IMG/VR virus record: IMGVR_UViG_3300046559_001153
Span: 1 to 64,000 of that record
Length of the DNA stretch: 64,000 nt
Direction: 5' to 3' (one strand)
In this document: piece by piece, positions 1 through 64,000 of the stretch
How positions within the stretch are numbered: the first letter of the stretch is position 1
Layout of the letters: each line of letters starts with the position of its first letter
The notes under the pieces: model-generated
The model's input: only the letters and a program-made list of their open reading frames with translations
What the model was told of the DNA's origin: nothing
Database searches by the model: none
Translations under genes and position numbers: made by a program

Positions 1-792
1 GTCAGAGCAGCCCTGTGCGGATCGACCCCAGACAGGACCATGCTCAATTACAGATCCCGCCAACTGCTCGGGATGATTCACGATTCGCGTTATGCGAACT
101 ACGCTCTGCAATTCGACCCGCGGGTCACCTACTTGAACAGCACAGATCCGATTTTTTATCTGCCGTCGACCTACTCGCCTCAGATCGGAATGCAGACGTC
201 TCGACCCAGTTCAACCCTTTACGTGCTGGGCCAAGAGGATCCGCCAGACTCAGACGGAATCATGCGAGCACAGTGGACAGTTACTGTGACGCAAGAGTTG
301 GGACCACAGTTCGCAATAGAGCCCTCGCCTGTCGCGGCGATCACCCAACTCGGTTCTGCCGCACCTGGCATTATGGGCCGACAGTACGGCTCATTCGCCG
401 GGCGTGTGGGTGTTAGCATGGCGACTGTGGCCGTGACAAAACAACCAAACAGCAAACTGTGGCTTAACACGTACAATTTCATAAGTAACTTGTCTCAACC
501 GATCGCACTGGGCGACTCGGGGTACACCTTCCAATTTTACGGGCTGATCGGTGACACATGGAATGTTACGACTACCGCAACACCTAAGCGTTCGATCTGC
601 GACATGGTCAATATCCTGCAGTCCATGAGCCAGTCGACGTTGGCTGCCGTGTTTACGACGCAGTCGGAAGAGCCGTGGAACACCTACCGTAACTTGTGGG
701 AGTTGGCGCCTGAGACAAGCAATCGCATGATCGGCTTTTTGCTGGCCTACTTGCACCAGCTGGAACTACTCAGGGTGAACAGTGGCAGTTAG
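1..792 (+). CDS. Putative virion structural protein, 5'-truncated; carries TQLGSAAPGIMGRxYGS peptide
   Basis: Frame open from base 1 with no stop before ATG 40; overlaps next gene; lies in baseplate block. Confidence 0.6.
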   Translation, partial: VRAALCGSTPDRTMLNYRSRQLLGMIHDSRYANYALQFDPRVTYLNSTDPIFYLPSTYSPQIGMQTSRPSSTLYVLGQEDPPDSDGIMRAQWTVTVTQELGPQFAIEPSPVAAITQLGSAAPGIMGRQYGSFAGRVGVSMATVAVTKQPNSKLWLNTYNFISNLSQPIALGDSGYTFQFYGLIGDTWNVTTTATPKRSICDMVNILQSMSQSTLAAVFTTQSEEPWNTYRNLWELAPETSNRMIGFLLAYLHQLELLRVNSGS

Positions 793-2575
793 TAAACGAT
801 GGGCGTTGACCGGGGGCATCGATGTCCAATTGTGGGTCACCCTGGACGGCGGCAAGGTGCTGAAATATCGACTGGTTCAGCATGCCAGCTATTTTGCGCT
901 TAACGAAATGCCTCAAGCAACTTGCCTATTGGCCGTCGGAAAGCCTGTGCCAGGTGACAAGCTGGACCCGTTCAATTCAACAGCGGGCCAGTTGAAAGCC
1001 ATGCAGAAGGCGTTGGTCGTCGGAAAATTTTCTGGCGATTATGACGCGGCCGGCACACAGTGGCCGGGAGCCACATCGACAACCAAAAAGACGGCAGCTA
1101 ACACGTCAATAGCCCAGACCAGCGGAGATGCCAGTGCGGCCAACTATCTTGGGTATCAGGTGCTGTTTGACGGCAAGCTGGTCGGGTTCAATTATCAGAA
1201 GATCGACGGACGAATCTTCGTGGTTGTCCAGCTGATTCACTGGTTGGTTGATCTGGCTAACACAAGCCTGTTGAGCCAGTACGTACATCCATCGGGAGCA
1301 GCTAACCTAGCATTTCCCCTGTCGCGATTGGCGCCCGGTACCGGGGATGCGGCGACACAGCCGTTTCTGGTCAGCGACGTGGGCCCTGACCTGCTCGATC
1401 TGCCCCAGCTCACACAGGACGTCTGGGGAGCACTCAAGGATTTCTTCTACGTGTACGCCGGCTCACGTCCAATGGACTTCGGCGGGGATTTTTCAACAAA
1501 TCTGGTAGCCAACTCGGCCGTGAATAATCTGGCTAAGAATGCTCTGGCTAGGATGGAAGGCGGCCTGGGCATGACTGCAGAGACCAGGAAGGCCCTGTTT
1601 CCGTACAACTTCGGGAAACCGGGCAGCCCGCTGCAGACCAGTTCACCGTCTGGTGACGAGGCGGTGGCCGGGGCTATCCGATCTTCGATCATGAAACAGA
1701 TCAATCAAGTCTATGGCGCCGGGACGTTGTGGGATCATCTTGTTGGAGAGATCAGCCCGAACTTCGACCTGCACGTCGTGCCAATGATCGACCGGGCTCT
1801 GGTCGTGCCGCTTACACCCGGCTTGAGTTTTACGGGCAATCAGACGCCGTGGAGAACACTGGCTGTCGACGACTACTTTGCCGAGAACATGCAGGCAGCG
1901 TTGCACTATCCGATCAAGGCTGTTGTGGTGGCAAATAACCGGGGCCGGTCGTCGACGGACGCTAACATCACCAAAGTCAGCTTTAACGGATTGTTCCAAC
2001 CGCTGGATATACCCGACGCAGCAAATGGGGCGATTGTCTTTCTGCAAGCCCCCGAATGGATCCAGGAGATTGAACCGTCTGCAGCTAGAAACAGTGCTCC
2101 ACCTGGCGTACAGGTCGGAGCAGTGGTTAATGCCGCTGAGAATCCACAGAAACCAGCCAATGCCAACAATGCGGCCCAAGCCGGTGTCGACCTCGCTAAG
2201 ACGCAATTCAACTATCTGAACCGGTTTGCCCAGTCAATGTACGTACAACGGGCCCTGGCCGGTCGTGTCGGCACGATTGCCAGCCGACTGCGATTCGATA
2301 TTGCTCCGGGTTCGACGATCAAACTGATGGGTTCATCGGAATTGTTCTTGTCCAAAAACCAGGATGCATTGGCCCAGGACGTCTACGGGTTGGTCGTGCG
2401 ATCGTCGATTCTGATCGATGCAGACTCCCAACAAGCTGCAACAACCTATCAGCTGTCGCACCTTCGAAGCCTGTCCGAAACGCAGTCAGGGTACTGCCAG
2501 GCGTCCAATCCGTTGTACAATACACGCTTTGTGGGAACACCGATGCTCCCCGCCTTTAACATCGGAAACATTTGA
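782..2575 (+). CDS. Putative baseplate hub / tail-associated protein
   Basis: 597 aa; C-terminal GRVGTIASRLRFDIAPGSTIKL resembles hub-type (gp27/gpD-like) ends; upstream of wedge genes. Confidence 0.45.
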   Translation: MAVSKRWALTGGIDVQLWVTLDGGKVLKYRLVQHASYFALNEMPQATCLLAVGKPVPGDKLDPFNSTAGQLKAMQKALVVGKFSGDYDAAGTQWPGATSTTKKTAANTSIAQTSGDASAANYLGYQVLFDGKLVGFNYQKIDGRIFVVVQLIHWLVDLANTSLLSQYVHPSGAANLAFPLSRLAPGTGDAATQPFLVSDVGPDLLDLPQLTQDVWGALKDFFYVYAGSRPMDFGGDFSTNLVANSAVNNLAKNALARMEGGLGMTAETRKALFPYNFGKPGSPLQTSSPSGDEAVAGAIRSSIMKQINQVYGAGTLWDHLVGEISPNFDLHVVPMIDRALVVPLTPGLSFTGNQTPWRTLAVDDYFAENMQAALHYPIKAVVVANNRGRSSTDANITKVSFNGLFQPLDIPDAANGAIVFLQAPEWIQEIEPSAARNSAPPGVQVGAVVNAAENPQKPANANNAAQAGVDLAKTQFNYLNRFAQSMYVQRALAGRVGTIASRLRFDIAPGSTIKLMGSSELFLSKNQDALAQDVYGLVVRSSILIDADSQQAATTYQLSHLRSLSETQSGYCQASNPLYNTRFVGTPMLPAFNIGNI

Positions 2576-2584
2576 AAGACTGTC

Positions 2585-3523
2585 ATGATCGCTCAGACAC
2601 TCGAGGGACGCATGTTGGCCATGTGCAATCTGGCCAAAGCCGTCAACGATTCTGACGAGACAACTACGGTCAGTGGCCCATGGGCAGAGGCTGCCGGGTT
2701 GCTGGGAACGACCGTGTCAATCGCCAGTGGAAGGGACAACATCAACGCGGCTCTTGTCGGCAAAATGGATATCGGTACGACGGTTGCGTTCCGCGGTACG
2801 ATCTCTGTGAATGATCACACACGACCGTGGAAGGAGAGGCTGCTCGACTGGATGCAGGACTTCGACGCCGTCCAGACAGACTGGAATGGGGTATTTGTGC
2901 ATTCAGGATTTGCCGAAGCAATAGATTCAATGTGGCCCACGGTTCAATCGCTTATTACCGACGATACCCCTGGCGTGTATTTCACTGGTCACAGCAAAGG
3001 CGGGGCAATGGCCACGCTCGCAGCAATTCAGTTTTACAGACTGACCGGCCGACCGTCACTCGTTACAACGTTTGGAGCAGCTCGCAGCGTAGGTGCCGCA
3101 TCGGCCAATAAGATATTCGGGATGCCAATCTCGATTCACCGATACGAGAATGCCGGCGACATTGTTCCATTGACACCGCCCTGCACGGAGATCGCCGAGC
3201 TGGCTGCCCAGGAACTGGGGCATCCGATCGGCGTCCTTGACTACGAGAGCATTGGGGATTTGAAATTCGTAAACAAGGAACGCACAGTTGATACCTGTTC
3301 AAAGTTCATCAGTCAATTTCGTCAGGGAGCCGCGTTGGCCGAGTTGATCCTGCATGGCAATATGGACGCAATCGTGGATGCCCATGCGATCGGCCTGGGC
3401 GGTGCGTACCAACAAGCAGTTGCACCGGAAGTAACAGGAATAGCCAATTCGCAGGTGGCCAGCCTGTTACAAGGCCGATCCGTCCCTCTTTTCTCGCTTA
3501 TTTCGAAGCAGTTCGATACTTAA
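2585..3523 (+). CDS. Class 3 lipase (alpha/beta hydrolase)
   Basis: VAFRGT, VHSGF, nucleophile elbow TGHSKGGAMA, TFGA, DIVP, late His. Confidence 0.9.
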   Translation: MIAQTLEGRMLAMCNLAKAVNDSDETTTVSGPWAEAAGLLGTTVSIASGRDNINAALVGKMDIGTTVAFRGTISVNDHTRPWKERLLDWMQDFDAVQTDWNGVFVHSGFAEAIDSMWPTVQSLITDDTPGVYFTGHSKGGAMATLAAIQFYRLTGRPSLVTTFGAARSVGAASANKIFGMPISIHRYENAGDIVPLTPPCTEIAELAAQELGHPIGVLDYESIGDLKFVNKERTVDTCSKFISQFRQGAALAELILHGNMDAIVDAHAIGLGGAYQQAVAPEVTGIANSQVASLLQGRSVPLFSLISKQFDT

Positions 3524-3538
3524 CTTTTTGAAAAGTTA
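3521..3538. promoter_or_regulatory. 18-bp palindrome copy 1 (TAACTTTTTGAAAAGTTA)
   Basis: Reverse complement of copies at 38630 and 63084; overlaps lipase stop, 2 nt before sigma ATG. Confidence 0.6.
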
Positions 3539-3540
3539 CA

Positions 3541-4275
3541 ATGCCCACTCCGACCGATTTTCTTGAACCTGCCTATCGCCCCGCGTGGGTAGCTTGGAAG
3601 ACAAAACCGTCTCAGCAGACCACGAGTCATCTGCTGGATACGATCCAGCCCGCGATCACCAAGGCTGTCACGTTGAACATCGGGCCGAAGAGCGACCCGG
3701 TTCTGGGCGGGCACGCCAAACTGTTGGCTCTGCAGGCGATGGAATCGTACGATCCGGCCCGGGCCAGCGTAGGAACGCATTTGACTCGAAATCTACAGCG
3801 GCTTAAACGGCTGAACGCCAGACAAGCTCAAGCCATCCCCATCCCCGAGCACTGGCTCATATCGCATCAAACAGTTCGACGGGCCGAGGATGAATTGAGC
3901 GAGGACCTGGGCCGGGCGCCGACCATGCAGGAAATTGCCAGCCATACGAAGTTACCCATCGAAAAGGTGCAGCAGTTTCGCGGTGCCATCTTCCCGGCGG
4001 CCGAGAGCGATCTGGCTGCGTCCGGCCAAAACTATGTGTCGTCATACGTGCCAGGAGTTCAGCCGGGTTCGACTGCGTGGACAGAGGCAGTTTACTCGGA
4101 CATGGATCCGATCAATCAAAAGATCATGGAACATTCTCTAGGTTTACACGGACAACCCCGTTTGCCTAATCACGAAATTGCCAAGTTGTTACGCTTGTCG
4201 CCAGGAGCCATCTCCCAACGCAAGGCTCGCATTCAACAAACACTGGATAAGGAGTCGGAGCTCTCTCCGTTCTAA
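3541..4275 (+). CDS. Phage sigma-70-family RNA polymerase sigma factor
   Basis: YDPARAS..THL (region 2), IPIPE, ELSEDLGRAPTMQEIA (region 3), EIAKLLRLSPGAISQRK HTH (region 4). Confidence 0.8.
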   Translation: MPTPTDFLEPAYRPAWVAWKTKPSQQTTSHLLDTIQPAITKAVTLNIGPKSDPVLGGHAKLLALQAMESYDPARASVGTHLTRNLQRLKRLNARQAQAIPIPEHWLISHQTVRRAEDELSEDLGRAPTMQEIASHTKLPIEKVQQFRGAIFPAAESDLAASGQNYVSSYVPGVQPGSTAWTEAVYSDMDPINQKIMEHSLGLHGQPRLPNHEIAKLLRLSPGAISQRKARIQQTLDKESELSPF

Positions 4276-4739
4276 TGCCCACTGCCGTCGACGTTCCTCC
4301 GGAATTCAACGCACTGATCCAGAAGCTGCAAAGCCTGTCGTCCAAGTTGGCCGACGCGGAACAGAATGGCGGTGCGTCCCTGTGGATGGTCCCAGCTATC
4401 AGCCCGTCATCGAGCCCATGGCCCGGCGACGTCACTGACTACGTCAACATGGTTAAGCTGTTCGACAGGAGCAGTTCCAATCAACAGTACATCGACATTA
4501 CGACGGCAGCCAAGCCCGGCTCACAGGGTGATGCGCAGGTCTTACAAACGGTCATTGATTACACGGCTACGATGCAGCGAGCCTTTCTCCAGCGACACAC
4601 GTCCAACAAAGCCCGGGCCTTCGCTCACGCAGCGACCAGGAAACGGGGCCACGGGCTCGATTATGGGACCTTCGGCCTGGCTGTACTGCAACAGCTGCAG
4701 CAACTTGTAGCGATTGGCAAATCGGAGCCCCAGTCATGA
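4275..4739 (+). CDS. Hypothetical protein
   Basis: 154 aa, stop/start overlaps on both sides. Confidence 0.7.
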   Translation: MPTAVDVPPEFNALIQKLQSLSSKLADAEQNGGASLWMVPAISPSSSPWPGDVTDYVNMVKLFDRSSSNQQYIDITTAAKPGSQGDAQVLQTVIDYTATMQRAFLQRHTSNKARAFAHAATRKRGHGLDYGTFGLAVLQQLQQLVAIGKSEPQS

Positions 4740-5218
4740 GCGGAATCGCCGACTATGTAGGACGGACCGTCGACGTGCTGGCCTGGCAGTGGCCCAGCAC
4801 TCAGAACGGGTTACTGACGGCCGCACTGATGCTGCCGGGCAATGACGGGATGATCATTGCCGGCATAGACAAATTGGTGCAACGATTCCTGCTCGAGCTG
4901 CTGACCGAGTCGGGCTCCATTCTTTTTGCTCCTACTCGAGGGTGCCAGTTCATGGCCTACCTCCGAATGGGCCATATTCGAACATCATTCGACGCCCACC
5001 AGTTGTTCAATTCGGCCCTGGTGGATATCACTCGAAACCTGCTGTCTGATCAACTGTTGTCTGATCCGACTGACGAACAATTTGCCGGTGCCACTTTGAC
5101 AAGCATCTCGCTCTCTGCCGATATTCTGACATTTGGCGTCAGCGTGCTGAGTCAGGCTGGGACCGGCCGCACGGTTGTTTTGCCGCTTTCAACGACGCTT
5201 ACTGGAGGACCCAACTGA
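4736..5218 (+). CDS. Baseplate wedge gp25/W-like protein
   Basis: GIDKLVQRFLLELLTESGS..PTRG pattern; directly before J-like gene. Confidence 0.65.
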   Translation: MSGIADYVGRTVDVLAWQWPSTQNGLLTAALMLPGNDGMIIAGIDKLVQRFLLELLTESGSILFAPTRGCQFMAYLRMGHIRTSFDAHQLFNSALVDITRNLLSDQLLSDPTDEQFAGATLTSISLSADILTFGVSVLSQAGTGRTVVLPLSTTLTGGPN

Positions 5219-6873
5219 TGGCTCTGGCATTAACAACCCTCGACGCCCTGAACGAGACGGATGTAGCGGACCTGCTGGCCCAGCTGCAGGCTGCCCTGCA
5301 GGCTAACAATCCAACTCTCGACACACGCCGCGGAGTGGTCTTCGACATCGTGCTTGGATCTGAAGCCCAGTTTGCTGAAATGATTCAGGACAATATCGAG
5401 CTGGTCACGTCGTCCAACAGCTTGTTGGCCATTACAAGCAATCCGGCCGGTGCGGATACCAGCCTGGTTGACGCGGTCCTGTCTAACTACAACTTGACGC
5501 GTAACCCAGGTAGTGCGGCAGCCGGAAGTGTCACGATCATTGTGAATGCCAACTCGCCGGTCACGATCGGGCAGGGAACCATATTTACCAGCGGGACGTT
5601 GCAGTTCACGTCGGATGATTCGTACTCGGCAAAAACCAGTGCCTCGCTGATCGTGTTGAGTACAGACAGGCTCTTACAGCCACTGGGGAATGGGCTGTTT
5701 GCCTTCACAGTCAATGTGACCGCGTCCAGTGTCGGGTCAGCGGCTGAGCTCACGCAAGGCACACTGTTGATTCCTGCTGTGATTCCAGTCACGTTTGTGA
5801 AAGCGTACGCAACATCCGATTTTACCGGCGGACTGGACCCGGAAACGAACAGCCAATTACTACTCCAGCAACAGCACGGCATCGCGGCCAAAGCCCTGTC
5901 GGGTTCAATTGCGATGAACGCAGCCCTCTTGAACGTACCGGCGTTCGCCAACATTGTTACGACATCAGTTGTTGGTTACGGAAATGCAGCCATGCTTCGT
6001 GACATGCACACGATCTTTCCGATGCACTTCGGCGGACGAATCGACTGGTACATCCGCAGCACGTTGCAAGTTCAAACGATTGTGCTCACCAAGACGGCCA
6101 CTCTGATTCAGATCCTGCCTGACGGTTCGGGCGTCTGGCAGCTGTCTATCGGCCGCGGTGACGCACCGGGCTTCTACGATGTGACATCCGTTCTTCCGTT
6201 GAACTCGAGCGCGATCGGCACACTGGCCATTACGGCTGACGTCCGAGGAACTGACCTGTCTGCGATAGGGACCAGCCTGATCCCCGACATCGCCAACCCG
6301 GTCGAGGGGGCCTATTCGAGATTTCAAACGGCCGTCATCCAGTTCAACGACACGACCGCATCGACCGCCGGCCTGGTAATCAACAAGTCGACAGCCAGTT
6401 ATGCTGTCTCTGTCCGCGGCTTGCCGTTGATTGACCAGATGCACGACTATGTGGCGGCCAATGGCGTACGATTCCCCACAGCCGATATCCTGGTCAAAGC
6501 ACCGGTTCCCTGTTTCTTGCAACTGTCATTGACCATCTTCATCGAAACAGGTGACGTTACACCCAACACATCAGCCATCGCACAGGCCATGGCTCAGGTC
6601 GTGAACAATACGCCTTTCGTAGGCCGTCTGTTCGCGTCGAATCTGGTCAGTGTGGCCCAGGGCCTATTGGCCGGAAATCAGAGTATTGGACCGATCGACA
6701 TGTTCGGTAAGATCCGACGACCGGATGGGACGCTTAAATACATTCGTAATAACGCCGTATTGCAAGTTCCGAGCGACCCTGCGAACATGATAAATGACCA
6801 AACCGTGCAATTCTTCATCACTCCCAGTGATATTGGAATTGCTGTCCAAACTCTCTCAGCCCCGGAGACATGA
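5218..6873 (+). CDS. Baseplate J-like (gp6-like) wedge protein
   Basis: P.LD.R.G.V..D, NY.LTR.PGS.A.G.V, V.A.SVG, FTGGLDPETN motifs. Confidence 0.8.
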   Translation: MALALTTLDALNETDVADLLAQLQAALQANNPTLDTRRGVVFDIVLGSEAQFAEMIQDNIELVTSSNSLLAITSNPAGADTSLVDAVLSNYNLTRNPGSAAAGSVTIIVNANSPVTIGQGTIFTSGTLQFTSDDSYSAKTSASLIVLSTDRLLQPLGNGLFAFTVNVTASSVGSAAELTQGTLLIPAVIPVTFVKAYATSDFTGGLDPETNSQLLLQQQHGIAAKALSGSIAMNAALLNVPAFANIVTTSVVGYGNAAMLRDMHTIFPMHFGGRIDWYIRSTLQVQTIVLTKTATLIQILPDGSGVWQLSIGRGDAPGFYDVTSVLPLNSSAIGTLAITADVRGTDLSAIGTSLIPDIANPVEGAYSRFQTAVIQFNDTTASTAGLVINKSTASYAVSVRGLPLIDQMHDYVAANGVRFPTADILVKAPVPCFLQLSLTIFIETGDVTPNTSAIAQAMAQVVNNTPFVGRLFASNLVSVAQGLLAGNQSIGPIDMFGKIRRPDGTLKYIRNNAVLQVPSDPANMINDQTVQFFITPSDIGIAVQTLSAPET

Positions 6874-6874
6874 A

Positions 6875-7309
6875 ATGTTCCCCACGTCCATTTGGCAAAG
6901 ACTGATCGGTAACGGCCTCTTAATCTGGGCAGCTGGCTGCGTTGCAGTCGCGCACTCGACCGGTGCGTCGTTGACCTCGTCCTCAATGGCAATCCCTTAC
7001 GTCTCGATAATCATAAGTTGCATGATTCAAGGGACGAGCTGGAAGACCTGGGTGAACAGGCTTCGTCCTGACACGTTCGATCCGCCCCCATCCACGGCTC
7101 AGACGCCTCTCGGCGACAAGGAAACTGAAGTCGAATTGTACCGCTGTTACCAGGAGCTGGTAGCCGCGTCAGAATCCGAAACGAACGTTGAAGCCCTGGA
7201 CCATTTCAGAGACGGATGGGTCAGCCTGTTCAACACATCACACCGGGCCAAGATTACCGATTCGTCGACCCCCTCGTCAGTTGACCTCACCAAGACCGCA
7301 AAAGCCTGA
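6875..7309 (+). CDS. Membrane protein (two N-terminal hydrophobic segments)
   Basis: ATG 6875 after J stop; LLIWAAGCVAVA and MAIPYVSIIISCMI. Confidence 0.6.
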   Translation: MFPTSIWQRLIGNGLLIWAAGCVAVAHSTGASLTSSSMAIPYVSIIISCMIQGTSWKTWVNRLRPDTFDPPPSTAQTPLGDKETEVELYRCYQELVAASESETNVEALDHFRDGWVSLFNTSHRAKITDSSTPSSVDLTKTAKA

Positions 7310-7319
7310 AAGGTTCACC

Positions 7320-7865
7320 ATGAAGAAATCATTGTTTGCAATATGGCTCTGCCTGAGCCTGGCCGGATGCGGCCTCAGTATTCCGGGATGGTCAGTGCCG
7401 GGGGAGTCAGATCCGGTTACCCCGGACACTCCCGTGACACCAGCGGTGATCGACGTCCACGATATCGTGAAGCCGGCCGACGATATGGGCCTCGGAACGT
7501 CCGTGCCCCCATTGTTTGCGTCGTACCGCGATCAAGCCGTGGCCAAACGCGATGCTGCTGTCTTGGCGGCCATGTATGCGGAACTTGCCGATTTGGTCGA
7601 ACGAGATGGTGCTGCCAAAAAGAAGCTGACTACAACCGACGATCTGGTCAATCTGCAAGGCGCCCAAGCCGACTTCATGCTCCTGGGAACCGATTTCAAC
7701 TCGATCACTCGCCGGTACCCGAATGTGGTTGCGGCTTTCGTGGATCTCGATAAGAAGACGCTGCCCGAAAGCGCCAAGCTCGATGACGGTACACCAACCA
7801 ACAGATCCAAGTTCGTAAATCTTTGCCGAAGCAAGGCGTGGGGTTGTTATCAGGCGTCGAAATGA
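7320..7865 (+). CDS. Lipoprotein
   Basis: MKKSLFAIWLCLSLAG-C lipobox followed by Pro-rich linker. Confidence 0.75.
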   Translation: MKKSLFAIWLCLSLAGCGLSIPGWSVPGESDPVTPDTPVTPAVIDVHDIVKPADDMGLGTSVPPLFASYRDQAVAKRDAAVLAAMYAELADLVERDGAAKKKLTTTDDLVNLQGAQADFMLLGTDFNSITRRYPNVVAAFVDLDKKTLPESAKLDDGTPTNRSKFVNLCRSKAWGCYQASK

Positions 7866-8056
7866 ATGAACAAATGTCATTCTTGAATAATGTTCTCGCG
7901 TCGGCCCGCACAGGGAACAATGCAGCCGTCAGTCTGTTGCGAGATGTTTGTCGAAAAGCAGCAGAGGCCGCTCCGGCTAATGATTTAATCCTGATCGGTC
8001 AATTTTTGTACGATATGCGACTCATGGCCGCTCAAGCAGCTATTGAGCGAAATTGA
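7862..8056 (+). CDS. Small hypothetical protein
   Basis: ATGA overlap with lipoprotein stop; helical 64 aa. Confidence 0.5.
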   Translation: MNEQMSFLNNVLASARTGNNAAVSLLRDVCRKAAEAAPANDLILIGQFLYDMRLMAAQAAIERN

Positions 8057-8066
8057 AAGGTGCCCA

Positions 8067-9224
8067 ATGTCTGATCTGCAGGAAAATCCCGGTATCTTCG
8101 TGCAGGGGCCAAAGCACGAGTACTACACCGAGTATGGCGGCAACGAGGTCTGGGCTGTCGATCCAGACACTGGTGCTCGCGATCTGATCTACGATCCCAG
8201 CGATCCGACACAGGTCGCCCCGTTTGGCTGTTTGCTTAATGCGGCGGACGCTATCCCTGGCCGCCGAGACCTCGTAGCGAGGCCTTGGAGCGATCCGGAC
8301 GTTCCGGACGTTATGAGAGGTCTGCCTCTGCCCGACGTCTTCCTGATGGGCCCCAAGGCCCTTGCCGGCGGGCAAGGGAAAGATGTCGTTGGTACGTGCC
8401 TGCAGAAGATCGGCGACTGCACCTGCGCGTGTGCCTCAAACGTCGTAGAAGGCACGATGAACTCGGAGGAGATCTTTTTTGGTCAAAGTCTCTATCATCC
8501 CCAGATTTCCATTTCCCATCTGTATTACGGTGCCCAGGCCGCTTTTGGCAAGCCGGGTGGCGACGGAGCCATGACCCAGGGCGTCGCCTTGGTCCTCCAG
8601 GGCTACGCACAGACCAAATACGCAAACTTCAACGGGCGGTACGGCGGAGTCGTCCACGAGGCCCCCTGCGACGCTGTAACGGATCCCGATCTGGTCTCCG
8701 GTTACCCGTATCAGCCCCAACTGGAAACAAAAGGGGTGGCTCCCCCGGCCATGTGGATTGAATTCGGTCTGAAACACTTGTGCGGGGAAGGCACCGGTGA
8801 CTGCCGAGCCGTGGCTGACTTCGACTCGGCCCTGCAAGTCTGGGCGTCCGGACACATCATCTTTACCGGGATCAGCTGGCCGCAGAGCTGGTCGTACTGC
8901 GACAAGAACGGCTTCCTGACGAAGCAGCTGGCAATGGGCGCCAAGCCAGGCGGCCATGAGGTGAATTTCTGCGGCTACATCAAACGCCAGGCGCAGAGCG
9001 GTTACGGCGGATCAAATACTCTCACGATGAGTCTGGCCGGCGGGAACCCGTACTGGTTGAATATGGGAAATAGCTGGGGTCTTGACTTCGGCGTGCAGGG
9101 CCACATCCTGGTACCGTATTCCCAATTCGTTCAGGTCGGTGCTTTGAAGGAGATGTACACGATCAGTTACACGAACGGCTGGGACAAATCCCGTCTGCTC
9201 GATTGGACCAAGGGATACAACTAA
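8067..9224 (+). CDS. Papain-like (C1 family) cysteine peptidase
   Basis: Q-KIGDC (oxyanion Gln and catalytic Cys), S...LY, GGH, NSWG.DFG.QG. Confidence 0.85.
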   Translation: MSDLQENPGIFVQGPKHEYYTEYGGNEVWAVDPDTGARDLIYDPSDPTQVAPFGCLLNAADAIPGRRDLVARPWSDPDVPDVMRGLPLPDVFLMGPKALAGGQGKDVVGTCLQKIGDCTCACASNVVEGTMNSEEIFFGQSLYHPQISISHLYYGAQAAFGKPGGDGAMTQGVALVLQGYAQTKYANFNGRYGGVVHEAPCDAVTDPDLVSGYPYQPQLETKGVAPPAMWIEFGLKHLCGEGTGDCRAVADFDSALQVWASGHIIFTGISWPQSWSYCDKNGFLTKQLAMGAKPGGHEVNFCGYIKRQAQSGYGGSNTLTMSLAGGNPYWLNMGNSWGLDFGVQGHILVPYSQFVQVGALKEMYTISYTNGWDKSRLLDWTKGYN

Positions 9225-9248
9225 CCCTGTTTGAGCATGGAGGCTCCG

Positions 9249-10133
9249 ATGACACGATTTATCGTCACGCTGTTAGTCTTGGCCAGTTGCAATGTGGCAG
9301 TGGCCAAAATCACGTTAAAGGAACTGGTCACCGGGTCCGAACCCGCGGCTGTTCAAACATCGATTTTTACTCCCAAAAAGAAGACTGCTGTTCCTGACAA
9401 CGTTCGCGTACGAATGCGAGCCTTCCTGGCAGCTGAAGCTTCTATCGTGTCTCTAAAGGCGTCGGCACCCGGGCCCAATCCGGCGCCTGCCCCCGACAAG
9501 AAAGGCGTTTGCACTTACTGTGACGGGAGTGGCAAATCAGGAGACGGCTTGAACGTCTGTGCCCATTGCGGTGGTTCGGGTAAAGAACCCAAGAGCATGA
9601 CGATGGAAGAAATGCTTGAGCAATTGGACATGAGGCTGGATACGAAATTGAGTGTAATGGCCAGCCAGCTACAATCCCAATTCAGGGGCCAGCTCGACGC
9701 GTTGAAGCCCAAGGAACTTCCCAAGCCGAAAGAACAGCCGAAGCCCAAAGTAGTGGCCATGCCCCACTACCCGGTTAGGGGCGGGTGGTGGACAGGGTGT
9801 CCCGACTGGCAGCATCTGACGCGCGGCGAGCATAATGGCAAATTTGACCAGACATGGTTGAGAAGCCTGTCGAACGCCGAGGTCCAATCGCTGCACAGTG
9901 ACGACCACGAAGGGCATGTGAAATGGGAATATGCGGTTCGTCCGCAGCCCGTTCAATCTGCACCTCCGGCGGCTGCTCCGCCCGCCCCGAAAGCCAAGCC
10001 GGCCGTCAAATTTTATTTTGCCCCGCAGCGTCGCGGTAACTGCCCTGGCGGTTTTTGCCCGGCGTCAATTCAGACGGTCGAGGTGACGGAAGAGCGTGGC
10101 TATGTTATCGTGGAGTCGTACGCTTCAAACTGA
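9249..10133 (+). CDS. Exported protein with DnaJ-type CxxCxGxG fingers and His-rich domain
   Basis: Signal peptide; CTYCDGSG and CAHCGGSG; HL..GEH..LHSDDHEG; CPGGFCP. Confidence 0.7.
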   Translation: MTRFIVTLLVLASCNVAVAKITLKELVTGSEPAAVQTSIFTPKKKTAVPDNVRVRMRAFLAAEASIVSLKASAPGPNPAPAPDKKGVCTYCDGSGKSGDGLNVCAHCGGSGKEPKSMTMEEMLEQLDMRLDTKLSVMASQLQSQFRGQLDALKPKELPKPKEQPKPKVVAMPHYPVRGGWWTGCPDWQHLTRGEHNGKFDQTWLRSLSNAEVQSLHSDDHEGHVKWEYAVRPQPVQSAPPAAAPPAPKAKPAVKFYFAPQRRGNCPGGFCPASIQTVEVTEERGYVIVESYASN

Positions 10134-10141
10134 GGTGACCA

Positions 10142-10270
10142 ATGAGCATGTTGGTGAGCGTGAAAATTTGCTGGTATTTGGCCAACGGACTGGTGGCCTT
10201 TCTGTATTGGGCCGGATTTGAAGTTGGTCCGCCCGAAGATCCCGAACCGCCTAACGAGGAGTTATCGTGA
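10142..10270 (+). CDS. 42-aa membrane peptide (not in ORF track)
   Basis: GAGGTG SD; MSMLVSVKICWYLANGLVAFLYWAGF; GTGA overlap with next gene. Confidence 0.5.
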   Translation: MSMLVSVKICWYLANGLVAFLYWAGFEVGPPEDPEPPNEELS

Positions 10271-10503
10271 GCAACGAGACAGCACCGGGTGACGAGCCGA
10301 CCCTGATTGGCAAACGGCCAGACGAAATGGGCGGTCTGTTCAGTGTGATCCCCCAGCTTGAAGCACTGGTCGCGGAGGGCCAGAAGATTGTCGCAGCCAT
10401 CGACCCGGCCAAGATTCGCGATCTTTTTGACGCAATCAAGGTCGACGGCGACACAGTCACCCTCGATGTGAAACTGATTCTTCGAAAGACAGTGACCCCG
10501 TAG
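10267..10503 (+). CDS. Hypothetical protein
   Basis: GAGGAG SD, GTG start. Confidence 0.6.
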   Translation: MSNETAPGDEPTLIGKRPDEMGGLFSVIPQLEALVAEGQKIVAAIDPAKIRDLFDAIKVDGDTVTLDVKLILRKTVTP

Positions 10504-10513
10504 GAGCCATCGC

Positions 10514-10945
10514 GTGGCGACAGTTCAAGAGCTCAGCCAGACAATGTGTGCCTCGCCTGATTACCAGGCGAAGGTCAAACAATTGGAAGCCCCGTTTGTC
10601 ACTCTGGCAAGCGGCCAGACGGTCTCGCACGCTGACGTGGCGGCTGCTACAGCCGAGGCATTCGTCAGATTGCGAAAGCAGCCCGAATACGCCAGAGTGC
10701 TCGGGGCCCCGCGGCACAAGCAGAAGCGCAGAATCAAAGCTTTACAGGCTGCGGTCAAGCAGGATGTGGCTCAGAAGTTCGGTGTCGAGCTGCCGTCGGG
10801 TTTCACGATCGCCCTGCTCGGCGTGGCTGCAATTATCGGATTCGCTTTTGGCCCGGTAGTTCTGTTTACCGTAGCGATCGAAGCGGCTTTTGGCTGGTTG
10901 ATTGAAAAAGAATTGACTGACAATTTTGACGCCGTCACAGGGTAA
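10514..10945 (+). CDS. Membrane protein (holin candidate)
   Basis: AGGAG SD; basic stretch then long hydrophobic C-terminal segment. Confidence 0.5.
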   Translation: MATVQELSQTMCASPDYQAKVKQLEAPFVTLASGQTVSHADVAAATAEAFVRLRKQPEYARVLGAPRHKQKRRIKALQAAVKQDVAQKFGVELPSGFTIALLGVAAIIGFAFGPVVLFTVAIEAAFGWLIEKELTDNFDAVTG

Positions 10946-10947
10946 AG

Positions 10948-12492
10948 ATGCTCGAGTTGCCAGTCTACCCGGCCTCGGACCTCGATCGACCGCAACAACT
11001 AATTGCGGCGATCGGTTCATTTTGGGGCAATGTCTATGACGGCCGAGATTTCGTCGTCGATCTCTTGCAGGGCCGAGCCGCCGTCGTACGCCAAGCCTTC
11101 GCCGATCTGCAGGAAACGGCCAGCAGTCTGAGTCGGCACACGATCCCTGTGTTCCACAAAAAGGACTGGCAGCGGCTCACAATTGTCGCCTCGCAGGTGA
11201 ACAACTCGGTTATTAACCCATTGCTGTACGACGCAGGCGCCGCGTATGACAGCGGACTACAGTACAACGGGGCCCTATCCCGGTCCGACTTCGCATTCGC
11301 CTGTCCATCGCCCCTGAGAAACTGCCACACGATTTTCGACGCCCCCTCGACAGCGACTGTGTCATTGTCGTTGAATATCGACTTCATCCTGGACACGGTT
11401 AACGGCGTCGTCGCCTTCCGCAACAATCCATTCACCGACCCCAGGTTCTCGCCTCAGACCGTATTTGACGGGGCGTCATCAGACCAGACGTTGGACCTGT
11501 GGCTGTTCTCGGGAGATTACGAGACAAACCAGCTCTACCTGCAGTATGGCTCTGTGCTGGGTGTCCAGCTTCCATCCAGCGACGCGTACAAGCAATTGCT
11601 GAATGCCGTGTTCGACGCGATGGTGCAAGGCACAGCCATGCAGCAGATCCAGAGTTTCATGTCGGCCATTACAGGGATCCCTCTGGCGGCAGGGACCGAG
11701 GTTGTGCAGCTCGTGACGCAGGACGCGTCAGGGCGGCTGGTGATTACCGACCAAAACGTCTACCGGTTCGGATTCAGCGCTACGCCACTGGTGACCGTGG
11801 GGCAGACCGTAACCCAAGGACAAGCCCTGACGGACGGTCTGCAGATCTACGAATTGAACCAGGGGAAAATTCCCGCGGGTTTACAGTCGCTGGCTGTAGG
11901 CTCCGGTGTCCTGGCCGAGGGCTATTACCAGGATCTGGTCTTCCAAAACATGACCGTCCCGACAGTAGTGACCACTGACGCCAACGGCTTCACTGAGCTC
12001 CAGTTCCAGATCGGTGGATTCCCCGGGGATGTTACCGCGTTCTGGGATTCTGTGCATGCAGCCGGGCTGGCGGCCGGGCAGACGCTGGCCGATTTACTGG
12101 ATACCCGTCCAGTCAAAGACGGTCAGCCCACGGCCATCGCCCTGCCAACCACGATCAACCCGTTGCAGTTTTTGATCTCGAATGTGCTGAGAAGCAACGC
12201 ATTCGTCGTCATGTTCACCCCGTCGAGCGGGAACAGCAACGCAATCGGGTTCGATAACCTGCGGTTGCTGCATAAGATCCTGCCCCCACAAACGATTATG
12301 TTCGTGGTAATCAAGCTGGCCATGGCAGAAGGGCCCTTATTGCCCACCCAAGCGGCTACCGCATCGGCCCCAGGTATCGTAGAATCACTGGGCAAGTTCC
12401 TCATACCGCCGATTTTGCAGGATACAATCAATCCGACAGTTTTCATCACCGAACGTGCCTTGCCTCGATCCCTGGCTGGGCGGTGCCAGTAA
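10948..12492 (+). CDS. Putative baseplate wedge protein
   Basis: IGSFW N-terminus, YK.LL.AVF...QG, VITDQNVY..VG..V..GQ.L; structural context. Confidence 0.55.
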   Translation: MLELPVYPASDLDRPQQLIAAIGSFWGNVYDGRDFVVDLLQGRAAVVRQAFADLQETASSLSRHTIPVFHKKDWQRLTIVASQVNNSVINPLLYDAGAAYDSGLQYNGALSRSDFAFACPSPLRNCHTIFDAPSTATVSLSLNIDFILDTVNGVVAFRNNPFTDPRFSPQTVFDGASSDQTLDLWLFSGDYETNQLYLQYGSVLGVQLPSSDAYKQLLNAVFDAMVQGTAMQQIQSFMSAITGIPLAAGTEVVQLVTQDASGRLVITDQNVYRFGFSATPLVTVGQTVTQGQALTDGLQIYELNQGKIPAGLQSLAVGSGVLAEGYYQDLVFQNMTVPTVVTTDANGFTELQFQIGGFPGDVTAFWDSVHAAGLAAGQTLADLLDTRPVKDGQPTAIALPTTINPLQFLISNVLRSNAFVVMFTPSSGNSNAIGFDNLRLLHKILPPQTIMFVVIKLAMAEGPLLPTQAATASAPGIVESLGKFLIPPILQDTINPTVFITERALPRSLAGRCQ

Positions 12493-12497
12493 CCCGA

Positions 12498-12515
12498 ACC
12501 TTATTAAAAAGTTAA
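12498..12515. promoter_or_regulatory. Palindrome copy 2 (ACCTTATTAAAAAGTTAA)
   Basis: Exact reverse complement of 27814-27831; intergenic, 3 nt before ATG. Confidence 0.55.
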
Positions 12516-12518
12516 GCC

Positions 12519-13100
12519 ATGTTCACACCAGGTATTCGCGGCCGCGGGCGTCTTGGACTGGTTTTGCCCGGCGAGGAATTTAAGTCGGTAAGCCCGTGGC
12601 AACACAACGATGTGCTCTACGACTGGGCGACAATCGTTGGAAACAGGCTGGTCACAAATACGCCGGACTACAAAATCTCGTTCATGTACATCGAGTTCGA
12701 GAACGTTGCCAGCCCGTCTAATCCGGTTTCGCTGCCAATCGTTTATCGCGGCGGCGGACAGGCGTACTATCGCAGCCTGTCAAGCAGCCCCAACAACGAC
12801 TACCTGCGGGTTCCCATTATCTCAGGTGTGCTGACGTCGACTGACATCGACAATTTCCCCGGTGGCAACCTGTTGACGTTCTTTGCCCAGACTCAAGGCC
12901 TTACCGGCGTGAACGGTAAGCCGTTCTCCAACGCGGCAAACTCCAAGGTCTACGGGGGCGCCTTGATTGCAGCGCCTGACCCGGATGACGCGACTCAAGA
13001 CTTGATCTTCGCCCGATTGTACTACGCAGCTGTCGATCAGATCATCAAACCAGCCACGTCGGCACAAGTCGGAATGCAGTGGGAAGAGAATCTCGGATAG
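12519..13100 (+). CDS. Putative baseplate/tail structural protein
   Basis: 193 aa beta-rich ORF in structural run. Confidence 0.55.
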   Translation: MFTPGIRGRGRLGLVLPGEEFKSVSPWQHNDVLYDWATIVGNRLVTNTPDYKISFMYIEFENVASPSNPVSLPIVYRGGGQAYYRSLSSSPNNDYLRVPIISGVLTSTDIDNFPGGNLLTFFAQTQGLTGVNGKPFSNAANSKVYGGALIAAPDPDDATQDLIFARLYYAAVDQIIKPATSAQVGMQWEENLG

Positions 13101-13115
13101 TCCAATAGGCCAAGG

Positions 13116-14936
13116 ATGGCGCAAATGGGTAGTTTCAACCCGCTGATCGATATTATCAAGTCCGGCGAGCCTGTCTCAGCTGGAGTGACCAACCGGCCGA
13201 TTACCGAGCTGGAAGGGCAGATTCTCTACCTGAAGAGTCTGATCGACGCAGCCGGGGCCGGACAAGCCCTCTACGCGATGGGGGTTACAATTGAGCCGGC
13301 TGTCCAGGTGGGCATGCCCGTCTTCTATAATTCGATCACCCAGCAGTTTGAACGGGCTCTGGCGGCCATAGCAACGGATCCCGTCACCGGCGTCCTGACG
13401 ATGGCCGCATCGGCTCAGGTGTGGGGAATTGTTTCAGCCAAGGTGTCGGCCAACCAGGCCAACCTGCTTCTCGCCGGCATGATCCCTCTCGATCTGACAG
13501 CCGCACTGAATGGAGCGGCGTTGACAGCCGGCATCTATCACCTGTCGGGACAGTTCAGCGGTGTTCTGTTGAGCCAAAAGCCGCCGGTATCTGTACCTAT
13601 CCTTCGCGCAGACGGCCAGGGCAATATCCTTTTCACCCCTACGTACCGTGATTTGCTCGAGTCACACGTGCACTACCGGGTCGAATTGGCGGCTCTGCCG
13701 GCCGGAGGGACAGTCCCGCCGCTTCCCGGTCATGTCCACGTCATCACTGACCCCGACCCGATTCTACCGGGATGGCTGCCAGCCAATGATGCCACTTTCC
13801 TGGGCAACGCCCCGCTGGGCGCCGAGTTCGGATACAACATCAACGCCGACCCCGTTCTGAAGAACCTGTGGCCGCCGATTCCTGTCAGCTCGGCTTATCT
13901 CGAGTGGGACAAAGGCGAGCATCCACAGTTCGGATTCCAGGGGGTTCCGCTTGGCCCGCTCGGTAAGGCGATCGTCGACCGCAATGGGATCTGGTGGATG
14001 ACCAATTGTTATGGCGATGCGCCGTGGCCCAAGAACTGGTCAACTGCCCGTGAGTCGCACCAGTCGGATGCGTCACTGGGGCCTGACGATCTCAACGAAT
14101 GCCCAAGGGATCTGCACATGCGGATCGCCTTGTTCTTCAATCGACAGGTTTTTGAGAATGACGTCACTACCGTGACCAGTCTTCGATCGGCCGACAGCCG
14201 AATTGTCGTCCGATGTCTCAGTACGGCCGATCCGACCGCCACGACAGGCGACTTGTCTCTAAGCCTGAATCTGCAGTTGATCGCGTCCGGCACGACAGAT
14301 ACTGGCTGGATCGTTTTCAAGAATTTCAACAATGGAACTTTCAGCGGGGGCCCTGTCACAGAAGGTTTGCAGCCGCTTTCGTCCAACGTGTCGATGACCG
14401 GCACGGCCGTGCGGTTAGACAGCCTCGGCAATCCCATCTACCAGGGCATTGTTGGAATCGCCGTCTCTCCGTTCGCGTCGCAGGAACTGGATGTCGATCA
14501 GGTGTTCCTCTACGGGGCCACAGTCGAGAATTTCGGCAACGTGATCTATCTCGGGATGGCGACAGGCAAGCTGTCCTCATACCGCGGCAAGATTTATGTG
14601 CCCGAGCAAATCGGCTATGTCACTCCAAAGATGCGAATTCGCCTGTGGGTTCTAGGTCGAAGCTCTGGCACATTGCCCGCGTTGGCGTTGACCTACATGC
14701 GATTACCGATGCCGCCTAGCGGCCTGATCACGCCTGTCGCCCTGCCTACCAGCGACACACCCGTTGCTATTACCACAGCGGCACCTGTAGCAGCCAGCCA
14801 GTACGTCGAGGCAGTCAGCGCACCGTTCGATGTCAGCCCAGGAGATACGATCTACTTTACGGTGACCCGAGCCATCGACGGTTACGCCGGGCAGGTGGGT
14901 GTGATTCGCCAGGTGGGCGTTCTCTCCGGGAGTTGA
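13116..14936 (+). CDS. Putative tail fiber/baseplate attachment protein
   Basis: GEPVSAGVTNRPI..L....YLK start typical of tail-fiber N-termini; VGMPVFY..A.A..GIV module. Confidence 0.55.
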   Translation: MAQMGSFNPLIDIIKSGEPVSAGVTNRPITELEGQILYLKSLIDAAGAGQALYAMGVTIEPAVQVGMPVFYNSITQQFERALAAIATDPVTGVLTMAASAQVWGIVSAKVSANQANLLLAGMIPLDLTAALNGAALTAGIYHLSGQFSGVLLSQKPPVSVPILRADGQGNILFTPTYRDLLESHVHYRVELAALPAGGTVPPLPGHVHVITDPDPILPGWLPANDATFLGNAPLGAEFGYNINADPVLKNLWPPIPVSSAYLEWDKGEHPQFGFQGVPLGPLGKAIVDRNGIWWMTNCYGDAPWPKNWSTARESHQSDASLGPDDLNECPRDLHMRIALFFNRQVFENDVTTVTSLRSADSRIVVRCLSTADPTATTGDLSLSLNLQLIASGTTDTGWIVFKNFNNGTFSGGPVTEGLQPLSSNVSMTGTAVRLDSLGNPIYQGIVGIAVSPFASQELDVDQVFLYGATVENFGNVIYLGMATGKLSSYRGKIYVPEQIGYVTPKMRIRLWVLGRSSGTLPALALTYMRLPMPPSGLITPVALPTSDTPVAITTAAPVAASQYVEAVSAPFDVSPGDTIYFTVTRAIDGYAGQVGVIRQVGVLSGS

Positions 14937-14939
14937 TCG

Positions 14940-15881
14940 ATGCCCATTGGAATAGTTAATCTCGAATTTCTGAATCACAACGCCGAGCGTCGGTATCCGT
15001 TGGCGTATGACGCAAGTGCTCAGGATGTGACGGGCACCTTCACGATCCCCGACGACTTCATGGTCGAACTGCGTCTGGCTGTAGACGCCAGCTGGGCTAT
15101 TTCGCCAGCCAACTTCTTCATCTCGCAGATTGGCGCATTCGCGACTGGCTATTCGATCGTTATCTCGTACATGTCCGGAACTACGGCAATCCCGATTGCG
15201 TCTGCCCTGGTCGCCGCTCCGACCTTCGCCAGGGGTCAGGTTTACCAACTGATCGGGAACAGCCAATTCCCGAATACGGCCGGCCAAATTGCCATCTGGA
15301 GCCTCGATTCGATAAACCTGCAGCCGCCCGGTCTGTGGACGTTTAATGCGACTGGGGCCAAGATCGACACCGACTGTGTCGTGCCCAGCCTGTCCGGCGT
15401 GACAAGCCTGGCTACGGTAAATGGATCCACAGTCAGTGCCGCCTACTCGGGGATTATCGAACTGGTAGCCGGGACAAACATTACCCTGGTTCCAACTGTG
15501 GTTGGTGGGATCACTACGATCCAAATCAACGCAATTGACGGGGCTGGTTTGAATTCGGAATGCGGCTGTGCCGGAGCCCCGGCTGTACCTATCACTCGTA
15601 TTAACGGGGTGCCGCCGACAGCTGCCGGCGACTTCACTCTTTTAGGTGACGACTGCTTACAAATCACAGCAATCGGGCACGGGTTACAATTGACGGACAG
15701 CTGCTCGCAACCGTGCTGTGGATGCCAGGAGCTGGCTGCCATTACGCAGGACCTCGAGCAGTTTGGCGCCGAGGCGACCACGTTGCAGACGTTCGTCAAT
15801 GCGTTGAGCGTATCTGTAAACCAAATGAACATGGTTGTCCTGGGTAGTCGTCTTTCAGATAACAGTTGCCAAGTTTGTTGA
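14940..15881 (+). CDS. Cys-rich tail-associated paralog 1
   Basis: EFLNHNAERRYPL; LVAGTNI; RINGVPPTAAGDF; CSQPCCGC then coiled coil. Confidence 0.6.
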   Translation: MPIGIVNLEFLNHNAERRYPLAYDASAQDVTGTFTIPDDFMVELRLAVDASWAISPANFFISQIGAFATGYSIVISYMSGTTAIPIASALVAAPTFARGQVYQLIGNSQFPNTAGQIAIWSLDSINLQPPGLWTFNATGAKIDTDCVVPSLSGVTSLATVNGSTVSAAYSGIIELVAGTNITLVPTVVGGITTIQINAIDGAGLNSECGCAGAPAVPITRINGVPPTAAGDFTLLGDDCLQITAIGHGLQLTDSCSQPCCGCQELAAITQDLEQFGAEATTLQTFVNALSVSVNQMNMVVLGSRLSDNSCQVC

Positions 15882-15887
15882 GATGAA

Positions 15888-17675
15888 ATGGCCGTCGACT
15901 ATCCTGTTAATCCCGTCGCCATGGATCAGGCTCCACTTGGTGGCACGAACTTTCCGTTCGTGGACACCTCGACGGGTCTGGAATTCCTCATTGCCGATCT
16001 CAACCTGACTTACTCTGACGACGCGTCTGTCTTCGCTTTACCGTTCCGACTCGACTGGCTGCACGGCTTCGGCTCGATGCCCCACTCGGCACCGAGTTTC
16101 GCGCCGACGCCTACCCACGCTCAGGATGTCTTAATCCGTGACGCCAACGAGCAGGTAGTATTCAGCTCTGCTACTGGCAGCTTCAACGTGACAGTCTGGA
16201 ATTCCAGCCTGACTGTTCTGACCTGGAAAACAGCGATGGGGGTTTTGTCGCTCGTCTGGGTTACACAATGGCCCAGCGGACCGACGGCCCCGAACTATTT
16301 CACGAATATCGCCTTCACAAACGTCAAACTTGATTTGCGTACCTGCCAGCGTCTGCCGCCGCATGTTACGGGCATCAAAATCGGCAGCACGGTCTACACA
16401 GGCCAGATTCAGCTGGCGGCCGGGTATAACATCAATCTCGAAAAGGTTGAACAAACGGGCTTTGATAGCGGTATCCAGAATGTGACGGCCCTGCAGATTG
16501 ATGCCGTTCCAGGCGCGGGCCTGGGTCAATTTTCAGACTGCACAGAGGCCAATGTCGTACTACGCAGGGTTAATGGCCAGAGCCCTGACAGCAATGGGAA
16601 TCTGCAGTTGGATCTCGCCGGCTGTTATCGATTGCAACTGGCCGGAGCCATAACGTCGACCAGCCCGCGTGTGTTCAAAACGACACTCGGAACGTTGCAA
16701 TTCAGCAACGACTGCGCCCCATGCTGCGATTGCCAGGACTACGTCAACACCTATCGAGGCCTGACGAACGTTTGGAACCAGTTCTACCAGATAGACGTGG
16801 ACGCTCACCAGGCAAGAGACCAGTTGCAGGCAAACATCGCGAGATGGGATTCACAAAAATCCTGTCGTGAGGCAACAGCGGTTCGTTTGTTAATGGTCCC
16901 GTTCTGTCCATGCCTGATCGGTGTGGTCGGATCGTACTGCAATATGACTGGGACCTGCCTGACAAATGTGACAATGACGTTCAACTTTTCCGGGCTGACC
17001 GAGCTGTCGCCGGACGTGATCTGTGGCCAGACTGTGATCAATAACGATCAGCAGTACGCATTGGCCGGGTCGTGGCCTCAGTATACGGCTTACTTCGACA
17101 ACGTCAGCGCTGGACAACGAGTTTCGGTTCAATTTGCGGTGGAGGCAAAAAACTGTCAGTCGTCTGAGCCGTTGACTGGAACACTCGGTGTTGCGTTCGG
17201 GGCGTCGTCAGCCACACCGCCGCCATCCGCCAGTCAGTCGATCTTGATGCTGGCGCCGGATGGAATCACCGGAGATTGTTGCGATCCCGGCGCAACTTTA
17301 GGGACGTCGTCTACGTCCTCCACGACGTCTAGTACTACTACGACTACCACCACTACCACGACCACAACTACCACCACTACCACGACCACAACTACCACCA
17401 CTACTACGACCACGACCACCACTACTACGACCACGACTACCACCACTACTACGACCACGACCACCACTACTACCACGACTACCACCACTACTACGACCAC
17501 CACTGGCACGTCCGGTACCGGATCGCACGTATGCCAGGCCGTCTGCTCGTGGATGTGGATGGGCGATACATGGTCCTTGCAATCTGGTTGTGAGGTCGGT
17601 TGCGGATGCGCGCCACCTGGAGCTTGTCCGGGCTGCTTTGTCGGCCAATTAGCCGGGTCGGACTGCCACAATTAA
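15888..17675 (+). CDS. Cys-rich tail-associated paralog 2 with poly-Thr stalk
   Basis: NFPF; LAAGYNI; RVNGQSPDSNGNL; CAPCCDC; 57 Thr; Cys/Trp C-terminal module. Confidence 0.65.
   Translation: MAVDYPVNPVAMDQAPLGGTNFPFVDTSTGLEFLIADLNLTYSDDASVFALPFRLDWLHGFGSMPHSAPSFAPTPTHAQDVLIRDANEQVVFSSATGSFNVTVWNSSLTVLTWKTAMGVLSLVWVTQWPSGPTAPNYFTNIAFTNVKLDLRTCQRLPPHVTGIKIGSTVYTGQIQLAAGYNINLEKVEQTGFDSGIQNVTALQIDAVPGAGLGQFSDCTEANVVLRRVNGQSPDSNGNLQLDLAGCYRLQLAGAITSTSPRVFKTTLGTLQFSNDCAPCCDCQDYVNTYRGLTNVWNQFYQIDVDAHQARDQLQANIARWDSQKSCREATAVRLLMVPFCPCLIGVVGSYCNMTGTCLTNVTMTFNFSGLTELSPDVICGQTVINNDQQYALAGSWPQYTAYFDNVSAGQRVSVQFAVEAKNCQSSEPLTGTLGVAFGASSATPPPSASQSILMLAPDGITGDCCDPGATLGTSSTSSTTSSTTTTTTTTTTTTTTTTTTTTTTTTTTTTTTTTTTTTTTTTTTTTTTTTTTTTTTTTTGTSGTGSHVCQAVCSWMWMGDTWSLQSGCEVGCGCAPPGACPGCFVGQLAGSDCHN
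17334..17504 (+). repeat. (ACN)57 tract encoding 57 consecutive threonines
   Basis: 171 nt of mixed ACT/ACC/ACG/ACA codons in frame. Confidence 0.95.
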
Positions 17676-17731
17676 ACAACCAGCCGAATTGCCAATGACA
17701 ATCTGCGACACGGCCTATACGCTAGTCAGCT

Positions 17732-19354
17732 ATGCCAACCTGGAATGAACACTGGTATGTAGCGAATCAGCAACGAGCTTACCCGCTTGCCGAGACAGCC
17801 ACACTGTTGTCTGACAACGGCGTCCAGCTGCCGCACGGGGTGCTTGTCGACGCGGTCATCCGCTTCCCGACATCGCTCGGAAATTGGCTGTTTTTGAGCT
17901 CAGTCACGATCACAGCCAATCTCGTCTCTTTGACGTTTCAAGCTGCCACATCGCTGAGCGGGCCCATGTCTCTGCTACCGGCGGCCGTGTTGTCGTTGCC
18001 CAAACCTATCGACATCTACCGGGTGATCGCCCTGCAAGCACAGTACCCAGGTGTTTACGGCTATGTCGTATTCGGGGAAGAAATCAACAATCTCGATTCG
18101 TTCTTCGGCCGATTTTCAACGCCTGGCCAGTCTGTGGTCGTTCCGAAGGCTGCCCGTCCTTATGCCGATTTGCCGATCTCGTCTGTTGGTGTTCCGGAAG
18201 CGGGATCGGGGCTTACCGGATTGGTCAAATTGACCGCTCAGGCCCCTCTCGAGATCGTCAAGGAAACTCGTGAAATCGACAACATCGTCCGAGACGCTGT
18301 CGTTATTCGGTTGGTCCAACCGATTGGCCAAGCTACGAACGTATTTCAACAGTTCACAGGCGCGTGTGGCGGCCGACCCGAAAGCAACACATGCAGCCAA
18401 TCAGCCGTCGAGTTTATCAACAATGTGGCGCCTGACTGCGCCGGAACGCTGACTCTCAAATTCGCCGGAGCGATCGACGTGGCAAGCACCACTCCGATTG
18501 TCGGGGCTGTGGTCGACGGCACGTACGGTCTGGCAGAAACCTGTTTGAATAAGAACCAGGTACCGACCGCGGACGGCAAATTGCCCAATCAATACCCGAA
18601 TCTCTGCAACCTGCTGGTTAGCAGCCAAAACCTGGAAGTCAGCTTGCCGCCATGGCCACCGGTCCAGACGCACGGACACTCGACGTTGCCTTACACGGAC
18701 GACTTTGACGCTTGCGTGGCTCGTGACTTTCTGATCATTCAAGGCGGCTGGACATTTACGAGCGACGATTCACCCGATCAGATGCTTTCAGAACCGCCAA
18801 ACGGCCCGTCGCAATGTCCCGTCGGTTCAACCGGGCACATGTCGCTGTCGACGGAGACAACGATTGGAGCCAGCGTTCGCAACATTGATGTCTGGACAGG
18901 CAACGGGCAGACGTCTGGTGTTGAGATCATCACAGACTTCAACGTTCAACAAGGGCCGATCGGCGCTTTGCACAACGCCGGGATCATTTTGAATTACAGG
19001 CCGCACCAGACGGATGCAGACCGGTACGTCTATTATCTGGTGCAGGTCGACTATGACGCACAAGCTTTGCAGCTGTGGTTCTTCAACGGTACGCAGTTCG
19101 TCTTGATCGGCTCTGTGCCGCTCGTGGGTATGCTCTTCGGCGTCTGGTACAGGGTCTTTGTCATAGTGCGGCCGGGGCTCGGTAGTGGGGTAACCATTCA
19201 AGCTCAAGTTCTATCGCTGATTGATGGGAGCATCAATGTGACTTTCGGACCAGTCGCGGTAAACAGTTATCTGCCGGCAACCGGTTACAATGGCCTTGAA
19301 TCTAACCGGTCGTTCACCCGTTTCTCATTTTGGCACGCCAACTCAGTAGCCTGA
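17732..19354 (+). CDS. Tail-associated paralog 3 with C-terminal lectin-like beta-sandwich
   Basis: WYVANQQRAYPL; FINNVAPDCAG; YTDDF...AGIILNY...YYLV...WYRV...G.NGL. Confidence 0.55.
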   Translation: MPTWNEHWYVANQQRAYPLAETATLLSDNGVQLPHGVLVDAVIRFPTSLGNWLFLSSVTITANLVSLTFQAATSLSGPMSLLPAAVLSLPKPIDIYRVIALQAQYPGVYGYVVFGEEINNLDSFFGRFSTPGQSVVVPKAARPYADLPISSVGVPEAGSGLTGLVKLTAQAPLEIVKETREIDNIVRDAVVIRLVQPIGQATNVFQQFTGACGGRPESNTCSQSAVEFINNVAPDCAGTLTLKFAGAIDVASTTPIVGAVVDGTYGLAETCLNKNQVPTADGKLPNQYPNLCNLLVSSQNLEVSLPPWPPVQTHGHSTLPYTDDFDACVARDFLIIQGGWTFTSDDSPDQMLSEPPNGPSQCPVGSTGHMSLSTETTIGASVRNIDVWTGNGQTSGVEIITDFNVQQGPIGALHNAGIILNYRPHQTDADRYVYYLVQVDYDAQALQLWFFNGTQFVLIGSVPLVGMLFGVWYRVFVIVRPGLGSGVTIQAQVLSLIDGSINVTFGPVAVNSYLPATGYNGLESNRSFTRFSFWHANSVA

Positions 19355-19357
19355 CCA

Positions 19358-20152
19358 ATGCCCGAATTTACAATAGTTCCGGAATGGCGTGACGACCAGC
19401 AGGCGACCGGCTGGCCGTTCAGCTTGGACGTGAAACCAAGCAACCAGGCTGGGTACTTCATCCCCGACTCGACATTCTTGGACGCCGCCTTTTACCCGGT
19501 TGGCGGGACTGTCGGTCTGTACATCTCGAGTATCGCCGTAGCCAGCGGGCTCGTCACGATTACGGTGAGCGACTCGGGAATTAACGGACTGGCCACCGGC
19601 AGTTTCTCCTTGTTAAACCCGCCGAGCTTGATTGACTTCTTCGACTCTTTCGGGCGACCGGCAGGCGTAATCGTTTCAGACCCGACACGATTGGCAGTTT
19701 TTCAGGCCTGGGCAACCGGCACACAGACTTTCACAGCCGACCAGACAGAGTTCGTTGCGACCGTGTATCAGCCGTCGCCTGAGATCGGCTTCAGAGGATT
19801 TGTTCTAGCCGACGGAAGCCTGGTGACAGGCGATATCTGGCTGGTTGGTGATGACGGCGTAGTCGTTAGGAATGACCCGGGCAATCCGGAACCGGTCATC
19901 CGTGTCGATGCGGTCGGTGATCCGTTGTTCGCTCGCCGGTTGTGCCAGCCAGACAATTTGTTTGTTACCCCGCGGTACGTCCAACAGATCAAAGTCATCT
20001 CTGGCAACGGGACATTCACGGTGACGCCCGATCAAACAGGAAATTTCGAAATCAGCGTCGGTAGCAATCTGGCAACAGATGTCGCTTTGCGGGTCCGAAC
20101 GACCAATTCGGGGCTCGTTTTCGAGGTAATGGGATCGAGCTCTGCTGTCTGA
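19358..20152 (+). CDS. Tail-associated paralog 4
   Basis: EWRDDQQATGWPF; IPD..FLDA; LVGDDGV; PDQTGNF. Confidence 0.55.
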   Translation: MPEFTIVPEWRDDQQATGWPFSLDVKPSNQAGYFIPDSTFLDAAFYPVGGTVGLYISSIAVASGLVTITVSDSGINGLATGSFSLLNPPSLIDFFDSFGRPAGVIVSDPTRLAVFQAWATGTQTFTADQTEFVATVYQPSPEIGFRGFVLADGSLVTGDIWLVGDDGVVVRNDPGNPEPVIRVDAVGDPLFARRLCQPDNLFVTPRYVQQIKVISGNGTFTVTPDQTGNFEISVGSNLATDVALRVRTTNSGLVFEVMGSSSAV

Positions 20153-20222
20153 ATTAACCCGGTTTTGGGGGTATATACAGTGACGGCCAGAGCTATTCAT
20201 TACCCCTTCTGAGGATCAAATC

Positions 20223-20783
20223 ATGTTCACCCGATTGTCTTTGCTTAGTTCGATTGTTGTTGGATGTTTGACCGCGACAATTTTTGCGAAAGTTGAAAAG
20301 GAATCCAAAATCGACTGTCCCTGTAAAAATCAGCCGTACTGGAAAGCGGTTGTCGACGGGATCAGCGACAACGGACAGGTGGTCTCCGGGAGCTGCGGAT
20401 CGTACAACGGAACGTACGTCGTCGGACCCGTGGTAGAAGAGACGCAACGCTGGGATTACACGTGCGGTCCTCGAGGCGGAGCCACCTGCAGTTTCAGCGG
20501 CATTGAAGAATCGAAAGCCGTTCTTCAGTGGTATCCTGAAAAATACGACGTCAAAGATTCGGCCGGCCGATTGATTCCCAACGGTCTAGGCGGAGTTTGG
20601 GTTTTGACCATTACAGCCCCGAATGCCACTTTGTATCTGGCAGGCTCGGACTGGCGCTGCGACGGGTCAAATGTTATGCAAGCGGTCGTGTCTGACAATA
20701 CTGGCTGCTGCTCGTGCGGATCGATCAAGGCAACAGTCAGCCCGACATCGACGGACTGCCGCGGTCGGAAGCTTCGAATTTGA
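20223..20783 (+). CDS. Exported Cys-rich protein (moron-like insertion)
   Basis: Signal peptide, about 11 Cys, own GAGG SD and own terminator. Confidence 0.65.
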   Translation: MFTRLSLLSSIVVGCLTATIFAKVEKESKIDCPCKNQPYWKAVVDGISDNGQVVSGSCGSYNGTYVVGPVVEETQRWDYTCGPRGGATCSFSGIEESKAVLQWYPEKYDVKDSAGRLIPNGLGGVWVLTITAPNATLYLAGSDWRCDGSNVMQAVVSDNTGCCSCGSIKATVSPTSTDCRGRKLRI

Positions 20784-20785
20784 TT

Positions 20786-20820
20786 GTTTCCCGGGCCATA
20801 TTGGCCCGGGGCATTTTTTT
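20786..20820 (+). terminator. Intrinsic terminator
   Basis: CCCGGGCCA-TAT-TGGCCCGGG followed by T7. Confidence 0.8.
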
Positions 20821-20835
20821 AGCTATCGTGGTTCT

Positions 20836-23800
20836 ATGCCTAGACCAGACTGGTACAACGAGAACAGCTATCGATCCTTTCCGTTCTTGAAAGGATTGAC
20901 GGGTGTGGCTGTAGACCCGTTGTTGGTGCTGTCAGGGCCATCGCCGGGCCGCGGACTCACCCAGTTGGGCTCGGCCGCCCCGGGGATCATGGGCCGCCCT
21001 TACGGGTCATCCGGGTCTTCCAGCCTGCTGACACTGGCCAATCTGCCGGAAGCGACCATCGTTGATTTCGGGTGCGTGATCGGGTACGCCTCGTCTTATG
21101 ACCCGATGATCGATTCGGTTTTCCTGTACAAGATCACCCGCGTCGGCAGCCTGTTCACATTCGAATTCCGTTCCTCGGCCATGTCTCTGGACGGTATTCC
21201 TCTGATCTTCACGCGGAGCCTGTCAGACCCGCAAATGAGTGTGGAGTACACCGACAGTGACGGTTTACCCCAGTCTCTCACCAGCACGACATCCTTGACC
21301 GGCCCATGCCCAACGGAACCAGCCTGGACAGGCTTTATCGTCACAGGTGATTTGACCGCTTTAGCTGCTATCTTGCTGTCCGGCCAGACTCTGACCGGAC
21401 CAACCGGACCATACTTGCAGGTCGAGCCGTCGACCGTGATCGACCAGTTTCAACACACGGCCTGGGCGATCAACCTGGCCAATGACGACCGCACTCGAGC
21501 CACAGGGTCATCAGGGTGTTCCGATCCAGTCTGGGATTATCCGGCCGGAACAACGCTCGTACAGCAGACGTGTTTGCAGGGCCGAGTCCTGCTCATGGCC
21601 GGATTCAATGTCATTGCGACGCAGATCGACTTTGCCAATGAAATCCAATTGTCGGCATCCCCGGGGGTCGGAGTAGTCGGCAATTGCGGGGACCTGGCTT
21701 TGTTCCCAGGCGAAAAGCCGCCAACGGGGTCAGCCCTGCTTGACGGCGCGGTAGGTTGTGATCAAGTGCTGACGACCATCAATGGGATTGCCGGTCCACG
21801 AATCGACTTTCACGGTGGAGCAGGTGTGACCGTCACGTCCTCACCGAGCACCAATACCGTTCTGATCAACGTGAACATGAACGATGTCGGTAATGTGTGC
21901 AATCGTTTCGAGGGCGGAGGAACTACTCTCATCACATCGATCAGCAGTATTGGCGTCCCATCAATATCGAGCATCAGCACAGCCGGGCCGCTCGGCTGCT
22001 TATCGAACACAATTCAACGTCTGGATATGTTCCAGCTCGCGACCCTGGATCCAGCGGCCACTTACCGATTGTCTCTGTACAACCACACGACATCGCTGCT
22101 TCACGGCAACTCGACCGCTGCGACGATCCAGGCGGCCATCCAAGCCTTGCCCAACGTGGGAGTCGGTAATTGCCTGCTGCTACCGCAAAATACTGGAGAT
22201 TTCGTTAATGCCGGAAGTGGCGGGTTTCTGTTCTTCACCGGAGCACTGGCTGGCGAAGCCGTACCGCTCGCGCAAGTCATTGGGTGGAACGGCGCACATC
22301 CAGGCCCGGTCGTCACGATGATGTACCCCGGCGAATTGGCGAACCCGGATGACATCCAGCTGTTCAATTTTTCCAATCCGCCACCGGGCATGTTGTTTAC
22401 TGTCACGTTTAAGGGTTTCTCGACGGCGCCGATTGCCGTTGTGAATAACGTCGGCGGGCCGAGGCAGGGAACCATCCTGCAACACGCCCTGGAAAGTCTT
22501 CCGTCGATCGGGCTGGGCAACGTGTTCGTCCAGGGACAGAATGACGGAGATAATCAGCCTGTTGACGGATTCTTCGTGCATTTCATGAACGCACTCGGCG
22601 GTGTTCGTCAGCCGCTTCTGTCGATCAACGCAGTACCGGGCACTCAGGTCATAATGAACCATCTGGTTCCAGCCTGCATGCTGAAAGGCCACATAGGCCC
22701 GACCAGTTCGAGTGTCAGTCTCAGCTTGCGAGACAGAGACGACTGCCTGACATCGAGCATACAACGGCTGGATCTCTTTCAGCTTCCCAGTACACAGCCG
22801 ACTGCCACCTACTTCTTCGTGCTGGGAACGCATCATTCCGCCTACATCTCTGCCAGTGCGACGGCTCTCGAGATTCAAAACGCCCTGCAAGCGATACACG
22901 GTGTGGGGCTCGGGTGCTGCCTAGTGTACCCACAAAACGTCGGCGATCCGATCAACGATAAAATGGGCGGGTTTATCGTATTCACCGGCGGACTAACCGG
23001 GCTCGACATGCCGACACTCGAGGTCGAGGGGTGGACCGGCACCGGGACTGGCCCTGTTGTCACGTCGATGATGACGGGCGGATTGCTCGGCATCGATGAC
23101 GTCCAGTTGTTCAACCTGGTTCGCCCGGCGGTTGGCACTACGTTTACAGCAACGCTGAACGGCCAGACAACCGCGGCGATCGGTGCGTATAACAATCCAA
23201 GCGGACCTGACCAGGGAGTGGCCCTGCAGGCTGCACTGGAAGCTTTGCCGACCATCGGGCCGGGCAATGTCCTCGTGCAGGCACAAAATCAAACTTCCAG
23301 CCATTCTGTCGACGGATTCTACGTTCAGTTCATTGGCTCACTGGCTCAGAAACGGCAGAATCTGCTTCAGATCACGCCCACACCCAGTACGGGAGTTTCG
23401 ATCGTCAGGTTAACCGAGGCCTGCTTTGCAAACAGCAGCAGCATCGCTCCTATCCCTCACGGGCTATCGGATACGATCCAGATCTACGGGCCGACCAATT
23501 TCAATCTGCAGGGATCGCACTTCTCCATGCAGTTTGTGCTCGGAGGGTCGACCTCGCCCACGGTGACGAATGTGCCGATGACCCCGAACGCCTTGCAACT
23601 CATTCTCGAATCACTACCAAGTGTGGGTCCCGGCAATGTGGCTGTTTACGGGCAGTCAGAATACCCCAATCAAGAGTCCAACATATTCGTCATTCACTTC
23701 ACAGGCGACTTGGCCGGGACGGACGTGCCCTTGCTGCAAGCCCAATCGTCCCTGCCTGGCAACTCGTTAGTTGCGGAGTGCCGAGTGGTTCAACACGGTG

Positions 23801-24738
23801 GCATGACAACCAGTGACGATTTTCAGTGGGTTGATTTCCGTATCCCGACAGGCCAACCTTTCGGCAATAACACCATCACTTACGGCGGGCATACGACAGT
23901 GAATATCCCGATTGGCAGTACGGGAACCCCGACCGTGGACGGATTGGGTCCGCAGATCCGTACGGCAATGCAGGCCCTATCGTCGATCGGTTTCGGTAAT
24001 TGCCAGATTTATGCCGGTGAGTACCCGACCAGCTCATTCCAATTCACGGATGGATTTCTGGCGAGATTCACCGGCTGCCTGTCCGGCACACCGGCGCTGG
24101 CCATCACAGCAACAACCTATGCGGGGCCCGGTGCGCTGATCACCAGGATTGTCCCTGGATTCGGCGGCAGTAGTCCCGATGCAAACCCGGTTAGCCTGTA
24201 TCCAATTGCGGCGTGGCCGTCTGGTGCGTTTGTTTCGAACGACGTAAATGTGACCCTGAATCGATTCGTCTCGGGCACGTTATTTCCGTCGCCGCCGGCC
24301 GACACGTTCGACCTGCTCGGGCCGGTTGGCGGTGGAAGTTGTGGCGTCGTCGCCGCTAACATTACCAAGACGCCTGACGCGGTTACGTCGATCTCGTTTT
24401 CGATGTACTACGCACTCGGATGTTTGCCGACGGCTTTCATTTCAGCTTCTCACGTCACGGCCGTCTTTGGTGTTTGCAACTACATCTACACGTGGACCAT
24501 CTCGGTCGAAGTCGAAACAAGCCCAGGCGTCTACACGGCGATCTGGTCAGTCAGCGGTATCGTACCACCGAACACTAATCCTGGCGTCTTGACCTACCCC
24601 ATGACGCTGATCAACCCGTCCCTGAACACCCGCCCCAATTGGCAGAACGCCCGACTCAACCTATCCGCAACAGGCACCAGTGTGCCGTCCAGCACAGAGA
24701 CTGAGGTGTACCAGGCCTACGTGAAGGTGTATTACTGA
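20836..24738 (+). CDS. Large tail-fiber-like paralog 5 with six ALEALPxIGxGNV-type repeats
   Basis: Start re-set to MPRPDWYNENSYRSFPF after terminator; repeats IQAAIQALPNVGVGN, LQHALESLPSIGLGNV, IQNALQAIHGVGLG, LQAALEALPTIGPGNV, LQLILESLPSVGPGNV, IRTAMQALSSIGFGN. Confidence 0.7.
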   Translation: MPRPDWYNENSYRSFPFLKGLTGVAVDPLLVLSGPSPGRGLTQLGSAAPGIMGRPYGSSGSSSLLTLANLPEATIVDFGCVIGYASSYDPMIDSVFLYKITRVGSLFTFEFRSSAMSLDGIPLIFTRSLSDPQMSVEYTDSDGLPQSLTSTTSLTGPCPTEPAWTGFIVTGDLTALAAILLSGQTLTGPTGPYLQVEPSTVIDQFQHTAWAINLANDDRTRATGSSGCSDPVWDYPAGTTLVQQTCLQGRVLLMAGFNVIATQIDFANEIQLSASPGVGVVGNCGDLALFPGEKPPTGSALLDGAVGCDQVLTTINGIAGPRIDFHGGAGVTVTSSPSTNTVLINVNMNDVGNVCNRFEGGGTTLITSISSIGVPSISSISTAGPLGCLSNTIQRLDMFQLATLDPAATYRLSLYNHTTSLLHGNSTAATIQAAIQALPNVGVGNCLLLPQNTGDFVNAGSGGFLFFTGALAGEAVPLAQVIGWNGAHPGPVVTMMYPGELANPDDIQLFNFSNPPPGMLFTVTFKGFSTAPIAVVNNVGGPRQGTILQHALESLPSIGLGNVFVQGQNDGDNQPVDGFFVHFMNALGGVRQPLLSINAVPGTQVIMNHLVPACMLKGHIGPTSSSVSLSLRDRDDCLTSSIQRLDLFQLPSTQPTATYFFVLGTHHSAYISASATALEIQNALQAIHGVGLGCCLVYPQNVGDPINDKMGGFIVFTGGLTGLDMPTLEVEGWTGTGTGPVVTSMMTGGLLGIDDVQLFNLVRPAVGTTFTATLNGQTTAAIGAYNNPSGPDQGVALQAALEALPTIGPGNVLVQAQNQTSSHSVDGFYVQFIGSLAQKRQNLLQITPTPSTGVSIVRLTEACFANSSSIAPIPHGLSDTIQIYGPTNFNLQGSHFSMQFVLGGSTSPTVTNVPMTPNALQLILESLPSVGPGNVAVYGQSEYPNQESNIFVIHFTGDLAGTDVPLLQAQSSLPGNSLVAECRVVQHGGMTTSDDFQWVDFRIPTGQPFGNNTITYGGHTTVNIPIGSTGTPTVDGLGPQIRTAMQALSSIGFGNCQIYAGEYPTSSFQFTDGFLARFTGCLSGTPALAITATTYAGPGALITRIVPGFGGSSPDANPVSLYPIAAWPSGAFVSNDVNVTLNRFVSGTLFPSPPADTFDLLGPVGGGSCGVVAANITKTPDAVTSISFSMYYALGCLPTAFISASHVTAVFGVCNYIYTWTISVEVETSPGVYTAIWSVSGIVPPNTNPGVLTYPMTLINPSLNTRPNWQNARLNLSATGTSVPSSTETEVYQAYVKVYY

Positions 24739-24744
24739 GATCGA

Positions 24745-26826
24745 ATGAGTCAGACCCCCAAAAGATTTTTACTGGTCCATCGACGAGCCGTCGGCGACAC
24801 GGTTGTCATGACGGGCGTGATCCGGGATTTGAAGCTGACTTACCCGTCGATCCCCATCCACGTGTATTCGAATTACCGGGATGTCTGGCTCAACAACCCG
24901 CACATCGAGAGCTTTGATCGAAACGAAGTACCGGGGGCGGAGCGACATTCTCTGTGCTACTCGCGATCCATCAACATCGCCGAGAAGGGCACGAGATTGC
25001 ATTTCCTGGGCGCCTTCCATCAGGACTTCACAGTCAAAGCCGGCGTCCCGGTTGAACTGCTGTATCCAACCCCCGACCTGCATCTGTCGCCGGACGAGCT
25101 CGTTCCGCCGCTTGACCGTCGATACTGGGTTGTTCTGGCTGGTGGCAAGTCGGACGTTACGATCAAGCATTGGGACTACAGCTGGTACCAGCAGACGGTC
25201 GACCTGTTGTCGGACTACGGGATCCCGTGCGTTCAGGCGGGCTCGGTCGAACGCGGTCACACGCATGAGCCGTTGAACGGGGTTCTCAATCTGGTCGGAC
25301 AGACCAATCTCCGGTCATTCATGCGGTTGATCTATCACGCAGACGGGGTGATATGCCCAGTCACATCGGCCATGCACATTGCCGCGGCCTTCAACCGGCC
25401 CGCGGTGGTTATCGCCGGCGGCCGGGAAGCCTGGTGGTGGGAGGCCTATCGCCGCGAGAATCAGGGCCTCGGGAAAAATCACGAACTGCTCCCCGTATCG
25501 CACGCTTACTTGCATACAATTGGTTTATTGCCCTGCTGTCAGGACAAGGGGTGTTGGCGTGCACTGGTTAATCCAATCACGCCGGAAGACTTCACGTCAA
25601 AACGAATGAAGACGATGTGTCGAGACGTCGTCAAAGAACCAGGTCGTCAGATCTTGCCACGCTGCATGGCCATGATCACCCCACAGCATGTTGTTTCCGA
25701 GGTCCTCATGTACTACGAAAAAGGCGTTCTTCCTCCGATCGGGCAGGCAAGACAACTGCCCCCCATTCCTGGAGTTGGCCATGCGATTCACCAACCGGCC
25801 CAAACGGCTGCGGCACCCCTACTTCTACCCGGTACGCTGCCGGGACAAATCTCGACTCCCAATGACACCGCACAATTACAGGCCCCGCAAATTCTGGGAC
25901 TGGCCCCGGACACGCAGGCAGGCGGAGCAGGACTTCTACGCTTAAATCCGCCGGTCGTTACGGATGCGAGACTGATCAAACCGCAACCAACGGTGTCGGC
26001 GATCCGATTGACGGTTCCTGTTCAGGCCGTACTCGAGCAAGCCGCATCAATCCTCGACCATCCGATCGTCGGTGGCAAATTTACGATCTGCACTTTGGCT
26101 TACGGTAAATTCCCCCACCTGATCAAACGGTGTATCAGCTCGATTCTGGAGTCTGTGCCGCGGAGCCGACTCGATCTACGGATTGGCGCCAACGCCTGTT
26201 GCGACGAAACGCTGGAGTACATCAATAGCCCTGAGGTGGGGGCGACCAAGGTCTACAACCACCCGGAGAACGCTTACAAGTACCCTGTAATGCACGAGAT
26301 GTTTCATGACGCTAGCTGCCCGATCCGATCGAACTATCTGGTCTGGTTCGACGACGACAGTTACGTAGTCAAAACGTCCTGGCTGACCGACCTGGCTCAG
26401 GCCATCATTGAGAACCACAATCACAAGGTGGGCATGTACGGGATCAAATTCATCCACGATATCAAGTCGTTTGCTCGAAACGGACACGATCCTCGCCAGT
26501 GGTTCCAACAGGCAACCTGGTGGAGAGGCCGTCCGTTCCAGACGTCTGGCGGCGGTGAGGCGCCCAATGCGACGGCCATCCACTTCGTCTCCGGCGGCTT
26601 CTGGGCGATCTACACGCCGCTGATCAAACAGGCTGACATTCCGGACATCCGCCTCAGAAACAACGGTGATATGCAGCTGGGGGCTGCCTGCCACCAGCAC
26701 GGTTACAAGATTCGCGATTTCAACCGGAACAAGACCCACGTATACTCATCCGGAGCGGCCAGACGCGGCGTCCAGCACAATTTCCCGTGGTCACACGAAC
26801 AGCCCTACGAACGCCTCATCAGTTGA
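24745..26826 (+). CDS. Bifunctional glycosyltransferase: GT9 (heptosyltransferase-like) plus GT-A/GT2-like
   Basis: AVGDTV, K.W, LVGQTNL..ADGVI...TSAMHIAAAF..P; Pro/Gln linker; WFDDDS DxD motif. Confidence 0.8.
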   Translation: MSQTPKRFLLVHRRAVGDTVVMTGVIRDLKLTYPSIPIHVYSNYRDVWLNNPHIESFDRNEVPGAERHSLCYSRSINIAEKGTRLHFLGAFHQDFTVKAGVPVELLYPTPDLHLSPDELVPPLDRRYWVVLAGGKSDVTIKHWDYSWYQQTVDLLSDYGIPCVQAGSVERGHTHEPLNGVLNLVGQTNLRSFMRLIYHADGVICPVTSAMHIAAAFNRPAVVIAGGREAWWWEAYRRENQGLGKNHELLPVSHAYLHTIGLLPCCQDKGCWRALVNPITPEDFTSKRMKTMCRDVVKEPGRQILPRCMAMITPQHVVSEVLMYYEKGVLPPIGQARQLPPIPGVGHAIHQPAQTAAAPLLLPGTLPGQISTPNDTAQLQAPQILGLAPDTQAGGAGLLRLNPPVVTDARLIKPQPTVSAIRLTVPVQAVLEQAASILDHPIVGGKFTICTLAYGKFPHLIKRCISSILESVPRSRLDLRIGANACCDETLEYINSPEVGATKVYNHPENAYKYPVMHEMFHDASCPIRSNYLVWFDDDSYVVKTSWLTDLAQAIIENHNHKVGMYGIKFIHDIKSFARNGHDPRQWFQQATWWRGRPFQTSGGGEAPNATAIHFVSGGFWAIYTPLIKQADIPDIRLRNNGDMQLGAACHQHGYKIRDFNRNKTHVYSSGAARRGVQHNFPWSHEQPYERLIS

Positions 26827-26844
26827 TTTTCAATTATCGCAAGG

Positions 26845-27297
26845 ATGCGAATCATGGCTCATGGAGTGAAGCTTCGCCGGTACGGGATGATAACGCCCGA
26901 CCCAACCCGCAACATTTTTCGAATCCGAATCGAAGTCATCGATTTCAGCGGTGACATCGATGGCCGAATCTTTCTGTTCAAACGCAGTCCGGTTAACCCT
27001 TACACGTCGACGTACAGCGACAATTACATGTGCGTGTGTGCTCCCGTCGATATGGCCGAGTATCCGCCCGGGGCACCAGACCCGGAGAAGCCTTATCCGT
27101 TTTTCCGATCGCACATGGTTGAAGCCGATTTGAGAAATATGGCTGACATTGAAAAATACTGGGAACTTGTCAAATCTGACGTGTGTCAGTTGATGCAATC
27201 GCTGGACCTGGCAGCTGATCTCAAGGTGATCGAAGATTTCAATTGTGGCGAATTGCCCAAGTCAGATGCGTCATCGTCCATTTCCATTAACGGGTGA
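26845..27297 (+). CDS. Hypothetical protein
   Basis: 150 aa, in-operon. Confidence 0.65.
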   Translation: MRIMAHGVKLRRYGMITPDPTRNIFRIRIEVIDFSGDIDGRIFLFKRSPVNPYTSTYSDNYMCVCAPVDMAEYPPGAPDPEKPYPFFRSHMVEADLRNMADIEKYWELVKSDVCQLMQSLDLAADLKVIEDFNCGELPKSDASSSISING

Positions 27298-27300
27298 AAG

Positions 27301-27609
27301 ATGCCTGATCGACAAACTCTGGTAGTGCTCGATGATGGACTGCTGCTTAATTTGACCAGTCGTCCGGACATCATGGCCGCCTTCTCGTTCATCGCCCAAG
27401 TCAAAACGGCCGCGGCAACTGGATCGAAATGCGGAGCCTGCGCCCGTAAAGCGGCGTCCCGTGGGAATGTTTTTTCCGCGGTTAAGCAAACGATCGCCGA
27501 GTTGCCCGACTCGGAGAAGCTGCGATTGAAGAACCTGCTTAACACTGAGCGGCTCCGACTTCGTTACAGTCGCAGGCAGGACGGCCGGATGGTCGAACTG
27601 ACCTTCTAA
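27301..27609 (+). CDS. Small CxxC protein
   Basis: KCGAC; last gene of late block. Confidence 0.65.
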   Translation: MPDRQTLVVLDDGLLLNLTSRPDIMAAFSFIAQVKTAAATGSKCGACARKAASRGNVFSAVKQTIAELPDSEKLRLKNLLNTERLRLRYSRRQDGRMVELTF

Positions 27610-27649
27610 GCTGCAGCTAAATTAGACCCCGATTCCTGGCATATTACTT

Positions 27650-27812
27650 GGAGCGGCTCGTTAGCTTGCGAAAGCAATCTGACGGTTCTTCTCTAGGTGA
27701 TCCAGATTAAGACCCATCGGCCCGATTCGACTGATCTGGGTCACCTTCGTTCTGCTCACGAGGCATTGTCTGATCGTCCCCTGGCCGGGTAGTCAGACAA
27801 TGCCGGCGTGAG
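27650..27812 (+). ncRNA. Candidate structured RNA/leader with three hairpins
   Basis: Stems 27659-27684 (GAAA tetraloop), 27695-27746 (15 bp, two G.U), 27755-27812; non-coding gap. Confidence 0.55.
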
Positions 27813-27813
27813 T

Positions 27814-27831
27814 TTAACTTTTTAATAAGGT
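27814..27831. promoter_or_regulatory. Palindrome copy 3 (TTAACTTTTTAATAAGGT)
   Basis: Exact reverse complement of 12498-12515. Confidence 0.55.
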
Positions 27832-27843
27832 ACGGGAGACACC

Positions 27844-28272
27844 ATGCGACAAGTCTTGCTAACGGTCGTCGCTACGACCATTGCTCTTATCGGGATTCTT
27901 TTGTTCATGGTGCTTTGCTTGGTGGAGTTCGTTTTGAAAGTCAGTCTTGATTTGTTGAATGCGGGCGAAGACCGCCTGTATGAGTTGGTTGCAAAACTTT
28001 CGGGAATTTTTCGAGCGGTCGGCCAGGCCGGGAAAACTCCCACTCATGCGTCAGAGAACACGACGCGACATGGAGGTGATGATGCTTGTTTTAAGTCGAA
28101 AGGCCAGCGAGGAAATTCGATTGACGGACACGCAAACGGGCCAAACGATTGTGCTCATGGTCGTACAAATCAGAGCAGGGAAAGTTCGACTGGGGATTCA
28201 AGCCCCGCAGACGGTAGTAGTGACACGGGGCGAGTTGTTGAAAAACCGACAGTCGGTGGATCAAGTCGTTGA
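27844..28272 (+). CDS. Putative membrane protein overlapping csrA out of frame
   Basis: GGGAG SD; strongly hydrophobic first 30 aa; C-terminal half overlaps csrA. Confidence 0.4.
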   Translation: MRQVLLTVVATTIALIGILLFMVLCLVEFVLKVSLDLLNAGEDRLYELVAKLSGIFRAVGQAGKTPTHASENTTRHGGDDACFKSKGQRGNSIDGHANGPNDCAHGRTNQSRESSTGDSSPADGSSDTGRVVEKPTVGGSSR

Positions 28273-28288
28273 ACAAAACGCCTCTTAA
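28082..28288 (+). CDS. csrA: CsrA/RsmA translational regulator
   Basis: MLVLSRK..E.I...I.L.VV.I..GKVRLGI.AP..V.V.R.EL; GGAGGT SD. Confidence 0.9.
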   Translation: MLVLSRKASEEIRLTDTQTGQTIVLMVVQIRAGKVRLGIQAPQTVVVTRGELLKNRQSVDQVVEQNAS

Positions 28289-28339
28289 CCAGACCAGACT
28301 GGGCCAGCTAAAAAATAACGCCGGTAACCCGGCAAAAAT

Positions 28340-28458
28340 GACCTCCCTTGGCCCACTGTGGCTGATGGGGATTATTGTGAACGGTTGTTGTTCATCCTTT
28401 GGGATGGCGACACCTGTTCCCCGTAATCCCCATCAGCCGCAGTGGGTTAAGGGTTGTC
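28340..28458 (+). ncRNA. Long rod-like RNA hairpin
   Basis: 31-bp arm 28345-28375 pairs with 28423-28453, all four non-WC pairs G.U; inner stems continue to a short loop. Confidence 0.6.
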
Positions 28459-28504
28459 TCACCTCGGGCAAACTGTGTTGCCTTTTACCTATTAGGTATT
28501 ACGC

Positions 28505-28867
28505 ATGTTGAAGAGAATTTTTGTGGAGATCCTCGTCGAGGTGCCCCCAAGTGATCCAGGCTTCGTACCTGAATTGGAAGTTTATGTAGCCAATACTCGA
28601 ACCGAGTTGGCACATCGGGCACATCCAACGCTGACGTCGTTAATCCAGTACGTGATCACGCATCTCAACGGCTCCCCCTGTCAGTGCTGCCGCAGCGACT
28701 ATCTGAGCGCACCGATCCCCGGCATCCGGGCCCGAATCGAGGGCGGACGCGTTGCCGAGCACGCGAAGGTCGAACGATGCGACAAATGCGAGTGTTTCAG
28801 AAGCGATGCGGCTGCTGAAGTGGCTCTGAATCTCTACATGGCCCATCAGGACTTTTACGCGTTATGA
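28505..28867 (+). CDS. Hypothetical Cys-containing protein
   Basis: CQCC and VERCDKC. Confidence 0.6.
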   Translation: MLKRIFVEILVEVPPSDPGFVPELEVYVANTRTELAHRAHPTLTSLIQYVITHLNGSPCQCCRSDYLSAPIPGIRARIEGGRVAEHAKVERCDKCECFRSDAAAEVALNLYMAHQDFYAL

Positions 28868-28937
28868 ACTGGTTGTCCTGGCTCTGATTTGATAATCTGA
28901 TTTCGTGGGCCCCACTCGTAACGAAAGAGAATCGATC

Positions 28938-29237
28938 ATGAATTTGAAAGTCGTGTCCGTCGACAAGGAAGCCGGTGTCGTGACTGTGGAAGCTGAGACC
29001 TTCGCTCCGGCCGATTTCCCGGTCGCCATCGAATCGCTCAAAGAAGGTCTGCGAGTTCCCAACATGGCCATCGAAGCGGCCAAGGCCGCTGGAATCAGTA
29101 ACCCGACGATTGTCTCCAGATCACGACATCCCTACCCGTATTTCGGTGAAGGGGTTGATCAGGACGAACTGGCCAAGAGCAGCGCCGAACCGATCTCTTA
29201 CAGGATTGACGTTCCCATCTCGAGCTTCTCGATGTAG
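28938..29237 (+). CDS. Hypothetical protein
   Basis: ATG 28938 after purine-rich tract. Confidence 0.6.
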   Translation: MNLKVVSVDKEAGVVTVEAETFAPADFPVAIESLKEGLRVPNMAIEAAKAAGISNPTIVSRSRHPYPYFGEGVDQDELAKSSAEPISYRIDVPISSFSM

Positions 29238-29241
29238 TCAA

Positions 29242-29979
29242 ATGCCGACGATCGACCGACCACAACAACGTGGCCCGCTAATGCAGCGAGCCATTCAGCG
29301 TTCGACCAGCGACCCAATCGGGAAGCTGTTGCTCGACCCTGAGGCATTCGCCACGTCCTTGTTGATCGTTCTGGTTGATCACTACGGCCAAGAGGCCTTA
29401 CGCTGGGCCCCTCAAACGATTCGAATGCACCTCGAGGAAGATTTCCAGGTAAGCATTCTTCCGCTGAATTTTGACAAGTTAATGGCTGCCATTACAATCG
29501 TGACGACTGACTTCTATTTTCGAGATCTGTCACGATTCATCATTCTGACGAATGCTCTGTGCGGTGACGGCTTCTCATTTACCGAGTTCGATAAAGCTGA
29601 CGTCCACGAGTGTGCCTGGGGCATTGTCGAGGCCTGGATGTTGAATCCGCCAGACAGCCAGCAGCCGTTTGATACGGCTATCCGGCACTACTTGTCCGTT
29701 CTGCTTCAACACGACGGTTACGTCGTGCCGCCAGGCATGCTGAGAATGGCCATAGACGGCGACCGGACCGCTGGTGTAATGAGGAACTTCGGACACGATC
29801 CGCAGATGCTGGCTACGATCAACGCTGTGCAGTCCGATAAGACCCGTGAGGTCGACGACATGGTGCAGCGCAATCTACAGGAGTTACTGGCTCAGATAAA
29901 GGACCTGCCGTTAAAGACAGGTAATTCCAAAAACATCGCTGAGACGCTTGTCAACGAGCTCAAGAAAATCAGAGCATGA
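29242..29979 (+). CDS. Helical phage hypothetical protein
   Basis: D.YG.EAL.W.P.T, NAL, CAWGI.E motifs; start 29242 or 29281. Confidence 0.65.
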   Translation: MPTIDRPQQRGPLMQRAIQRSTSDPIGKLLLDPEAFATSLLIVLVDHYGQEALRWAPQTIRMHLEEDFQVSILPLNFDKLMAAITIVTTDFYFRDLSRFIILTNALCGDGFSFTEFDKADVHECAWGIVEAWMLNPPDSQQPFDTAIRHYLSVLLQHDGYVVPPGMLRMAIDGDRTAGVMRNFGHDPQMLATINAVQSDKTREVDDMVQRNLQELLAQIKDLPLKTGNSKNIAETLVNELKKIRA

Positions 29980-30143
29980 AAAACTTCGTCCTGTACAATT
30001 TTTCAACCCGTGTGTTAGTTTCACGTCACGTCTATGCCCAACACGACAAGGCTCAATGCGACGCCGACCAGTGGAACGACGTGATAGTGCTGGCTATCGA
30101 AGTCCCCAACGATTGCGTTGAGGACTCCGAAGAAGAAGACTAA
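29976..30143 (+). CDS. 55-aa hypothetical protein (not in ORF track)
   Basis: ATGA overlap; acidic tail. Confidence 0.5.
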   Translation: MKNFVLYNFSTRVLVSRHVYAQHDKAQCDADQWNDVIVLAIEVPNDCVEDSEEED

Positions 30144-30172
30144 TTCGAAACCCCAAACCAGGAGAATCAGGA

Positions 30173-30586
30173 ATGTCCCACATTGTGACCCTCAAGACCC
30201 TCAAGACCCAGATCACCAACATCGACGCGCTCGATACGGCATGCAACAAACTCGATCTCAGGCTGAACCGCGGCCAGAAGTCTTTCAAGTCGTTCGGCAG
30301 CGTCCGTCCGGCCTGCGAACACGCCATCTCCATGGCACAGCCGCAACAGGGTGACTACGAGATCGGCCTCGTCCAGGACGGCGACGCGTTCACGTTGAAG
30401 TACGACTTCTACAATCAGCACAATCGTCTGGAGAAAGCGGTTGGCGCCAACTGTGACCTGCTCACCCAGCGGTACGCGGTTGAAGTCGCCCGCGCCGAAG
30501 CTCAGGCCAAAGGCTTTGAGTGCTTCGAAACGGTCGAGCAGGACGAGTCGATCACGCTTCAGGTCTGCGTTGGCGCCGGTGCTTAA
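30173..30586 (+). CDS. DUF1257 / Ycf35-like protein
   Basis: MSHIVT..TQI....AL..AC, YEIG, D.Y, L.QRYA.E.AR.EA..KG. Confidence 0.75.
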   Translation: MSHIVTLKTLKTQITNIDALDTACNKLDLRLNRGQKSFKSFGSVRPACEHAISMAQPQQGDYEIGLVQDGDAFTLKYDFYNQHNRLEKAVGANCDLLTQRYAVEVARAEAQAKGFECFETVEQDESITLQVCVGAGA

Positions 30587-30888
30587 TGCTCGTCAAACGC
30601 ATTGATGTACAGCAAAAACACATCGATTGCGGGGAACCAGACTCAGCCACGTCATGCCCAGTCGCCTGGGCGGTGGCTGAAGCTTTTGGGTTCGACCCGG
30701 CATCCCTCGACTGCGAAGTGTATGTTGAGGGCAGCGATATCCAAGTAGACACCCCGGGGCTAGCCCGTCGCGGGATAATCTCGCAGCAGGTCTCCGATTT
30801 TGTCAATCGCTTCGATGACCGACTCGACGTTGCGCCATTCTCGTTCGATTTCGAATACGAAGAAAATGTACTGATATCGGACGACTAA
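30586..30888 (+). CDS. Hypothetical protein
   Basis: I.V.Q.HI..G....CPVA.A...FV.RFD..V.PFSF. Confidence 0.65.
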   Translation: MLVKRIDVQQKHIDCGEPDSATSCPVAWAVAEAFGFDPASLDCEVYVEGSDIQVDTPGLARRGIISQQVSDFVNRFDDRLDVAPFSFDFEYEENVLISDD

Positions 30889-30914
30889 TCTCAAATCACT
30901 CGAAAGGAAGTCAA

Positions 30915-31100
30915 ATGCAATTCGTAAACATCAACATCAAGAAGGGCGGAAGTGTCACGATCGACGCTGTCGGCTTTACAGGCACGTCCTGCAAAGCGGC
31001 GACCGCCGCGTTCGAACAGGCCCTGGGGACCATCCAGGTCGACCAGGATAAGCCAGAACTCTTCGAGACCCTCTCCACCGACACGAACGTTTCCAACTAA
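30915..31100 (+). CDS. DUF2997 family protein
   Basis: I...G.V.I...GF.G.SC..AT..FE.ALG......KPE. Confidence 0.8.
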   Translation: MQFVNINIKKGGSVTIDAVGFTGTSCKAATAAFEQALGTIQVDQDKPELFETLSTDTNVSN

Positions 31101-31117
31101 TCCGCGAAAAGGACACT

Positions 31118-32731
31118 ATGGCCGTTTCGAGCACTGAAGAAGTCGTTTCTACAAGTCCCCTGCAACATCAACTGGAGGATTACATCAAGGCCGGGTTCAC
31201 TGGAATCTGGATCAACACGTATGAGCATCTGAACGTTATCGAAGAGATTTGCGATCTGCGAAAGCAATACGGCTGGAATGTGGCCGTATGGGACAGTGAC
31301 CTGGGAATCCGCCTGGCCACCGACAAAGGAGTTATCCCCGTAAAGGAGATCACCTCGGGTGTCCCAGACCAGTTGCGGACGGTCTCCACCCCGGGATCGG
31401 CCGCCACGCTGGCTCGAACCTGGTATGACGAGGAGTTCGATCCAGACGACACAAGCCCTGACCGACGACCGCCTACACCACATGTCGTGGTGTTACGCAA
31501 TTTTCACGGCTATGCCAGCGCCACAGCACAGATACTGCAGAATACTGTCGAAATGTGCCGACGGTTGTGTTCGTTCACGATCATTCTCAGCGCGTTGCAG
31601 AGGATCCCGGCCGAACTTGAAAAGGACTTCGTGGTCATCGCCTACGATCTCCCGAACAAGGATGAGCTGAAGAAAATCGCCGGCAACCTGCTGAAAGACG
31701 ACGAGCAGGAGATGCTGGACGAACCGGAGACTGACAAGGCCGTTGAGGCTGCACGCGGTCTGACCCGCATTGAAGCCGAAAACGCGTTCAGTCTGTCGCT
31801 CGTCCAGACAGGATCAAAACGCCTCGAGTACCGATCGGTCTGGCAGCAGAAAAAACAGATGGTCTCGAAGAGCGGTCTGCTCAACTTTTACGAGGGCCAG
31901 GAACAGCTGACTGATCTGGGCGGTTTGGCGTCGCTCAAGAATTTCTGCCTGAAGGCCCTGCTGCACAAACCGGATGCTGTGGCCAAACCCCGCGGTATCC
32001 TGCTGATCGGACCGGCCGGTACAGGCAAATCGGCAATCGCTAAGGCTCTTGGAAATGCGGTCGGACGTCCGACGATCTCCCTGGACCTCGGATCGCTGAT
32101 GGGCAGTCTGGTTGGACAGACTGAATCCCAGACGCGTCAAGCCCTGCAGATTATCGACGCGTGCAGTCCGGCGATCCTCATGGTCGAAGAAGTCGAGAAG
32201 GCCCTGGCTGGCACCCGCTCGTCGGGACAAACGGACGGCGGCATTATGGCTCGCATGTTCGGCATGCTGCTCGCGTGGCTTAACGACCACGAGTCAGACG
32301 TCTTCTGCGTGATGACCTGTAACGGGGCTGAAAGCCTGCCGCCAGAGTTCACACGCGCTGAACGTTTTGATGCGACCTTCTTCCTGGATCTGCCCACGAA
32401 GAAGGAGAAAGCGGCCATCTGGCCGATGTACATCAAGCACTTCCGACTGACCGACAAACAAACAGCACAAATGCCAATGGACGAAGACTGGACTGGAGCC
32501 GAGATCCGCTCGTGCTGTCGTTTGTCTTCGCTATTGGACATTTCGCTGGTCGAGTCGGCCAACAATGTGCGGCCGGTTGCCGTGACTGCCAAGGAGTCGC
32601 TGGACTCGCTGAGAACGTGGGCATCGGCCCGTTGCCTGAGTGCCTCTTATCCCGGTCCGTACGCCAAAGACAAGAAGTCACCGTCATCGGGGACTGGCGG
32701 ACGCCAGATCCTGAAGAGCGAGAATAACTAG
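31118..32731 (+). CDS. Ycf46-like AAA+ ATPase
   Basis: Degenerate N-terminal AAA (IP.ELEK, GLT..EAE); Walker A GPAGTGKS, Walker B variant MVEEVEKAL, LPPEF.R.ERFD, WTGAEI. Confidence 0.85.
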   Translation: MAVSSTEEVVSTSPLQHQLEDYIKAGFTGIWINTYEHLNVIEEICDLRKQYGWNVAVWDSDLGIRLATDKGVIPVKEITSGVPDQLRTVSTPGSAATLARTWYDEEFDPDDTSPDRRPPTPHVVVLRNFHGYASATAQILQNTVEMCRRLCSFTIILSALQRIPAELEKDFVVIAYDLPNKDELKKIAGNLLKDDEQEMLDEPETDKAVEAARGLTRIEAENAFSLSLVQTGSKRLEYRSVWQQKKQMVSKSGLLNFYEGQEQLTDLGGLASLKNFCLKALLHKPDAVAKPRGILLIGPAGTGKSAIAKALGNAVGRPTISLDLGSLMGSLVGQTESQTRQALQIIDACSPAILMVEEVEKALAGTRSSGQTDGGIMARMFGMLLAWLNDHESDVFCVMTCNGAESLPPEFTRAERFDATFFLDLPTKKEKAAIWPMYIKHFRLTDKQTAQMPMDEDWTGAEIRSCCRLSSLLDISLVESANNVRPVAVTAKESLDSLRTWASARCLSASYPGPYAKDKKSPSSGTGGRQILKSENN

Positions 32732-32790
32732 CCCATTTTGGGGAAGTATATATACTCCCCAAAACGAGGGTAAAAACTACGGTCCTGTTC

Positions 32791-32830
32791 GAGCCCCGCT
32801 GGTCATGATGGCCGGCGGGGTTTTATTTTT
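32791..32830 (+). terminator. Intrinsic terminator
   Basis: CCCCGCTGGTCA/TGGCCGGCGGGG stem then TTTTATTTTT. Confidence 0.75.
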
Positions 32831-32839
32831 GGAGCTTTC

Positions 32840-33184
32840 ATGCAAGCAAGTCGAGAATTGCAGAGTCTTCAGCGGAGTCTGGATAACGGGACAATTCCGC
32901 CCAATGAGCCTATGTTCTGTCTCAGGGCCAGCGACCGCTTTGCCGCGGCCTTGGTCCGCTTGTGGGTAGGTATGGCGATCGCGGCGGAGACTCCGATCTG
33001 GATGACAGACAACGCACTGGCCCTGGCTGATGAAATGGAGAGATGGCCGATCAGGCGAACACCCGGACGTCCGGACACACAAATTGATAATTCACCCGCA
33101 TTCACAGGAGAAGAGAATGTTAGCCAATCTGGAGCATCAACGAATCGCAGGCAAGCTCGCCGACGGCGATCTGCCACCCGGTGA
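32840..33184 (+). CDS. EP.F.LRA.DRFAA-domain protein, paralog A
   Basis: GGAG SD; shares about 60-aa domain with next gene. Confidence 0.65.
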   Translation: MQASRELQSLQRSLDNGTIPPNEPMFCLRASDRFAAALVRLWVGMAIAAETPIWMTDNALALADEMERWPIRRTPGRPDTQIDNSPAFTGEENVSQSGASTNRRQARRRRSATR

Positions 33185-33590
33185 GCCGTTGTTCACGCTG
33201 CGAGCCAGAGATAGATTCGCGGCACAAGTTGTTCGACACTGGTGTGATCTGGCTGAAGCCGGTGGATCCCCGCATGAAAAGATCGACGAGGCGAGACTTC
33301 TGGCCAACGACATGGATCGATGGCCAATCAAGCAGATCCCCGGCAGACACGATACACGTCGAGATGACGGCATGGCCGCCCGCGAGAGGGCCTTCCGTGA
33401 CCAGCTTGCGACGAATCGCGAAGAGACCATCCGCGAGCTCATGGCCATCAAGGTCGACGAATGGCTTGAATCAGAGGGCACGTCAGAAGTGGCGCGTGTC
33501 CTATCCAACTGGCTCATCGACGGACTGGATTTCCGAAACGACGACACGATCGTCGAAATGGCCCACGGCCGCTTGTGGGGCATCGAATGA
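33117..33590 (+). CDS. EP.F.LRA.DRFAA-domain protein, paralog B
   Basis: AGGAG SD before ATG 33117. Confidence 0.65.
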   Translation: MLANLEHQRIAGKLADGDLPPGEPLFTLRARDRFAAQVVRHWCDLAEAGGSPHEKIDEARLLANDMDRWPIKQIPGRHDTRRDDGMAARERAFRDQLATNREETIRELMAIKVDEWLESEGTSEVARVLSNWLIDGLDFRNDDTIVEMAHGRLWGIE

Positions 33591-34051
33591 AAATTTCTCG
33601 TGGCGCCGCACTTGATCGCTATTACTTGCTCAAGCTGTTTGGCTTCGGAATTTTTCTTCACCGAATTCATCACTCGGATCCTGGGGCTGTATACCTTGTG
33701 CCTCGATCGGGTGATGTAGCTCTGTATCACAGCCACCCGTGGAGTGGTTTGAGTCTCATTCTCGGCAGTTACGTGGAAATCCGGTACGGAGAGAATCCTA
33801 AACGACGTTGGTTATGGAACTGGATAAACGCCAAAGTGCATCATCGTGTTCTCATAGCTAAACCAGTTTGGACTCTGTTCATCCACCTGCCAAAGTCGAA
33901 TCGCTGGTCAGTCATTAACGAAAACGGCTGCGTGTTATCAGAGGAACCCTGGAAAGGTGATAAAGGGTTCAAAGATTATTCTGCATCAACCAATCTGTCT
34001 CACTCTCAAGAAGGAAACCATGCCTGCAACCATGTCCCCTCCCAAAAATAA
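33587..34051 (+). CDS. Cupin-like protein
   Basis: LH.I..SD, H.HPW, G.Y.E, HRV, WTLF. Confidence 0.65.
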   Translation: MKISRGAALDRYYLLKLFGFGIFLHRIHHSDPGAVYLVPRSGDVALYHSHPWSGLSLILGSYVEIRYGENPKRRWLWNWINAKVHHRVLIAKPVWTLFIHLPKSNRWSVINENGCVLSEEPWKGDKGFKDYSASTNLSHSQEGNHACNHVPSQK

Positions 34052-35078
34052 GCGAGCGACGAAAACCGAAGAACTTCCCAATCAGCTGCACTTGCCTCTG
34101 GACGGCAAAGCCGATCTTTCCCCGGCCACCCAAATCCGAAGCGTATCGAGAGCCTTCCGCATCACGTTCAACGACATCGGCGGTAAGCGTCAACTTGACG
34201 ACAGTCAGAAGCTGCAGGTGTCGTCTGGATTTGACGCGAACATGGATCGCCTCGACTTGAGCAAGAAGCTCGTCAACGCCAAACACCCGGCCATCAAAAA
34301 GAAGAACGCAGCCAAATCGGAAATCCTGGCCTGCTTCAAATCAAGAACGCTACCCTACCCGGAAGCGGGCATCCGTCTGCTGCCGATACGATCTAAGGCG
34401 AGCGAAGAACAGTTGGCCGAGGTCGACTCGTTCACGACGCGTATCCGCGAACTGATCGAGAACTACTATTCAGCTGTGGCCGATCTACAGAATGAGTGGA
34501 CCAGCGTGGTCAACCAGGCCCGCAACGAACTGGGGACCCTGTTCAACGCGAACGACTACCCGACCAACGTGGTGGACCTGTTGACCTGCCACTTCGAACC
34601 GGTCAACGTTGAGTTGCCTGATTATTACAAGCATGTGTCGCCGGCAGAGTACAAGGCGGCCTGTGATCAGCTCAATCGCAAGTTCGAGGAAGCGGCTGAG
34701 ATGCAACGCGAGTTCGTTGCCAAGATGCTCAGCAACTCGGTCGAGCAGTTGGTCAAGTCGGTTACCGGTTTCCGAAAGGGCGAACAACGCTCGTTCCAGA
34801 ATTCGGTGGTAACCAACCTATTTGCCGCGTTCGACGAGTTCCGCGAGAAGACCAAGGTGTACGGAATTGGGGGTCGTGAGCTCGAGGATACAGTCGAACG
34901 GATTCGTGCTCTGCTGACCACCGACTCACGATCAAACAAGCTGCGTGCAGTTGACGTGCCGGATGAACTGCGTCGCGACGAGCAGTTCAGCAACCGGGTA
35001 ACGTCCGGCCTGCAAGAGCTGACCTCGCACCTGGCAACGCAGACCAGATCCCGCAGAACCCGTTTCCTCATGCGCTGA
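34020..35078 (+). CDS. DUF3150-like protein
   Basis: SKKL...HP, TLPYPE.GIRL, LG.LFN..DYP, F..S.V.NL..F..F. Confidence 0.6.
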   Translation: MPATMSPPKNKRATKTEELPNQLHLPLDGKADLSPATQIRSVSRAFRITFNDIGGKRQLDDSQKLQVSSGFDANMDRLDLSKKLVNAKHPAIKKKNAAKSEILACFKSRTLPYPEAGIRLLPIRSKASEEQLAEVDSFTTRIRELIENYYSAVADLQNEWTSVVNQARNELGTLFNANDYPTNVVDLLTCHFEPVNVELPDYYKHVSPAEYKAACDQLNRKFEEAAEMQREFVAKMLSNSVEQLVKSVTGFRKGEQRSFQNSVVTNLFAAFDEFREKTKVYGIGGRELEDTVERIRALLTTDSRSNKLRAVDVPDELRRDEQFSNRVTSGLQELTSHLATQTRSRRTRFLMR

Positions 35079-35088
35079 AAGGCTGTCG

Positions 35089-35454
35089 ATGATGAAAACA
35101 AAAGGTGATCGTTTCATCGACGAGTTCTGGAGAGATTTCAGCGACTTGTCGAGATTCAAGATCTGCGAAGACCGTTGTGAGCCACTGAGAATCGTCTCTA
35201 TCGGTCTCGATACGGATATCGAGACGGGTGTCGTTCGACCGGCTATTACAGTTGAGCCGGCCGACGCCACCCCAGCCGACGTGGAAGGCAAACGGGTGAC
35301 TCTGCATGAGAACGTGCCAGTATACGATCCTGATTTTCATACGGCCGGAGAGCTGATCGAGATGTTGGTCGACACGCTCAAGTTGCCCGAGCCGGTCATT
35401 CGTGAACGGCTCAAGAAGGCCGGATTACTGGAGGACAGTCTTGACCAAACATGA
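35089..35454 (+). CDS. Hypothetical protein
   Basis: ORF in coupled run. Confidence 0.6.
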   Translation: MMKTKGDRFIDEFWRDFSDLSRFKICEDRCEPLRIVSIGLDTDIETGVVRPAITVEPADATPADVEGKRVTLHENVPVYDPDFHTAGELIEMLVDTLKLPEPVIRERLKKAGLLEDSLDQT

Positions 35455-35767
35455 GCTGCAGACGGTTTACGCAGTTTTTGGCACAACCTACGAAGAATAC
35501 GACGGCATCATGGTCAACGAATTTGACTACCTGGCCAGCGATTTGTATGCGGTGCAGGATGACGCGTTAGCTGAATTGGATCGCTTGCTGGAGCAGTTCT
35601 TCGCCGCTGAAGATCCGGTGAAATACGCAGACCCGGACATCATCGGTGATTGTTTCGGCGATTGGACGTGGGAAAAGCTGCGTATGTGTCCTGAATGGCA
35701 GGAGCCCTACGAGCTGAGGAAACTTACACTTCATCTGGAGAAAGTACAGTGCCCGGAGACAAAGTGA
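35441..35767 (+). CDS. Acidic hypothetical protein
   Basis: GGAGG SD before TTG 35441. Confidence 0.55.
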   Translation: MTKHELQTVYAVFGTTYEEYDGIMVNEFDYLASDLYAVQDDALAELDRLLEQFFAAEDPVKYADPDIIGDCFGDWTWEKLRMCPEWQEPYELRKLTLHLEKVQCPETK

Positions 35768-36033
35768 TCGTACTCAACATCGCTAAGGGTGGTGCTGGGA
35801 AAATGCTCTATGACGAGGATCTCGATCTGGCCGCGGCAGGTCAAATCGAGATCAGTCGAGCTTCTCACGTAGAACCGACCGCCGACGGACAGTGGTCTGT
35901 GGACTTCTTGCCAATTGGCGTCAACCTGCAATTAGGCCCGTTCAAGCTGCGGTCAGAGGCCCTGGCAGCTGAACACAAGTGGCTGGATGACAATTACATC
36001 CGACCGTGGAAAGGTGATCGTGCTGAAACTTGA
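35764..36033 (+). CDS. Small RASHVEP-motif protein
   Basis: LY.E.LDL...G...I.RASHVEP...G.W..D.....LGPF..RSEAL.AE..WL. Confidence 0.65.
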   Translation: MIVLNIAKGGAGKMLYDEDLDLAAAGQIEISRASHVEPTADGQWSVDFLPIGVNLQLGPFKLRSEALAAEHKWLDDNYIRPWKGDRAET

Positions 36034-36334
36034 CCTATGCGATGGAAACATCGTTGTTGACACGGCTGATGGCAGTGGCTCAATCGGAAGCGATCTACCG
36101 GAAGCGTGCCCGGCCTGCGGGCACATGGCCTGCGAGTTTTACAGCTGTCCTGAGTCTCGAGCATCGCAGCCTCTTGACGCGGTCATTAGTCGACTTCAGT
36201 ACAACGCCGGTTGTGACGGAATCGAATCTCTCATTCTGGCTCTGGCTTGTGCCGGGTTTAACGTGGTTCATCCGGATTTCCAAACCGCTGTGCAGACAGC
36301 CCTTGATTCTGTCGCCAACCGTTTCGGAGACTGA
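36014..36334 (+). CDS. Hypothetical Zn-finger-like protein
   Basis: CPACG..C...C; YN...DGIESLILALA.AG. Confidence 0.6.
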   Translation: MIVLKLDLCDGNIVVDTADGSGSIGSDLPEACPACGHMACEFYSCPESRASQPLDAVISRLQYNAGCDGIESLILALACAGFNVVHPDFQTAVQTALDSVANRFGD

Positions 36335-36336
36335 AA

Positions 36337-37227
36337 ATGGGACTGACCATTCATTGGGATTTGGAATTCGAAGGAGACAGACAAGAAGCCGTATGGATGA
36401 TGACCACGCTCGAGAATCGAGTTCGTGCTTTGCCGGTATTCCCGGCCCATCATGACTATGTCAACTTACGTTGCGGGCCGCCGGTGACTCGTGGTGGTGG
36501 ATTCGTAGATGGCGCCGTCACGGTGTATTACACCAGCCATTTTGGCGAATCTAAAAGCGAGTGGGTCAATCCCAAGTGGCACTGCGGCTTTCACGTTTTG
36601 CCTGGCGCGGGATGTGAGTCTCTTAATTTCGATCTCTACGAGTATCCAAAAACGGTTCGTGTGGCCACGTACTCGAATCACAAGCAATACCAGGTTGTGA
36701 AAGTCGGGCAGTCCGCCTTCAGCAGCTCCGGGTTTTGCAAGACTGTGTACGCTGGTAGTCCTGCGTCGGGTGGTAGCCCGGAGAACTTCTTGAAATGCCA
36801 TCTGCTTGTCTGCCGCGCGTTGGAGATAGCTTGCGAGCTGGGCTTCAAAGTTGACGTAAACGATGAGAGCGGATATTACGAGAACGAAAATCTGGATCTG
36901 CTCTTGCCGCAAGGCACGTCACTGCGGCGGGTCAGCGAATTGCCGGATGGCTGGTACCAGCGGCTCGATCCGGTCTTACGCCCAAACTATAAATTCGAAA
37001 AGCCCGAGGGCCCTGTTCGTCGTTTGACGAGGGCTGAGCGAGCCAACTACAGCGGCAACGACTACATCGGTTTTGAACCGTACAGCCCGGAAAAGTTCCC
37101 GGTCACAGGCCGCTTCTGGACTCGATCAGAACTCGATCTAGCTGACTACGACGTCACCCATTTAATCGATGCGTCTCCCGGTAGAAGAGCGCCTCGGATT
37201 TTGTTGCACAACTTTTCAAAAAGGTAA
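36337..37227 (+). CDS. Hypothetical protein
   Basis: MGLTIH, PG.GCE, FCKT.YA, F.KCH, V.DE.GY; ends NFSKR. Confidence 0.7.
   Translation: MGLTIHWDLEFEGDRQEAVWMMTTLENRVRALPVFPAHHDYVNLRCGPPVTRGGGFVDGAVTVYYTSHFGESKSEWVNPKWHCGFHVLPGAGCESLNFDLYEYPKTVRVATYSNHKQYQVVKVGQSAFSSSGFCKTVYAGSPASGGSPENFLKCHLLVCRALEIACELGFKVDVNDESGYYENENLDLLLPQGTSLRRVSELPDGWYQRLDPVLRPNYKFEKPEGPVRRLTRAERANYSGNDYIGFEPYSPEKFPVTGRFWTRSELDLADYDVTHLIDASPGRRAPRILLHNFSKR
37209..37227. promoter_or_regulatory. Palindrome copy 4 (CAACTTTTCAAAAAGGTAA)
   Basis: Encodes NFSKR-stop. Confidence 0.55.
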
Positions 37228-37248
37228 CTACATGAAGCAGGAAGTTCG

Positions 37249-38085
37249 TTGAGCAGTCTGCCGATCCTTAACCTGATCAGCAACCAAAACTCTAAGCTGG
37301 GCCCCAACGTCTGGGGTTTCAGCTTGCCGGCCGTTACGACTTGTCCAGGCAGCACAGCCCTCTGTAGGAGCCTGTGCTACGCCACACGGGGGCATTTCTC
37401 CTGGCCGGCAATGAAGAAAAAATTCCGTCGACAACTGGCGCTTGTGCGCAAGGGTCGATGGACGCAACTGCTTGAACACCAGTTGCGAGAAAATGGTGTG
37501 CGTACACTCCGCGTTCACGTGAGTGGCGATTTCTTTGACGCACCCTACATTCGTGAGTGGACCAAACTTGTCCGCCGAAACAGGCGTATTCAGTTCTTCG
37601 CGTACACGCGATCACACCGAGTCGCCAAGCTCCTGCCACTGCTTCTGCAGCTTGGCCGAGAGCCCAACTTTGTCCTGCACTTCTCGTATGACAAGGAAAC
37701 CGGTAGTCCCAAAATGTACCGCGGAATTCATTCCGCCTACATGATGATCGACGACCATGATTTGCCCGGCGCCCAGACAGACATTGTCTTCAGGGTAAGG
37801 CCGAAAACTGTAATGAAGCACACAACGGATGGATTGCTTGTTTGTCCCGTCGAGAACGGCGTGACGAACACGGCAGAGAAAAAGGGTTTGAGCTGCAGTA
37901 CATGTCAGATCTGCTTCTCTGCTCCGAAACTTCAAAAGCTGAAAAGGAAATTCTGCTATGTCAGTCGATCCCACAGAAGCCCCGAGACGCGAGCTTGTAG
38001 CCGAGCTAAACCAAGGCCCAGGCGACCGGTCCGCAGTCGAAGGCCAACACGGACAGTGTTGGAACACGCGGGAGCTGCAGACTGA
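37249..38085 (+). CDS. Gp88-like phage protein (degenerate radical-SAM-like, Cys-rich)
   Basis: N.KLG..FSLPA..TCPG....C...CYA, R.H.SGDF, F.AYTR, C..C..C. Confidence 0.75.
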   Translation: MSSLPILNLISNQNSKLGPNVWGFSLPAVTTCPGSTALCRSLCYATRGHFSWPAMKKKFRRQLALVRKGRWTQLLEHQLRENGVRTLRVHVSGDFFDAPYIREWTKLVRRNRRIQFFAYTRSHRVAKLLPLLLQLGREPNFVLHFSYDKETGSPKMYRGIHSAYMMIDDHDLPGAQTDIVFRVRPKTVMKHTTDGLLVCPVENGVTNTAEKKGLSCSTCQICFSAPKLQKLKRKFCYVSRSHRSPETRACSRAKPRPRRPVRSRRPTRTVLEHAGAAD

Positions 38086-38212
38086 CTTCGCGGTTTTGAC
38101 TTATCTGGCCCCGTTTGTCCACGTACGACGCCGGACGGACGGGGTAAAAGGCACGATGATGTTTACCTGCCATCCAAGGCTCTATTTCCAGTTTGAGCCA
38201 GATGACACGTAG
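37958..38212 (+). CDS. Small hypothetical protein
   Basis: G..W.T.EL..DF....APFV.VRR..DG.KG...F...PR.YF. Confidence 0.65.
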   Translation: MSVDPTEAPRRELVAELNQGPGDRSAVEGQHGQCWNTRELQTDFAVLTYLAPFVHVRRRTDGVKGTMMFTCHPRLYFQFEPDDT

Positions 38213-38338
38213 AGCAACCGCAGGCTTCCAGGCTGCCCCGGTGGCAGCCTGGTGGCCCGTTGCGGGTCTTATCGGGCGTTCGGACGGTCCGACGCGTCGT
38301 GGGGCATCCTAGAGCGTTGTTAAGATAGGGGGTTTGAG

Positions 38339-38626
38339 ATGGATATACCAGATCTGAAACTGAAGGCGTATGACCTGAAAGAGATGGAACCCGGATACAT
38401 TCACGGGCGTATCGATATCGGGCACACGTCACTGCACCTTGAGATGGTTCAGGTCATGGACGACGAAACCGAAGACGGTCCGGCTCAAGTGACCTGCGGT
38501 AGCGACGTGAATAACGACAGGTACGAAAGCCTGATGCACGTTCATTCCGGTGACGGCAAGGGCTACGAGACGATCTCGTGGGACGGCCGAGACTGGGTGA
38601 TCTACATTTTTCCGTTTGCGAGGTAG
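38339..38626 (+). CDS. Hypothetical protein
   Basis: 95 aa acidic ORF. Confidence 0.6.
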   Translation: MDIPDLKLKAYDLKEMEPGYIHGRIDIGHTSLHLEMVQVMDDETEDGPAQVTCGSDVNNDRYESLMHVHSGDGKGYETISWDGRDWVIYIFPFAR

Positions 38627-38629
38627 CCG

Positions 38630-38647
38630 TAACTTTTCAAAAAGTTA
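38630..38647. promoter_or_regulatory. Palindrome copy 5 (TAACTTTTCAAAAAGTTA)
   Basis: Between convergent stops; identical to 63084-63101. Confidence 0.6.
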
Positions 38648-39850
38648 AACGGGAGCCTGGACCTCGGCCAGCTTCTTGAGCTGTTCGGTGCTGAAGCCGA
38701 CCGGTCGGTAGGCGGCCTGCTTGATCACGGGGAAAATCCCACTGTCGCGCAACAGCTGGTCAAACAGGTGAGCATCCGGTTGGGGCAGAGTGGCTGCAAC
38801 TTCAGCCATCTTTTCCGGGTCGACATGCAACCCACTGCGAACGGCATCCACGATGTCATCCCCGAACACGGCGTGCAGATCGTCAAGCGGAACCCGCTCA
38901 AAGTCCTTCATCGCGTAGATCGAACCGGTAGTTGTCGCACAGTGCGAGTCTCGCCATTCGGCCACCTTGGTGATGGTCACGCCAAAACAAGCTTCTTCGG
39001 GTCGCAGAATGTTCTCGGTGTAACGACCAGACAGTCCGATCGCCTTGTCGACTTCGTCGAGAACTTGAGCGATCTTGAACTGCATATCCCTGTTGACTGC
39101 CAACGACGGCAGATTCTCTGTCGCATCGGCCAGCTTGGTCAGTCGTTCTCTCGTTGCCGATTCCTTGGCCAGTCGGGCACGCGTGCGGATGGCCGCGGCG
39201 ACGTGCTTGCCGGTGGACATCCCGCGGCAGGCGTGTTGTTCAAGCGGCTCGTACGCGTCTTCCAGGTCGGTACCCAGATCGGTTGCCCGTTTGAGAATCT
39301 TGTCGGCCACGACGTGTCGGTCGTTGAAAGCAAACGAATCGCGATACTGCAGGAACCAGTCGGCGGCCGCTTTGACTTCGTTGACGTTACGCAGTGGCAT
39401 GCGACGGGTCTTGGCGCCGGTAGCCTCGTCCACCCAGACGTAGGCGAACTGGCTGTCCGGCAATTGGTCACTCGCATCCTTGTAGAGCTCAGTGTGACGG
39501 ACGCGAATAGCGTCACAATGGGCCTTGATTCCGAAGTGCGAGGCTGATTTGGCCAATCGCTCATCGACCCAGGATGCTTCCTTGGTCGTGTATTCAGATC
39601 GTTTTTCGGTGAAGAAGAGCGAGCTCAACCATGTCTCCGCCGCCGTCTTGCAGGGGAACAGTCGGCGAACCGGATCACCATACACATTGACTGGCGGACG
39701 AGATGGTTGCAAAATTGTTTCAGCTGTCTTCTCGCTCTCCCCGGCTAGATAGGCCGTGACGAAGGCCGGAGCCGAATAGAGTTTACTCAGGCGATGCCAT
39801 TCGCGGCCCTGGGGATCGTGTGCGTGATCGAAAAGCGTCGCGTCAGCCAT
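38645..39850 (-). CDS. K-x-A-rich protein, putative head/assembly protein
   Basis: 401 aa; 13 of 23 Lys are in K-x-A; same strand as terL. Confidence 0.55.
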   Translation of the reverse strand: MADATLFDHAHDPQGREWHRLSKLYSAPAFVTAYLAGESEKTAETILQPSRPPVNVYGDPVRRLFPCKTAAETWLSSLFFTEKRSEYTTKEASWVDERLAKSASHFGIKAHCDAIRVRHTELYKDASDQLPDSQFAYVWVDEATGAKTRRMPLRNVNEVKAAADWFLQYRDSFAFNDRHVVADKILKRATDLGTDLEDAYEPLEQHACRGMSTGKHVAAAIRTRARLAKESATRERLTKLADATENLPSLAVNRDMQFKIAQVLDEVDKAIGLSGRYTENILRPEEACFGVTITKVAEWRDSHCATTTGSIYAMKDFERVPLDDLHAVFGDDIVDAVRSGLHVDPEKMAEVAATLPQPDAHLFDQLLRDSGIFPVIKQAAYRPVGFSTEQLKKLAEVQAPV

Positions 39851-39874
39851 TTTGACCTCGAAGCGAGAACTGAA

Positions 39875-42601
39875 ATGATCGAGTTGGGTTCACAGACCAA
39901 AGTCATCCACAAGAGTAAGCTCGTATCGCCCGACGTCAAGCTTGCCATTTCAGAAGTTCTGATGGCACTTGGGCTCCCGTCCGGGCCCAACGTTCTGCAG
40001 TCAAGCATAACCTGTCCGTTTTGCGATCACAAGCAATTCTACCTCTACTTGCTCTCCGACGGGGGCCATTGGCACTACTGTTTCGACTGCAAACGTAAGG
40101 GCGATCTGGTCGAGCTGGCGGCCGGTATCTGGCAATTGCCGATTCGAGACACGCTGGCCAGACTTCGAGACATGGCCTTGTTCACCGATACTCGAGCGTT
40201 AGACGCCATCATGCAAAATGAAAAAGAGATGGATCCGTGGAAGTATCGCCAGGCTATTATGGCTTTCTGGGAAACAGCGTCAGAACGCGCCCGGACCGGT
40301 AGTGGTGGGTCAACTCTCGGCGACCTGCGAAACAAATTGGGGATTCGACGTCTCGGCCAACGCCCTGACGTCTGGGCTGCCGGGCTCGGCCAACTGTTTG
40401 GCGAGACCACAGCAAAAGAGGCCCGAGCTCTAGCCCACCCAATTGAAGATTTTGCTGGCCAGAAGAGGATGCGAAGACGAGAGTGGAAGAATGTCCTTGT
40501 CTTGCCGTACTGCCAAGTACCCGAACATATTAGCGCGTTCCTGTTTGTAGGGCGGGAAGGGAAACAATCTCGAGGCGATCACAACTACCAGCCCCTAACA
40601 GCCCGCACGTACGACGAGGCGCCCGACGCCGGCTTGTGGGGGATGTCAACAGCCTGGACAGCCGGAGACGGCTGGCACGACTGCGTGCTGGCCCTCGAGG
40701 ATCCTGTTCTTGCTTTGAGATTGCAGCAACAGCATCTGTTGGCAAATCGTCTTCCGGTCCCCATCGTGTGCTGGTACGACAACGGAGCAATTAAATCGAC
40801 ACAGTGCTGGCGGACATTGCGGGGCAAAAGGGTTATCTTCGTCGCCGACACGTTGACACCCCGGCTGATGCAGCAAGTCAAAATTGCTCGCGGCGAACTT
40901 GTTATCTACGACACGACGTACGACGCCACGCGATTCTGGAAAGACACGTCGGCCAAAGACATGGTCCATCAGTTTTCGGCTACAGCCAAACCTTTAGGTG
41001 AGGCGATCGCTGACTGGCTGCGAACAGCCAAAGCCGTGGAGATAGAGGAACTTTGCCTGGCCTGCGAACGTGCCAATTTTGATCTGGAAGCCGAGTTAAA
41101 GGCGATCAACCGTCCTTTACTGGAAAGAGCCCGACAGTCGGCCGGGAAGACCGCTAACCGGCTGCCAACCATCCAGTTATCGAGAGACACTAAAGTCAAG
41201 CTCGCCATTACGGAATGCGAAAACGAATGGTTGATCAGTTCGCAGCGAACTAAGACCCAGGATGTCGGTTGTAACTGCGTCCTGCGAATCGACCGGACGA
41301 TTTTCTGCCCGGGGCTGGACTCCCCTATTTACGCCGGCCGAGTGTTATACAAAAAGGACGTCATCGACTTCCAGGTTTTGTCGTCGAGACTGGTTAAGGT
41401 CAAGTCTTGCCGATTGTGGCTGGCCAAGTTGCTATTGAAGCGTTTGGGGATCCCTCTTCAGGTCGATCGACGAATTGCCGGGGAGCTGCTGAAAATCGCG
41501 TTGATGTTCAGGCAGCCCGAACGGGTTGACAGTTCGCCGAGAGTGGGCTGGATCAATGACGGACAGCAATTTCAATTGCCCAATCTGACAATTGGAAGTT
41601 CCATTCAGACTCGACTCGTGAGGACGCGACTCGTTCCCGGCTTGAAATTCAAGAAGGTCGAACAACCTGATTTCTCCGGCATGAGAAACAATGAGTCGTC
41701 GCACGCGTTCTGGGCCCTCTTGTCGCTCGGTCTGGCCAACATCATTGCACCGCTACACGGGAAAGAGACAGCCGGGATAGGTCTTCTCGGTAAGGGCGCA
41801 TCTGAAATGGGCAGGTTAGTCGCTGAACACGCATTGGGGATAGCCCCGTTCCGCGGCGTGAGCAGCCTGGGTGAAACGACCGGGAAGATCAGAAAATTGG
41901 AATCGAGACACGCCTGGCCGGTCTACACGGACAAGGCCAGCGAGCAACCGTTTTACAAGCCGTGGCTCCAGTTGTACGGCGTTTCGAAAAACGCCATCGT
42001 ACCGCTCAGCCCGCGTTTGTCGAAGGGTTTGCCTCTTCTCGCCGCCTGGCGACTTGTGACAATCGAAGAGCCTCTCCGCGAGATGGCCTGGATGCGAACT
42101 GAGGGCGAAAAAATAGTTCCCTCCTACCTGGAACACATTTGTCAGAATCAGGTTCAGTTCAATCTTCGCAAGCACTGGGCCAAGGTCATCCTGGAAGATC
42201 TAGCTGAGTGGGTCGGTGAGCGCGAGGGCGATCCCGGGTGTGTGCTGGCTGCTACCAAATACTGGCGGCTCGACTTACCAGCCTCGCAGGGGAAGGCTGT
42301 ACTGGATGTTCTTTTAGCTGGCTACATGTCCGATCGAATAAGCAATGTCCGTATTGAATTTGAACGCACAGTCCGGCTTGGTGTTTTTACAGTAGAAAAT
42401 GAGTCTGAACGTTACCTGATCGTGCCACCGTCTGCCTTCATCAAGTCGGCCGACCGATTGGGACTTGGCGTACTCTCTCCGGCCATAGCCGAGAAAGCTC
42501 TCGCCGATGCTGGCTACCTGTTGGGGCATCAAACCACGGGCCCGCGAACTGGGTGGCGAGTAAATCTGGACGTCTGGAACGATTGTTTGAAAGGATTATA
42601 G
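39875..42601 (+). CDS. Large protein with primase-type N-terminal zinc finger
   Basis: CPFC..WHYCFDC..KGD.VEL; no intact TOPRIM or Walker A visible. Confidence 0.55.
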   Translation: MIELGSQTKVIHKSKLVSPDVKLAISEVLMALGLPSGPNVLQSSITCPFCDHKQFYLYLLSDGGHWHYCFDCKRKGDLVELAAGIWQLPIRDTLARLRDMALFTDTRALDAIMQNEKEMDPWKYRQAIMAFWETASERARTGSGGSTLGDLRNKLGIRRLGQRPDVWAAGLGQLFGETTAKEARALAHPIEDFAGQKRMRRREWKNVLVLPYCQVPEHISAFLFVGREGKQSRGDHNYQPLTARTYDEAPDAGLWGMSTAWTAGDGWHDCVLALEDPVLALRLQQQHLLANRLPVPIVCWYDNGAIKSTQCWRTLRGKRVIFVADTLTPRLMQQVKIARGELVIYDTTYDATRFWKDTSAKDMVHQFSATAKPLGEAIADWLRTAKAVEIEELCLACERANFDLEAELKAINRPLLERARQSAGKTANRLPTIQLSRDTKVKLAITECENEWLISSQRTKTQDVGCNCVLRIDRTIFCPGLDSPIYAGRVLYKKDVIDFQVLSSRLVKVKSCRLWLAKLLLKRLGIPLQVDRRIAGELLKIALMFRQPERVDSSPRVGWINDGQQFQLPNLTIGSSIQTRLVRTRLVPGLKFKKVEQPDFSGMRNNESSHAFWALLSLGLANIIAPLHGKETAGIGLLGKGASEMGRLVAEHALGIAPFRGVSSLGETTGKIRKLESRHAWPVYTDKASEQPFYKPWLQLYGVSKNAIVPLSPRLSKGLPLLAAWRLVTIEEPLREMAWMRTEGEKIVPSYLEHICQNQVQFNLRKHWAKVILEDLAEWVGEREGDPGCVLAATKYWRLDLPASQGKAVLDVLLAGYMSDRISNVRIEFERTVRLGVFTVENESERYLIVPPSAFIKSADRLGLGVLSPAIAEKALADAGYLLGHQTTGPRTGWRVNLDVWNDCLKGL

Positions 42602-42603
42602 GG

Positions 42604-42876
42604 ATGTTGACGCAGATTCACGTGAACCAACATGTCATTCGAAAAAACAAGAAAACGGGGAAACGGGCGCCTGTGCTGACGGTCAAAACGTCTAAAGGCG
42701 TTCTACGAGGAAACAGAGTCATAGCGCCGGGGTTTGAGGTGGTCTACCAGCCTGACGATCCGTTGAGCTGCGGTGCTCACGTCTGGGTCGAGACAACTGA
42801 TGATGTTGTTGTTCAGCAGAGAACGAGAACCAAGCGACGTCGATGCCAGCGAGTCCCTGTCAAACCGAAGGATTAG
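42604..42876 (+). CDS. Small phage hypothetical protein
   Basis: IHVNQHVI..N.K.G...P.LTVK, VY.P..PLSCGA.VW.ET. Confidence 0.7.
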   Translation: MLTQIHVNQHVIRKNKKTGKRAPVLTVKTSKGVLRGNRVIAPGFEVVYQPDDPLSCGAHVWVETTDDVVVQQRTRTKRRRCQRVPVKPKD

Positions 42877-43332
42877 ATGACCACCCTCGACGATCTTCAG
42901 TTGTTAATCACGCTGCCGGAAAAGGGGAAGAAGTCCGTCAAGCTCGACGAGGGCCGAGTCACCTGGCGGGGCAACTCGGGCGGCTGCCGAGTCGGGACGG
43001 TCATGTTCCAGTTCGACGCCATAGAAACGACAGTTTACATTCCCCGATTGTACGGCGGACGTAAGATGTTGAAGATGCTCATGGAGCTGGTCAACCAACC
43101 GAGTTGTACTCTTTACGACGTCTGTTTCACGCAGATTGACGATTTGTTCGTGAAGTTTGACCAGATGGAAGCATCCAACGCAGAGAAGTACATGCCGACA
43201 GGCCAGATGGGTACAATACACGGACTCACATTACAACGGTTCCACCTGCCAAATATGTCGCACATCGCTATCGGACCTCAGCCGGAAGACAGGCGTTGGG
43301 GAACTGGTGGTAGAAGGGTTATCATCCGATGA
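42877..43332 (+). CDS. C-terminal tag protein 1 (..WGTGGRRVIIR)
   Basis: AAGGA SD; ATGA coupling to next gene. Confidence 0.7.
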   Translation: MTTLDDLQLLITLPEKGKKSVKLDEGRVTWRGNSGGCRVGTVMFQFDAIETTVYIPRLYGGRKMLKMLMELVNQPSCTLYDVCFTQIDDLFVKFDQMEASNAEKYMPTGQMGTIHGLTLQRFHLPNMSHIAIGPQPEDRRWGTGGRRVIIR

Positions 43333-43658
43333 GCGATGACGAGGCCACACTGAACGATGACCAGGTGCGCGAGTTGAATACAGCATTCTTCGAGGCGTTG
43401 GCTCTACCGGCGGATTCGCCCGGGCATCGCCTGGTGGCGGATTGTGCCAACGATTTTACTCGCATGCGAATGCTTGAATCGGGACTCATACGAAGTTTAT
43501 TTCCGCCGATCCCGATAGACGGAGAGCCTCAACTTGTGACCACGCCATCGAGTTTTCCAAATCCATTGTTTGGATACTGGGACACGTCGCTCGGAGAACC
43601 GTACAAACCACGGCGGTCAGTCTGGCAACGGCCTAATAGAAGGATAATCATCCGATGA
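43329..43658 (+). CDS. C-terminal tag protein 2 (..WQRPNRRIIIR)
   Basis: ATGA coupling on both sides. Confidence 0.7.
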   Translation: MSDDEATLNDDQVRELNTAFFEALALPADSPGHRLVADCANDFTRMRMLESGLIRSLFPPIPIDGEPQLVTTPSSFPNPLFGYWDTSLGEPYKPRRSVWQRPNRRIIIR

Positions 43659-44014
43659 GACGTTTTGAATGCGTAGCCGGAAGCGCCAATAAATTCTGGG
43701 AGGTCCGCGTCGACGGTGTCAGAGTACACGTCCGGTTCGGCCGACGCGGCACAAACGGTCAGTCCGAAACAAAAACCATGGATACCCCGGCGGCAGCTCA
43801 GCGGTACATGAACACTAAGATCAACGAGAAGCGTAGAAAAGGGTATGTGGAGATTGTTCCCACTGCGCGACCCATCCTGCGGGTGTCTCCAGCCGTCGAA
43901 TCGCCGCGGAGACGTGAGACGGCGAGTGCTCCGCCAGTCGCCCAACAAACTGCAAACGCTGCCAGGGCCAACAGACAATTCGACACCACGAAGAAACGGA
44001 TTATCCTGCGATGA
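43655..44014 (+). CDS. WGR-domain protein; tag protein 3 (..FDTTKKRIILR)
   Basis: MRRFE...G.ANKFWEV..V.VRFGR.GT.GQ..K..EK.RKGY.E. Confidence 0.85.
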   Translation: MRRFECVAGSANKFWEVRVDGVRVHVRFGRRGTNGQSETKTMDTPAAAQRYMNTKINEKRRKGYVEIVPTARPILRVSPAVESPRRRETASAPPVAQQTANAARANRQFDTTKKRIILR

Positions 44015-45051
44015 CCAACGTTCTCAGGGGGTGGGCTGCAAATACGAATTCGCCGGACTTCCGTGCAGAAATTTCCCAATCGACAACGCCAGGCTACGGG
44101 CCGACAAGGCAAGCAGCTGCACCAACTGGAGATCAATCGATGCCAGTCTACGAAGAAAGAAGAGTTAACGATCACCCGGCATTCGCGATGGCACAGGCTC
44201 AGATGAGGGGACTGAATCGCACATTTGGTGATTTTCGCGACCGCCGTATTTATCATTTGACGCTCGGTCACGCCGTACTTCGTTTTGGGCAAGATCCGAC
44301 GCGGCGAGCAATGGCCTATAATCTACGGATAAGCCGCGTCGACTCCTTGAACTACATAGCCATTGAAGCTCCGAATGTCGTATTGCTGCCTAGCGTAGCT
44401 ACCTGGCTTGTCGCAAATGATTTGTTTGGCGAGCTGAACATTCTCGATCCCCACGCTGGCAGCATGACTTTTTCTAATTGCCGACTTTCGAGGGTGGGCA
44501 CAGGAATTCTCGGCCGAACAGGCGCAGGACAGGCGGTCCAGACCATTGACGGTATTTCGATCTTTTGTAGCAATGGAGACGTGGTTGTAGACGCGGCAGC
44601 CTTGCCTGGACCGTCGCCCGGACTGTTGCCTTCAGGCAGCTCGTTAGGCGAGGCGAGTTTGCGGCTGCTGCACGGCGATCAGCCCAACCTTCATCCTCCA
44701 CAGGTTATAGGAGCGATCCAGGCGGATGGCAGTTGGGTGTCCGTCCCGCCACCGTCATCTGCCCCGCAGGACATAGGAGCGATCCAAGCGTTCCGAGCGG
44801 CAGAGTCTGGCAGGTGGTCGCCCATCAACCCGCCGTTGTCCGCTCCGCCAGTACAGTCACAGGAATACGCCGACTACTCTGATCGGGTGGCGGACGCCGA
44901 AGGAGGGCAGCTTTACTCGCCGGAAGAGCTTAATCGCCGGGCCTGGGCCTTAGTAGATCAGGCTCAACAGAACCTAAAACGCCAGGAAGCCGTGCAGGCA
45001 AGAAAGGCCCGAGTGTGGAACAAGACGACAAAACGCATTGTAATTCGTTGA
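44011..45051 (+). CDS. C-terminal tag protein 4 (..WNKTTKRIVIR)
   Basis: 346 aa; internal duplication IGAIQA...W..PP.SAP. Confidence 0.7.
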   Translation: MTNVLRGWAANTNSPDFRAEISQSTTPGYGPTRQAAAPTGDQSMPVYEERRVNDHPAFAMAQAQMRGLNRTFGDFRDRRIYHLTLGHAVLRFGQDPTRRAMAYNLRISRVDSLNYIAIEAPNVVLLPSVATWLVANDLFGELNILDPHAGSMTFSNCRLSRVGTGILGRTGAGQAVQTIDGISIFCSNGDVVVDAAALPGPSPGLLPSGSSLGEASLRLLHGDQPNLHPPQVIGAIQADGSWVSVPPPSSAPQDIGAIQAFRAAESGRWSPINPPLSAPPVQSQEYADYSDRVADAEGGQLYSPEELNRRAWALVDQAQQNLKRQEAVQARKARVWNKTTKRIVIR

Positions 45052-45572
45052 ACCTGCGTAACTGGCTCAACACGTTGGTCCGCCGCATCAAGGTGGCTGT
45101 GTTCGGCCGTCAAAATTTGCCGGTCGTTGAGCCAGAATCACGTACCTACGACCAGATCGAGGCCGCACTAGCTTTCGACACTAGGGTCCTACAAGAGTAC
45201 ACTGACGCGCGATATCGACAACTAGCCCACCTGCGAGGACTCCGCGACTCTCGGACGGTTGTATTTCCGGGACATGAGGTGATCATTAACGGAATCGATT
45301 GGTCGGCCACAGGCCACCAGACGATGCAAGCACGCTGGGAAGCCATGGCCGCTCGCGAGTTGCAGACTAGTGAAGACAGCCGGCTTATTGAGCAGTTGCC
45401 GGCTTCCAAGCAAACTGACACCAAAATTACGCCTCCCCATCCCACTCCCAAACGAGCGGTTCACTGGGTTCCAGGTAAGCCTCGAGTTCTCCTTCGAGAG
45501 CGTACTTCTGCGAGTTCGCCAGATTCGGCCAGCGACCCTGGCTGTGCCACAGAGCCACGCAGCCCATGTTGA
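45048..45572 (+). CDS. Tag protein 5 (..WVPGKPRVLLR plus extension), overlapping terL 3' end
   Basis: TTGA coupling; 146-bp convergent overlap with terL. Confidence 0.55.
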   Translation: MNLRNWLNTLVRRIKVAVFGRQNLPVVEPESRTYDQIEAALAFDTRVLQEYTDARYRQLAHLRGLRDSRTVVFPGHEVIINGIDWSATGHQTMQARWEAMAARELQTSEDSRLIEQLPASKQTDTKITPPHPTPKRAVHWVPGKPRVLLRERTSASSPDSASDPGCATEPRSPC

Positions 45573-47280
45573 CGGCCTGGGCGAAGTCGTCGGGGTGCAT
45601 GGGGTTCTTGCCGATCGTGTAGGCTTCTTTTCCGAATCGTGTCGGAATCTTCTCTTCGACGAGCGACAGGAAGTCGTTCATCAGGCCTTCATGATCCTTG
45701 TCCAGGTAGTCGTACTGGAAGAACCGGATCTCGCAGTTCTTGATCTGTTGGCACGTCAGCAAGAGGCTGCGAGCCTTGTCGACCTGCCAGTGCTCCTTGG
45801 GGTGCTTCTCAGTCGCCAGCTTGAAGGTGAGGATATTCGCAAAGGCTGCACGAACGTAGGCGACCGGCATGATCCTCGACTGGGGCATACCTGTATGCAG
45901 CAGGAATGTTTCACGTAACGACCCGGCGCCCGTGTAGTCATGCACAAGAGCGTCGCACTTGAAGACGCGGAAGAATCTGGCAGCCATCTGAGCTTCGACA
46001 ACGTGTTCAGACGGGTTCAACGATCGATGCCCGTAGATCACGTCAATCTTTCCGTCCGGCAGCATGCCCATGACGGCAAAGGTTGTGAAGCTCTGGAACC
46101 TCTCACCTACGGCACCCCAGTCAACAGACAGGATGACCTTGATGTAGTCCCCTCGAGGAACCATTTCGGCCTGCTCAAACGTATTGCGGTGCGGGAGACT
46201 GGCCGCTCGTTTGAGGTCCGTTCGTGTGACCAGCTTGGTTCCCGTATCGGAGCTCTCGCCCAGGATTTCGTTGTGGAAGATGGCTTGGGTCATGTTGCCA
46301 GCGCCAGCCTGTCTGGCCAGTAGTTCGGCCCATTTTTCCCGGCTTGCATAGTGGGCCGGGAAAATAATCTGCGGCATGTGGTACCCGGCCATCGTTTGCC
46401 GTTTGTCAGCCACCTGGTGGATCCACCAGCCGTTTCTCGGATCGACTGGCTTGCGACATTTGGCACAGATGGTGCCCGGCCGCCTTGGACCGATGTCTGG
46501 GTGCCACGGTCCGAGCATCTTCTCCAGGTCGTGTGTCAGCGCGGGCACGTTGTCGTAATGGCATGCGTCGCACGGTACGATCCATTCGGCCATGCTGGAC
46601 GACGACCAGAGACCCTCGAGCGTGTTATCGAGAGTCAACGGAGTTCCGGTGTACAGCTCCCAGCCCCAGCGCGAGTAGGCCATAACCTGGGTGATCACAC
46701 CGATCAACGAACTGTCCAGGTTTTGAACTTCGTCAAAATTGATCTCGTCGCCCGACACGCCGCGGATACGATTCGCGTCACGAAAGGCAAAACTGAAAAT
46801 CATCATCGATTTGTTGCGGAATGTTTTCTGCAGCACGCTGCCGTTGCTCTTGCTGTTGACGAACAGCGTTCGCACGGGCGAATCGTTGATGAACGGCTCG
46901 ACGTAGTTTGTCGAGAACCGGCGAATCTGCTCGAACAGGGGAGTAACTGTGAGCAGCTTGAAATGCTTAATCGCATTGCACCGAGCCAGACCGATCGCGG
47001 CCAGACTGGTCGATTTTGAGATCTGGCGACCCGCCTTAACGACGGTCACTTTTGGTGAATGCGTTTTGAATAACGGCTCGAACGGAAAATGGTCATCGAG
47101 CGAATAAGGTTTTCCGTTCAGTGTGAACAAACTCGACAGAATCGGCCGCAACGTAGGGATATGCGTCTGTTCGAAAAATCGCAATTCCTTTTTGAGCTTC
47201 GCGAGCTCACGTTTAGAAAGCGGTGGTTTCTTTCTCGGCCCCTCATCCTTTTCAGGAGACAAAATTGCGTCCAAATCCAT
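45427..47280 (-). CDS. terL: Terminase large subunit (lambda gpA-like)
   Basis: KAGRQISKST, RIRG, FDEVQ, GTP, CxxC pairs, GYH..Q, NEILGE, nuclease SVDWG and DDFAQA. Confidence 0.85.
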   Translation of the reverse strand: MDLDAILSPEKDEGPRKKPPLSKRELAKLKKELRFFEQTHIPTLRPILSSLFTLNGKPYSLDDHFPFEPLFKTHSPKVTVVKAGRQISKSTSLAAIGLARCNAIKHFKLLTVTPLFEQIRRFSTNYVEPFINDSPVRTLFVNSKSNGSVLQKTFRNKSMMIFSFAFRDANRIRGVSGDEINFDEVQNLDSSLIGVITQVMAYSRWGWELYTGTPLTLDNTLEGLWSSSSMAEWIVPCDACHYDNVPALTHDLEKMLGPWHPDIGPRRPGTICAKCRKPVDPRNGWWIHQVADKRQTMAGYHMPQIIFPAHYASREKWAELLARQAGAGNMTQAIFHNEILGESSDTGTKLVTRTDLKRAASLPHRNTFEQAEMVPRGDYIKVILSVDWGAVGERFQSFTTFAVMGMLPDGKIDVIYGHRSLNPSEHVVEAQMAARFFRVFKCDALVHDYTGAGSLRETFLLHTGMPQSRIMPVAYVRAAFANILTFKLATEKHPKEHWQVDKARSLLLTCQQIKNCEIRFFQYDYLDKDHEGLMNDFLSLVEEKIPTRFGKEAYTIGKNPMHPDDFAQAVNMGCVALWHSQGRWPNLANSQKYALEGELEAYLEPSEPLVWEWDGEA

Positions 47281-47375
47281 AGTTCAAATTCCCTGGTAGA
47301 GCGTCGTACCGAATCGTGCTACGCTATGAAATGCTACGGGGACCACGTTCACCTTGCGAGACAAGGGCTGTCACA

Positions 47376-47612
47376 ATGGCTGTATCACGCAGCAGTAGAG
47401 AGTTTTTAGAGCGCCATGGGATCATACCGACGCTACGTTCGCCGACGCAACGGCTAAATGTCAGCGACCTGTTGATCCGCAGCTACCCTTTGACGCCTCC
47501 TTTGCCTCTGGCAGAAGAGGTCATTCACTCTGAAGGAACACCATCACCTGACCGGGCCGTAACGGAATCGTGGCCGGTCGTGTTGCCAATTCCTCCGAAC
47601 GTGAGTGCATAG
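47376..47612 (+). CDS. Small Pro-rich hypothetical protein
   Basis: Divergent from terL; weak support. Confidence 0.35.
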   Translation: MAVSRSSREFLERHGIIPTLRSPTQRLNVSDLLIRSYPLTPPLPLAEEVIHSEGTPSPDRAVTESWPVVLPIPPNVSA

Positions 47613-47767
47613 TCCAGGTGCTCGATCTGAGTAAGTGGCTGCAGAATGTCGTCGGTCTTCTGGTACTGAGCGGGGCGGTTTGTGTTGCCGTAACTGGCGA
47701 CGCCTCGATCCTTTTCCCGATCGGCCTGACGATTTTGATTTTCTGCAGTCTGTTGGCTCGTCGCTAA
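47570..47767 (+). CDS. Small two-TM membrane protein (start uncertain)
   Basis: VVGLLVLSGAVCVAV and ILFPIGLTILIFCSLL. Confidence 0.5.
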   Translation: MAGRVANSSERECIVQVLDLSKWLQNVVGLLVLSGAVCVAVTGDASILFPIGLTILIFCSLLARR

Positions 47768-47788
47768 ACGGGCACAATCTCTGAACGC

Positions 47789-47813
47789 ACCCGCTTCTTG
47801 CGGGTTTTTTATT
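47789..47813 (+). terminator. Intrinsic terminator
   Basis: ACCCGC-TTCTT-GCGGGT then T-run. Confidence 0.65.
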
Positions 47814-47824
47814 TGGAACAACTG

Positions 47825-48208
47825 ATGACTTGGATGGACTTGATCATTGGCGGGCTTTCAACAGCATATCTGACGAACTACTGCGACCTGAGGTGGCGTA
47901 CGCAAATTCGTGATGTGCCAGAGTCCTACCGTCGCAAGACGACAGGACCGTCGGGCCCGCTACTCGAGTTTTTGGTACGGGCGACCGTACAGGTCCAGCG
48001 TTGGTTGTCTCTTTCACATTGGGCGGCACTCAACATCCTGTCAATCCTAACACTGGCGGATTATCTGCCAGCCGGGTTGGCGTATGGCTTAAAGCTACCG
48101 ATCTACGCCTTGTCCGCTGCGAGCGTGTCGACGCGCGTTTGCCGGGCAGGCTGGATGTTGAGGCCCAGTGTTTCGCTCGTCAATCATCACCGTATCAGAG
48201 GGACATAA
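47825..48208 (+). CDS. Membrane protein
   Basis: Several hydrophobic segments. Confidence 0.5.
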   Translation: MTWMDLIIGGLSTAYLTNYCDLRWRTQIRDVPESYRRKTTGPSGPLLEFLVRATVQVQRWLSLSHWAALNILSILTLADYLPAGLAYGLKLPIYALSAASVSTRVCRAGWMLRPSVSLVNHHRIRGT

Positions 48209-48517
48209 ATGACACCAATAGCCGATTTATTTGAGTGCCCCGAGTGCGGCGGCAGGCGACTCGAAGAGATGGAAATCAATGTCCTGGTCTTCACGCCAGT
48301 GACATCTGTTGGACCTGACTGGGAATTAGGTTACGACTACGACCTGCAATCAATTGACAACTGTGAGGACGAAAAGCACACGCGTTATCGTTGTATTGAG
48401 TGCGGATGGGTTCTCGAGAACCCGGACGACACCGGTAGCATGGACCTGTTCGCCGTTCTGACTCACCCTGATTCTCCCTGCAAACCGAAAGGACCACCCA
48501 GTGGATCAGACGCCTGA
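48209..48517 (+). CDS. Zn-ribbon protein
   Basis: FECPECGG and YRCIECG. Confidence 0.65.
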   Translation: MTPIADLFECPECGGRRLEEMEINVLVFTPVTSVGPDWELGYDYDLQSIDNCEDEKHTRYRCIECGWVLENPDDTGSMDLFAVLTHPDSPCKPKGPPSGSDA

Positions 48518-48884
48518 TCAACCACAAGTCTTCTACGACGCCGCGGCCGCTACTCTTCACGACGCGGGGATGGAAGTGATTAAAAATCATCCCGAGGTCC
48601 GCAGCCTGGTCGTCGTTTTCGATTACAACAAGGATCTCAACGACGCAAGGATCCCGCATGCCATTTGGATTGGCGGCGGTCCCGACGGTCAGTTGACAAC
48701 GCCCGAGGCCATTCTTGGATCTGGTTACCAGTTGCTGAAAATGTTGAGGGCTGTCGCAGTTCGTGCCGAGGAAGTCCTGCGACTTCGCGAGAAGCAGATC
48801 GTCGATGCATCCAAGCGGTTACTCGAACTGGAGAAACAGATTGCCGACAAACAAACCGAAGGGCCTGCGACGGGAGCCCCTTGA
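48501..48884 (+). CDS. Hypothetical protein with C-terminal coiled coil
   Basis: AAGGA SD, GTG start; PEVRS..VVFDY. Confidence 0.65.
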   Translation: MDQTPDQPQVFYDAAAATLHDAGMEVIKNHPEVRSLVVVFDYNKDLNDARIPHAIWIGGGPDGQLTTPEAILGSGYQLLKMLRAVAVRAEEVLRLREKQIVDASKRLLELEKQIADKQTEGPATGAP

Positions 48885-48891
48885 GGACGTC

Positions 48892-49413
48892 ATGCGTCGT
48901 GCCCATGTTGACCCGGACACGGCTGACATTGTCATTGTGAGCGACGGAAGTGGCGCCGGATGGAAAATGGCCTGCGGCTGGGCGGCTACGATGATTGACC
49001 TGCGAACGAAAGCTCGCCGTGTATTTCATGGGGCCTGCTCGCCTGGGTCTGTGGGAATGGGAGAGCTTATGGGCCCACTCCACGCATTAACCTGGTGCCA
49101 CGCCCACGGCCACACAGGCAAACGGATTGTCGTCCTGTCAGACAGCCAGTACGTGGTCAACACGGGCAATAAAGAGCGCAAGGTCACGGTCAAAGCTAAC
49201 TTCTACCTGTGGAGCCAGTTCGATTGGTTCAAGCGACAAGGCTACCGGGTCCAGTGGGCATGGATGCGTAGAGATGAGTGTGCGCTGAACAAGTATGCTG
49301 ACGGTCTCAGCAGATCAGCCAGGCTCAAGCTCACAGAAATTGATCTGGCTGCGGCAGAAGAAGTCCTGCCGACCGGAGAGCGAATCGGAATCAACAGAAG
49401 AAACCCCCACTGA
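48892..49413 (+). CDS. rnhA: Ribonuclease HI
   Basis: VSDGSG, GELMG, LSDSQYVV, N..LW, N.YAD.LSR (D-E-D-D tetrad). Confidence 0.85.
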   Translation: MRRAHVDPDTADIVIVSDGSGAGWKMACGWAATMIDLRTKARRVFHGACSPGSVGMGELMGPLHALTWCHAHGHTGKRIVVLSDSQYVVNTGNKERKVTVKANFYLWSQFDWFKRQGYRVQWAWMRRDECALNKYADGLSRSARLKLTEIDLAAAEEVLPTGERIGINRRNPH

Positions 49414-49422
49414 AAGGACAAC

Positions 49423-49827
49423 ATGGGCGCTTCATTTATTTTGCATGCTTTACCTGATGTGAAAAACAAAACTGACGAACGACTGACTCAGATGACAGAG
49501 ATCATCGATAACCTGTCGCATGACGATCTGGCGATTCTCAGATACGACTGTGCCATACTCGACGAGGCTACAGACGATTCAATCAAAGATGCCCTGGTTG
49601 ACGACCTTGAGGATTACTGGATGCTGGAAGACTCTGGCAGGGAACACGGATCAATGCATCTGCCAGGCTGCAACCTGTCGTACGTGTTTACTGGTGGGTC
49701 TTCCTGGGGTGACCCACCAACTGAACTGAGTGACGGATTTGATTTGCTTAGTTCCTGCGGTCAAATCTTTGACCAGCTGAAGGAATGGGCTACCGCTGAC
49801 CTGATGGACAACTTTTCGAAAAGGTAG
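49423..49827 (+). CDS. Acidic hypothetical protein
   Basis: TGG.SWGD.PT motif; ends NFSKR. Confidence 0.65.
   Translation: MGASFILHALPDVKNKTDERLTQMTEIIDNLSHDDLAILRYDCAILDEATDDSIKDALVDDLEDYWMLEDSGREHGSMHLPGCNLSYVFTGGSSWGDPPTELSDGFDLLSSCGQIFDQLKEWATADLMDNFSKR
49809..49827. promoter_or_regulatory. Palindrome copy 6 (CAACTTTTCGAAAAGGTAG)
   Basis: Encodes NFSKR-stop, like copy 4. Confidence 0.5.
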
Positions 49828-49930
49828 CCTGGGCCTGTTGGTCTGGTTTCGTAGTGGGCCTGGTTTAAGAGGGCTCGTCCGCCCGCTGACAAGCGGGGCG
49901 GCGACGCCCGCATTAAATCTTTACGAAGTA

Positions 49931-50145
49931 AAGTGTATAGAACTAAGCTCAGGCCCAAAAGTGAGAAATAATGGACCCCTCTCGCGTATCTCTGAAGTGA
50001 TAGAAACAAGTTCCCCCTCTGTCACCAGGCTGGTCTATCGAGTACGTCAAAACCAGGCCTTTTTTGACCAAAACGAAGTGATAGAACGAAGTTCCCAAAG
50101 CTGCAAATTTCGGCCTTATTTGATGTGTGATAGAACTAAGTTCCT
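49931..50145. repeat. Four direct repeats, consensus GAAGTGATAGAACTAAGTTCC (iteron-like)
   Basis: Copies at 49931, 49994, 50075, 50125; GC hairpin 49871-49909 upstream. Confidence 0.75.
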
Positions 50146-50217
50146 GAACCCCCTTTTAAGGCTGAAAACAATGGATTTAGCCGAGGTAATCCACTGAAAT
50201 CCGACAAACCCGGAAAA

Positions 50218-51087
50218 ATGGCAGCCCGGCATACGATCCTCAGGATCTTGAATGGGCCACCCCAGGCTGCCCAGCGATTCGCTTTGATGCAGCCGATGTT
50301 TGGGAACAAATGGCTCGAGCATAAGCTGGAAAATTTGTTGAAAGCTGTGCGAACTTATTACTCGAATCGGCTGCATCGGCTTCGCGACATTGATTCCTTG
50401 CCAGGCTATGCTGTTAATGTTGCTCAGCATTTGACATACATGACGAACTGCCCGATGGCCACAGTCATTCAGCAGCCTAAGACTCTGTTGTGCAAGCTGT
50501 GGCGATTCTGCCCGTGGTGTTATTGTCGCTACGTCGTGAAGGACTCGTTTTGTCGAGTCGCTGACGCAATGGGCTGTGGGTACTATCTTGTGCCCCACGT
50601 GCCCGGCGAATTGATCGGTGTTGTGGCCAAGCTGATTATCCCTGACGACGCCGATGCGCCGCAGAGAGCCAGAGAATTTGTCCGCAACAGGAACTTGTAC
50701 CGGGATGCCACGCAGGCCGTCGGTGCTTTGACCTACTCAACCGTGCAACCGGCTTGGCAGCAAGTTGGACGGCCGCCGGAATGGGAACTGTCCCGGCGTG
50801 ACTTGCTGGTCGTTTCCGAGGTGCCGGACGACCTGGAGATGCGAGCTGTGCTTCCTGGTTGCAGCTTCTATTACCAGTATCACCTGAAAAACGTGCAGCG
50901 AACGGAGCTGGCTTCGCTGATCGGGTCTACGCTGCAGTACCCGGCTGGTCTGCTGTTGTACGATGTCGATAGCGCAGCTCGCATTCTGACGGCGACACAC
51001 GGATTACGGATGTCGGCGCCAACTGGTCTGTTCTACAACCAGGATGGGCCAGACCCCTACGATGATGAATGTTTGGGTTACGATTGA
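50218..51087 (+). CDS. Rep-like protein with C..C-x5-CPxC zinc site (HUH motif not retained)
   Basis: NC...LCKLWRFCPWC resembles the Zn site of rolling-circle Rep/IS91 proteins; follows the repeats. Confidence 0.45.
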   Translation: MAARHTILRILNGPPQAAQRFALMQPMFGNKWLEHKLENLLKAVRTYYSNRLHRLRDIDSLPGYAVNVAQHLTYMTNCPMATVIQQPKTLLCKLWRFCPWCYCRYVVKDSFCRVADAMGCGYYLVPHVPGELIGVVAKLIIPDDADAPQRAREFVRNRNLYRDATQAVGALTYSTVQPAWQQVGRPPEWELSRRDLLVVSEVPDDLEMRAVLPGCSFYYQYHLKNVQRTELASLIGSTLQYPAGLLLYDVDSAARILTATHGLRMSAPTGLFYNQDGPDPYDDECLGYD

Positions 51088-51099
51088 TTGGGAGAAAAA

Positions 51100-51492
51100 A
51101 TGGACAAAGCCTTCGTTACAGGCAGCCAGGCGTACGGGATGCCGCGGCCAGTGACCCGCTGGGAGAAGAATCCGTCTGATCTGGACCTGGTGGTTATGGT
51201 CAGTCGCAGCGACTTGAAGACCATCTTGGACTTTTATGAAGCGACCGGCGTCGGGCCCCCGGGCAGCTGGGAGCCTGGGAGAACCGGCGAGCCTGCACAG
51301 GCCAGCTTGCGGTTCGGCATGTTGAACCTTATCGTCTGCACTCGAGAAGAAGATTACGAAATGTGGCAGACGGGAACTGCGGCTTTGAAGGATAAAAAGC
51401 CGGTCACCCGTGATTTTGCCGTGGCCATGTTCGACAAGATAAAGCAGAAGATGAAAGCCTGGCAATTGTTTCCAGAGGAGTCACTGTCGTGA
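51100..51492 (+). CDS. Pol-beta-type nucleotidyltransferase-like protein
   Basis: FVTGS.AYG...SDLDLVV. Confidence 0.65.
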   Translation: MDKAFVTGSQAYGMPRPVTRWEKNPSDLDLVVMVSRSDLKTILDFYEATGVGPPGSWEPGRTGEPAQASLRFGMLNLIVCTREEDYEMWQTGTAALKDKKPVTRDFAVAMFDKIKQKMKAWQLFPEESLS

Positions 51493-51659
51493 TATTGCAG
51501 CAACAAGCGTTGGCCAATCTGTCTGAATTTTTGGAGCGTCTTCCCACGAAGACAGAGGCCCTGGTCCTGTTTACGACTGACATCTCCCTGGAAGACTGGC
51601 GAGAGACCAAGCGCTGGCTTGAAAAGGCAGCAACCGCAGAAGGAGTTCGATGTGAATGA
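51489..51659 (+). CDS. 56-aa hypothetical protein (not in ORF track)
   Basis: GAGGAG SD, GTGA overlap. Confidence 0.5.
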   Translation: MILQQQALANLSEFLERLPTKTEALVLFTTDISLEDWRETKRWLEKAATAEGVRCE

Positions 51660-52107
51660 AATCACCGTTTTGACGTGGGGAATTTTCGATTTGATTCATC
51701 CTGGCCATATGCGACTGCTTCGTAAGGCCCGCTGGTACGGCACTCGACTGGTTGTCGGGATCAACTCGGATGACTCTGTGCAGACGATCAGGATGTCAGA
51801 CAACCGGCCCGTTATGAACGAGTTGGAGCGGGCCTATGTGCTGCGGCACGTTGTCGGTGTTGACGAGGTGCGAATCTTTGATGCACCGAACGCGGCCGAT
51901 CTGATCTATTCTGTCCGTCCACGGTTTGCTGTTAAAGGCGGCAGCATTCCCGTGTCTGAAGAATTGGCTCTCAGCGACGTGCATGCCAAGTTCATTTATC
52001 TGCCCCCTTTGCCATCCCATCCGCATACTACCGAGCTCATCGGGCGAGCTTACGAGATTTACTGTGACGAACAAGGAATACCATGCCACCAAAGAAAGTT
52101 GCGTTGA
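51652..52107 (+). CDS. HxGH nucleotidyltransferase (RfaE/HldE domain II-like)
   Basis: GIFDLIHPGH, LVVGINSD.SV, RPV..E.ER, VD.V.IF, VKGG. Confidence 0.85.
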   Translation: MNEITVLTWGIFDLIHPGHMRLLRKARWYGTRLVVGINSDDSVQTIRMSDNRPVMNELERAYVLRHVVGVDEVRIFDAPNAADLIYSVRPRFAVKGGSIPVSEELALSDVHAKFIYLPPLPSHPHTTELIGRAYEIYCDEQGIPCHQRKLR

Positions 52108-53213
52108 TTTTTGCCGACTCTCATTTGGCTCAGGGCGCCTGGGTCAGCCGGGAGCCGATCAAGGGGGACAGCTACTTCGGATTTGAACAGATCATCGAGT
52201 TGGCCCTGGAACACAAAGTTCCTCTCATCGGTGCCGGCGATTTGATCGACACCAAACGGCCTGACCCTCGGACGATTGACGTCCTGCGTGTGGGATGTCA
52301 GAAACTGAAAGACGCTGAAATCCCGTTTCACTACATCATGGGCCAGCATGACCTGACGGATCCGCCGTGGTTCTCAGCTGTGCACGACTGGCCTCAGTTG
52401 ATCGAGCCGGACACATCGTTTATGAGCGGCTCTGTCGCTTTTGGAGGATTCTCCTGGCTGCCGTCTGACCAGGTTAATGGCCAGTTGGCCAAGATGATAA
52501 ATGTCGATGTGTTGATTCTCCATGAGGTCTGGGAAGAGTTCATGGGCGGCGGCCAGATCATTTGTGACGGCAGCCTGGTCCACACACCTGAGTCGGTCAA
52601 AGCTGTTTTCACCGGTGATTACCACAGGCACATGAAGAAGCAGGTGACTGGCGTAAAAGGAAATTCATTCCCAGTCTACTCGCCCGGCAGCACATGTCTG
52701 CAGTCGATCGATGAACCGCGGGAGAAGTCTGTTTACCTGCTGTACGCCGACATGTCAGTTAGACCACTTCCCTTGCTGTGTCGTCCGGCGATGACGATTA
52801 CAACGCCGATTGTCAGTGAAGCCGGGTTGGATGAATTCTGCGATACGATCAAGAGGCGAGCGGATACGATCAAACATGATGCGATGAACGACAAGGTCCC
52901 ATCGCATTTGTGCGAACCGTTGATCTACGTCGAGTACGCTCCGGACGTCACGAACATCGTGACCAGGCTTCGCAAGGCTGTGCCGTCGGTGGCCCACTTG
53001 TTCATGAAGCCTGTGTTCCGGGAATCAGAAGAACGGACTGCGCGTAAGGTAACTCGTGCCAAGGTGCTCAATAGCGGCCTGGACGGCGCGGTTGCCTCGC
53101 TGACTGTGGACGACGCCGGGCTCCGCGGAATGTGTCAGCAATTGTTGCTGGCCGACAATCCGGTGATCGAACTGCAAGCACTCAAGGAAACATTCTTTAA
53201 GAAAGGCGCGTGA
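52083..53213 (+). CDS. sbcD: SbcD/Mre11-like nuclease
   Basis: ADSHL, AGDLID, GQHD, LHE, GDYH, PGS. Confidence 0.85.
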   Translation: MPPKKVALIFADSHLAQGAWVSREPIKGDSYFGFEQIIELALEHKVPLIGAGDLIDTKRPDPRTIDVLRVGCQKLKDAEIPFHYIMGQHDLTDPPWFSAVHDWPQLIEPDTSFMSGSVAFGGFSWLPSDQVNGQLAKMINVDVLILHEVWEEFMGGGQIICDGSLVHTPESVKAVFTGDYHRHMKKQVTGVKGNSFPVYSPGSTCLQSIDEPREKSVYLLYADMSVRPLPLLCRPAMTITTPIVSEAGLDEFCDTIKRRADTIKHDAMNDKVPSHLCEPLIYVEYAPDVTNIVTRLRKAVPSVAHLFMKPVFRESEERTARKVTRAKVLNSGLDGAVASLTVDDAGLRGMCQQLLLADNPVIELQALKETFFKKGA

Positions 53214-53323
53214 TGAGGGACTGGAATGAAGCTTGGTTTGCCATCATTCTTGGTACGGTGGCCGGTACCGTGGCGGGCACTCTGACCGCCGTGATCATCT
53301 GGTTTTTTACGAAAGGCTCGTGA
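53213..53323 (+). CDS. 36-aa single-TM peptide (not in ORF track)
   Basis: TGATG coupling on both sides; WFAIILGTVAGTVAGTLTAVIIWFF. Confidence 0.55.
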   Translation: MRDWNEAWFAIILGTVAGTVAGTLTAVIIWFFTKGS

Positions 53324-53526
53324 TGGCTGTGATAGAGGCGTACGCAAAACTGGTCTGGTCACCTGGCGATATCCAATCGTTACGGCCCGATTGGGATATT
53401 CCCCGATGTCGAAGATTCTTGGAAAACAACCAGAATCAAATTCGTGACCGGCTGTGCGAGATCGGCTGGGATGTCATTGAGACATTCTTGTCGTTGGAAG
53501 GAGACGACGAATGCAAATCTTCGTAG
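53323..53526 (+). CDS. Small hypothetical protein
   Basis: W...DI...RPDW....FL......I.DR..E.GW. Confidence 0.6.
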   Translation: MAVIEAYAKLVWSPGDIQSLRPDWDIPRCRRFLENNQNQIRDRLCEIGWDVIETFLSLEGDDECKSS

Positions 53527-53834
53527 ACGACATCCCAGTTTGTTCGTTGTCTGGTCTGATGCCAAATGGGCAGTTCTTCGATGAGGATGAGCGTGTCATG
53601 CGCTGCCGTGAGTCGATGGAACGTGGCGTCATCTGCTTGCGGGAAACTTTCCCCGACATTGTTCCCCAGGCGTGCGTTGTAAAAGTGCTCAGGGCGGTTT
53701 GTACGGCCGCCAACTCCGGGCTGTGTGATCCCAACTTGGAAAGCAATGTGCTTATGGCGTACATGAAACATCACAACGTATTGGACCGGTTCACGGTCAC
53801 AAGTGACGATGACAGCTGGTATCCAGCTAGATAG
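53511..53834 (+). CDS. Hypothetical protein
   Basis: AAGGAG SD. Confidence 0.6.
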   Translation: MQIFVDDIPVCSLSGLMPNGQFFDEDERVMRCRESMERGVICLRETFPDIVPQACVVKVLRAVCTAANSGLCDPNLESNVLMAYMKHHNVLDRFTVTSDDDSWYPAR

Positions 53835-53843
53835 GAACAGGCG

Positions 53844-55994
53844 ATGCTACTTAAGCGTTTGACACTTCGTAACATTGGCGTTCACCAGAAATTGGACATT
53901 ACGTTCAAGCCGGGGTTGGTTGGCATCTTCGGTGCCAACGGGGCCGGCAAGTCGACAATCACTAACTCTGCTTACGCTTGCCTGACTAATGACTTCTCCA
54001 GGTTTCCAGGTACTCGAGATCAAATTATCAATGATCAGTCCCAACCCGGCGATCTGGCAGAGATCGCTTGTGATCTGGATATCGATGGTGTCGAGTACTC
54101 ACTGAAACGTGAGCTCGGCCGTAGCAAGTGTCGCATGGAATTTACTCGCCCCGGGCAGCCGCGGCAGCGAATCGACAAAGACGGAGAATTCCAGCAAGCC
54201 CTCTTCAGCGCTTTGGGATTTCCGAGAGATGTGCTCGACAACTTCGTGTTCATCGACCAGTGGGAGACGTTCGCCTTTCTCAAAGCGACACCGGCCAAAC
54301 GAATGATGGCCTTTCACGGGTTGTGCAATACGGGCAAGGCTGAGCGGATCTGGGACGCGGTTGGTCAACGGATTGCCGCCGATGCCAGTCTTGTGGCTGA
54401 CGTACAGGACAACCTGGCTGAGTTTCGTAAACAGAAGGACGACACGGCGGCCGAGTATGTGAGACAACACACGGCGCTCGCCAGCATGTTGCAGGTCGGG
54501 CCTGTGGTTTTGGCTGATCTCCAGCAGAAGGTTAATGATCTGACGGCGTTGGCTAACCTGCGAGAGAATCTGCGTGAGGCTGAGGAAGCTTTGGCCAGTG
54601 CAGCTGCCTCTTCTCTGGCGGCTGCCACCAAATTGTTGCCGGTCAAGAAGGAGCGTGACCGGTTGCAGTCGGCTGTGGATGCAATCGACACGTCGACAGC
54701 TGAGAAGTGCGTGCCCATTCTGCAGGAGTACATCCTGCAGCAGCGGCAGGTCGCCGAGGACAAGCAGCAGATCGATGAGCTGGCTGAGTTCCTGGCTGAC
54801 ATGGCCCAGGAGCCTGAGCTGGAGCTGCCGGAAGGAATCACGTACGAGCCGATGGAAGAGATCAACAAGCGGTTGATCCTGAACAAGGCCGAACTGGCGA
54901 CGGCCAAGGCCTATGTGAAGAATTTCACAAAATCACCCAAGTGTCCCACCTGCGGTCAGGATGCGACTATGCTACTGGCTAAATACCAGAAGACTGTCGA
55001 CGAGTTGCCAGAGCAGATCCAGCAGGACGAAGAGACGGTCGAATGCATCGCTGATTTCAACGCTGACGTGGTCGTTTTCAGACAACAGGTGTCGGATGCC
55101 CAAGCTAAACTGGGCGCGTTGCGCACGCGTTTGGATAACGCAACGCTCGTCGTTCTAGACGATCCGCACTGGGTGACGGAACCGTTGGCCGCCCTCGAGG
55201 ATTTCAAGCTCACGATCGCCAGACGCAAGTTGGCTGAGGTTGCTCTGGCGACGTATGTCAAGTTGACGCTCACTCCAGCAGAGGCTAAGGCCAACGTGGC
55301 TAAGGGGGCTGTAGCTCCGGCAGAGAAACGCGTGGTTAAACTGACGGCCGATTTGCTCATCTACGGCGAAGCCAGTGCTGACGATTTGCCCGCGGTCAAA
55401 GAGGCATTGGCCACAGCAGTCGCCGCCAATAACAGATACACGACTGCTCATGCGTTGGCCAAAGCTGCCAAAACGACAGCTGAAAACGCTGCAGCGGCGT
55501 ACAAGCGGGCTAAGCAGTCCCTCGAGGATGCCCGCCAGCGTTCCCGGGTGGCCCGCTTGTGGCTTGAGCGGCTGGAAAAGGTCCGAGAGGTCTTTCACAG
55601 AGACGGAGCTCCCAAGCTGGTCGCCCAGAGCCGTCTGGAGAGCCTTGAGGACGATATCAACTTGTTCCTTGAGCCATTCGGCAGCCCGTTCACGGTCAGG
55701 GCGGGCGAGGATTTCAACTTGCTGGCTCAAGTCCCCGGGCACTCTGAACGAGAAGCCACCTGGCTTAGCGGGGGACAAAAGGTCGTCCTGTCGATGGCCT
55801 TCTTGCTGTCACAAAGCCCCGGCATGCTGGTGCTTGATGAGCCTGGCGCAGGCCTGGACACCGCGAACAGGGCCTACCTGCGTACGGCCTTGCAGCATTT
55901 CCAGTCAGTTGCGAAAAGTCGCGGGTTGCAGATCATCATGATCACTCATGACGAAAGCATGGAGAGCTCGTTCAACCAGGTCATTCAGTTGTAA
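53844..55994 (+). CDS. sbcC: SbcC/Rad50-like ATPase
   Basis: GANGAGKST, Q-loop, CPTCG zinc hook, LSGGQ, LVLDEP..GLD, ITHD. Confidence 0.92.
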   Translation: MLLKRLTLRNIGVHQKLDITFKPGLVGIFGANGAGKSTITNSAYACLTNDFSRFPGTRDQIINDQSQPGDLAEIACDLDIDGVEYSLKRELGRSKCRMEFTRPGQPRQRIDKDGEFQQALFSALGFPRDVLDNFVFIDQWETFAFLKATPAKRMMAFHGLCNTGKAERIWDAVGQRIAADASLVADVQDNLAEFRKQKDDTAAEYVRQHTALASMLQVGPVVLADLQQKVNDLTALANLRENLREAEEALASAAASSLAAATKLLPVKKERDRLQSAVDAIDTSTAEKCVPILQEYILQQRQVAEDKQQIDELAEFLADMAQEPELELPEGITYEPMEEINKRLILNKAELATAKAYVKNFTKSPKCPTCGQDATMLLAKYQKTVDELPEQIQQDEETVECIADFNADVVVFRQQVSDAQAKLGALRTRLDNATLVVLDDPHWVTEPLAALEDFKLTIARRKLAEVALATYVKLTLTPAEAKANVAKGAVAPAEKRVVKLTADLLIYGEASADDLPAVKEALATAVAANNRYTTAHALAKAAKTTAENAAAAYKRAKQSLEDARQRSRVARLWLERLEKVREVFHRDGAPKLVAQSRLESLEDDINLFLEPFGSPFTVRAGEDFNLLAQVPGHSEREATWLSGGQKVVLSMAFLLSQSPGMLVLDEPGAGLDTANRAYLRTALQHFQSVAKSRGLQIIMITHDESMESSFNQVIQL

Positions 55995-56009
55995 CTTATC
56001 AAAAAGATA
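55992..56009. promoter_or_regulatory. Palindrome copy 7 (TAACTTATCAAAAAGATA)
   Basis: Overlaps sbcC stop. Confidence 0.5.
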
Positions 56010-56050
56010 AAGGAGGTCCCATTTACGTTCACACGGATCCGACGGGCGTT

Positions 56051-56950
56051 GTGGCTTACAGGGAGAAGTCCACAACGCCCGTCATTTCATCTGAGCTGAA
56101 AGTTGCCCGGTTCGTGGCAGAGCTGTCTGCCAGGGCGCCGTGCGAATACCGCGTGCTCGGCATGACGAGCAACGCGTCGCTGATTTGTCGCCTGGCTACG
56201 GCCGGTTACCGGGTGCGTGTCGGCACTCCGGGAGTCTGTCCCACAGGCGACGCGAGAAAACGACCAGAACTGGCTTTGCAGTGTGCTCTGTCAGTGGCCG
56301 GCCCGGCCAGCATCGGCGGCTGGCACCCGGTTGTCGATCACGATCTTCGAACTTACGAATTGATTTGCTCGATGCAGTGGTGTCGATCGCACGGCGGGCT
56401 TCGACCGACACGCTCGTTGGAGCGGCTGTTGCGTCGACATCCGGCCTGGTCAGCTTTGTCGTTTCCGACAACCGGTACTCTGACTGGCCGCGCTCGAGTT
56501 ATTGAGGCGCTTGTTGATCCGCGGTGGTATGTCGATCCGGCAAGAATGAATTCGGTGGCCAAGCTGCATTCGTATATGGGCTTGCACCCCGATCCGATAT
56601 TGTTGCTGTTGGGTTTCCCCGGCGCAAAATTCAAACCGACTGCGGCGTTTATGGACCGAGCATCGGCTGTGCTGGCTGCTTGGGGAGCCCATGGCCGACG
56701 TCCTGACGATTTGTCACAAATGAAAGACCCGCGTCATTTTCTGTGGAGAATCTATTCCGACTCGGCGGTTCCGCATCGCTGTCTGCGTGCGGCTCGCCGG
56801 TTCATAACGTTTGTCAACCAGGTCTGGCTGGACGCTATCACAAAAACGAGCGGCGACGGGATGCTCGACTTGAAACAGATGCTCAGGCGGGACTGCGACG
56901 TAGCTGCCTACAAAAACTATCTGGAAAGGAATGACTATGCCGGGAGATGA
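56051..56950 (+). CDS. Divergent IS110/Nop-domain-like protein (possible ATT start at 56021)
   Basis: L..HPAW..L, LVDPRWY..SVAKLHSYMGL.P, C-terminal H..LRA.RRFI.FV..VW. Confidence 0.5.
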   Translation: MAYREKSTTPVISSELKVARFVAELSARAPCEYRVLGMTSNASLICRLATAGYRVRVGTPGVCPTGDARKRPELALQCALSVAGPASIGGWHPVVDHDLRTYELICSMQWCRSHGGLRPTRSLERLLRRHPAWSALSFPTTGTLTGRARVIEALVDPRWYVDPARMNSVAKLHSYMGLHPDPILLLLGFPGAKFKPTAAFMDRASAVLAAWGAHGRRPDDLSQMKDPRHFLWRIYSDSAVPHRCLRAARRFITFVNQVWLDAITKTSGDGMLDLKQMLRRDCDVAAYKNYLERNDYAGR

Positions 56951-57188
56951 CGACTACGACGACTGGCCGAATGACGAAGACCGCGTGCCATCGATCGGCC
57001 ATCAGAATCTGGCCGCGTCTGTGATGCGGCTAGAATCGTCCTACCGCGATCTGGTTCACTTTACAGGCGGGATTATCGCTACACTGGCGATTGAACGAAA
57101 CCAGTCTGAATTTGCCAAGATTCCCGTGTTCCACGAGATGGCTAAGAAATGGGTGGAACGGTACCGGATTCAATTTAACGGGAGGTGA
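56931..57188 (+). CDS. Small hypothetical protein
   Basis: Acidic N-terminus; overlaps upstream stop. Confidence 0.55.
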   Translation: MTMPGDDDYDDWPNDEDRVPSIGHQNLAASVMRLESSYRDLVHFTGGIIATLAIERNQSEFAKIPVFHEMAKKWVERYRIQFNGR

Positions 57189-57190
57189 CC

Positions 57191-57355
57191 GTGGGCGCCG
57201 CGCGACACTTGAGTGATTTGGCTGATATTTGTGGGTTAACTAAAGAGGATTTTCTGGATTTGTGTATCGAGTACATTGACCGCCAGAAAGACGACGACGC
57301 TTTCCACGATTTTGTGCAGCAACAAACAGTGGCCTGGCTGGACGAAGAATCCTGA
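57191..57355 (+). CDS. 54-aa acidic protein (not in ORF track)
   Basis: GGAGGT SD, GTG start, TGATG coupling. Confidence 0.6.
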   Translation: MGAARHLSDLADICGLTKEDFLDLCIEYIDRQKDDDAFHDFVQQQTVAWLDEES

Positions 57356-57834
57356 TGAGAGAATTGACGATCACGATCCGCTTCTCACAGCCCAGTCTGG
57401 GAAACGTAAAACAGCCTGACGGGAGTTTTGCCTTTCCTCGAGGAGCTACACCGGTAGACGTGCTGTTTTTCGCCAGCTGGTGGAAAGCGTTGATTTGTTT
57501 TGCGGCTGATGCCGTTGGCAAACGCCAGGACGCCGTTCGCGAGATCCTCTGGGATCCTCGAATTGTCGGGGCACCTAAGACGGGCCCTCGTTATGGGTAC
57601 CGTCGTCGCCGCGGTGAACGGTTCATTGTGCATGAGCAGTTTGCTGTGGGCGACACTCTGTCTGTGCATTGCCTGGTTCCGACAGAGATTACTGACCCTG
57701 ATCTGCTTGAGTTGATGACAACGGCCGGAGCATACCGAGGCATTAGTCCGTTTCAGCCCGGCATTTTCGGACAGTTCGTTGTCGATAGAATCGAGAAAAA
57801 GGCCGGATTATCAAATCCGGCTGATTCAGCTTGA
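57355..57834 (+). CDS. Stand-alone RAMP/Cas7-like protein
   Basis: N-terminal strand TIRFSQPSLG, helix SWWKALI, HE.F.VG strand, L.ELM..AG.YRGISPF.PG.FG.F.V Gly-rich loop. Confidence 0.5.
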   Translation: MRELTITIRFSQPSLGNVKQPDGSFAFPRGATPVDVLFFASWWKALICFAADAVGKRQDAVREILWDPRIVGAPKTGPRYGYRRRRGERFIVHEQFAVGDTLSVHCLVPTEITDPDLLELMTTAGAYRGISPFQPGIFGQFVVDRIEKKAGLSNPADSA

Positions 57835-57883
57835 CCGCCATTCGCGGAAAGTTAAACTTGCCTCCCCCCATCAAGGAGTTCTC

Positions 57884-58225
57884 GTGGACTGGCTTATTGC
57901 CCACCTAATCGGTGACTATCTGATTCAAAACGATTGGATGGCGAGAAATAAAAAGACCAGCACAAGCCTGTGTCTGATTCATGTCATCTCGTACACGCTC
58001 GTAATGGCCTGTTTTACGCTGTGGCCGCCGACAGCTTTGTTGATCGTGGCAGTCACCCATTTTGCACAGGATCGAACTCAATTCGTCGCCTGGTACATGC
58101 GTGTGATGGGCCAGACTGAGTTCGCCAAACCACCACTGGCGCCGTGGTCGTGCATCATAGTCGACAACGTGCTCCACCTGGTGGTTCTTTATTGCATTTC
58201 GATTTCCCCGTTGGTACGCCCATGA
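57884..58225 (+). CDS. DUF3307 membrane protein
   Basis: AHLIGDYLIQNDWMA..K, H...YT, THF..D, DN.LH. Confidence 0.8.
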   Translation: MDWLIAHLIGDYLIQNDWMARNKKTSTSLCLIHVISYTLVMACFTLWPPTALLIVAVTHFAQDRTQFVAWYMRVMGQTEFAKPPLAPWSCIIVDNVLHLVVLYCISISPLVRP

Positions 58226-59673
58226 AAATCAATGTTTTGCGCCGTGGTCAGTGGATAGTGATCGACCCGACGACCCCGGAAATTCTGACTGTGTTGGATA
58301 AAGCGTTGACGTACACAAAGCGAGAGTTCCTCTACGGTCTCGACCGTAAGCGGGCTCTGGCTGATGGTCGACCGCCGCTTCAGCTTGTAGATCTCGCTTG
58401 TTACACGCTCGATCACAAACAACGGGTGGCATGCGCCTACGGTTTCTACCCTCGCATTCGAAAGTTGTTGCGCGAGCTGGGGCACGAGGTGAATCTGAGT
58501 AATCTGGCCCCGCACCCGCATCCAGAGATCTTCGAACCGGACTGGAGCAACGTGCTCTCGTTCACAGAACTGCGATACCGACAACAGGAATTTCTTGAGC
58601 TGCTGATCAATAAAGATCAAGGACGATTCGACTGTCCACCCGGGTTTGGCAAGACAATGTTGATCGCCCTGGCTGCCCGGCTGTTTCCGAAAGCCAAGAT
58701 CGATATCACGGCCGTGTCCGCGGATGTTTGCCGCAACATCTGTAGCGAGCTCGAAACGGCGTTGCCGAATGTTGGCTTGATTGGTGGCGGCAAAAAGCAA
58801 AAGGGTCACCGGGTGACTGTGTACGTGGCCAAGTCGTTGTGTCACAGCCCGGCGGATGCGGATATTCTTTTTGGCGACGAATGTCACCAGCTTCCGTGTG
58901 ACAGCTACATCGAGCATTTGACCCGATACCGCTACGCCAGGAAGTACGGCATGTCGGCCACACACGACATGCGATTGGACGGCCAGGACATGCGGGTTGA
59001 ATCGGTTTTCGGCCCGATCATCATGCAGCTGTCCTACCAGGAAGGCGAGGAGAACAAACTGGTTGTGCCTATCCGAGTCGAGTGGACAGACGTCGAAATG
59101 GATTACGACCCGTGCGCCGGAATGGACCAGGTTGAGAAGCTCCGACACGGAATCTGGCGAAACGATTATCGCAACTCGTTGATAGCGGCTGATGCTCGAC
59201 AACACCGGGCAGACGAACAAGTGCTGATCGTTGTTAACACGATCGATCACGCTGTCCATTTGAAACAGGTGTTGCCCGAGTTTACGTTGGTTTACGCGGA
59301 GAACGGCTTGGACGCCATTCATCGTCGCCGGTATACGAAGTGGGGGCTCATTCCGGAGAATGAGCCGTTGATGACCCTCGAGCGTCGCAGTAAGTTGCGG
59401 GTTAAATTTGAATCAGGTGAGTTGAAGAAAGTCATCGCGACCGGTGTGTGGTCGACGGGCGTTGACTTTCGTCAGTTGGAAGTCCTGATTCGAGCCGACG
59501 CCAGCGGTAGTCCGACGCTCGACACTCAGCTTCCTGGCCGTATCTCCAGGTTAAGCGCCGAGACCGGCAAGAACTGCGGGATCTTGCGAGACTACCGCGA
59601 TCAGTTCAACAAGACGTTTGCGCAGCGGGCCAAACGTCGTGAAGCCAATTATGCGGCTAATGGATGGGAGTAA
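58222..59673 (+). CDS. SF2 DNA helicase (UvsW/XPB-like)
   Basis: LRYRQ, PPGFGKT, DECH, MSAT, TGVD, Q.PGR.SR. Confidence 0.88.
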   Translation: MKINVLRRGQWIVIDPTTPEILTVLDKALTYTKREFLYGLDRKRALADGRPPLQLVDLACYTLDHKQRVACAYGFYPRIRKLLRELGHEVNLSNLAPHPHPEIFEPDWSNVLSFTELRYRQQEFLELLINKDQGRFDCPPGFGKTMLIALAARLFPKAKIDITAVSADVCRNICSELETALPNVGLIGGGKKQKGHRVTVYVAKSLCHSPADADILFGDECHQLPCDSYIEHLTRYRYARKYGMSATHDMRLDGQDMRVESVFGPIIMQLSYQEGEENKLVVPIRVEWTDVEMDYDPCAGMDQVEKLRHGIWRNDYRNSLIAADARQHRADEQVLIVVNTIDHAVHLKQVLPEFTLVYAENGLDAIHRRRYTKWGLIPENEPLMTLERRSKLRVKFESGELKKVIATGVWSTGVDFRQLEVLIRADASGSPTLDTQLPGRISRLSAETGKNCGILRDYRDQFNKTFAQRAKRREANYAANGWE

Positions 59674-59675
59674 GT

Positions 59676-60341
59676 ATGCCACTGGTTAATGCGAGATTGG
59701 TGGAATTGACCGCCGGTGTCGTCCGTGCCACGTACATTCAAGAACGCAGTCTGATTGACGGTAAATCGTACATCCCGTCGGTTAAGTGGGATGGTAATGG
59801 GCACGGTAGATCGGCTGATTCGATCTGGCAGAAGATCGCACAGAAGCTGTTGCTTTACGGAGTGGAGCCTGGCAATTTTGTTCGACATTATTTCGAGCGT
59901 ATCGCCGTGGTTGGCGGAAACCGGATAGCGTATTACCCGACTGATCTTTTGAATGAGAGCCTGATCAAGGCATATCGCGATGACTGGCGTCCTATCGCGA
60001 TTGCTGATCTGCGTGACTCGTTCAATTTTCAGACGAACATAGCGAGAATCGCCTTCCTGACGTATCAGGGTCTGCGAAAGGTTGACGCTATCGAGGCGAC
60101 CAAGGCCGTACTGTGGGATCTCGATGTGGAGCTGACGCCCCTGTTTCGTTTCTGTTGGGCTGTCAGTATGAAACGAAAATCGTTTCGCAAGATTCGCGAC
60201 AACTATCTCTTATTGGCCGCGATCCAATACAGCAGCGACAGCGAGTGTTACGACGAGGTTTGGGGAGACCGGATTCCCCAGTCTTTTAAGACCTATGTAA
60301 TCAAGACTCTCGGTTTAGCGTGCAAAGGACGAAAGTTATGA
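59676..60341 (+). CDS. Hypothetical replication-region protein
   Basis: KWDG, LTPLFRFC, Y...W motifs; between helicases. Confidence 0.65.
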   Translation: MPLVNARLVELTAGVVRATYIQERSLIDGKSYIPSVKWDGNGHGRSADSIWQKIAQKLLLYGVEPGNFVRHYFERIAVVGGNRIAYYPTDLLNESLIKAYRDDWRPIAIADLRDSFNFQTNIARIAFLTYQGLRKVDAIEATKAVLWDLDVELTPLFRFCWAVSMKRKSFRKIRDNYLLLAAIQYSSDSECYDEVWGDRIPQSFKTYVIKTLGLACKGRKL

Positions 60342-61969
60342 CAGGGATGAAATTCAAAAAGAGAGAAATTGATACGACTGTCGCGACGCTGAGCGAGGCG
60401 GAAGTCGAACTGATGATGAAGACGGCCATTCGACGCGAAGATGTGTTCACGACGGTTCGTGGCCAGCTGACGGCCGAGATTCTGCACAATTATTCGGAGA
60501 TCCTGTTTGTCGTGTGGCTGGTACTTGAGACGCACTACACGAAACACAAGCAGATGCCCAAGTTCCAGACTCTCAGGGCCGAGCTGAAGGCACACTGTTC
60601 CAGACACAAAGAAGGCTCGACCGGGAACCTGGGAATTGACGAACTACGTCAGGCCATTTTGTTTTGTCGAGAAGCCTACTCGATCAAGCTGGCCGATTTT
60701 GATCCATTGTGGGCGATCGGAAAAATTCGATCGTTCCTGGAGGAGCAGCTTCTTGCCAAAGCTAAGAAGTCCCTCGAGGAAGAAGACCGACGCCCCGGCA
60801 ATCTGCCTGATTTTCTCAAGCAGATGCATGTGGCGTCGGAAGCGATTTCCAGCCTGCAGGGCGACAGCGCCGAACTGCCATTCCCGATTGGCTGGGAACC
60901 CCGCCCCTTGCCGGTGACATCGACCGGCATCGATTTTCTGGACAAGTTCATGGGAGGCGGGGATGCTCTGGGAGAGATCGCCGTGACGATTGGTGCAACT
61001 GGCGGATGTAAGACGACGCTGGCCAATCAGATTGCCTGCAGGCGTGCCCAGTATTACTGGACGCAGGCGAGGGATAACCCGGATGCTCCGAAGCAGATGG
61101 TCTACATGGTGCCTTATGAATCGCCGGTTGAGCCGGAACTTCGACAGAGGATTCTGATGTGCCACGCTGTTGTTCGTCGCGACGAGATGGAAGAGAAGGG
61201 TTGGGCCGGTTTGTCGACGTCTTCAACACCTAAGCCTTATGAGCTCGAGATGTTCAGAGGGGCGATCGCCAGTGGACATTTTCGTGGGGAACGCGAGCGT
61301 ATTGAGGATGCGTCAACCATTCTTAATTCGTCGTTACGATTCATCGACTGCAGTGGGGCTGACCGCGCTCACCCTAACCGCGGCGGCGGATTTGTTGACG
61401 AGCTGGCGGCGATTCTTCAAAATGAACTGCGGACCTACCCTGATCGACAGATCGGCACGGTCATTATCGATTACGCCGGCGTGATGGTCGCAAAACATCT
61501 CGCGGCAACTGGTCAGGATTACAGTCAGCTCCGCCATCATCTCGCCAACTTGCCCCTGCAACTTCGCGATCGAATCGCCTTGCCGATGAATTGTTCGATC
61601 TGGCTGATGCATCAGCTGGCTGGCGCCGCCAACAAGAAGTCGGCGTGGGCGAACATGCATCACTCCGATTCGCAGGAATGCAAGACACTCGCAGATAACT
61701 GCAGTTTCGCGTTTGTTCTTGGAAACATCGATGCTAACGGGCATTGTGTTATCCGCTGCACGAAGCATCGTCGTCAGCCCCGTCACGAACAGGAGATCAT
61801 TAAAGTGGAAGGACAACTAGCCCGAGTCCGCAGTACTCAGGGACAATACTACTACGACGCCCGACGTGCCCAGATTGTCAGTTACGCCGACGCCCAGAAA
61901 ACCATGTCAGCAGAAGAAACACGCCCAGCTCAACGTGGCAGTCTGGGAGTACCCGACTATGAGGGGTAA
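60338..61969 (+). CDS. dnaB: DnaB-like (SF4) replicative helicase
   Basis: STGI.FLD..MGGG, GATGGCKTT, IIDY, HQL, KHR. Confidence 0.78.
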   Translation: MTGMKFKKREIDTTVATLSEAEVELMMKTAIRREDVFTTVRGQLTAEILHNYSEILFVVWLVLETHYTKHKQMPKFQTLRAELKAHCSRHKEGSTGNLGIDELRQAILFCREAYSIKLADFDPLWAIGKIRSFLEEQLLAKAKKSLEEEDRRPGNLPDFLKQMHVASEAISSLQGDSAELPFPIGWEPRPLPVTSTGIDFLDKFMGGGDALGEIAVTIGATGGCKTTLANQIACRRAQYYWTQARDNPDAPKQMVYMVPYESPVEPELRQRILMCHAVVRRDEMEEKGWAGLSTSSTPKPYELEMFRGAIASGHFRGERERIEDASTILNSSLRFIDCSGADRAHPNRGGGFVDELAAILQNELRTYPDRQIGTVIIDYAGVMVAKHLAATGQDYSQLRHHLANLPLQLRDRIALPMNCSIWLMHQLAGAANKKSAWANMHHSDSQECKTLADNCSFAFVLGNIDANGHCVIRCTKHRRQPRHEQEIIKVEGQLARVRSTQGQYYYDARRAQIVSYADAQKTMSAEETRPAQRGSLGVPDYEG

Positions 61970-63086
61970 TCTGAAAGCGACCGGCCGCGTTAAGTTGAAA
62001 TCATCTGGCCGTCTGGAACCGGGACAGGTGATTAACCCTAAATTGTACAGGGCTCTCGAGAAACGTTTTGGCGAGGTGCGTGTAGGCTCGCCAGGGCTCG
62101 AGCTGATCGGCAAAACTGAGCGAATTACGACAGCGTCCGGCCGCGATCATCCTGTCTTGTCGGTGAGGTACTGGGGGGAGCATTACGCTGTCTGCTGCCC
62201 CAAATGCGGAGATACCAAACATAGGCTCTATTTCAGCCAGCGATTTGGTGTCAGCGACAAGCACGGGCTCAATAAGAATCTCGTGTATTGCTTCAACGAG
62301 AACTGCTATGCCGAGTGGGAAGACCGAGAACACCTGTACTCTTTGTTGTTCAACTTCAATATCGGTTCTCAGAAAATTACGGATTTGCGTAAAGGCAAGA
62401 CTCTGACTGAGGTCGAGCTGAAGGTGGTGATCCCCGGCATCACTTACAAGTTGGAAGATCTCGATGAAGATCATGCTTCTCGACGATACATTGAAAGCCG
62501 CGGTTTCGATCCAAACACCCTGTCAAAAATCTACGGGGTGTCTTATTGCGCGTTTGCCCAGGATTACCGCGTGCACAGGCGTATCTTGATCCCCGTCTAC
62601 AATGACGGGAACCTTGTCGGCTGGCAGGCTCGCTATGTGGGTGAACTGGATTGGAAGGGTGAGAATAAGTCAGTCAAGAAGTACCATACCTGCCCGGGCA
62701 TGAGGAAGTCTCTTTGCCTGTACAACCTGGACAGGGCTAAGCACTATCCGACCGGGGTAGTTGTTGAAGGTGTGACTGATGTGTGGTCCTTCGGTCCAAT
62801 GGCCGTCTCTGGTTTCGGAGACAAGATCTCCCCAGGTCAAGTCGACTTGCTCGTTAAACATTTTCAGAACAAGTCGTTGTTGATTGTGTTGGATAGTGAG
62901 CCGAGCGCGTTGGAAAAAGCGCACGAAGTCGCGGAAGAACTGCGTGGCCGAATCGTGAAGGGCGTAGCCGTGATAACGTTGCCCGACGGATCTGATCCGG
63001 CTGATCTGGATCGACGAGTTCTGTGGCAGATCGCTAAGAAACAGGCGGCAGAGCAGGGTGTGTTCTGCTCATTCAAACGGGCGTAA
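61959..63086 (+). CDS. dnaG: DnaG-type primase
   Basis: CPKC..H..C..C zinc finger, YIESRG, RILIP, GWQAR, KY, VVEGVTD, DPAD. Confidence 0.85.
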   Translation: MRGNLKATGRVKLKSSGRLEPGQVINPKLYRALEKRFGEVRVGSPGLELIGKTERITTASGRDHPVLSVRYWGEHYAVCCPKCGDTKHRLYFSQRFGVSDKHGLNKNLVYCFNENCYAEWEDREHLYSLLFNFNIGSQKITDLRKGKTLTEVELKVVIPGITYKLEDLDEDHASRRYIESRGFDPNTLSKIYGVSYCAFAQDYRVHRRILIPVYNDGNLVGWQARYVGELDWKGENKSVKKYHTCPGMRKSLCLYNLDRAKHYPTGVVVEGVTDVWSFGPMAVSGFGDKISPGQVDLLVKHFQNKSLLIVLDSEPSALEKAHEVAEELRGRIVKGVAVITLPDGSDPADLDRRVLWQIAKKQAAEQGVFCSFKRA

Positions 63087-63101
63087 CTTTTCAAAAAGTT
63101 A
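63084..63101. promoter_or_regulatory. Palindrome copy 8 (TAACTTTTCAAAAAGTTA)
   Basis: Overlaps dnaG stop; identical to 38630-38647. Confidence 0.6.
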
Positions 63102-63121
63102 ACAATTTAAGGAGTCGCGGT

Positions 63122-64000
63122 ATGGCTGATCGTGTGCTGATTTCTGATCTGTCCGCGTCGAAAGACAATACTAAAAAACAGCTGAGCAAGCAGGCAGTTG
63201 CCGGTTTGCGTGTCTATCCATTTACTGCCCCGGGGATGCCGAAACCGGGTCCGTCTTTTGTCGCCGCCGCCCGACAGTGGGTTGGAGAGCCCGACGAGCC
63301 TCCGCATGTCCTGTCGAAAGATCAGATCGTTAGGAGGAAAGAAGCGTACGATAAAGCTGTGAATGAACAACTCGCTCAGTTTTATGAGGACGCGTTATAC
63401 AATCCTTTCGATATGCCCGTCGGCTTCAGGCACAAGGATCCGCCATTCCGTGAAGCGCGTTTTGGGTCTAGCCATTTCGTCCCTGGCAGTTTATGGGATA
63501 CGTCTAATATGGGCGACAGGCATAACATGCCTCCGGGCGGATATGGCCCGCGTCGTGCTCGAATCATGGTTATCGGAAAGACGCCTAACCAGGATGAGGT
63601 CAGGCATAACCGTAATCTGGTTGGCGGACCCGGTAGCTATCTTCTCGAGATGCTTCGTCAGTACGGTATTGATGACATGGCCAGCTGGTATGTGACCAGC
63701 CTGGTGAAATTTATCCCGCCGAGGGATAAGACGGCTCTCGCAGCTGAGTGGGTTCAAGACTGCGCTCCGCTGTTGCAGATGGAATTAAGAATCGTTCGAC
63801 CGGAGATCATTCTTTGTCTCGGCGCTGATGCAGTGAAGGCTGTGTTTGGTAAGGGAGTCAAGTTGGCCGAGGTTGAAGGTCGTGATGTTCCCCTTACGTA
63901 CAATTACCATTTATCCGATAGTCATTATCCATTGCGCCACACGGCGAAAGTTTTCTCAGTCGTGCACCCTGCTTTCGTCATGCGTACTCCGGCCGAGGGG
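63122..64000 (+). CDS. Family-4 UDG-like domain, probably N-terminus of phage DNA polymerase (3'-truncated; not in ORF track)
   Basis: AAGGAG SD; my translation gives IMVIGKTPNQDE..LVGGPG, WYVTSLVK, CAPLL..EL.IVRP.IILCLG..A, HPA. Confidence 0.75.
   Translation, partial: MADRVLISDLSASKDNTKKQLSKQAVAGLRVYPFTAPGMPKPGPSFVAAARQWVGEPDEPPHVLSKDQIVRRKEAYDKAVNEQLAQFYEDALYNPFDMPVGFRHKDPPFREARFGSSHFVPGSLWDTSNMGDRHNMPPGGYGPRRARIMVIGKTPNQDEVRHNRNLVGGPGSYLLEMLRQYGIDDMASWYVTSLVKFIPPRDKTALAAEWVQDCAPLLQMELRIVRPEIILCLGADAVKAVFGKGVKLAEVEGRDVPLTYNYHLSDSHYPLRHTAKVFSVVHPAFVMRTPAEG

What the first reader, a model, noticed from the sequence alone, without database searches (positions are those of the whole stretch)
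28340..28458. Approx. 120-nt rod-like hairpin whose outer-arm deviations are all G.U
Seen: CCCTTGGCCCACTGTGGCTGATGGGGATTAT pairs with GTAATCCCCATCAGCCGCAGTGGGTTAAGGG (31 bp, four G.U, no true mismatch), then GAACGG/CTGTTC, TGTTGT/GCGACA and CATCC/GGATG. This strand asymmetry implies selection on + strand RNA. Two GGA motifs are sequestered in the stem. Inference: an RNase III substrate, dsRNA decoy or CsrA-related sRNA. A smaller hairpin lies at 38214-38265.
Basis: partly seen in the sequence, partly recalled or inferred. Interest (0 to 1): 0.62.

Follow-up and report, generated by a model that had tools for sequence, protein, structure and literature searches.

The report
Conserved double-stranded RNA rod in large phages
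The 120-nt hairpin is real and is the window's copy of a long, almost perfectly paired RNA rod that dozens of uncultured large phages keep at the same gene boundary (here just after a phage csrA gene) while its sequence changes freely; its duplex fits an RNase III-type processing or stability signal, not a CsrA sponge or a mobile repeat.

Summary
Window 28340-28458 folds into a 49-52 bp rod (-90 kcal/mol, z = -10). All 7 non-Watson-Crick pairs are G.U on the + strand.

- **Uniqueness:** it is single-copy and by far the strongest helix in the 224-kb phage genome (score 32; next best 16).
- **Context:** it lies 52 nt after a phage csrA gene and 47 nt before a Cys-rich ORF, ahead of a recurring boundary signal.
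- **Conservation:** orthologous rods of 21-80 bp occupy the same place in 27 distinct relatives from soil, freshwater and marine metagenomes, with or without csrA. Sequence is not conserved but pairing is. Compared with the closest diverged relative, the outer helix has 4 double compensatory changes, 4 GC/GU switches, paired indels and no disruption.
- **Strand:** across all rods there are 107 G.U pairs against 17 A.C oppositions (p = 4e-17). The sense-strand fold is the more stable in 26 of 27.
- **Rejected readings:** GGA motifs are paired and not conserved, so a CsrA sponge is unsupported. A MITE is excluded. The rod lacks a U-run and is 3-4 times longer than this phage's terminators.

The best reading is a cis-acting dsRNA element of the sense transcript, most likely an RNase III-type processing, insulation or stability site. 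That mechanism is inferred, because no RNA data exist.

The parts
27755..27833 (+). Upstream boundary signal: a hairpin (27755-27812) followed by a T-rich tract and an AAGGTA motif. It marks the start of the unit that contains csrA and the rod.
   Evidence: It has the same layout as the signal after the rod and as the sites.
27844..28272 (+). Open frame with a good ribosome-binding site (GGGAGA at 27834-27839). The N-terminal half looks like a small membrane protein. It overlaps csrA out of frame and its status is uncertain.
   Evidence: Gene callers on sister contigs did not call it.
28082..28288 (+). Phage csrA gene (68 aa), with ribosome-binding site GGAGGTGA at 28072-28079.
   Evidence: Pfam PF02599, E = 1.1e-15, 57.8 bits against a cut-off of 27. 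PHROG 9500, CsrA-like regulator. The residues I recall as RNA-binding in E. coli CsrA (L2, L4, R6, V40, V42, R44) look conserved by eye; this is unverified.
28320..28333 (+). Small 5-bp tetraloop hairpin immediately 5' of the rod.
   Evidence: It covaries in L095 (CCGAC-TTCG-GTCGG). An equivalent small hairpin precedes the rod in most relatives. Read on the - strand it resembles a terminator or boundary signal.
28340..28458 (+). The rod: 31-bp outer helix (28345-28375 / 28423-28453), three inner helices, apical UUUG loop (28398-28401) and an outer GAC/GTC extension.
   Evidence: Orthologs appear.
28467..28498 (+). Downstream boundary signal: small hairpin GGCAA/TTGCC (28467-28482), a T-run and TTTTACCTAT (28483-28492), then TTAGGTA. 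It is a one-base variant of the clade-wide TTTAGCTAT motif.
   Evidence: It is conserved in L095, L104, L109 and L126.
28505..28867 (+). ORF120, a Cys-rich protein of unknown function. It is found only in the window's subclade and sits between the rod and the ORF99-family gene.
28938..29237 (+). ORF99-family gene, the most constant downstream neighbour of the rod across the clade.
   Evidence: Its fold matches no solved structure.
29242..29979 (+). ORF245-family gene, the clade marker used to retrieve relatives.

Best explanation
The rod is a cis-acting double-stranded RNA element of the sense (+) transcript. In this phage it sits at the 3' end of a short unit (27813 to about 28486) that carries csrA. 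It lies just upstream of a standard boundary signal that precedes the next gene.

What is conserved is a long, uninterrupted A-form duplex (at least 21 bp in every relative, about 50 bp here) and not any sequence. The factor that reads such a duplex is most likely the host's double-strand-specific endonuclease, RNase III.

Cleavage in the stem would separate the upstream message from read-through RNA entering the ORF120/ORF99 block. It would also set the 3' end, and so the stability, of the csrA message. Known analogues are the T7 intercistronic RNase III sites and lambda sib retroregulation.

**Shown:** the structure, its uniqueness, its orthologs, the compensatory evolution, the strand specificity and its position.

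For: - **Structure and uniqueness:**
- **Orthologous rods:** they sit at the same intergenic place in relatives whose proteins are 75%, about 40% and 31-44% identical. In 25 of 32 loci the top helix falls in the same quarter of the locus (p = 1e-9).
- **Pairing kept while sequence turns over:** in the outer helix of window against L095 there are 4 both-sided compensatory changes, 4 GC/GU switches, whole-base-pair indels and 0 disruptions. L104 and other rods are unrelated in sequence.
- **Sense-strand RNA:** 107 G.U against 17 A.C (p = 4e-17). The + strand fold is the more stable in 26 of 27 rods. All flanking genes are on the + strand.
- **Length:** all 27 rods have at least 21 bp. This phage's intrinsic terminators are 10-14 bp stems with a U-run. 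The rod has no U-run and the terminator scan does not flag it.
- **Termination is covered separately:** a terminator-like small hairpin with a T-run follows the rod (28467-28486), so termination does not need the rod.
- **RNase III biology:** RNase III cuts intramolecular stems on both strands and leaves 2-nt 3' overhangs (PMC6212723). My recollection is that about two helical turns are the minimal substrate.
Against: - There is no RNA evidence at all. No RNA run holds this phage, so transcription, RNA ends and cleavage are untested.
- The host is unknown, so the presence and specificity of its RNase III are unknown. The phage encodes no RNase III of its own.
- In several AT-rich relatives a U-rich tract directly follows the rod, which also fits a plain long-stem terminator.
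- About a quarter of clade loci (12 of 44) have no long helix, so the element is dispensable.
- Nothing explains why some rods reach 70-80 bp.
Confidence: 0.45

Rival explanations
1. The rod is a long-stem transcription terminator and/or a barrier to 3' exonucleases. It acts only through its stability, without RNase III. It ends or protects the upstream message and insulates the downstream block.
For: It sits at an operon boundary. In roughly 6-10 of 27 relatives a U-rich tract directly follows the stem, for example in L120, L121, L106, L128 and L116. Sense-strand specificity fits this reading equally well.
Against: The window rod and most GC-rich relatives have no U-run after the stem. The phage's own terminators need only 10-14 bp. 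A separate small hairpin with a T-run follows the rod. Stems of 50-80 bp kept by compensatory change are far more than termination or exonuclease blocking requires.
Confidence: 0.25
2. The rod is a stand-alone or processed non-coding RNA that acts in trans. It could be a dsRNA decoy or sponge for a host or phage dsRNA-binding protein, or a precursor of short RNAs.
For: The rod is kept whatever the upstream gene is. It is bracketed by small hairpins that could define a discrete RNA. Only duplex shape is conserved, as expected for shape-reading proteins. Its only Rfam resemblance is to pre-miRNA-shaped models, well below threshold.
Against: No promoter was found between csrA and the rod. No dsRNA-binding protein was identified nearby. 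Sequence is not conserved, so base-pairing to a fixed target is unlikely. There is no expression data.
Confidence: 0.12
3. The rod is a DNA-level element: a hairpin formed by the + strand when single-stranded, for example a priming or origin-associated signal on the lagging-strand template.
For: G.T is the most tolerated DNA mismatch. The rods still fold as single-stranded DNA (z = -9.2, -10.4, -4.8 and -3.9). The genome's cumulative GC-skew minimum (31,653) lies about 3 kb away. A replication-linked element would also be positionally conserved.
Against: DNA folding energies are about half the RNA values, and the G.U-rich rods are marginal as DNA. The strand that pairs is always the coding strand of co-oriented genes. 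The skew minimum is shallow and not at the rod. A cruciform read on both strands predicts no asymmetry, which is contradicted.
Confidence: 0.07
4. The rod is a CsrA-titrating or CsrA-controlled RNA, in the manner of CsrB or RsmZ, that works with the adjacent phage csrA.
For: csrA lies immediately upstream here and in at least 11 relatives. The window rod contains two GGA motifs.
Against: Both GGA motifs are base-paired. The apical one is lost in L095. L105 and similar rods have no GGA. Rods occur at the same place without csrA. Only one of 26 unrelated viral csrA loci has a downstream rod, and that one (L026) proved to be a clade member. There is no Rfam match to any Csr/Rsm family RNA.
Confidence: 0.03
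5. The rod is a selfish palindromic insertion (MITE- or Correia/ERIC-like), or a neutral quasi-palindrome kept symmetric by template-switch repair rather than by selection.
For: Inner parts of the rods differ greatly in length between close relatives (L105 has 64 nt, L121 has 128 nt with similar outer arms). That would fit palindrome growth at the apex.
Against: It is single-copy in the genome. There are no copies elsewhere in IMG/VR and no flanking direct repeats. It is inherited at one orthologous site across a deep clade. DNA-level symmetrisation cannot produce the 6:1 excess of G.U over A.C. The genome's base skews (G>C but A>T) do not fit a one-strand deamination bias strong enough to do so.
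Confidence: 0.02

Closest known systems
Intercistronic RNase III processing signals of phage T7/T3 early and late mRNAs (e.g. R1.1), from my own knowledge
   Same: They are hairpins in the sense transcript of a phage. They lie between genes and are positionally conserved among relatives. They are read as duplex shape by host RNase III. Cleavage leaves a stem at the 3' end of the upstream message.
   Different: T7 sites are about 20-25 bp with a characteristic internal loop, and there are many per genome. Here there is one site per genome, the duplex is near-perfect and 21-80 bp long, and cleavage is untested.
Lambda sib / int retroregulation, from my own knowledge
   Same: A hairpin downstream of a regulatory gene whose RNase III cleavage controls the stability of the upstream message.
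   Different: The sib stem is much shorter and forms only on read-through transcripts. There is no evidence here for two alternative transcripts.
Correia (NEMIS) and ERIC repeat hairpins in bacterial transcripts, from my own knowledge
   Same: They are imperfect palindromes of 100-150 nt that are co-transcribed with neighbouring genes. Correia hairpins are cut by RNase III and change mRNA stability.
   Different: Those are dispersed multi-copy mobile repeats. The rod is single-copy and vertically inherited at one locus.
CsrB/RsmZ-type CsrA-sequestering RNAs
   Same: Genomic association with csrA in this phage, and the presence of GGA triplets.
   Different: Sponges display many GGA motifs in loops. 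Here GGA is paired, not conserved and often absent, and there is no Rfam match.
Intrinsic (Rho-independent) terminators
   Same: A stable hairpin at the end of a transcription unit. A U-rich tract follows in some relatives.
   Different: The stem is 3-4 times longer than this phage's own terminators. There is no U-run in the window copy. A separate terminator-like hairpin follows.

Membership tests
RNase III substrate (intramolecular stem) | Continuous or near-continuous RNA duplex of about two helical turns or more | tested here: met
   The window rod has a 31-bp uninterrupted outer helix and 49-52 bp in all. All 27 orthologous rods have at least 21 bp.
RNase III substrate (intramolecular stem) | The structure is formed by a transcribed RNA strand | tested here: inconclusive
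   The indirect evidence is strong: G.U against A.C is 107:17, the sense strand is favoured in 26 of 27 rods, and the genes are co-oriented. There is no direct evidence, because no RNA run exists.
RNase III substrate (intramolecular stem) | Staggered double cleavage that leaves 2-nt 3' overhangs and depends on rnc (PMC6212723) | not testable with these tools
   This needs RNA-end mapping in wild-type and rnc-mutant hosts. The host is unknown.
RNase III substrate (intramolecular stem) | Absence of antideterminant base pairs in the proximal and distal boxes | not tested
   The rules are defined for E. coli. The host is unknown and the cleavage site is undefined.
Intrinsic terminator | Short GC-rich stem (about 5-14 bp) immediately followed by a U-run | tested here: not met
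   The terminator scan does not flag the rod. The 3' flank of the window rod is not a U-run. Genuine terminators of this phage have 10-14 bp stems with a U-run.
CsrB/RsmZ-like CsrA sponge | Multiple GGA motifs exposed in loops or single-stranded regions and conserved among homologs | tested here: not met
   Both GGA motifs are paired. The apical one is lost in L095, and L105-type rods have none.
CsrB/RsmZ-like CsrA sponge | Match to a described Csr/Rsm RNA family | tested here: not met
   Rfam gave nothing at gathering thresholds over the whole window. The permissive scan of 27700-28950 returned only sub-threshold pre-miRNA-shaped and CRISPR-repeat models.
MITE / dispersed palindromic repeat | Multiple dispersed copies | tested here: not met
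   There is one copy in the 224-kb genome. Matches of a 15-mer from the arm in IMG/VR are single-arm chance hits.
MITE / dispersed palindromic repeat | Target-site duplication flanking the element | tested here: not met
   No direct repeat abuts the two ends. The flanks instead form conserved small hairpins.
6S RNA-like rod | Large central bubble that mimics an open promoter | tested here: not met
   The outer 31 bp are uninterrupted and only 1-3 nt internal loops occur near the apex. There is no Rfam 6S match.
CsrA protein family (the upstream gene) | Match to Pfam PF02599 above the curated cut-off | tested here: met
   57.8 bits against a cut-off of 27, E = 1.1e-15, covering profile positions 1-51 of 53.

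The most novel reading that the evidence does not exclude
The rods are a new family of phage-encoded double-stranded RNAs that act in trans. One possibility is a shape-only decoy that occupies or saturates a host dsRNA-reading factor (RNase III or a dsRNA-sensing defence) during infection. Another is a precursor diced into short duplex RNAs. Either would make them a bacterial-virus counterpart of the viral dsRNA decoys or pre-miRNA-like hairpins of eukaryotic viruses. Their frequent pairing with a phage csrA would then reflect a small post-transcriptional takeover module.
Probability: 0.1. Interest if true: 0.8.

Novelty: new variant of a known kind. Interest (0 to 1): 0.55.

Why it matters
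This analysis gives a well-supported candidate for a new structured-RNA family in a large, uncultured clade of 100-230 kb phages found in soil, freshwater and marine samples. It has 27 distinct members, a fixed genomic position, strong compensatory evolution and clear strand specificity.

No Rfam family matches it. Stems of 50-80 bp are unusual for bacterial or phage cis-elements.

If the rod is an RNase III site, it shows that T7-style duplex processing signals are used, in an exaggerated form, by distant large phages. It would also tie phage-borne CsrA to a defined 3' control element.

If the rod acts in trans, it would be a new type of phage RNA. Either way it gives a concrete, cheap experimental target. 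The recurring boundary motif found alongside it may be the clade's promoter or gene-start signal.

Tried and rejected
- **Rfam:** the gathering-threshold scan of the whole window gave nothing. The permissive scan of the region gave only sub-threshold pre-miRNA-shaped models.
- **Copies elsewhere:** a 15-mer from the arm found 63 loci in IMG/VR. All are single-arm chance matches.
- **Strain variants:** nine near-identical strain contigs have an identical intergenic region, so they carry no information.
- **Sequencing runs:** 22 DNA holders from soil or rhizosphere and no RNA holder. Laying four low-share runs showed only fragments of the same phage with no variants.
- **First metagenome scan:** the scan with ORF120 found nothing.
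- **Unrelated viral csrA loci:** among 26, only L026 has a downstream rod, and it proved to be a clade member. There is therefore no general link between csrA and a rod.
- **Metrics that failed:** total folding energy and the base-pair count of unbranched MFE hairpins did not discriminate rods from ordinary sequence. A strict helix statistic replaced them.
- **Alignment-based covariation:** the MAFFT and RNAalifold run on seven rods misaligned the 3' arms and is not used as evidence.
- **Phage-encoded partners:** no RNase III, FliW or T7-like RNA polymerase was found. The T7-like polymerase search rang in no control genome either, so it does not show absence.
- **Motif as a genome-wide promoter:** TTTTACCTAT itself occurs only once. 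The related TTTAGCTAT does recur.
- **ORF99 family:** AlphaFold gave pLDDT 79, but there is no significant PDB match.
- **Cultured relatives:** INPHARED has no phage with the ORF245 family. The AAA ATPase hits only distant phages.
- **One-strand deamination bias:** considered as a neutral source of the G.U excess and rejected. The genome has A>T as well as G>C, and a 6:1 ratio is too large.

Full report
**Observation.** The window is the first 64 kb of a 224,270-bp IMG/VR virus record with direct terminal repeats. Its GC content is 55.5%.

- a 31-bp outer helix (28345-28375 with 28423-28453), with four G.U pairs and no mismatch;
- three inner helices;
- a UUUG apical loop;
- a 3-bp GAC/GTC extension.

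As + strand RNA it folds at -90.4 kcal/mol (z = -10.4). As - strand RNA it folds at -73.7 kcal/mol. All seven non-Watson-Crick pairs are G.U on the + strand.

It is single-copy in the genome. It has the highest folding energy per nucleotide of any hairpin in the genome. I also used a fold-free helix statistic (Watson-Crick +1, G.U +0.5, mismatch -3). On it the rod scores 32, against 16 for the next best helix in 224 kb on either strand.

**Context.** All genes around the rod are on the + strand.

- *Upstream:* the ORF at 28082-28288 is a CsrA homolog (Pfam PF02599, E = 1e-15; PHROG CsrA-like regulator). It has a strong ribosome-binding site.
- *Downstream:* ORF120 (28505-28867) is a Cys-rich protein without a known family. 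It is followed by an ORF99-family gene and an ORF245-family gene, both of unknown function.
- *Immediate flanks:* a 5-bp tetraloop hairpin (28320-28333) directly precedes the rod. After the rod come a small hairpin (28467-28482), a T-run and the motif TTTTACCTAT (28483-28492).

This phage's ordinary intrinsic terminators are 10-14 bp GC-rich stems followed by a U-run. One of them lies upstream of the csrA unit, at 27755-27812. The rod has no U-run, is 3-4 times longer and is not flagged by the terminator scan.

**Relatives.** Nine near-identical strain contigs carry an identical intergenic region and are uninformative. More distant relatives carry the evidence.

- *L095.* ORF120 is 75% identical. 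It has a homologous rod (-104 kcal/mol with flanks, z = -13.6). Compared with the window, the outer helix shows 4 pairs changed on both sides, 4 GC/GU switches, whole-base-pair insertions and deletions, and no disrupted pair. The inner helices and the apical stem differ in sequence but still pair. The small 5' hairpin also covaries.
- *L104.* CsrA is 40% and ORF120 38% identical, and the gene order is the same. It has a rod of unrelated sequence at the same place: -77.9 kcal/mol on the + strand against -50.7 on the - strand.
- *L026/L121, L105 and L109.* These belong to the same phage clade, as the shared ORF99 and ORF245 families show. Each has a rod at the same relative position. L109 has no csrA.
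- *Metagenome scan.* A scan with the ORF245 family returned 62 further loci from freshwater, marine and soil samples.

Applied to all loci, the strict helix statistic places the strongest + strand helix in the same quarter of the locus in 25 of 32 cases. That quarter lies just upstream of the ORF99-family gene (p = 1e-9). About 12 of 44 deduplicated loci have no long helix, so the element is common but not universal.

**Properties of the family (27 distinct rods).**
- Stems are 21-80 bp, and none is shorter than 21 bp.
- Sequence is conserved only within subgroups.
- A small hairpin immediately 5' of the rod is common.
- Totals are 902 Watson-Crick pairs, 107 G.U pairs, 17 A.C oppositions and 35 other mismatches. 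For G.U against A.C the binomial p is 4e-17.
- The sense-strand fold is the more stable in 26 of 27 rods (Wilcoxon p = 8e-6).

A DNA palindrome that drifts or is symmetrised at the DNA level should show G.T and A.C oppositions equally. A one-strand deamination bias strong enough to give 6:1 does not fit the genome's composition, where both G>C and A>T hold. The structure is therefore selected in the sense-strand RNA. A + strand single-stranded DNA hairpin remains formally possible. The rods still fold as DNA, at about half the energy and only marginally for the G.U-rich ones. The genome's shallow GC-skew minimum lies 3 kb away.

**What the rod is not.**
- *Not a MITE.* It is single-copy, has no target-site duplication, and is inherited at one orthologous site.
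- *Not a CsrA sponge.* Both GGA motifs are paired. The apical one is lost in L095. Several rods have no GGA. Rods occur without csrA. Unrelated viral csrA loci lack rods.
- *Not a member of any described RNA family.* Nothing in Rfam reaches threshold.
- *Not a canonical terminator.* See the Context section above.

**Boundary motif.** In nine diverged relatives the sequence CTTTAGCTATTG is invariant. It lies about 50 nt after the rod and 13-35 nt before the next start codon.

In the window's genome the exact TTTAGCTAT occurs on the + strand at 20818, 144709, 175068 and 194775. Each site is preceded by a small GC-rich hairpin and a T-run. The sites after the rod (28467-28498) and before the csrA unit (27755-27833) are variants of this signal.

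The rod is therefore an extra, unique element placed inside a unit that already has its own standard boundary signal. This argues against the rod being merely the terminator. It places the rod in the 3' untranslated part of the csrA-containing transcript, or makes it a discrete RNA between two signals.

**Mechanism.** The only conserved property is a long, near-perfect RNA duplex of at least two helical turns. The cellular factor that reads such a shape regardless of sequence is RNase III. It cuts both strands of intramolecular stems and leaves 2-nt 3' overhangs (PMC6212723).

The closest precedents, from my own knowledge, are three:
- the intercistronic RNase III sites of T7 and T3;
- lambda sib retroregulation of int;
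- RNase III-cleaved Correia hairpins.

I therefore favour a cis-acting processing, insulation or stability element. It would uncouple the csrA unit from the downstream block and set the 3' end of the upstream message (confidence 0.45).

The rivals are:
- a long-stem terminator or exonuclease barrier (0.25);
- a trans-acting dsRNA or decoy (0.12);
- a single-stranded DNA hairpin (0.07);
- a CsrA-related RNA (0.03);
- a selfish or neutral palindrome (0.02).

That the rod is a selected sense-strand RNA structure I hold at about 0.9. The specific reader and its consequence are inferences. The phage encodes no RNase III of its own. The host is unknown, no cultured relative exists, and no RNA data exist.

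**Verdict.** This is a real, exceptional and evolutionarily conserved RNA rod. It is a new variant of the known class of phage duplex processing and stability signals, and a good candidate for a new RNA family. Its mechanism still has to be shown at the bench.

Noticed in passing
own genome 20818, 144709, 175068, 194775 (+); window 28467-28498 and 27755-27833; alignment A5: A recurring gene-boundary signal: a small GC-rich hairpin, a T-run and TAGCTAT(CAG). CTTTAGCTATTG is invariant in nine diverged relatives, 13-35 nt before the next start codon. It could be the clade's promoter or a combined terminator and start signal.
   Followed up: partly
window 27844-28272 (+): An open frame with a good ribosome-binding site. 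Its N-terminal half looks like a small membrane protein. It runs out of frame across the whole of csrA. Gene callers on sister contigs called a 62-aa minus-strand ORF there instead.
   Followed up: no
window 28505-28867 (ORF120), residues about 55-108: A Cys-rich C-terminal module (CxCC ... CxxCxC) occurs at the C-terminus of about 95 otherwise unrelated proteins in the 1.8-billion-protein library. It has no Pfam family and may be an undescribed zinc-binding domain.
   Followed up: partly
window 28300-28334 (- strand): Read on the minus strand, the small hairpin 5' of the rod is followed by a T-run and TAGCTGG. This is the same kind of boundary signal pointing leftwards, antisense to csrA. L095 has TTAGTTGG at the equivalent place.
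   Followed up: no
It is not related to the rod.
   Followed up: partly
window 28938-29237 (ORF99 family) and relatives: This conserved small protein is always downstream of the rod. AlphaFold gives pLDDT 79, but there is no significant PDB match. The best row is archaeal RNA polymerase subunit L (E = 0.14, TM 0.33), which is too weak to use.
   Followed up: partly
L014:3143-3283; L008 and L009 downstream of csrA: Other viral csrA loci show different downstream features. L014 has a GGA-rich structured stretch that looks more like a CsrA-binding RNA. L008 and L009 appear to have tRNA genes, judged by eye from the sequence.
   Followed up: no
window 30173-32731: A DUF1257 protein and a 537-aa AAA ATPase (PHROG 8638) lie a few genes downstream. 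Distant AAA ATPase homologs occur in Mycobacterium, Vibrio and Agrobacterium phages.
   Followed up: no
own genome, cumulative GC skew: The skew minimum is at 31,653, about 3 kb right of the rod. It is shallow, and genes on both sides are on the + strand.
   Followed up: no

What the first reader, a model, noticed from the sequence alone, without database searches (positions are those of the whole stretch)
42877..45572. Five coupled, unrelated genes share an 11-residue C-terminal tag [WF]-x4-[RKP]-R-h-h-h-R
Seen: WGTGGRRVIIR*, WQRPNRRIIIR*, FDTTKKRIILR*, WNKTTKRIVIR*, and WVPGKPRVLLR in the fifth gene (followed by 24 extra residues). The aromatic residue is exactly 11 from the last Arg in all five, codons vary, most tags follow a Pro-rich or low-complexity linker, and the genes are chained by ATGA/TTGA overlaps. 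The N-terminal domains are unrelated (one is WGR). Inference: a modular adaptor system in which variable bait domains are delivered by a common beta-strand tag to one hub (host protease/AAA, Sm-like ring, or the phage Ycf46-like ATPase). I know of no description of it.
Basis: partly seen in the sequence, partly recalled or inferred. Interest (0 to 1): 0.86.

Follow-up and report, generated by a model that had tools for sequence, protein, structure and literature searches.

The report
Five phage proteins share one tail-tag
Five neighbouring, otherwise unrelated genes of an uncultured giant phage carry the same 11-residue peptide at or near their ends; the peptide is real and under selection and looks like an address label for one common partner, but that partner is not known.

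Summary
The regex [WF]x4[RKP]R[IVL]3R occurs exactly five times in the six-frame translation of the 64 kb window. All five lie in 43297-45497 on the + strand. Simulated windows give 0.15 hits on average. Four copies are followed directly by a TGA stop. The fifth lies 24 residues before the end of its gene and is written antisense to the conserved 3' end of the large terminase gene.

Selection acts on the peptide, not on the DNA. In the last five codons the second positions never vary, while first and third positions do. The Arg at position -5 uses both AGG and CGN codons.

The parts in front of the tags are unrelated. One is a WGR domain whose closest homologues stop right after the domain. 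Three others (g1, g4, g5) have no relative in billions of proteins. No tag was found in relatives of the phage, in IMG/VR pattern scans, or in the 63% of the 224 kb genome that I read, which includes the head genes.

The best reading is a shared docking or targeting peptide on modular accessory proteins. In concept it resembles the T4 capsid-targeting sequence, the SspB tail that binds ClpX, and Hsp70 client peptides. The partner was not identified. This is a new variant of a known kind, of moderate interest.

The parts
42604..42876 (+). g0, the untagged upstream neighbour. It is a small basic protein, conserved in a relative, and it marks the left border of the island.
   Evidence: phrog_8676, E=4e-15. 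47% identical copy in L004. Gene call of 90 aa. It ends ...VPVKPKD, with no tag.
42877..43332 (+). g1, a 151 aa ORFan with tag WGTGGRRVIIR at 43297-43329 followed by a TGA stop. Its own Shine-Dalgarno sequence GAAGGA lies at 42867-42872.
   Evidence: It found only itself among 1.84 billion representative proteins. Codon-usage score is 0.22, typical of this phage's genes.
43329..43658 (+). g2, 109 aa, with an acidic body (pI 4.2), a Pro-rich linker and tag WQRPNRRIIIR at 43623-43655. Its start overlaps the g1 stop as ATGA.
   Evidence: No tblastn match in cultured phages. Its frame is the best of six, but only weakly.
43655..44014 (+). g3, 119 aa. It consists of a WGR domain (residues 5-67, nt 43667-43855), a low-complexity linker of about 40 residues, and tag FDTTKKRIILR at 43979-44011. 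Its start overlaps the g2 stop as ATGA.
   Evidence: Pfam PF05406, E=1e-16. Homologues are 49-58% identical over the domain only, and most end right after it.
44011..45051 (+). g4, 346 aa if it starts at 44011, or 303 aa if it starts at M44 (44140, preceded by GGAG). It has an internal 22 aa repeat, a Pro/Ser-rich region, a predicted helix and tag WNKTTKRIVIR at 45016-45048.
   Evidence: It found only itself among 5.8 billion clustered proteins. The N-terminal 43 codons are not coding-like. AlphaFold2 predicts a helix followed by a hairpin at the C-terminus, pLDDT 63-81.
45015..45572 (+). g5, a 185 aa ORFan. Tag WVPGKPRVLLR at 45465-45497 is followed by 24 further residues. The last 146 nt overlap the terminase gene on the opposite strand.
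   Evidence: It found only itself. The non-overlapping part scores best in this frame, at 0.14. It is called by one annotation and not by another.
45427..47280 (-). Large terminase subunit, convergent with the island. Its codons L595-S606 are antisense to the g5 tag.
   Evidence: phrog_675, E=1e-56. Its C-terminus aligns to the end with relatives. It uses GAA, GGA, GAA and two CTC codons exactly where g5 needs T or G at second codon positions.
39794..42601 (+). Primase-like gene with a weak CHC2 zinc-finger match. It is the conserved left anchor of the variable island.
   Evidence: Homologues sit convergent to the terminase gene in L002, L003 and L004.

Best explanation
The 11 residues, preceded in most copies by one or two more basic residues, form a short linear docking or targeting peptide. 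Its layout is an aromatic residue, a four-residue turn rich in Gly, Pro, Thr, Asn and Lys, and then a basic-aliphatic3-Arg strand that normally carries the free C-terminus. It sits on a flexible linker behind five unrelated N-terminal modules. These modules are encoded in a hypervariable accessory island of a 224 kb phage, between the primase-like gene and the terminase gene.

All five proteins would be brought to the same binding site. The strand would add to a beta-sheet or lie in a peptide-binding groove of that site.

Shown: the motif is real, it is clustered, selection acts on the peptide, it is appended to a domain whose relatives lack it, and it arose a further time by overprinting on the terminase gene.

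Inferred: that it docks onto a partner at all. My split of the 0.5 over candidate sites is as follows:
- About 0.2 for a chaperone or unfoldase machine. This could be the host Hsp70 cleft or the N-domain of an AAA+ protease, in the manner of the SspB tail, or the phage's own AAA ATPase.
- About 0.15 for the interior of the procapsid, so that the proteins are packaged and injected as T4 internal proteins are.
- About 0.15 for some other single partner.
For: - The motif occurs five times against 0.15 expected, all within 2.2 kb on one strand. No such C-terminus occurs among 2021 background ORF segments.
- In the last five codons, the variable sites at codon positions 1, 2 and 3 number 4, 0 and 5 of 5. 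Over the last six codons, position 2 against positions 1+3 gives Fisher p=0.004. The Arg at -5 uses AGG, CGG, CGC and CGA.
- Similarity among the five proteins is limited to the tail.
- WGR homologues lack the linker and the tag.
- The g5 tag lies antisense to a terminase C-terminus that is homologous in relatives. It depends on the terminase's synonymous choices GAA, GGA, GAA, CTC and CTC, with joint probability about 1e-3 under this phage's codon usage. It is therefore not a copied segment.
- Linkers in front of the tags are Pro-rich or low in complexity.
- AlphaFold2 places a beta-hairpin (RVWN / RIVI) at the g4 C-terminus, pLDDT 63-81.
- The last seven residues fit the published DnaK heptamer profile. 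That profile has a hydrophobic core, I/L/M (less often V) at the centre, basic residues tolerated at positions 2-3, and Arg preferred at position 7 (PMC2717214).
- The E. coli SspB adaptor ends ...PPRGGRPALRVVK after a disordered linker. That tail tethers SspB to the ClpX N domain (PMC9963277).
- T4 internal proteins are diverse proteins that share only a capsid-targeting sequence (PMC3012670).
Against: - No partner was identified, and no complex prediction was possible with these tools.
- The motif is known from one phage only, so there is no comparative test.
- The g5 copy is not C-terminal. Either a free C-terminus is not required or that copy is inactive.
- The head module (major capsid protein, putative portal and neighbouring genes) carries no tag. 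The island is co-directional with replication genes. Both points weaken the capsid-targeting version somewhat.
- The DnaK and SspB resemblances do not account for the conserved Trp and its fixed spacing. The SspB register also differs (LRVVK against RRVIIR).
- The AlphaFold2 model of g1 was uninformative, with pLDDT 34.
Confidence: 0.5

Rival explanations
1. Mutual assembly tag. The five tails pair with each other in an intermolecular beta-sheet or zipper, so the five gene products form one hetero-oligomer. In this reading the tags themselves are the hub.
For: The genes are adjacent, lie on the same strand and are partly translationally coupled, which is typical of subunits made in fixed ratios. 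The tails are beta-prone, rich in beta-branched aliphatic residues, and similar to each other. No tag occurs elsewhere in the 63% of the genome that I read.
Against: Each tail carries a net charge of about +4 to +5, which would repel in a homotypic zipper. Only two of the junctions are securely coupled. There is no direct evidence.
Confidence: 0.15
2. Inherited 3' end without a function of its own. Serial duplication or recombination spread one gene end, including its coupling signal (AGAAGG ... CGATGA), and the peptide similarity is a by-product.
For: g1 and g2 share 21 of 23 nt, TAGAAGG.T.ATCATCCGATGAG (family D19). Their Arg-Arg pair uses the two rarest Arg codons of the phage, AGA and AGG at about 8-9% each. 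Together these form a Shine-Dalgarno-like AGAAGG 11 nt before the next ATG. The g3 and g4 tails are each other's closest. Tandem small paralogues are common elsewhere in this genome.
Against: Across all five copies nucleotide identity is only 13-22 of 33, while the amino-acid classes are kept. Second codon positions are invariant, and both Arg codon families are used. g3 and g4 have no Shine-Dalgarno sequence in the tag. The g5 tag cannot be a copied segment, because it lies inside the conserved terminase reading frame. The junction RNAs are not structured, with z-scores of -0.2 to +1.7.
Confidence: 0.12
3. A direct binding tail for a non-protein target. The basic and hydrophobic hairpin with a Trp anchors the proteins to DNA, RNA or the membrane surface.
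For: The tail has a net charge of +4 to +5, with a Trp and three aliphatic residues. The g3 body is a WGR domain and very basic, pI 11.3.
Against: Three consecutive beta-branched aliphatic residues are not typical of nucleic-acid-binding arms. The Gly/Pro-rich spacer argues against an amphipathic membrane helix. The strict spacing and the terminal Arg suggest a specific pocket rather than a general surface.
Confidence: 0.1
4. A cis-acting nascent peptide. Inside the ribosomal exit tunnel the tail modulates termination at UGA and re-initiation at the overlapping AUG. Known arrest peptides also have an essential aromatic residue about 10-12 residues from the P site (from my own knowledge of TnaC and SecM).
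For: The distance from the aromatic residue to the last codon is fixed. All four terminal tags stop at TGA, and three of those stops overlap an ATG.
Against: The g5 tag is not at a stop. The gene after g3 probably starts 125 nt downstream, and the gene after g4 starts 37 nt upstream of the g4 stop. No other coupled junction in the window carries the motif. The known termination-stalling peptides end in Pro, not Arg (from my own knowledge).
Confidence: 0.05

Closest known systems
Capsid-targeting sequence (CTS) of the phage T4 internal proteins
   Same: A short terminal peptide is the only feature shared by a set of otherwise diverse small phage accessory proteins (PMC3012670). That they are encoded in variable loci is from my own knowledge. 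The peptide acts as an address label.
   Different: The CTS is N-terminal, has a different sequence, and is removed by the prohead protease (the last point from my own knowledge). Here the peptide is C-terminal and basic-aliphatic. No virion link is shown, and the head genes I read carry no such peptide.
ClpX-binding tail of the SspB adaptor
   Same: It consists of a folded domain, a disordered Pro-rich linker and a very short basic-aliphatic-basic C-terminal strand that tethers the protein to an AAA+ N-domain. The E. coli tail reads ...PPRGGRPALRVVK (PMC9963277).
   Different: The sequence and register differ: LRVVK against [RK]R-hhh-R with an upstream Trp. None of the five proteins has an SspB domain. 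Binding to ClpX was not tested, and the host is unknown.
Hsp70 (DnaK) client heptamers such as NRLLLTG
   Same: The last seven residues match the published preference: an aliphatic core with I or L at the centre, flanking basic residues, and Arg favoured at position 7 (PMC2717214). In most copies they sit on a flexible linker, which would leave them exposed.
   Different: DnaK sites are generic and degenerate. They do not explain the conserved Trp, the fixed spacing or the terminal position.
Cargo-loading peptides of encapsulins (from my own knowledge)
   Same: A C-terminal peptide behind a flexible linker directs unrelated cargo enzymes into a shell with the HK97 fold.
   Different: The consensus is different (Gly/Ser/Leu-rich). 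Cargo genes sit next to the shell gene, whereas here the neighbour is the terminase gene and the capsid gene lies about 150 kb away.

Membership tests
WGR domain (PF05406), for g3 only | Match to the family profile above the curated threshold | tested here: met
   61.2 bits against a cut-off of 22, E=1e-16, residues 5-67. Invariant RRFE, KFWE, VRFGR and RKGYV blocks are shared with homologues.
SspB-type ClpX-tethering tail | Short C-terminal peptide behind a disordered linker | tested here: met
   Tags are terminal in 4 of 5 copies. Linkers are Pro-rich or low in complexity. SspB architecture is as described in PMC9963277.
SspB-type ClpX-tethering tail | Tail sequence of the LRVVK type | tested here: not met
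   The E. coli tail, read from the genome, is ...ALRVVK. The tags read [RK]R[IV][IVL][IL]R, with three aliphatic residues and a different register.
SspB-type ClpX-tethering tail | SspB substrate-binding domain | tested here: not met
   No Pfam or NCBIfam hit of that kind in g1-g5.
SspB-type ClpX-tethering tail | Binding to the ClpX N-domain | not testable with these tools
   No complex prediction or assay was available, and the host is unknown.
T4-type capsid-targeting sequence | N-terminal position, with removal by the prohead protease | tested here: not met
   The shared peptide is C-terminal. Nothing is shared at the N-termini.
T4-type capsid-targeting sequence | The only shared feature of otherwise diverse proteins in a variable locus | tested here: met
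   The island is absent or different in relatives.
T4-type capsid-targeting sequence | The proteins are present in the virion | not testable with these tools
   No proteome exists. The head-module genes I read carry no tag.
DnaK client heptamer | Hydrophobic core with L/I/M (V) at the centre, basic flanks, and Arg favoured at position 7 | tested here: met
   All five tags fit by inspection against the profile described in PMC2717214. No score was computed.
DnaK client heptamer | Actual binding to Hsp70 | not testable with these tools
   This needs a binding assay.
Termination-stalling nascent peptides (TnaC-like) | The motif ends at the stalled stop codon, with the critical residue in the P site | tested here: not met
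   The g5 tag is followed by 24 sense codons. The last residue is Arg in all five copies. The requirement for Pro is from my own knowledge.

The most novel reading that the evidence does not exclude
A phage-specific modular system in which a C-terminal Trp-turn-RR-III-R hairpin acts as a portable address label. The label lets the phage plug arbitrary effector domains into one host or phage machine: a chaperone or unfoldase, or the procapsid for injection. The label is valuable enough to have been re-invented by overprinting on the terminase gene. This would be a class of viral docking motif in bacteria that, as far as I could find, has not been described.
Probability: 0.3. Interest if true: 0.8.

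Novelty: new variant of a known kind. Interest (0 to 1): 0.55.

Why it matters
Short docking motifs are a main route by which eukaryotic viruses rewire their hosts, but few are documented for phages. A portable 11-residue label would do three things. It would identify a set of co-targeted accessory proteins in a genome that otherwise consists mostly of ORFans. It would point to a host or virion hub that this phage lineage exploits. It could also serve as a compact tag for protein delivery or for controlling protein stability. The copy overprinted on the terminase gene is also a clean example of a motif evolving de novo in an antisense frame.

Tried and rejected
**Searches for homologues**
- I looked for homologues of the tagged proteins to test whether the tag is conserved. 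g1, g4 and g5 find only themselves. g2 has no hit in cultured phages. WGR homologues lack the tail.
- Seventeen relatives (14 distinct loci) with terminase identity of 36-55% came from IMG/VR, metagenomes and a genome bin. They carry no tag and no homologue of g1-g5.

**DNA pattern scans of IMG/VR**
- Three back-translated tag patterns were scanned. Only chance hits in short non-coding frames were found.
- These scans cover a minority of possible codon combinations. I estimate under 10% sensitivity for a tag with unrelated codons.

**Nucleotide-level explanations**
- There is no RNA structure at the junctions.
- There are no convincing promoters or terminators inside the island.
- Stop-codon recoding is rejected, because TGA ends 10 of 21 long genes.
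- Frameshifting is rejected for lack of a slippery site.

**Structure and family searches**
- A profile of the tag against PDB sequences gave nothing meaningful.
- The AlphaFold2 model of g1 was uninformative.
- PADLOC and NCBIfam gave nothing for g1, g2, g4 or g5.

**Other**
- Population variation is absent. All assemblies are identical across the island.
Full report
**What the sequence is**

The window is positions 1-64000 of a 224,270 bp viral contig, IMGVR_UViG_3300046559_001153. It has 55% G+C. Its large terminase is at most 26% identical to that of any cultured phage.

The window carries baseplate and tail genes on the left. It also carries a classic-clade AAA ATPase at 31118-32731, a primase-like gene at 39794-42601, the terminase on the minus strand at 45427-47280, and replication genes further right.

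The finding lies between the primase-like gene and the terminase gene.

**The observation**

Five + strand ORFs (g1 to g5) occupy 42877-45572. The regex [WF]x4[RKP]R[IVL]3R matches the six-frame translation of the whole window exactly five times, once in each ORF. One hundred order-2 Markov simulations gave a mean of 0.15 matches and never more than one.

In 0.96 Mb of unrelated viral contigs, none of 2021 ORF segments ends in R-hhh-R. In the window, 4 of 329 do.

Four tags are followed directly by TGA. The fifth, in g5, is followed by 24 more codons.

All-against-all BLASTP finds similarity only in the last 13-23 residues. The g1/g2 tails and the g3/g4 tails are the closest pairs.

The same 3.3 kb was assembled with 100% identity from several independent samples.

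**Are they genes, and are they coupled?**

I trained a codon-usage log-odds score on 22 long genes of the window. It puts each of the five frames first among the six. g1 scores like a core gene (0.22). g2, g3 and g4 score only weakly positive. The non-overlapping part of g5 scores 0.14.

The first 43 codons of the long form of g4 show no coding preference. One gene caller starts g4 at M44 (44140), behind a GGAG, and another calls the long form. One annotation calls g5 from GTG 45015, and another does not call it at all.

Secure ATGA coupling therefore exists only for g1/g2 and g2/g3.

In those two tags the Arg-Arg pair is encoded AGA-AGG. These are the two rarest Arg codons of the phage. They form a Shine-Dalgarno-like AGAAGG 11 nt before the next ATG. 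This is a nucleotide-level overlay, and it is absent from g3, g4 and g5.

**Peptide or nucleotide signal?**

Across the five copies, nucleotide identity is 13-22 of 33.

| Codons compared | Variable sites at position 1 | Position 2 | Position 3 |
|---|---|---|---|
| Last five codons | 4 of 5 | 0 of 5 | 5 of 5 |

Over the last six codons, position 2 against positions 1+3 gives Fisher p=0.004. The Arg at -5 is encoded AGG, AGG, CGG, CGC and CGA.

This period-3 pattern is the signature of selection on residue type, not on a DNA or RNA element. The junction RNAs fold no better than shuffled sequences, with z-scores of -0.2 to +1.7.

**The fifth copy**

The g5 tag (45465-45497) is antisense to terminase codons L595-S606. 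The terminase C-terminus aligns to its very end with three relatives. It was therefore there first.

In this phase, second codon positions of g5 face terminase wobble positions. The terminase uses GAA, GGA and GAA where g5 has Val-Leu-Leu. It uses CTC twice where g5 has Arg. Given this phage's codon usage, the joint probability is about 0.043 x 0.17 x 0.17, or roughly 1e-3.

This copy therefore cannot be a transplanted segment. Either it was written into the antisense frame under selection, or it is a coincidence with a chance of about 2e-4 for a protein of this size. I take it as independent support that the peptide itself is wanted.

Why no stop follows the tag is unexplained.

**Modularity**

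g3 is a WGR domain (Pfam E=1e-16), followed by a low-complexity linker of about 40 residues, followed by the tag. Its eight closest homologues are 49-58% identical over the domain only. Six of them are 68-78 aa long and end right after the domain.

g1, g4 and g5 have no relative other than themselves, in 1.84 billion representative proteins for g1 and in 5.8 billion clustered proteins for g4 and g5. g2 has none in cultured phages.

The N-terminal bodies range from acidic (g2, pI 4.2) to very basic (g3, pI 11.3). Each tail adds about +4 to +5 charge.

Single-sequence AlphaFold2 was uninformative for g1 (pLDDT 34). For g4 it was uninformative for the body, but it gave pLDDT 63-81 for the last 40 residues. 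There it predicts a helix and then a beta-hairpin with strands RVWN and RIVI around the KTTK turn. The Gly/Pro/Thr/Asn-rich four-residue spacer in all five copies fits a turn.

**Distribution**

Relatives with 36-55% terminase identity were found in IMG/VR, in metagenomes, and in one contig binned with an alphaproteobacterial genome. They keep the primase-like gene convergent with the terminase gene, but they have no tag and no homologue of g1-g5.

In L002 the two anchor genes abut each other. In L004 the gap holds three zinc-ribbon paralogues and pentapeptide-repeat ORFs. The island is therefore hypervariable.

Back-translated pattern scans of IMG/VR found only chance hits.

I walked the contig with exact-protein look-ups. 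In total I read positions 1-120,844 and 182,566-203,504, which is 63% of the genome. This stretch includes about 90 small accessory genes and the head module with the major capsid protein. No further tag appeared.

**Mechanism**

These features are what one expects of a short linear motif that docks onto a partner by strand addition:
- a terminal basic-aliphatic-basic strand on a flexible linker;
- a fixed upstream aromatic residue;
- conservation across unrelated bodies.

Three known systems work like this.
- SspB has a folded domain, a disordered region and a short terminal segment that binds the ClpX N domain (PMC9963277). Its tail, read from the E. coli genome, is ...PPRGGRPALRVVK. This is similar in kind but not in register.
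- DnaK prefers heptamers with an aliphatic core, I/L/M at the centre, basic residues tolerated at positions 2-3 and Arg at position 7 (PMC2717214). The last seven residues of all five tags fit this.
- T4 internal proteins are a diverse set that shares only a capsid-targeting sequence (PMC3012670). That signal is N-terminal.

None of the three explains the conserved Trp and its spacing, and none could be tested here.

I therefore commit only to the general model, a shared docking or targeting peptide, at 0.5. The rivals are a mutual assembly tag (0.15), an inherited gene end with a coupling signal (0.12), a tail that binds nucleic acid or membrane (0.10), and a cis-acting nascent peptide (0.05).

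**Verdict**

The motif is not a member of any family I could name. In concept it is a new variant of terminal address labels.

Interest is moderate. The motif is striking and has an unusual overprinted copy. However, it is confined to one uncultured phage, and no comparative or functional handle is available yet.

Noticed in passing
window 3519, 12495, 37207, 38628, 55990, 63082 (21 nt each); also L163 near position 6426: A palindromic motif, consensus CGTAACTTTTCAAAAAGTTAA, sits exactly at gene ends six times in the window and at least once more at about 197 kb of the contig. It looks like transcriptional punctuation, either a terminator or a promoter/operator. None lies inside the tagged island.
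   Followed up: partly
L003:8066-11332 (same phage as L089 and L213): The terminase of a relative is a 1088 aa ORF. The homology is split into two pieces by an insert of about 1.4 kb that ends ...HTFVANGIGVSNC. This is probably an intein.
   Followed up: no
window 44698-44724 and 44764-44790: g4 contains an internal tandem repeat with a 66 nt (22 aa) period, PQ[VD]IGAIQA..., inside its Pro/Ser-rich region.
   Followed up: no
window 17293-17538: A repeat with a period of 9-15 nt encodes a Thr-rich low-complexity stretch near the end of ORF 15888-17675 in the structural region.
   Followed up: no
L004:11885-14250; L002:11767-11770: The gap between the primase-like gene and the terminase gene is hypervariable among relatives. 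It holds three paralogous CxxC zinc-ribbon proteins and two pentapeptide-repeat ORFs in L004. In L002 it holds nothing, and the two genes overlap by 4 nt.
   Followed up: partly
L002:11767-14523 (minus strand): The primase-like protein of relative L002 ends ...FTAREQHRLKIVR. This is vaguely tag-like (aromatic residue, basic residues, aliphatic run, terminal Arg), but the spacing differs and a Lys lies inside the aliphatic run. It could be chance.
   Followed up: no
window 44011-44139 and 45015-45572: The two public annotations disagree. One calls g4 as 346 aa and omits g5. The other calls g4 as 303 aa from M44 and calls g5 as 185 aa.
   Followed up: yes
window 63122 onward; L317:11164-14439: A 1091 aa protein fuses a uracil-DNA glycosylase domain to a family A DNA polymerase with an exonuclease domain.
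   Followed up: no
L322:14746-15624 and L322:17387-18404 (contig 115182-116060 and 117823-118840): Two pairs of adjacent small paralogues share C-terminal endings (...DATHI.W... and ...L.AAN[IL]). Tandem duplication of small genes is therefore common in this genome.
   Followed up: no
window 24745-26826 and 51619-52107: The phage encodes a family 9 heptosyltransferase fused to a family 2 glycosyltransferase, and an RfaE-like nucleotidyltransferase. This suggests modification of lipopolysaccharide heptose and a Gram-negative host.
   Followed up: no
L323:4953-7568 (contig 187518-190133): An 871 aa protein sits upstream of the major capsid gene, in a position that suggests a portal. It has a faint LAGLIDADG hit, so it may carry a homing-endonuclease or intein insert.
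   Followed up: no

What the first reader, a model, noticed from the sequence alone, without database searches (positions are those of the whole stretch)
49828..51087. Candidate replication origin: GC hairpin, four 21-bp direct repeats and a HUH-less Rep-like protein
Seen: a 390-nt gap after palindrome copy 6 holds a hairpin (49871-49909) and the repeats AAGTGTATAGAACTAAGCTC, GAAGTGATAGAAACAAGTTCCC, GAAGTGATAGAACGAAGTTCCC and GTGTGATAGAACTAAGTTCCT at irregular 50-81 nt periods. The next ORF has C..CKLWRFCPWC and WELSRRDLLVV where a HUH strand might be expected. Inference: a domesticated, nicking-dead Rep acting as iteron-binding initiator. Alternative: the repeats delimit small guide-like RNAs for the Nop-like or RAMP-like proteins.
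Basis: partly seen in the sequence, partly recalled or inferred. Interest (0 to 1): 0.66.

Follow-up and report, generated by a model that had tools for sequence, protein, structure and literature searches.

The report
HUH-less Rep gene with upstream repeats
An uncultured 224-kb soil jumbo phage has a hairpin and four unique direct repeats just upstream of a rolling-circle Rep relative that has lost its metal-binding histidines, which looks like a replication-control site or origin but has not been shown to be one.

Summary
The gap 49828-50217 is the second-largest non-coding gap of a circular 224-kb phage genome. It holds a very stable GC hairpin, a small conserved hairpin and four same-strand repeats with core ATAGAAC-N-AAG-Y-TC. 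These repeats occur nowhere else in the genome.

The next ORF (50218-51087) is a true but very divergent homologue of plasmid Rep_1 (PF01446, pC194 type):
- Profile-profile comparison gives probability 93%, E 2.9e-7.
- The AlphaFold model has pLDDT 92. Its best solved match is the SIRV1 Rep, and it matches Rep_1 clusters at TM 0.60-0.64.
- The two HUH histidines align to Ser192 and Arg194. About 105 relatives also lack them.
- The catalytic tyrosine position is kept (Tyr241).

The family is absent from PHROGs and NCBIfam, none of the listed relatives carries a Pfam domain, and it has no match in GenBank phages. It sits at the head of the replication module: RNase H, Rep-like, SbcD, SbcC, helicases, primase.

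Relatives keep a large upstream gap. Three of ten lineages carry their own multi-copy repeats there.

My best reading is that the repeats are binding sites for the adjacent inactivated Rep, acting as origin and/or operator (confidence about 0.4). GC skew does not mark this locus, no RNA data exist, and binding is untested. The guide-RNA alternative is rejected.

The parts
49871..49909 (+). GC-rich imperfect hairpin (about 17 pairs, loop GACA), 43 nt after the stop codon of the upstream gene, with no U-run after it
   Evidence: Fold. The stem is kept in L001 and, with compensatory changes, in L010. Its 23-nt core is unique in the genome.
49919..49933 (+). Small hairpin CTTTAC-GAA-GTAAAG that abuts and overlaps the start of repeat 1
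   Evidence: Fold. It is identical in L001. In L010 a hairpin of different sequence (TTATGC...GCATAA) sits at the same position, so the structure is conserved while the sequence is not.
49931..49950 (+). Direct repeat 1 (AAGTGTATAGAACTAAGCTC)
   Evidence: The block from the hairpin's right arm to this repeat is nearly identical in L001, although the two proteins are only 44-45% identical.
49958..49974 (+). Possible degenerate fifth copy (AAAGTGAGAAATAATGG), followed by a conserved CGCRTATC box
   Evidence: Seen by eye. AAAGTG, then 19 nt, then CGCRTATC is shared by the window, L001 and L010. Not tested statistically.
49994..50015 (+). Direct repeat 2 (GAAGTGATAGAAACAAGTTCCC)
50075..50096 (+). 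Direct repeat 3 (GAAGTGATAGAACGAAGTTCCC), in the most AT-rich part of the gap (GC 0.38-0.40)
50124..50145 (+). Direct repeat 4 (TGTGTGATAGAACTAAGTTCCT), 73 nt upstream of the ATG
50218..51087 (+). 289-aa Rep_1-superfamily protein without HUH. It has a four-Cys motif (C78, C92, C98, C101). Ser192 and Arg194 stand at the HUH histidine positions, and Tyr241 at the catalytic tyrosine position.
   Evidence: The start at 50218 is preferred over the database call at 50287, because relatives align from residue 5 and the first residues are modelled with pLDDT 91.
48763..49413 (+). Context: RNase H gene two genes upstream
   Evidence: phrog_531, E 3e-12. The same neighbour appears in relatives.
52083..55994 (+). 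Context: SbcD/Mre11-like gene (52083-53213) and SbcC-like gene (53844-55994), in conserved synteny with the Rep-like gene
58144..63086 (+). Context: SF2 helicase, DnaB-like helicase and DnaG-type primase genes

Best explanation
The 390-nt gap is a protein-binding control region at the head of the phage's replication and recombination module. The four unique direct repeats are most likely sites for the protein encoded immediately downstream. That protein is a Rep_1-family rolling-circle initiator that has lost its metal-binding HUH histidines. I infer that it now works as a sequence-specific origin-binding protein: it marks a replication origin, and probably represses its own promoter, instead of nicking DNA.

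Shown here: the repeats, their uniqueness in the genome, the homology and fold of the protein, the loss of HUH, and the genomic context.

Inferred: that this protein binds these repeats, that binding starts replication, and that the phage helicase and primase are recruited.
For: - The repeats are real and unique in the 224-kb genome.
- The gap is the second-largest non-coding stretch of a genome that is about 91% coding.
- The 119-aa ORF across the gap is not conserved in relatives.
- The protein is homologous to Rep_1: hhalign probability 93%, E 2.9e-7 over 180 columns.
- The model is confident, with pLDDT 91.8.
- Its best solved match is the SIRV1 ORF119 Rep at Z 6.9, with the next row at 4.9.
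- It matches Atlas Rep_1 clusters at TM 0.60-0.64 over 220-240 residues.
- It matches microvirus replication initiators in BFVD.
- The HUH histidines are replaced throughout 105 relatives.
- The locus opens a run of RNase H, SbcD, SbcC, two helicases and a primase.
- The synteny with SbcCD and a large upstream gap (167-437 nt) recur in relatives on contigs of up to 174-220 kb.
- Lineages L002 and L015 carry their own multi-copy motifs in the same gap: 3 direct plus 1 inverted, and 3 direct plus 2 inverted. In both, 0 of 100 shuffles reach the observed count. A motif that changes with the protein is the pattern expected of a protein and its cognate site.
- The non-coding block from hairpin to repeat 1 is far better conserved in L001 than the 45%-identical protein.
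- Precedents: pMV158 RepB binds three direct repeats and nicks a hairpin about 80 bp away (PMC4753449). Papilloma- and polyomaviruses use an inactivated HUH domain as their origin-binding domain (PMC6668415).
Against: - There is no binding or replication data of any kind.
- The cumulative GC-skew minimum is at 32 kb. At 48 kb there is only a step-up in slope, which coincides with the end of the reversed terminase gene.
- The repeat spacing of 63, 81 and 49 nt is irregular, unlike classical tandem iterons.
- The gap is only moderately AT-rich, at GC 0.38-0.47 against 0.555 for the genome.
- Seven of ten lineages show no repeats beyond chance at k=13 with up to 2 mismatches.
- The catalytic tyrosine position is retained in 101 of 105 relatives, which is unexpected for a purely DNA-binding domain.
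- Another protein could be the one that binds the repeats.
Confidence: 0.4

Rival explanations
1. The region is a transcriptional control region only. The repeats are operators for a regulator, either the Rep-like protein acting as a repressor or another phage or host factor, that times expression of the replication and recombination operon. The origin lies elsewhere.
For: - The repeats sit between a terminator-like hairpin and the first gene of a co-directional module.
- The last copy is 73 nt upstream of the ATG.
- The core has partial dyad symmetry (GAAC-N3-GTTC), as operators do.
- L002 and L015 mix direct and inverted copies.
- GC skew gives no origin signal here.
Against: - No sigma-70-like promoter was found on the + strand in the gap, although host promoters are unknown.
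- The motif is not shared with any other intergenic region.
- The adjacent gene descends from replication initiators, not from transcription factors.
Confidence: 0.25
2. The protein is still a strand-transferase that works without the HUH-bound metal. It would use Tyr241 together with the family-conserved Arg194, which sits exactly at the second-histidine position, and it would nick at the conserved small hairpin or at the GTGATA part of the repeats to prime rolling-circle or sigma-mode replication.
For: - Tyr241 aligns with the catalytic Tyr214 of pC194 Rep and is kept in 101 of 105 relatives.
- Arg194 is kept in 81 of 105 relatives, at the metal-ligand position.
- A hairpin followed by direct repeats is the layout of a nick-plus-bind double-strand origin (PMC4753449).
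- The repeats contain TGATA, and the pC194 origin read contains CTTGATA. That this is the pC194 nick site I recall from memory only.
Against: - Both HUH histidines are replaced, and so are the positions aligned to pC194 Glu142 and Glu210. I recall from memory only that these two glutamates are catalytic.
- Four relatives have Phe instead of Tyr.
- No HUH-fold enzyme is known to work without the metal site.
- The TGATA resemblance is only five bases.
Confidence: 0.1
3. The elements act as RNA: a terminator followed by small RNAs, or a CRISPR-like mini-array whose repeats delimit guide RNAs.
For: - The gap folds better than shuffles as RNA, z -3.7.
- Two hairpins are conserved in structure.
Against: - No Rfam family matches.
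- The spacers of 41, 59 and 27 nt are irregular.
- The first inter-repeat segment is conserved in relatives whose proteins are only about 45% identical, which true spacers would not be.
- The folding signal comes mainly from the GC hairpin. The internal hairpin with a T-run is not better than shuffles, z -0.6.
- No RNA run holds the sequence.
Confidence: 0.05
4. The repeats are a packaging (pac or cosB-like) site bound by the small terminase subunit.
For: - The large terminase gene lies 2.5 kb upstream on the opposite strand.
- Arrays of short repeats are typical of terminase recognition sites (general knowledge).
Against: - In relative L007 the gap and the Rep-like gene sit next to ribonucleotide reductase and ligase genes, with no terminase gene among the called genes upstream. 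The gap therefore travels with the Rep-like gene.
- No contig ends or read pile-ups were seen, although the data were contigs only.
Confidence: 0.05

Closest known systems
Rep_1 (PF01446) rolling-circle initiators of plasmids pC194 and pUB110
   Same: - Homologous over 180 profile columns.
- Same Cys-rich C...CPxC(W)R motif.
- Same order of strands and helices.
- A tyrosine at the catalytic position.
- Similar size, 289 against about 310 aa.
   Different: - Both HUH histidines, motif I (FLTLT) and the positions aligned to pC194 Glu142 and Glu210 are replaced.
- It is encoded by a 224-kb double-stranded DNA phage that has its own helicases and primase, not by a small rolling-circle replicon.
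- No Pfam, NCBIfam or PHROG model detects it.
pMV158 RepB double-strand origin (nick hairpin plus direct-repeat bind locus)
   Same: A hairpin followed within about 20-250 nt by a set of direct repeats, all just upstream of the rep gene. RepB binds three direct repeats and nicks a hairpin loop about 80 bp away (PMC4753449).
   Different: - RepB is an active HUH enzyme of the Rep_2 family, and its repeats are tandem 11-mers.
- Here the repeats are 14-22 nt and dispersed at 49-81 nt.
- Here the protein lacks the metal site.
Origin-binding domains of papillomavirus E1 and polyomavirus large T antigen
   Same: - An HUH-fold domain that has lost the nuclease motifs and binds repeated double-stranded origin sites (PMC6668415).
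- The HPV-18 E1 DNA-binding domain appears among the weak structural matches, Z 3.7.
   Different: - Those domains lack all three motifs and are fused to an SF3 helicase.
- This protein is a stand-alone Rep_1 derivative with a Cys cluster and a retained tyrosine, in a bacteriophage.
SIRV1 ORF119 Rep (PDB 2x3g)
   Same: Best solved structural match: Z 6.9, 109 residues aligned, model residues 109-247.
   Different: - Only the core domain matches, at 7% identity.
- I know ORF119 as an active nicking Rep only from memory; I did not check it here.
- It has no N-terminal helical or Cys-rich part.
Iteron origins with an adjacent initiator gene (lambda O, SPP1 G38P, P1 and F plasmid Rep proteins)
   Same: Several direct repeats unique to one locus, next to the putative initiator gene, in a replicon with a DnaB-type helicase. 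This comparison rests on general knowledge.
   Different: - Those initiators have winged-helix or other folds, not the HUH fold.
- Their iterons are usually regularly spaced.

Membership tests
Rep_1 (PF01446) / HUH endonuclease superfamily | Profile-level sequence homology to Rep_1 | tested here: met
   hhalign of A1 (51 relatives) against A5 (8 annotated plasmid Rep proteins): probability 93.2%, E 2.9e-7, 180 columns.
Rep_1 (PF01446) / HUH endonuclease superfamily | Rep fold | tested here: met
   Model pLDDT 91.8. SIRV1 Rep at Z 6.9. Rep_1 clusters at TM 0.60-0.64. Microvirus initiators in BFVD.
Rep_1 (PF01446) / HUH endonuclease superfamily | HUH motif (two metal-binding histidines) | tested here: not met
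   pC194 His155 and His157 align to Ser192 and Arg194. Across 105 relatives the first position is variable and the second is Arg in 81 and Ser in 14; histidine is not among the six commonest residues at either position.
Rep_1 (PF01446) / HUH endonuclease superfamily | Catalytic tyrosine (motif III) | tested here: met
   Tyr241 aligns to pC194 Tyr214; it is Tyr in 101 and Phe in 4 of 105 relatives. The neighbouring Glu210 and Lys213 of pC194 are not kept. Whether this tyrosine is catalytic here is unknown.
Rep_1 (PF01446) / HUH endonuclease superfamily | Motif I (FLTLT) | tested here: not met
   It aligns to LIGVVAKLII, and there is no conserved Thr-Leu-Thr in the family.
Rep_1 (PF01446) / HUH endonuclease superfamily | Site-specific nicking and covalent attachment | not testable with these tools
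   This needs biochemistry.
Iteron-type replication origin | Three or more direct repeats confined to one locus next to the initiator gene | tested here: met
   Four copies, found nowhere else in 224 kb, ending 73 nt upstream of the gene.
Iteron-type replication origin | Regular or helically phased spacing | tested here: not met
   Spacing is 63, 81 and 49 nt.
Iteron-type replication origin | Adjacent AT-rich unwinding element | tested here: inconclusive
   The lowest GC is 0.38 at 50080-50139, against 0.555 for the genome. There is no sharply AT-rich block.
Iteron-type replication origin | Strand-composition inflection at the locus | tested here: not met
   The cumulative GC-skew minimum is at 32 kb, with only a slope increase near 48 kb. 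Nearly all genes lie on one strand, so skew is a weak test in this genome.
Iteron-type replication origin | Same arrangement in relatives | tested here: inconclusive
   A large gap is present in every lineage whose upstream gene is on the contig (seven of the ten tested). Significant multi-copy repeats occur in 3 of 10. L001 and L010 have 2-3 degenerate copies.
Iteron-type replication origin | Initiator binding and origin firing | not testable with these tools
   No reads from infected cells exist. Public runs are soil DNA kept as contigs.
CRISPR-like or guide-RNA array | Uniform repeat-spacer period, with spacers not conserved among relatives | tested here: not met
   The spacers are 41, 59 and 27 nt. 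The first inter-repeat segment is conserved in L001 and L010. There is no Rfam match.
Inactivated HUH origin-binding domain (E1 / large T type) | HUH fold lacking all three motifs, fused to an SF3 helicase | tested here: not met
   The fold is present and HUH is lost, but the tyrosine is retained and there is no helicase domain; the protein is a stand-alone 289 aa. It may work in a similar way, but it is not a member.

The most novel reading that the evidence does not exclude
This is a previously undescribed branch of the HUH superfamily in which the metal-binding histidines are replaced by a conserved arginine while the catalytic tyrosine is kept. Such an enzyme would be a metal-independent Tyr/Arg strand-transferase, comparable in chemistry to tyrosine recombinases and type IB topoisomerases. 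It would nick at the conserved hairpin and repeat element to start replication of jumbo phages that probably infect Planctomycetes.
Probability: 0.1. Interest if true: 0.85.

Novelty: new variant of a known kind. Interest (0 to 1): 0.58.

Why it matters
How jumbo phages start DNA replication is largely unknown, and none of the uncultured phages carrying this gene has an identified origin or initiator.

A Rep_1 derivative without HUH, conserved at the head of the replication module in a clade of soil jumbo phages of about 170-220 kb, would be a prokaryotic parallel to the switch seen in papilloma- and polyomaviruses, where a nuclease became an origin-binding domain.

It gives a concrete, testable pair of protein and DNA site. 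It also defines a protein family of about 110 cluster representatives that current domain libraries do not recognise.

Tried and rejected
- Word-index homologue searches found only the protein itself.
- PHROGs, NCBIfam and PDB sequence searches found nothing. The only hint was an insignificant similarity of the Cys motif to the zinc knuckle of the eukaryotic primase small subunit, E about 1-3. I treat it as a chance match of a short motif.
- Foldseek against the PDB gave only generic ferredoxin-like folds.
- Scans of viral and metagenome contigs with the protein, with P0002 and with the conserved DNA block found no further relatives. The alignments were too divergent for pattern scans.
- tblastn of four family members against GenBank phages found no match.
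- hhalign against the single pC194 sequence aligned only the Cys motif. My last homologue search returned only near-identical pC194 Reps. I therefore built the Rep_1 profile from eight plasmid records.
- Sequencing runs: 21 soil, rhizosphere and root DNA runs hold the sequence or part of it, and none is RNA.
- Laying 1,701 bases on the contigs of four runs showed no variants, joints or ends. This gives no information on expression, physical ends or selection.
- A complex prediction of the Rep-like protein with the DnaB-like helicase gave no verdict, with a score of 0.00. This is not evidence either way.
- A k-mer search for a shared intergenic promoter motif found none beyond T-runs and AAGGAG.
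- The consensus promoter scan found no + strand site in the gap.
- The 119-aa ORF 49838-50197 is rejected as a gene, because it is not conserved in L001 or L010.
- The hairpin as 'copy 6' of a palindrome family could not be reproduced.
Full report
WHAT THE WINDOW IS. The window is the first 64 kb of a single contig of 224,270 bp whose ends overlap exactly by 127 bp, so the assembly is circular or terminally redundant. GC content is 55.5%, and the tools class it as a complete virus record. It encodes a large terminase (45427-47280, minus strand), and almost every other gene lies on the plus strand. The terminase is at most 26% identical to that of any GenBank phage. Near-identical DNA occurs in about twenty soil and rhizosphere metagenomes. 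This is an uncultured jumbo phage.

THE OBSERVATION.
- The GC hairpin at 49871-49909 is the most stable GC hairpin I found in the window.
- It is followed by a small hairpin, CTTTAC-GAA-GTAAAG, at 49919-49933.
- Four same-strand repeats follow, starting at 49931, 49994, 50075 and 50124, with spacing of 63, 81 and 49 nt.
- The core ATAGAA-NN-AAG-Y-TC occurs four times in the whole genome, all here.
- The 18-mer consensus matches three times against 0.06 expected.
- Among the 26 gaps of 250 nt or more, only this one has more than two copies of any 14-mer at up to 2 mismatches. Shuffles never exceed two.
- With ORFs of 60 aa or more masked, this is the second-largest non-coding stretch of the genome.
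- The 119-aa ORF that crosses the gap has no conserved counterpart in relatives, so the region is non-coding.
- I could not confirm that the hairpin belongs to a repeated palindrome family.

THE PROTEIN. The ORF 50218-51087 has no match in PHROGs, NCBIfam or PDB sequences, and none in GenBank phages. An exhaustive HMMER search found 110 cluster representatives of similar length. Across 105 of them the following are invariant or nearly so:
- four cysteines (C78, C92, C98, C101);
- Pro99, Arg104, Gly169, Pro178 and Gly270;
- Tyr241 followed by Pro242.

There is no conserved His-x-His. The AlphaFold model built on this alignment is confident, with pLDDT 91.8 and pTM 0.90. The structural matches are:
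- Best solved match: the Rep of the archaeal virus SIRV1 (2x3g), at Z 6.9 with the next row at 4.9.
- ESM Atlas: clusters in which 84-92% of members carry Pfam Rep_1, at TM 0.60-0.64 over 220-240 residues.
- BFVD: named hits are microvirus replication initiators.
- A language-model search had independently pointed to Rep_1 clusters.

To test homology by sequence I read pC194 and seven other annotated plasmid rep genes from PLSDB and aligned them. I then compared that profile with the phage family. hhalign gave probability 93.2% and E 2.9e-7 over 180 columns. The alignment pairs the following:
- The Cys motif C...CPxC(W)R of both families.
- The HUH strand YNPHFHVLIAV of pC194 with EWELSRRDLLVV. 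His155 aligns to Ser192, and His157 to Arg194.
- The conserved Glu of the preceding Rep_1 strand (consensus TTEVT; pC194 Glu142) with Thr175.
- pC194 Glu210 with Ser237.
- The catalytic Tyr214 with Tyr241.

That Glu142 and Glu210 are catalytic in pC194 Rep is from my memory and was not checked here.

So the protein is a genuine, highly diverged Rep_1 relative. Its whole family has lost the metal-binding histidines and motif I but has kept the tyrosine, and it has a conserved arginine (81 of 105) at the second-histidine position.

CONTEXT. The gene opens a replication and recombination module:
- RNase H at 48763;
- the Rep-like gene;
- SbcD/Mre11 at 52083;
- SbcC at 53844;
- an SF2 helicase at 58144;
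- a DnaB-like helicase at 60320;
- a DnaG-type primase at 61866.

Relatives lie on metagenomic contigs of up to 174-220 kb with the same order, Rep-like gene then SbcD then SbcC. RNase H or the reversed terminase is often found upstream. The family is therefore a conserved component of a clade of uncultured jumbo phages.

COMPARATIVE ANATOMY OF THE GAP. Every relative whose upstream gene is on the contig keeps an unusually large gap before the gene, 167-437 nt.
- L001, the closest relative with a full-length gene (44-45% protein identity): the block from the right arm of the GC hairpin through the small hairpin to repeat 1 is almost identical to the window, far above the level expected from the protein.
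- L010: the GC hairpin is kept with compensatory changes. A small hairpin of unrelated sequence sits in the same place. It is followed by two copies of a related motif, GAT(T)AG...TTAAGTT, and by the shared boxes AAAGTG, then 19 nt, then CGCRTATC.
- A gapless test with k=13, up to 2 mismatches and 100 shuffles found significant multi-copy repeats in 3 of 10 lineages:
  - the window, with four copies;
  - L002, with TTAGTTACAG as three direct copies and one inverted;
  - L015, with GTTAGCTGTTTA as three direct copies and two inverted.
- The other seven lineages show hairpins or palindromes but no repeats beyond chance.

A motif that differs between lineages while its position next to the gene is kept is what one expects of a DNA-binding protein and its cognate sites. 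It is not universal, and that limits the inference.

WHAT DOES NOT SUPPORT AN ORIGIN.
- The cumulative GC-skew minimum lies at 32 kb. Mean skew is -0.018 over 0-30 kb, +0.023 over 30-48 kb and +0.068 after 48 kb. The step at 48 kb coincides with the end of the reversed terminase gene.
- The gap is only moderately AT-rich.
- No RNA run holds the sequence.
- The contigs of four independent soil runs are identical to the window and show no ends or joints.
- A complex prediction with the DnaB-like helicase gave no verdict.

MECHANISM. Shown: a unique cluster of four direct repeats with two conserved hairpins, directly upstream of a Rep_1 homologue without HUH, at the head of the replication module. 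Inferred: the protein binds the repeats as double-stranded DNA, marks an origin and probably regulates its own promoter, and the phage helicases and primase then take over.

Two precedents exist. Active HUH initiators bind direct repeats near a nick hairpin, as pMV158 RepB does (PMC4753449). Inactivated HUH domains serve as origin-binding domains in papilloma- and polyomaviruses (PMC6668415).

I put this reading at about 0.4, with the rivals as follows:
- A purely transcriptional operator region: about 0.25.
- A still-active nuclease using Tyr241 and Arg194 without the HUH metal: about 0.1. This is the most novel reading that the data do not exclude.
- RNA or guide-array readings: about 0.05.
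- A packaging site: about 0.05.

The guide-array reading fails on the irregular spacing, on the conserved inter-repeat sequence and on the lack of any RNA family match.

A LEAD, NOT A TEST. The pC194 origin read (TCTTGATAATAAGGGTAACTA...CTAGTTACCCTTAAGTTA) shares short words with the phage repeats: TGATA with the window, TAGTTAC with L002, and CTTAAGTT with L010. That CTTGATA is the pC194 nick site is from my memory. The matches are 5-8 bases long and could be chance.

NOVELTY AND SCORE. The protein family is not recognised by PHROGs or NCBIfam, and none of the listed relatives carries a Pfam domain. I found no paper describing it. It is a new variant of a known kind, a Rep_1 derivative, and the principle of HUH inactivation is already known from eukaryotic viruses. 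The origin function is unproven. Interest is 0.58.

Noticed in passing
L010 5481-6369 (the same place as L011 and L017; contig DASYAR010000248.1): A 35-kb contig of a Planctomycetaceae MAG carries a decayed copy of the same module: a truncated RNase H-like ORF, the hairpin and repeat gap, and a Rep-like gene cut to 122 aa. It lies beside DnaJ and an integrase fragment. This suggests that the hosts of this phage clade are Planctomycetes, or that an old insertion remnant is present.
   Followed up: partly
L002 2433-2985; L005 6957-7334; L020 3946-5037; contigs of P0006: In several relatives the Rep-like gene is followed directly by a small protein with an RNA polymerase alpha C-terminal domain (PF03118) and by a CsrA-like protein. 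The window instead has a phrog_15166 protein (51088-51492) and a cytidylyltransferase-like gene (51619-52107).
   Followed up: no
window 49838-50197: Repeats 1-3 are spaced by multiples of three (63 and 81 nt), so they fall in one frame of a 119-aa ORF and give EV(K/I)..E.SS peptides. The ORF is not conserved in L001 or L010, so this is probably coincidence.
   Followed up: yes
whole genome G000:C1: The contig ends overlap exactly by 127 bp. Nearly all genes are on the plus strand, and the large terminase is one of the few reversed genes. GC skew is slightly negative over 0-30 kb and positive afterwards.
   Followed up: partly
window 43655-44014; L019 3849-4238: The 119-aa ORF at 43655-44014 reads like a WGR domain (FWEV...RFGRRGTNGQ) by eye. 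In relative L019 a WGR-domain protein (PF05406) lies immediately downstream of the Rep-like gene.
   Followed up: no
L015 1-1000; contig of P0006: Large proteins with intein and LAGLIDADG domains lie a few genes upstream of the Rep-like gene in two distant relatives.
   Followed up: no
L022 940-1060 (pC194, minus strand): The pC194 origin region shares short words (TGATA, TAGTTAC, CTTAAGTT) with the lineage-specific repeats upstream of the phage Rep-like genes. This may reflect inherited DNA recognition, or it may be chance.
   Followed up: partly
window 50218 versus 50287: The public gene call for this protein (P0001, 266 aa) starts at Met24. Alignment with relatives and the confident model of residues 1-23 favour the upstream ATG at 50218.
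   Followed up: yes
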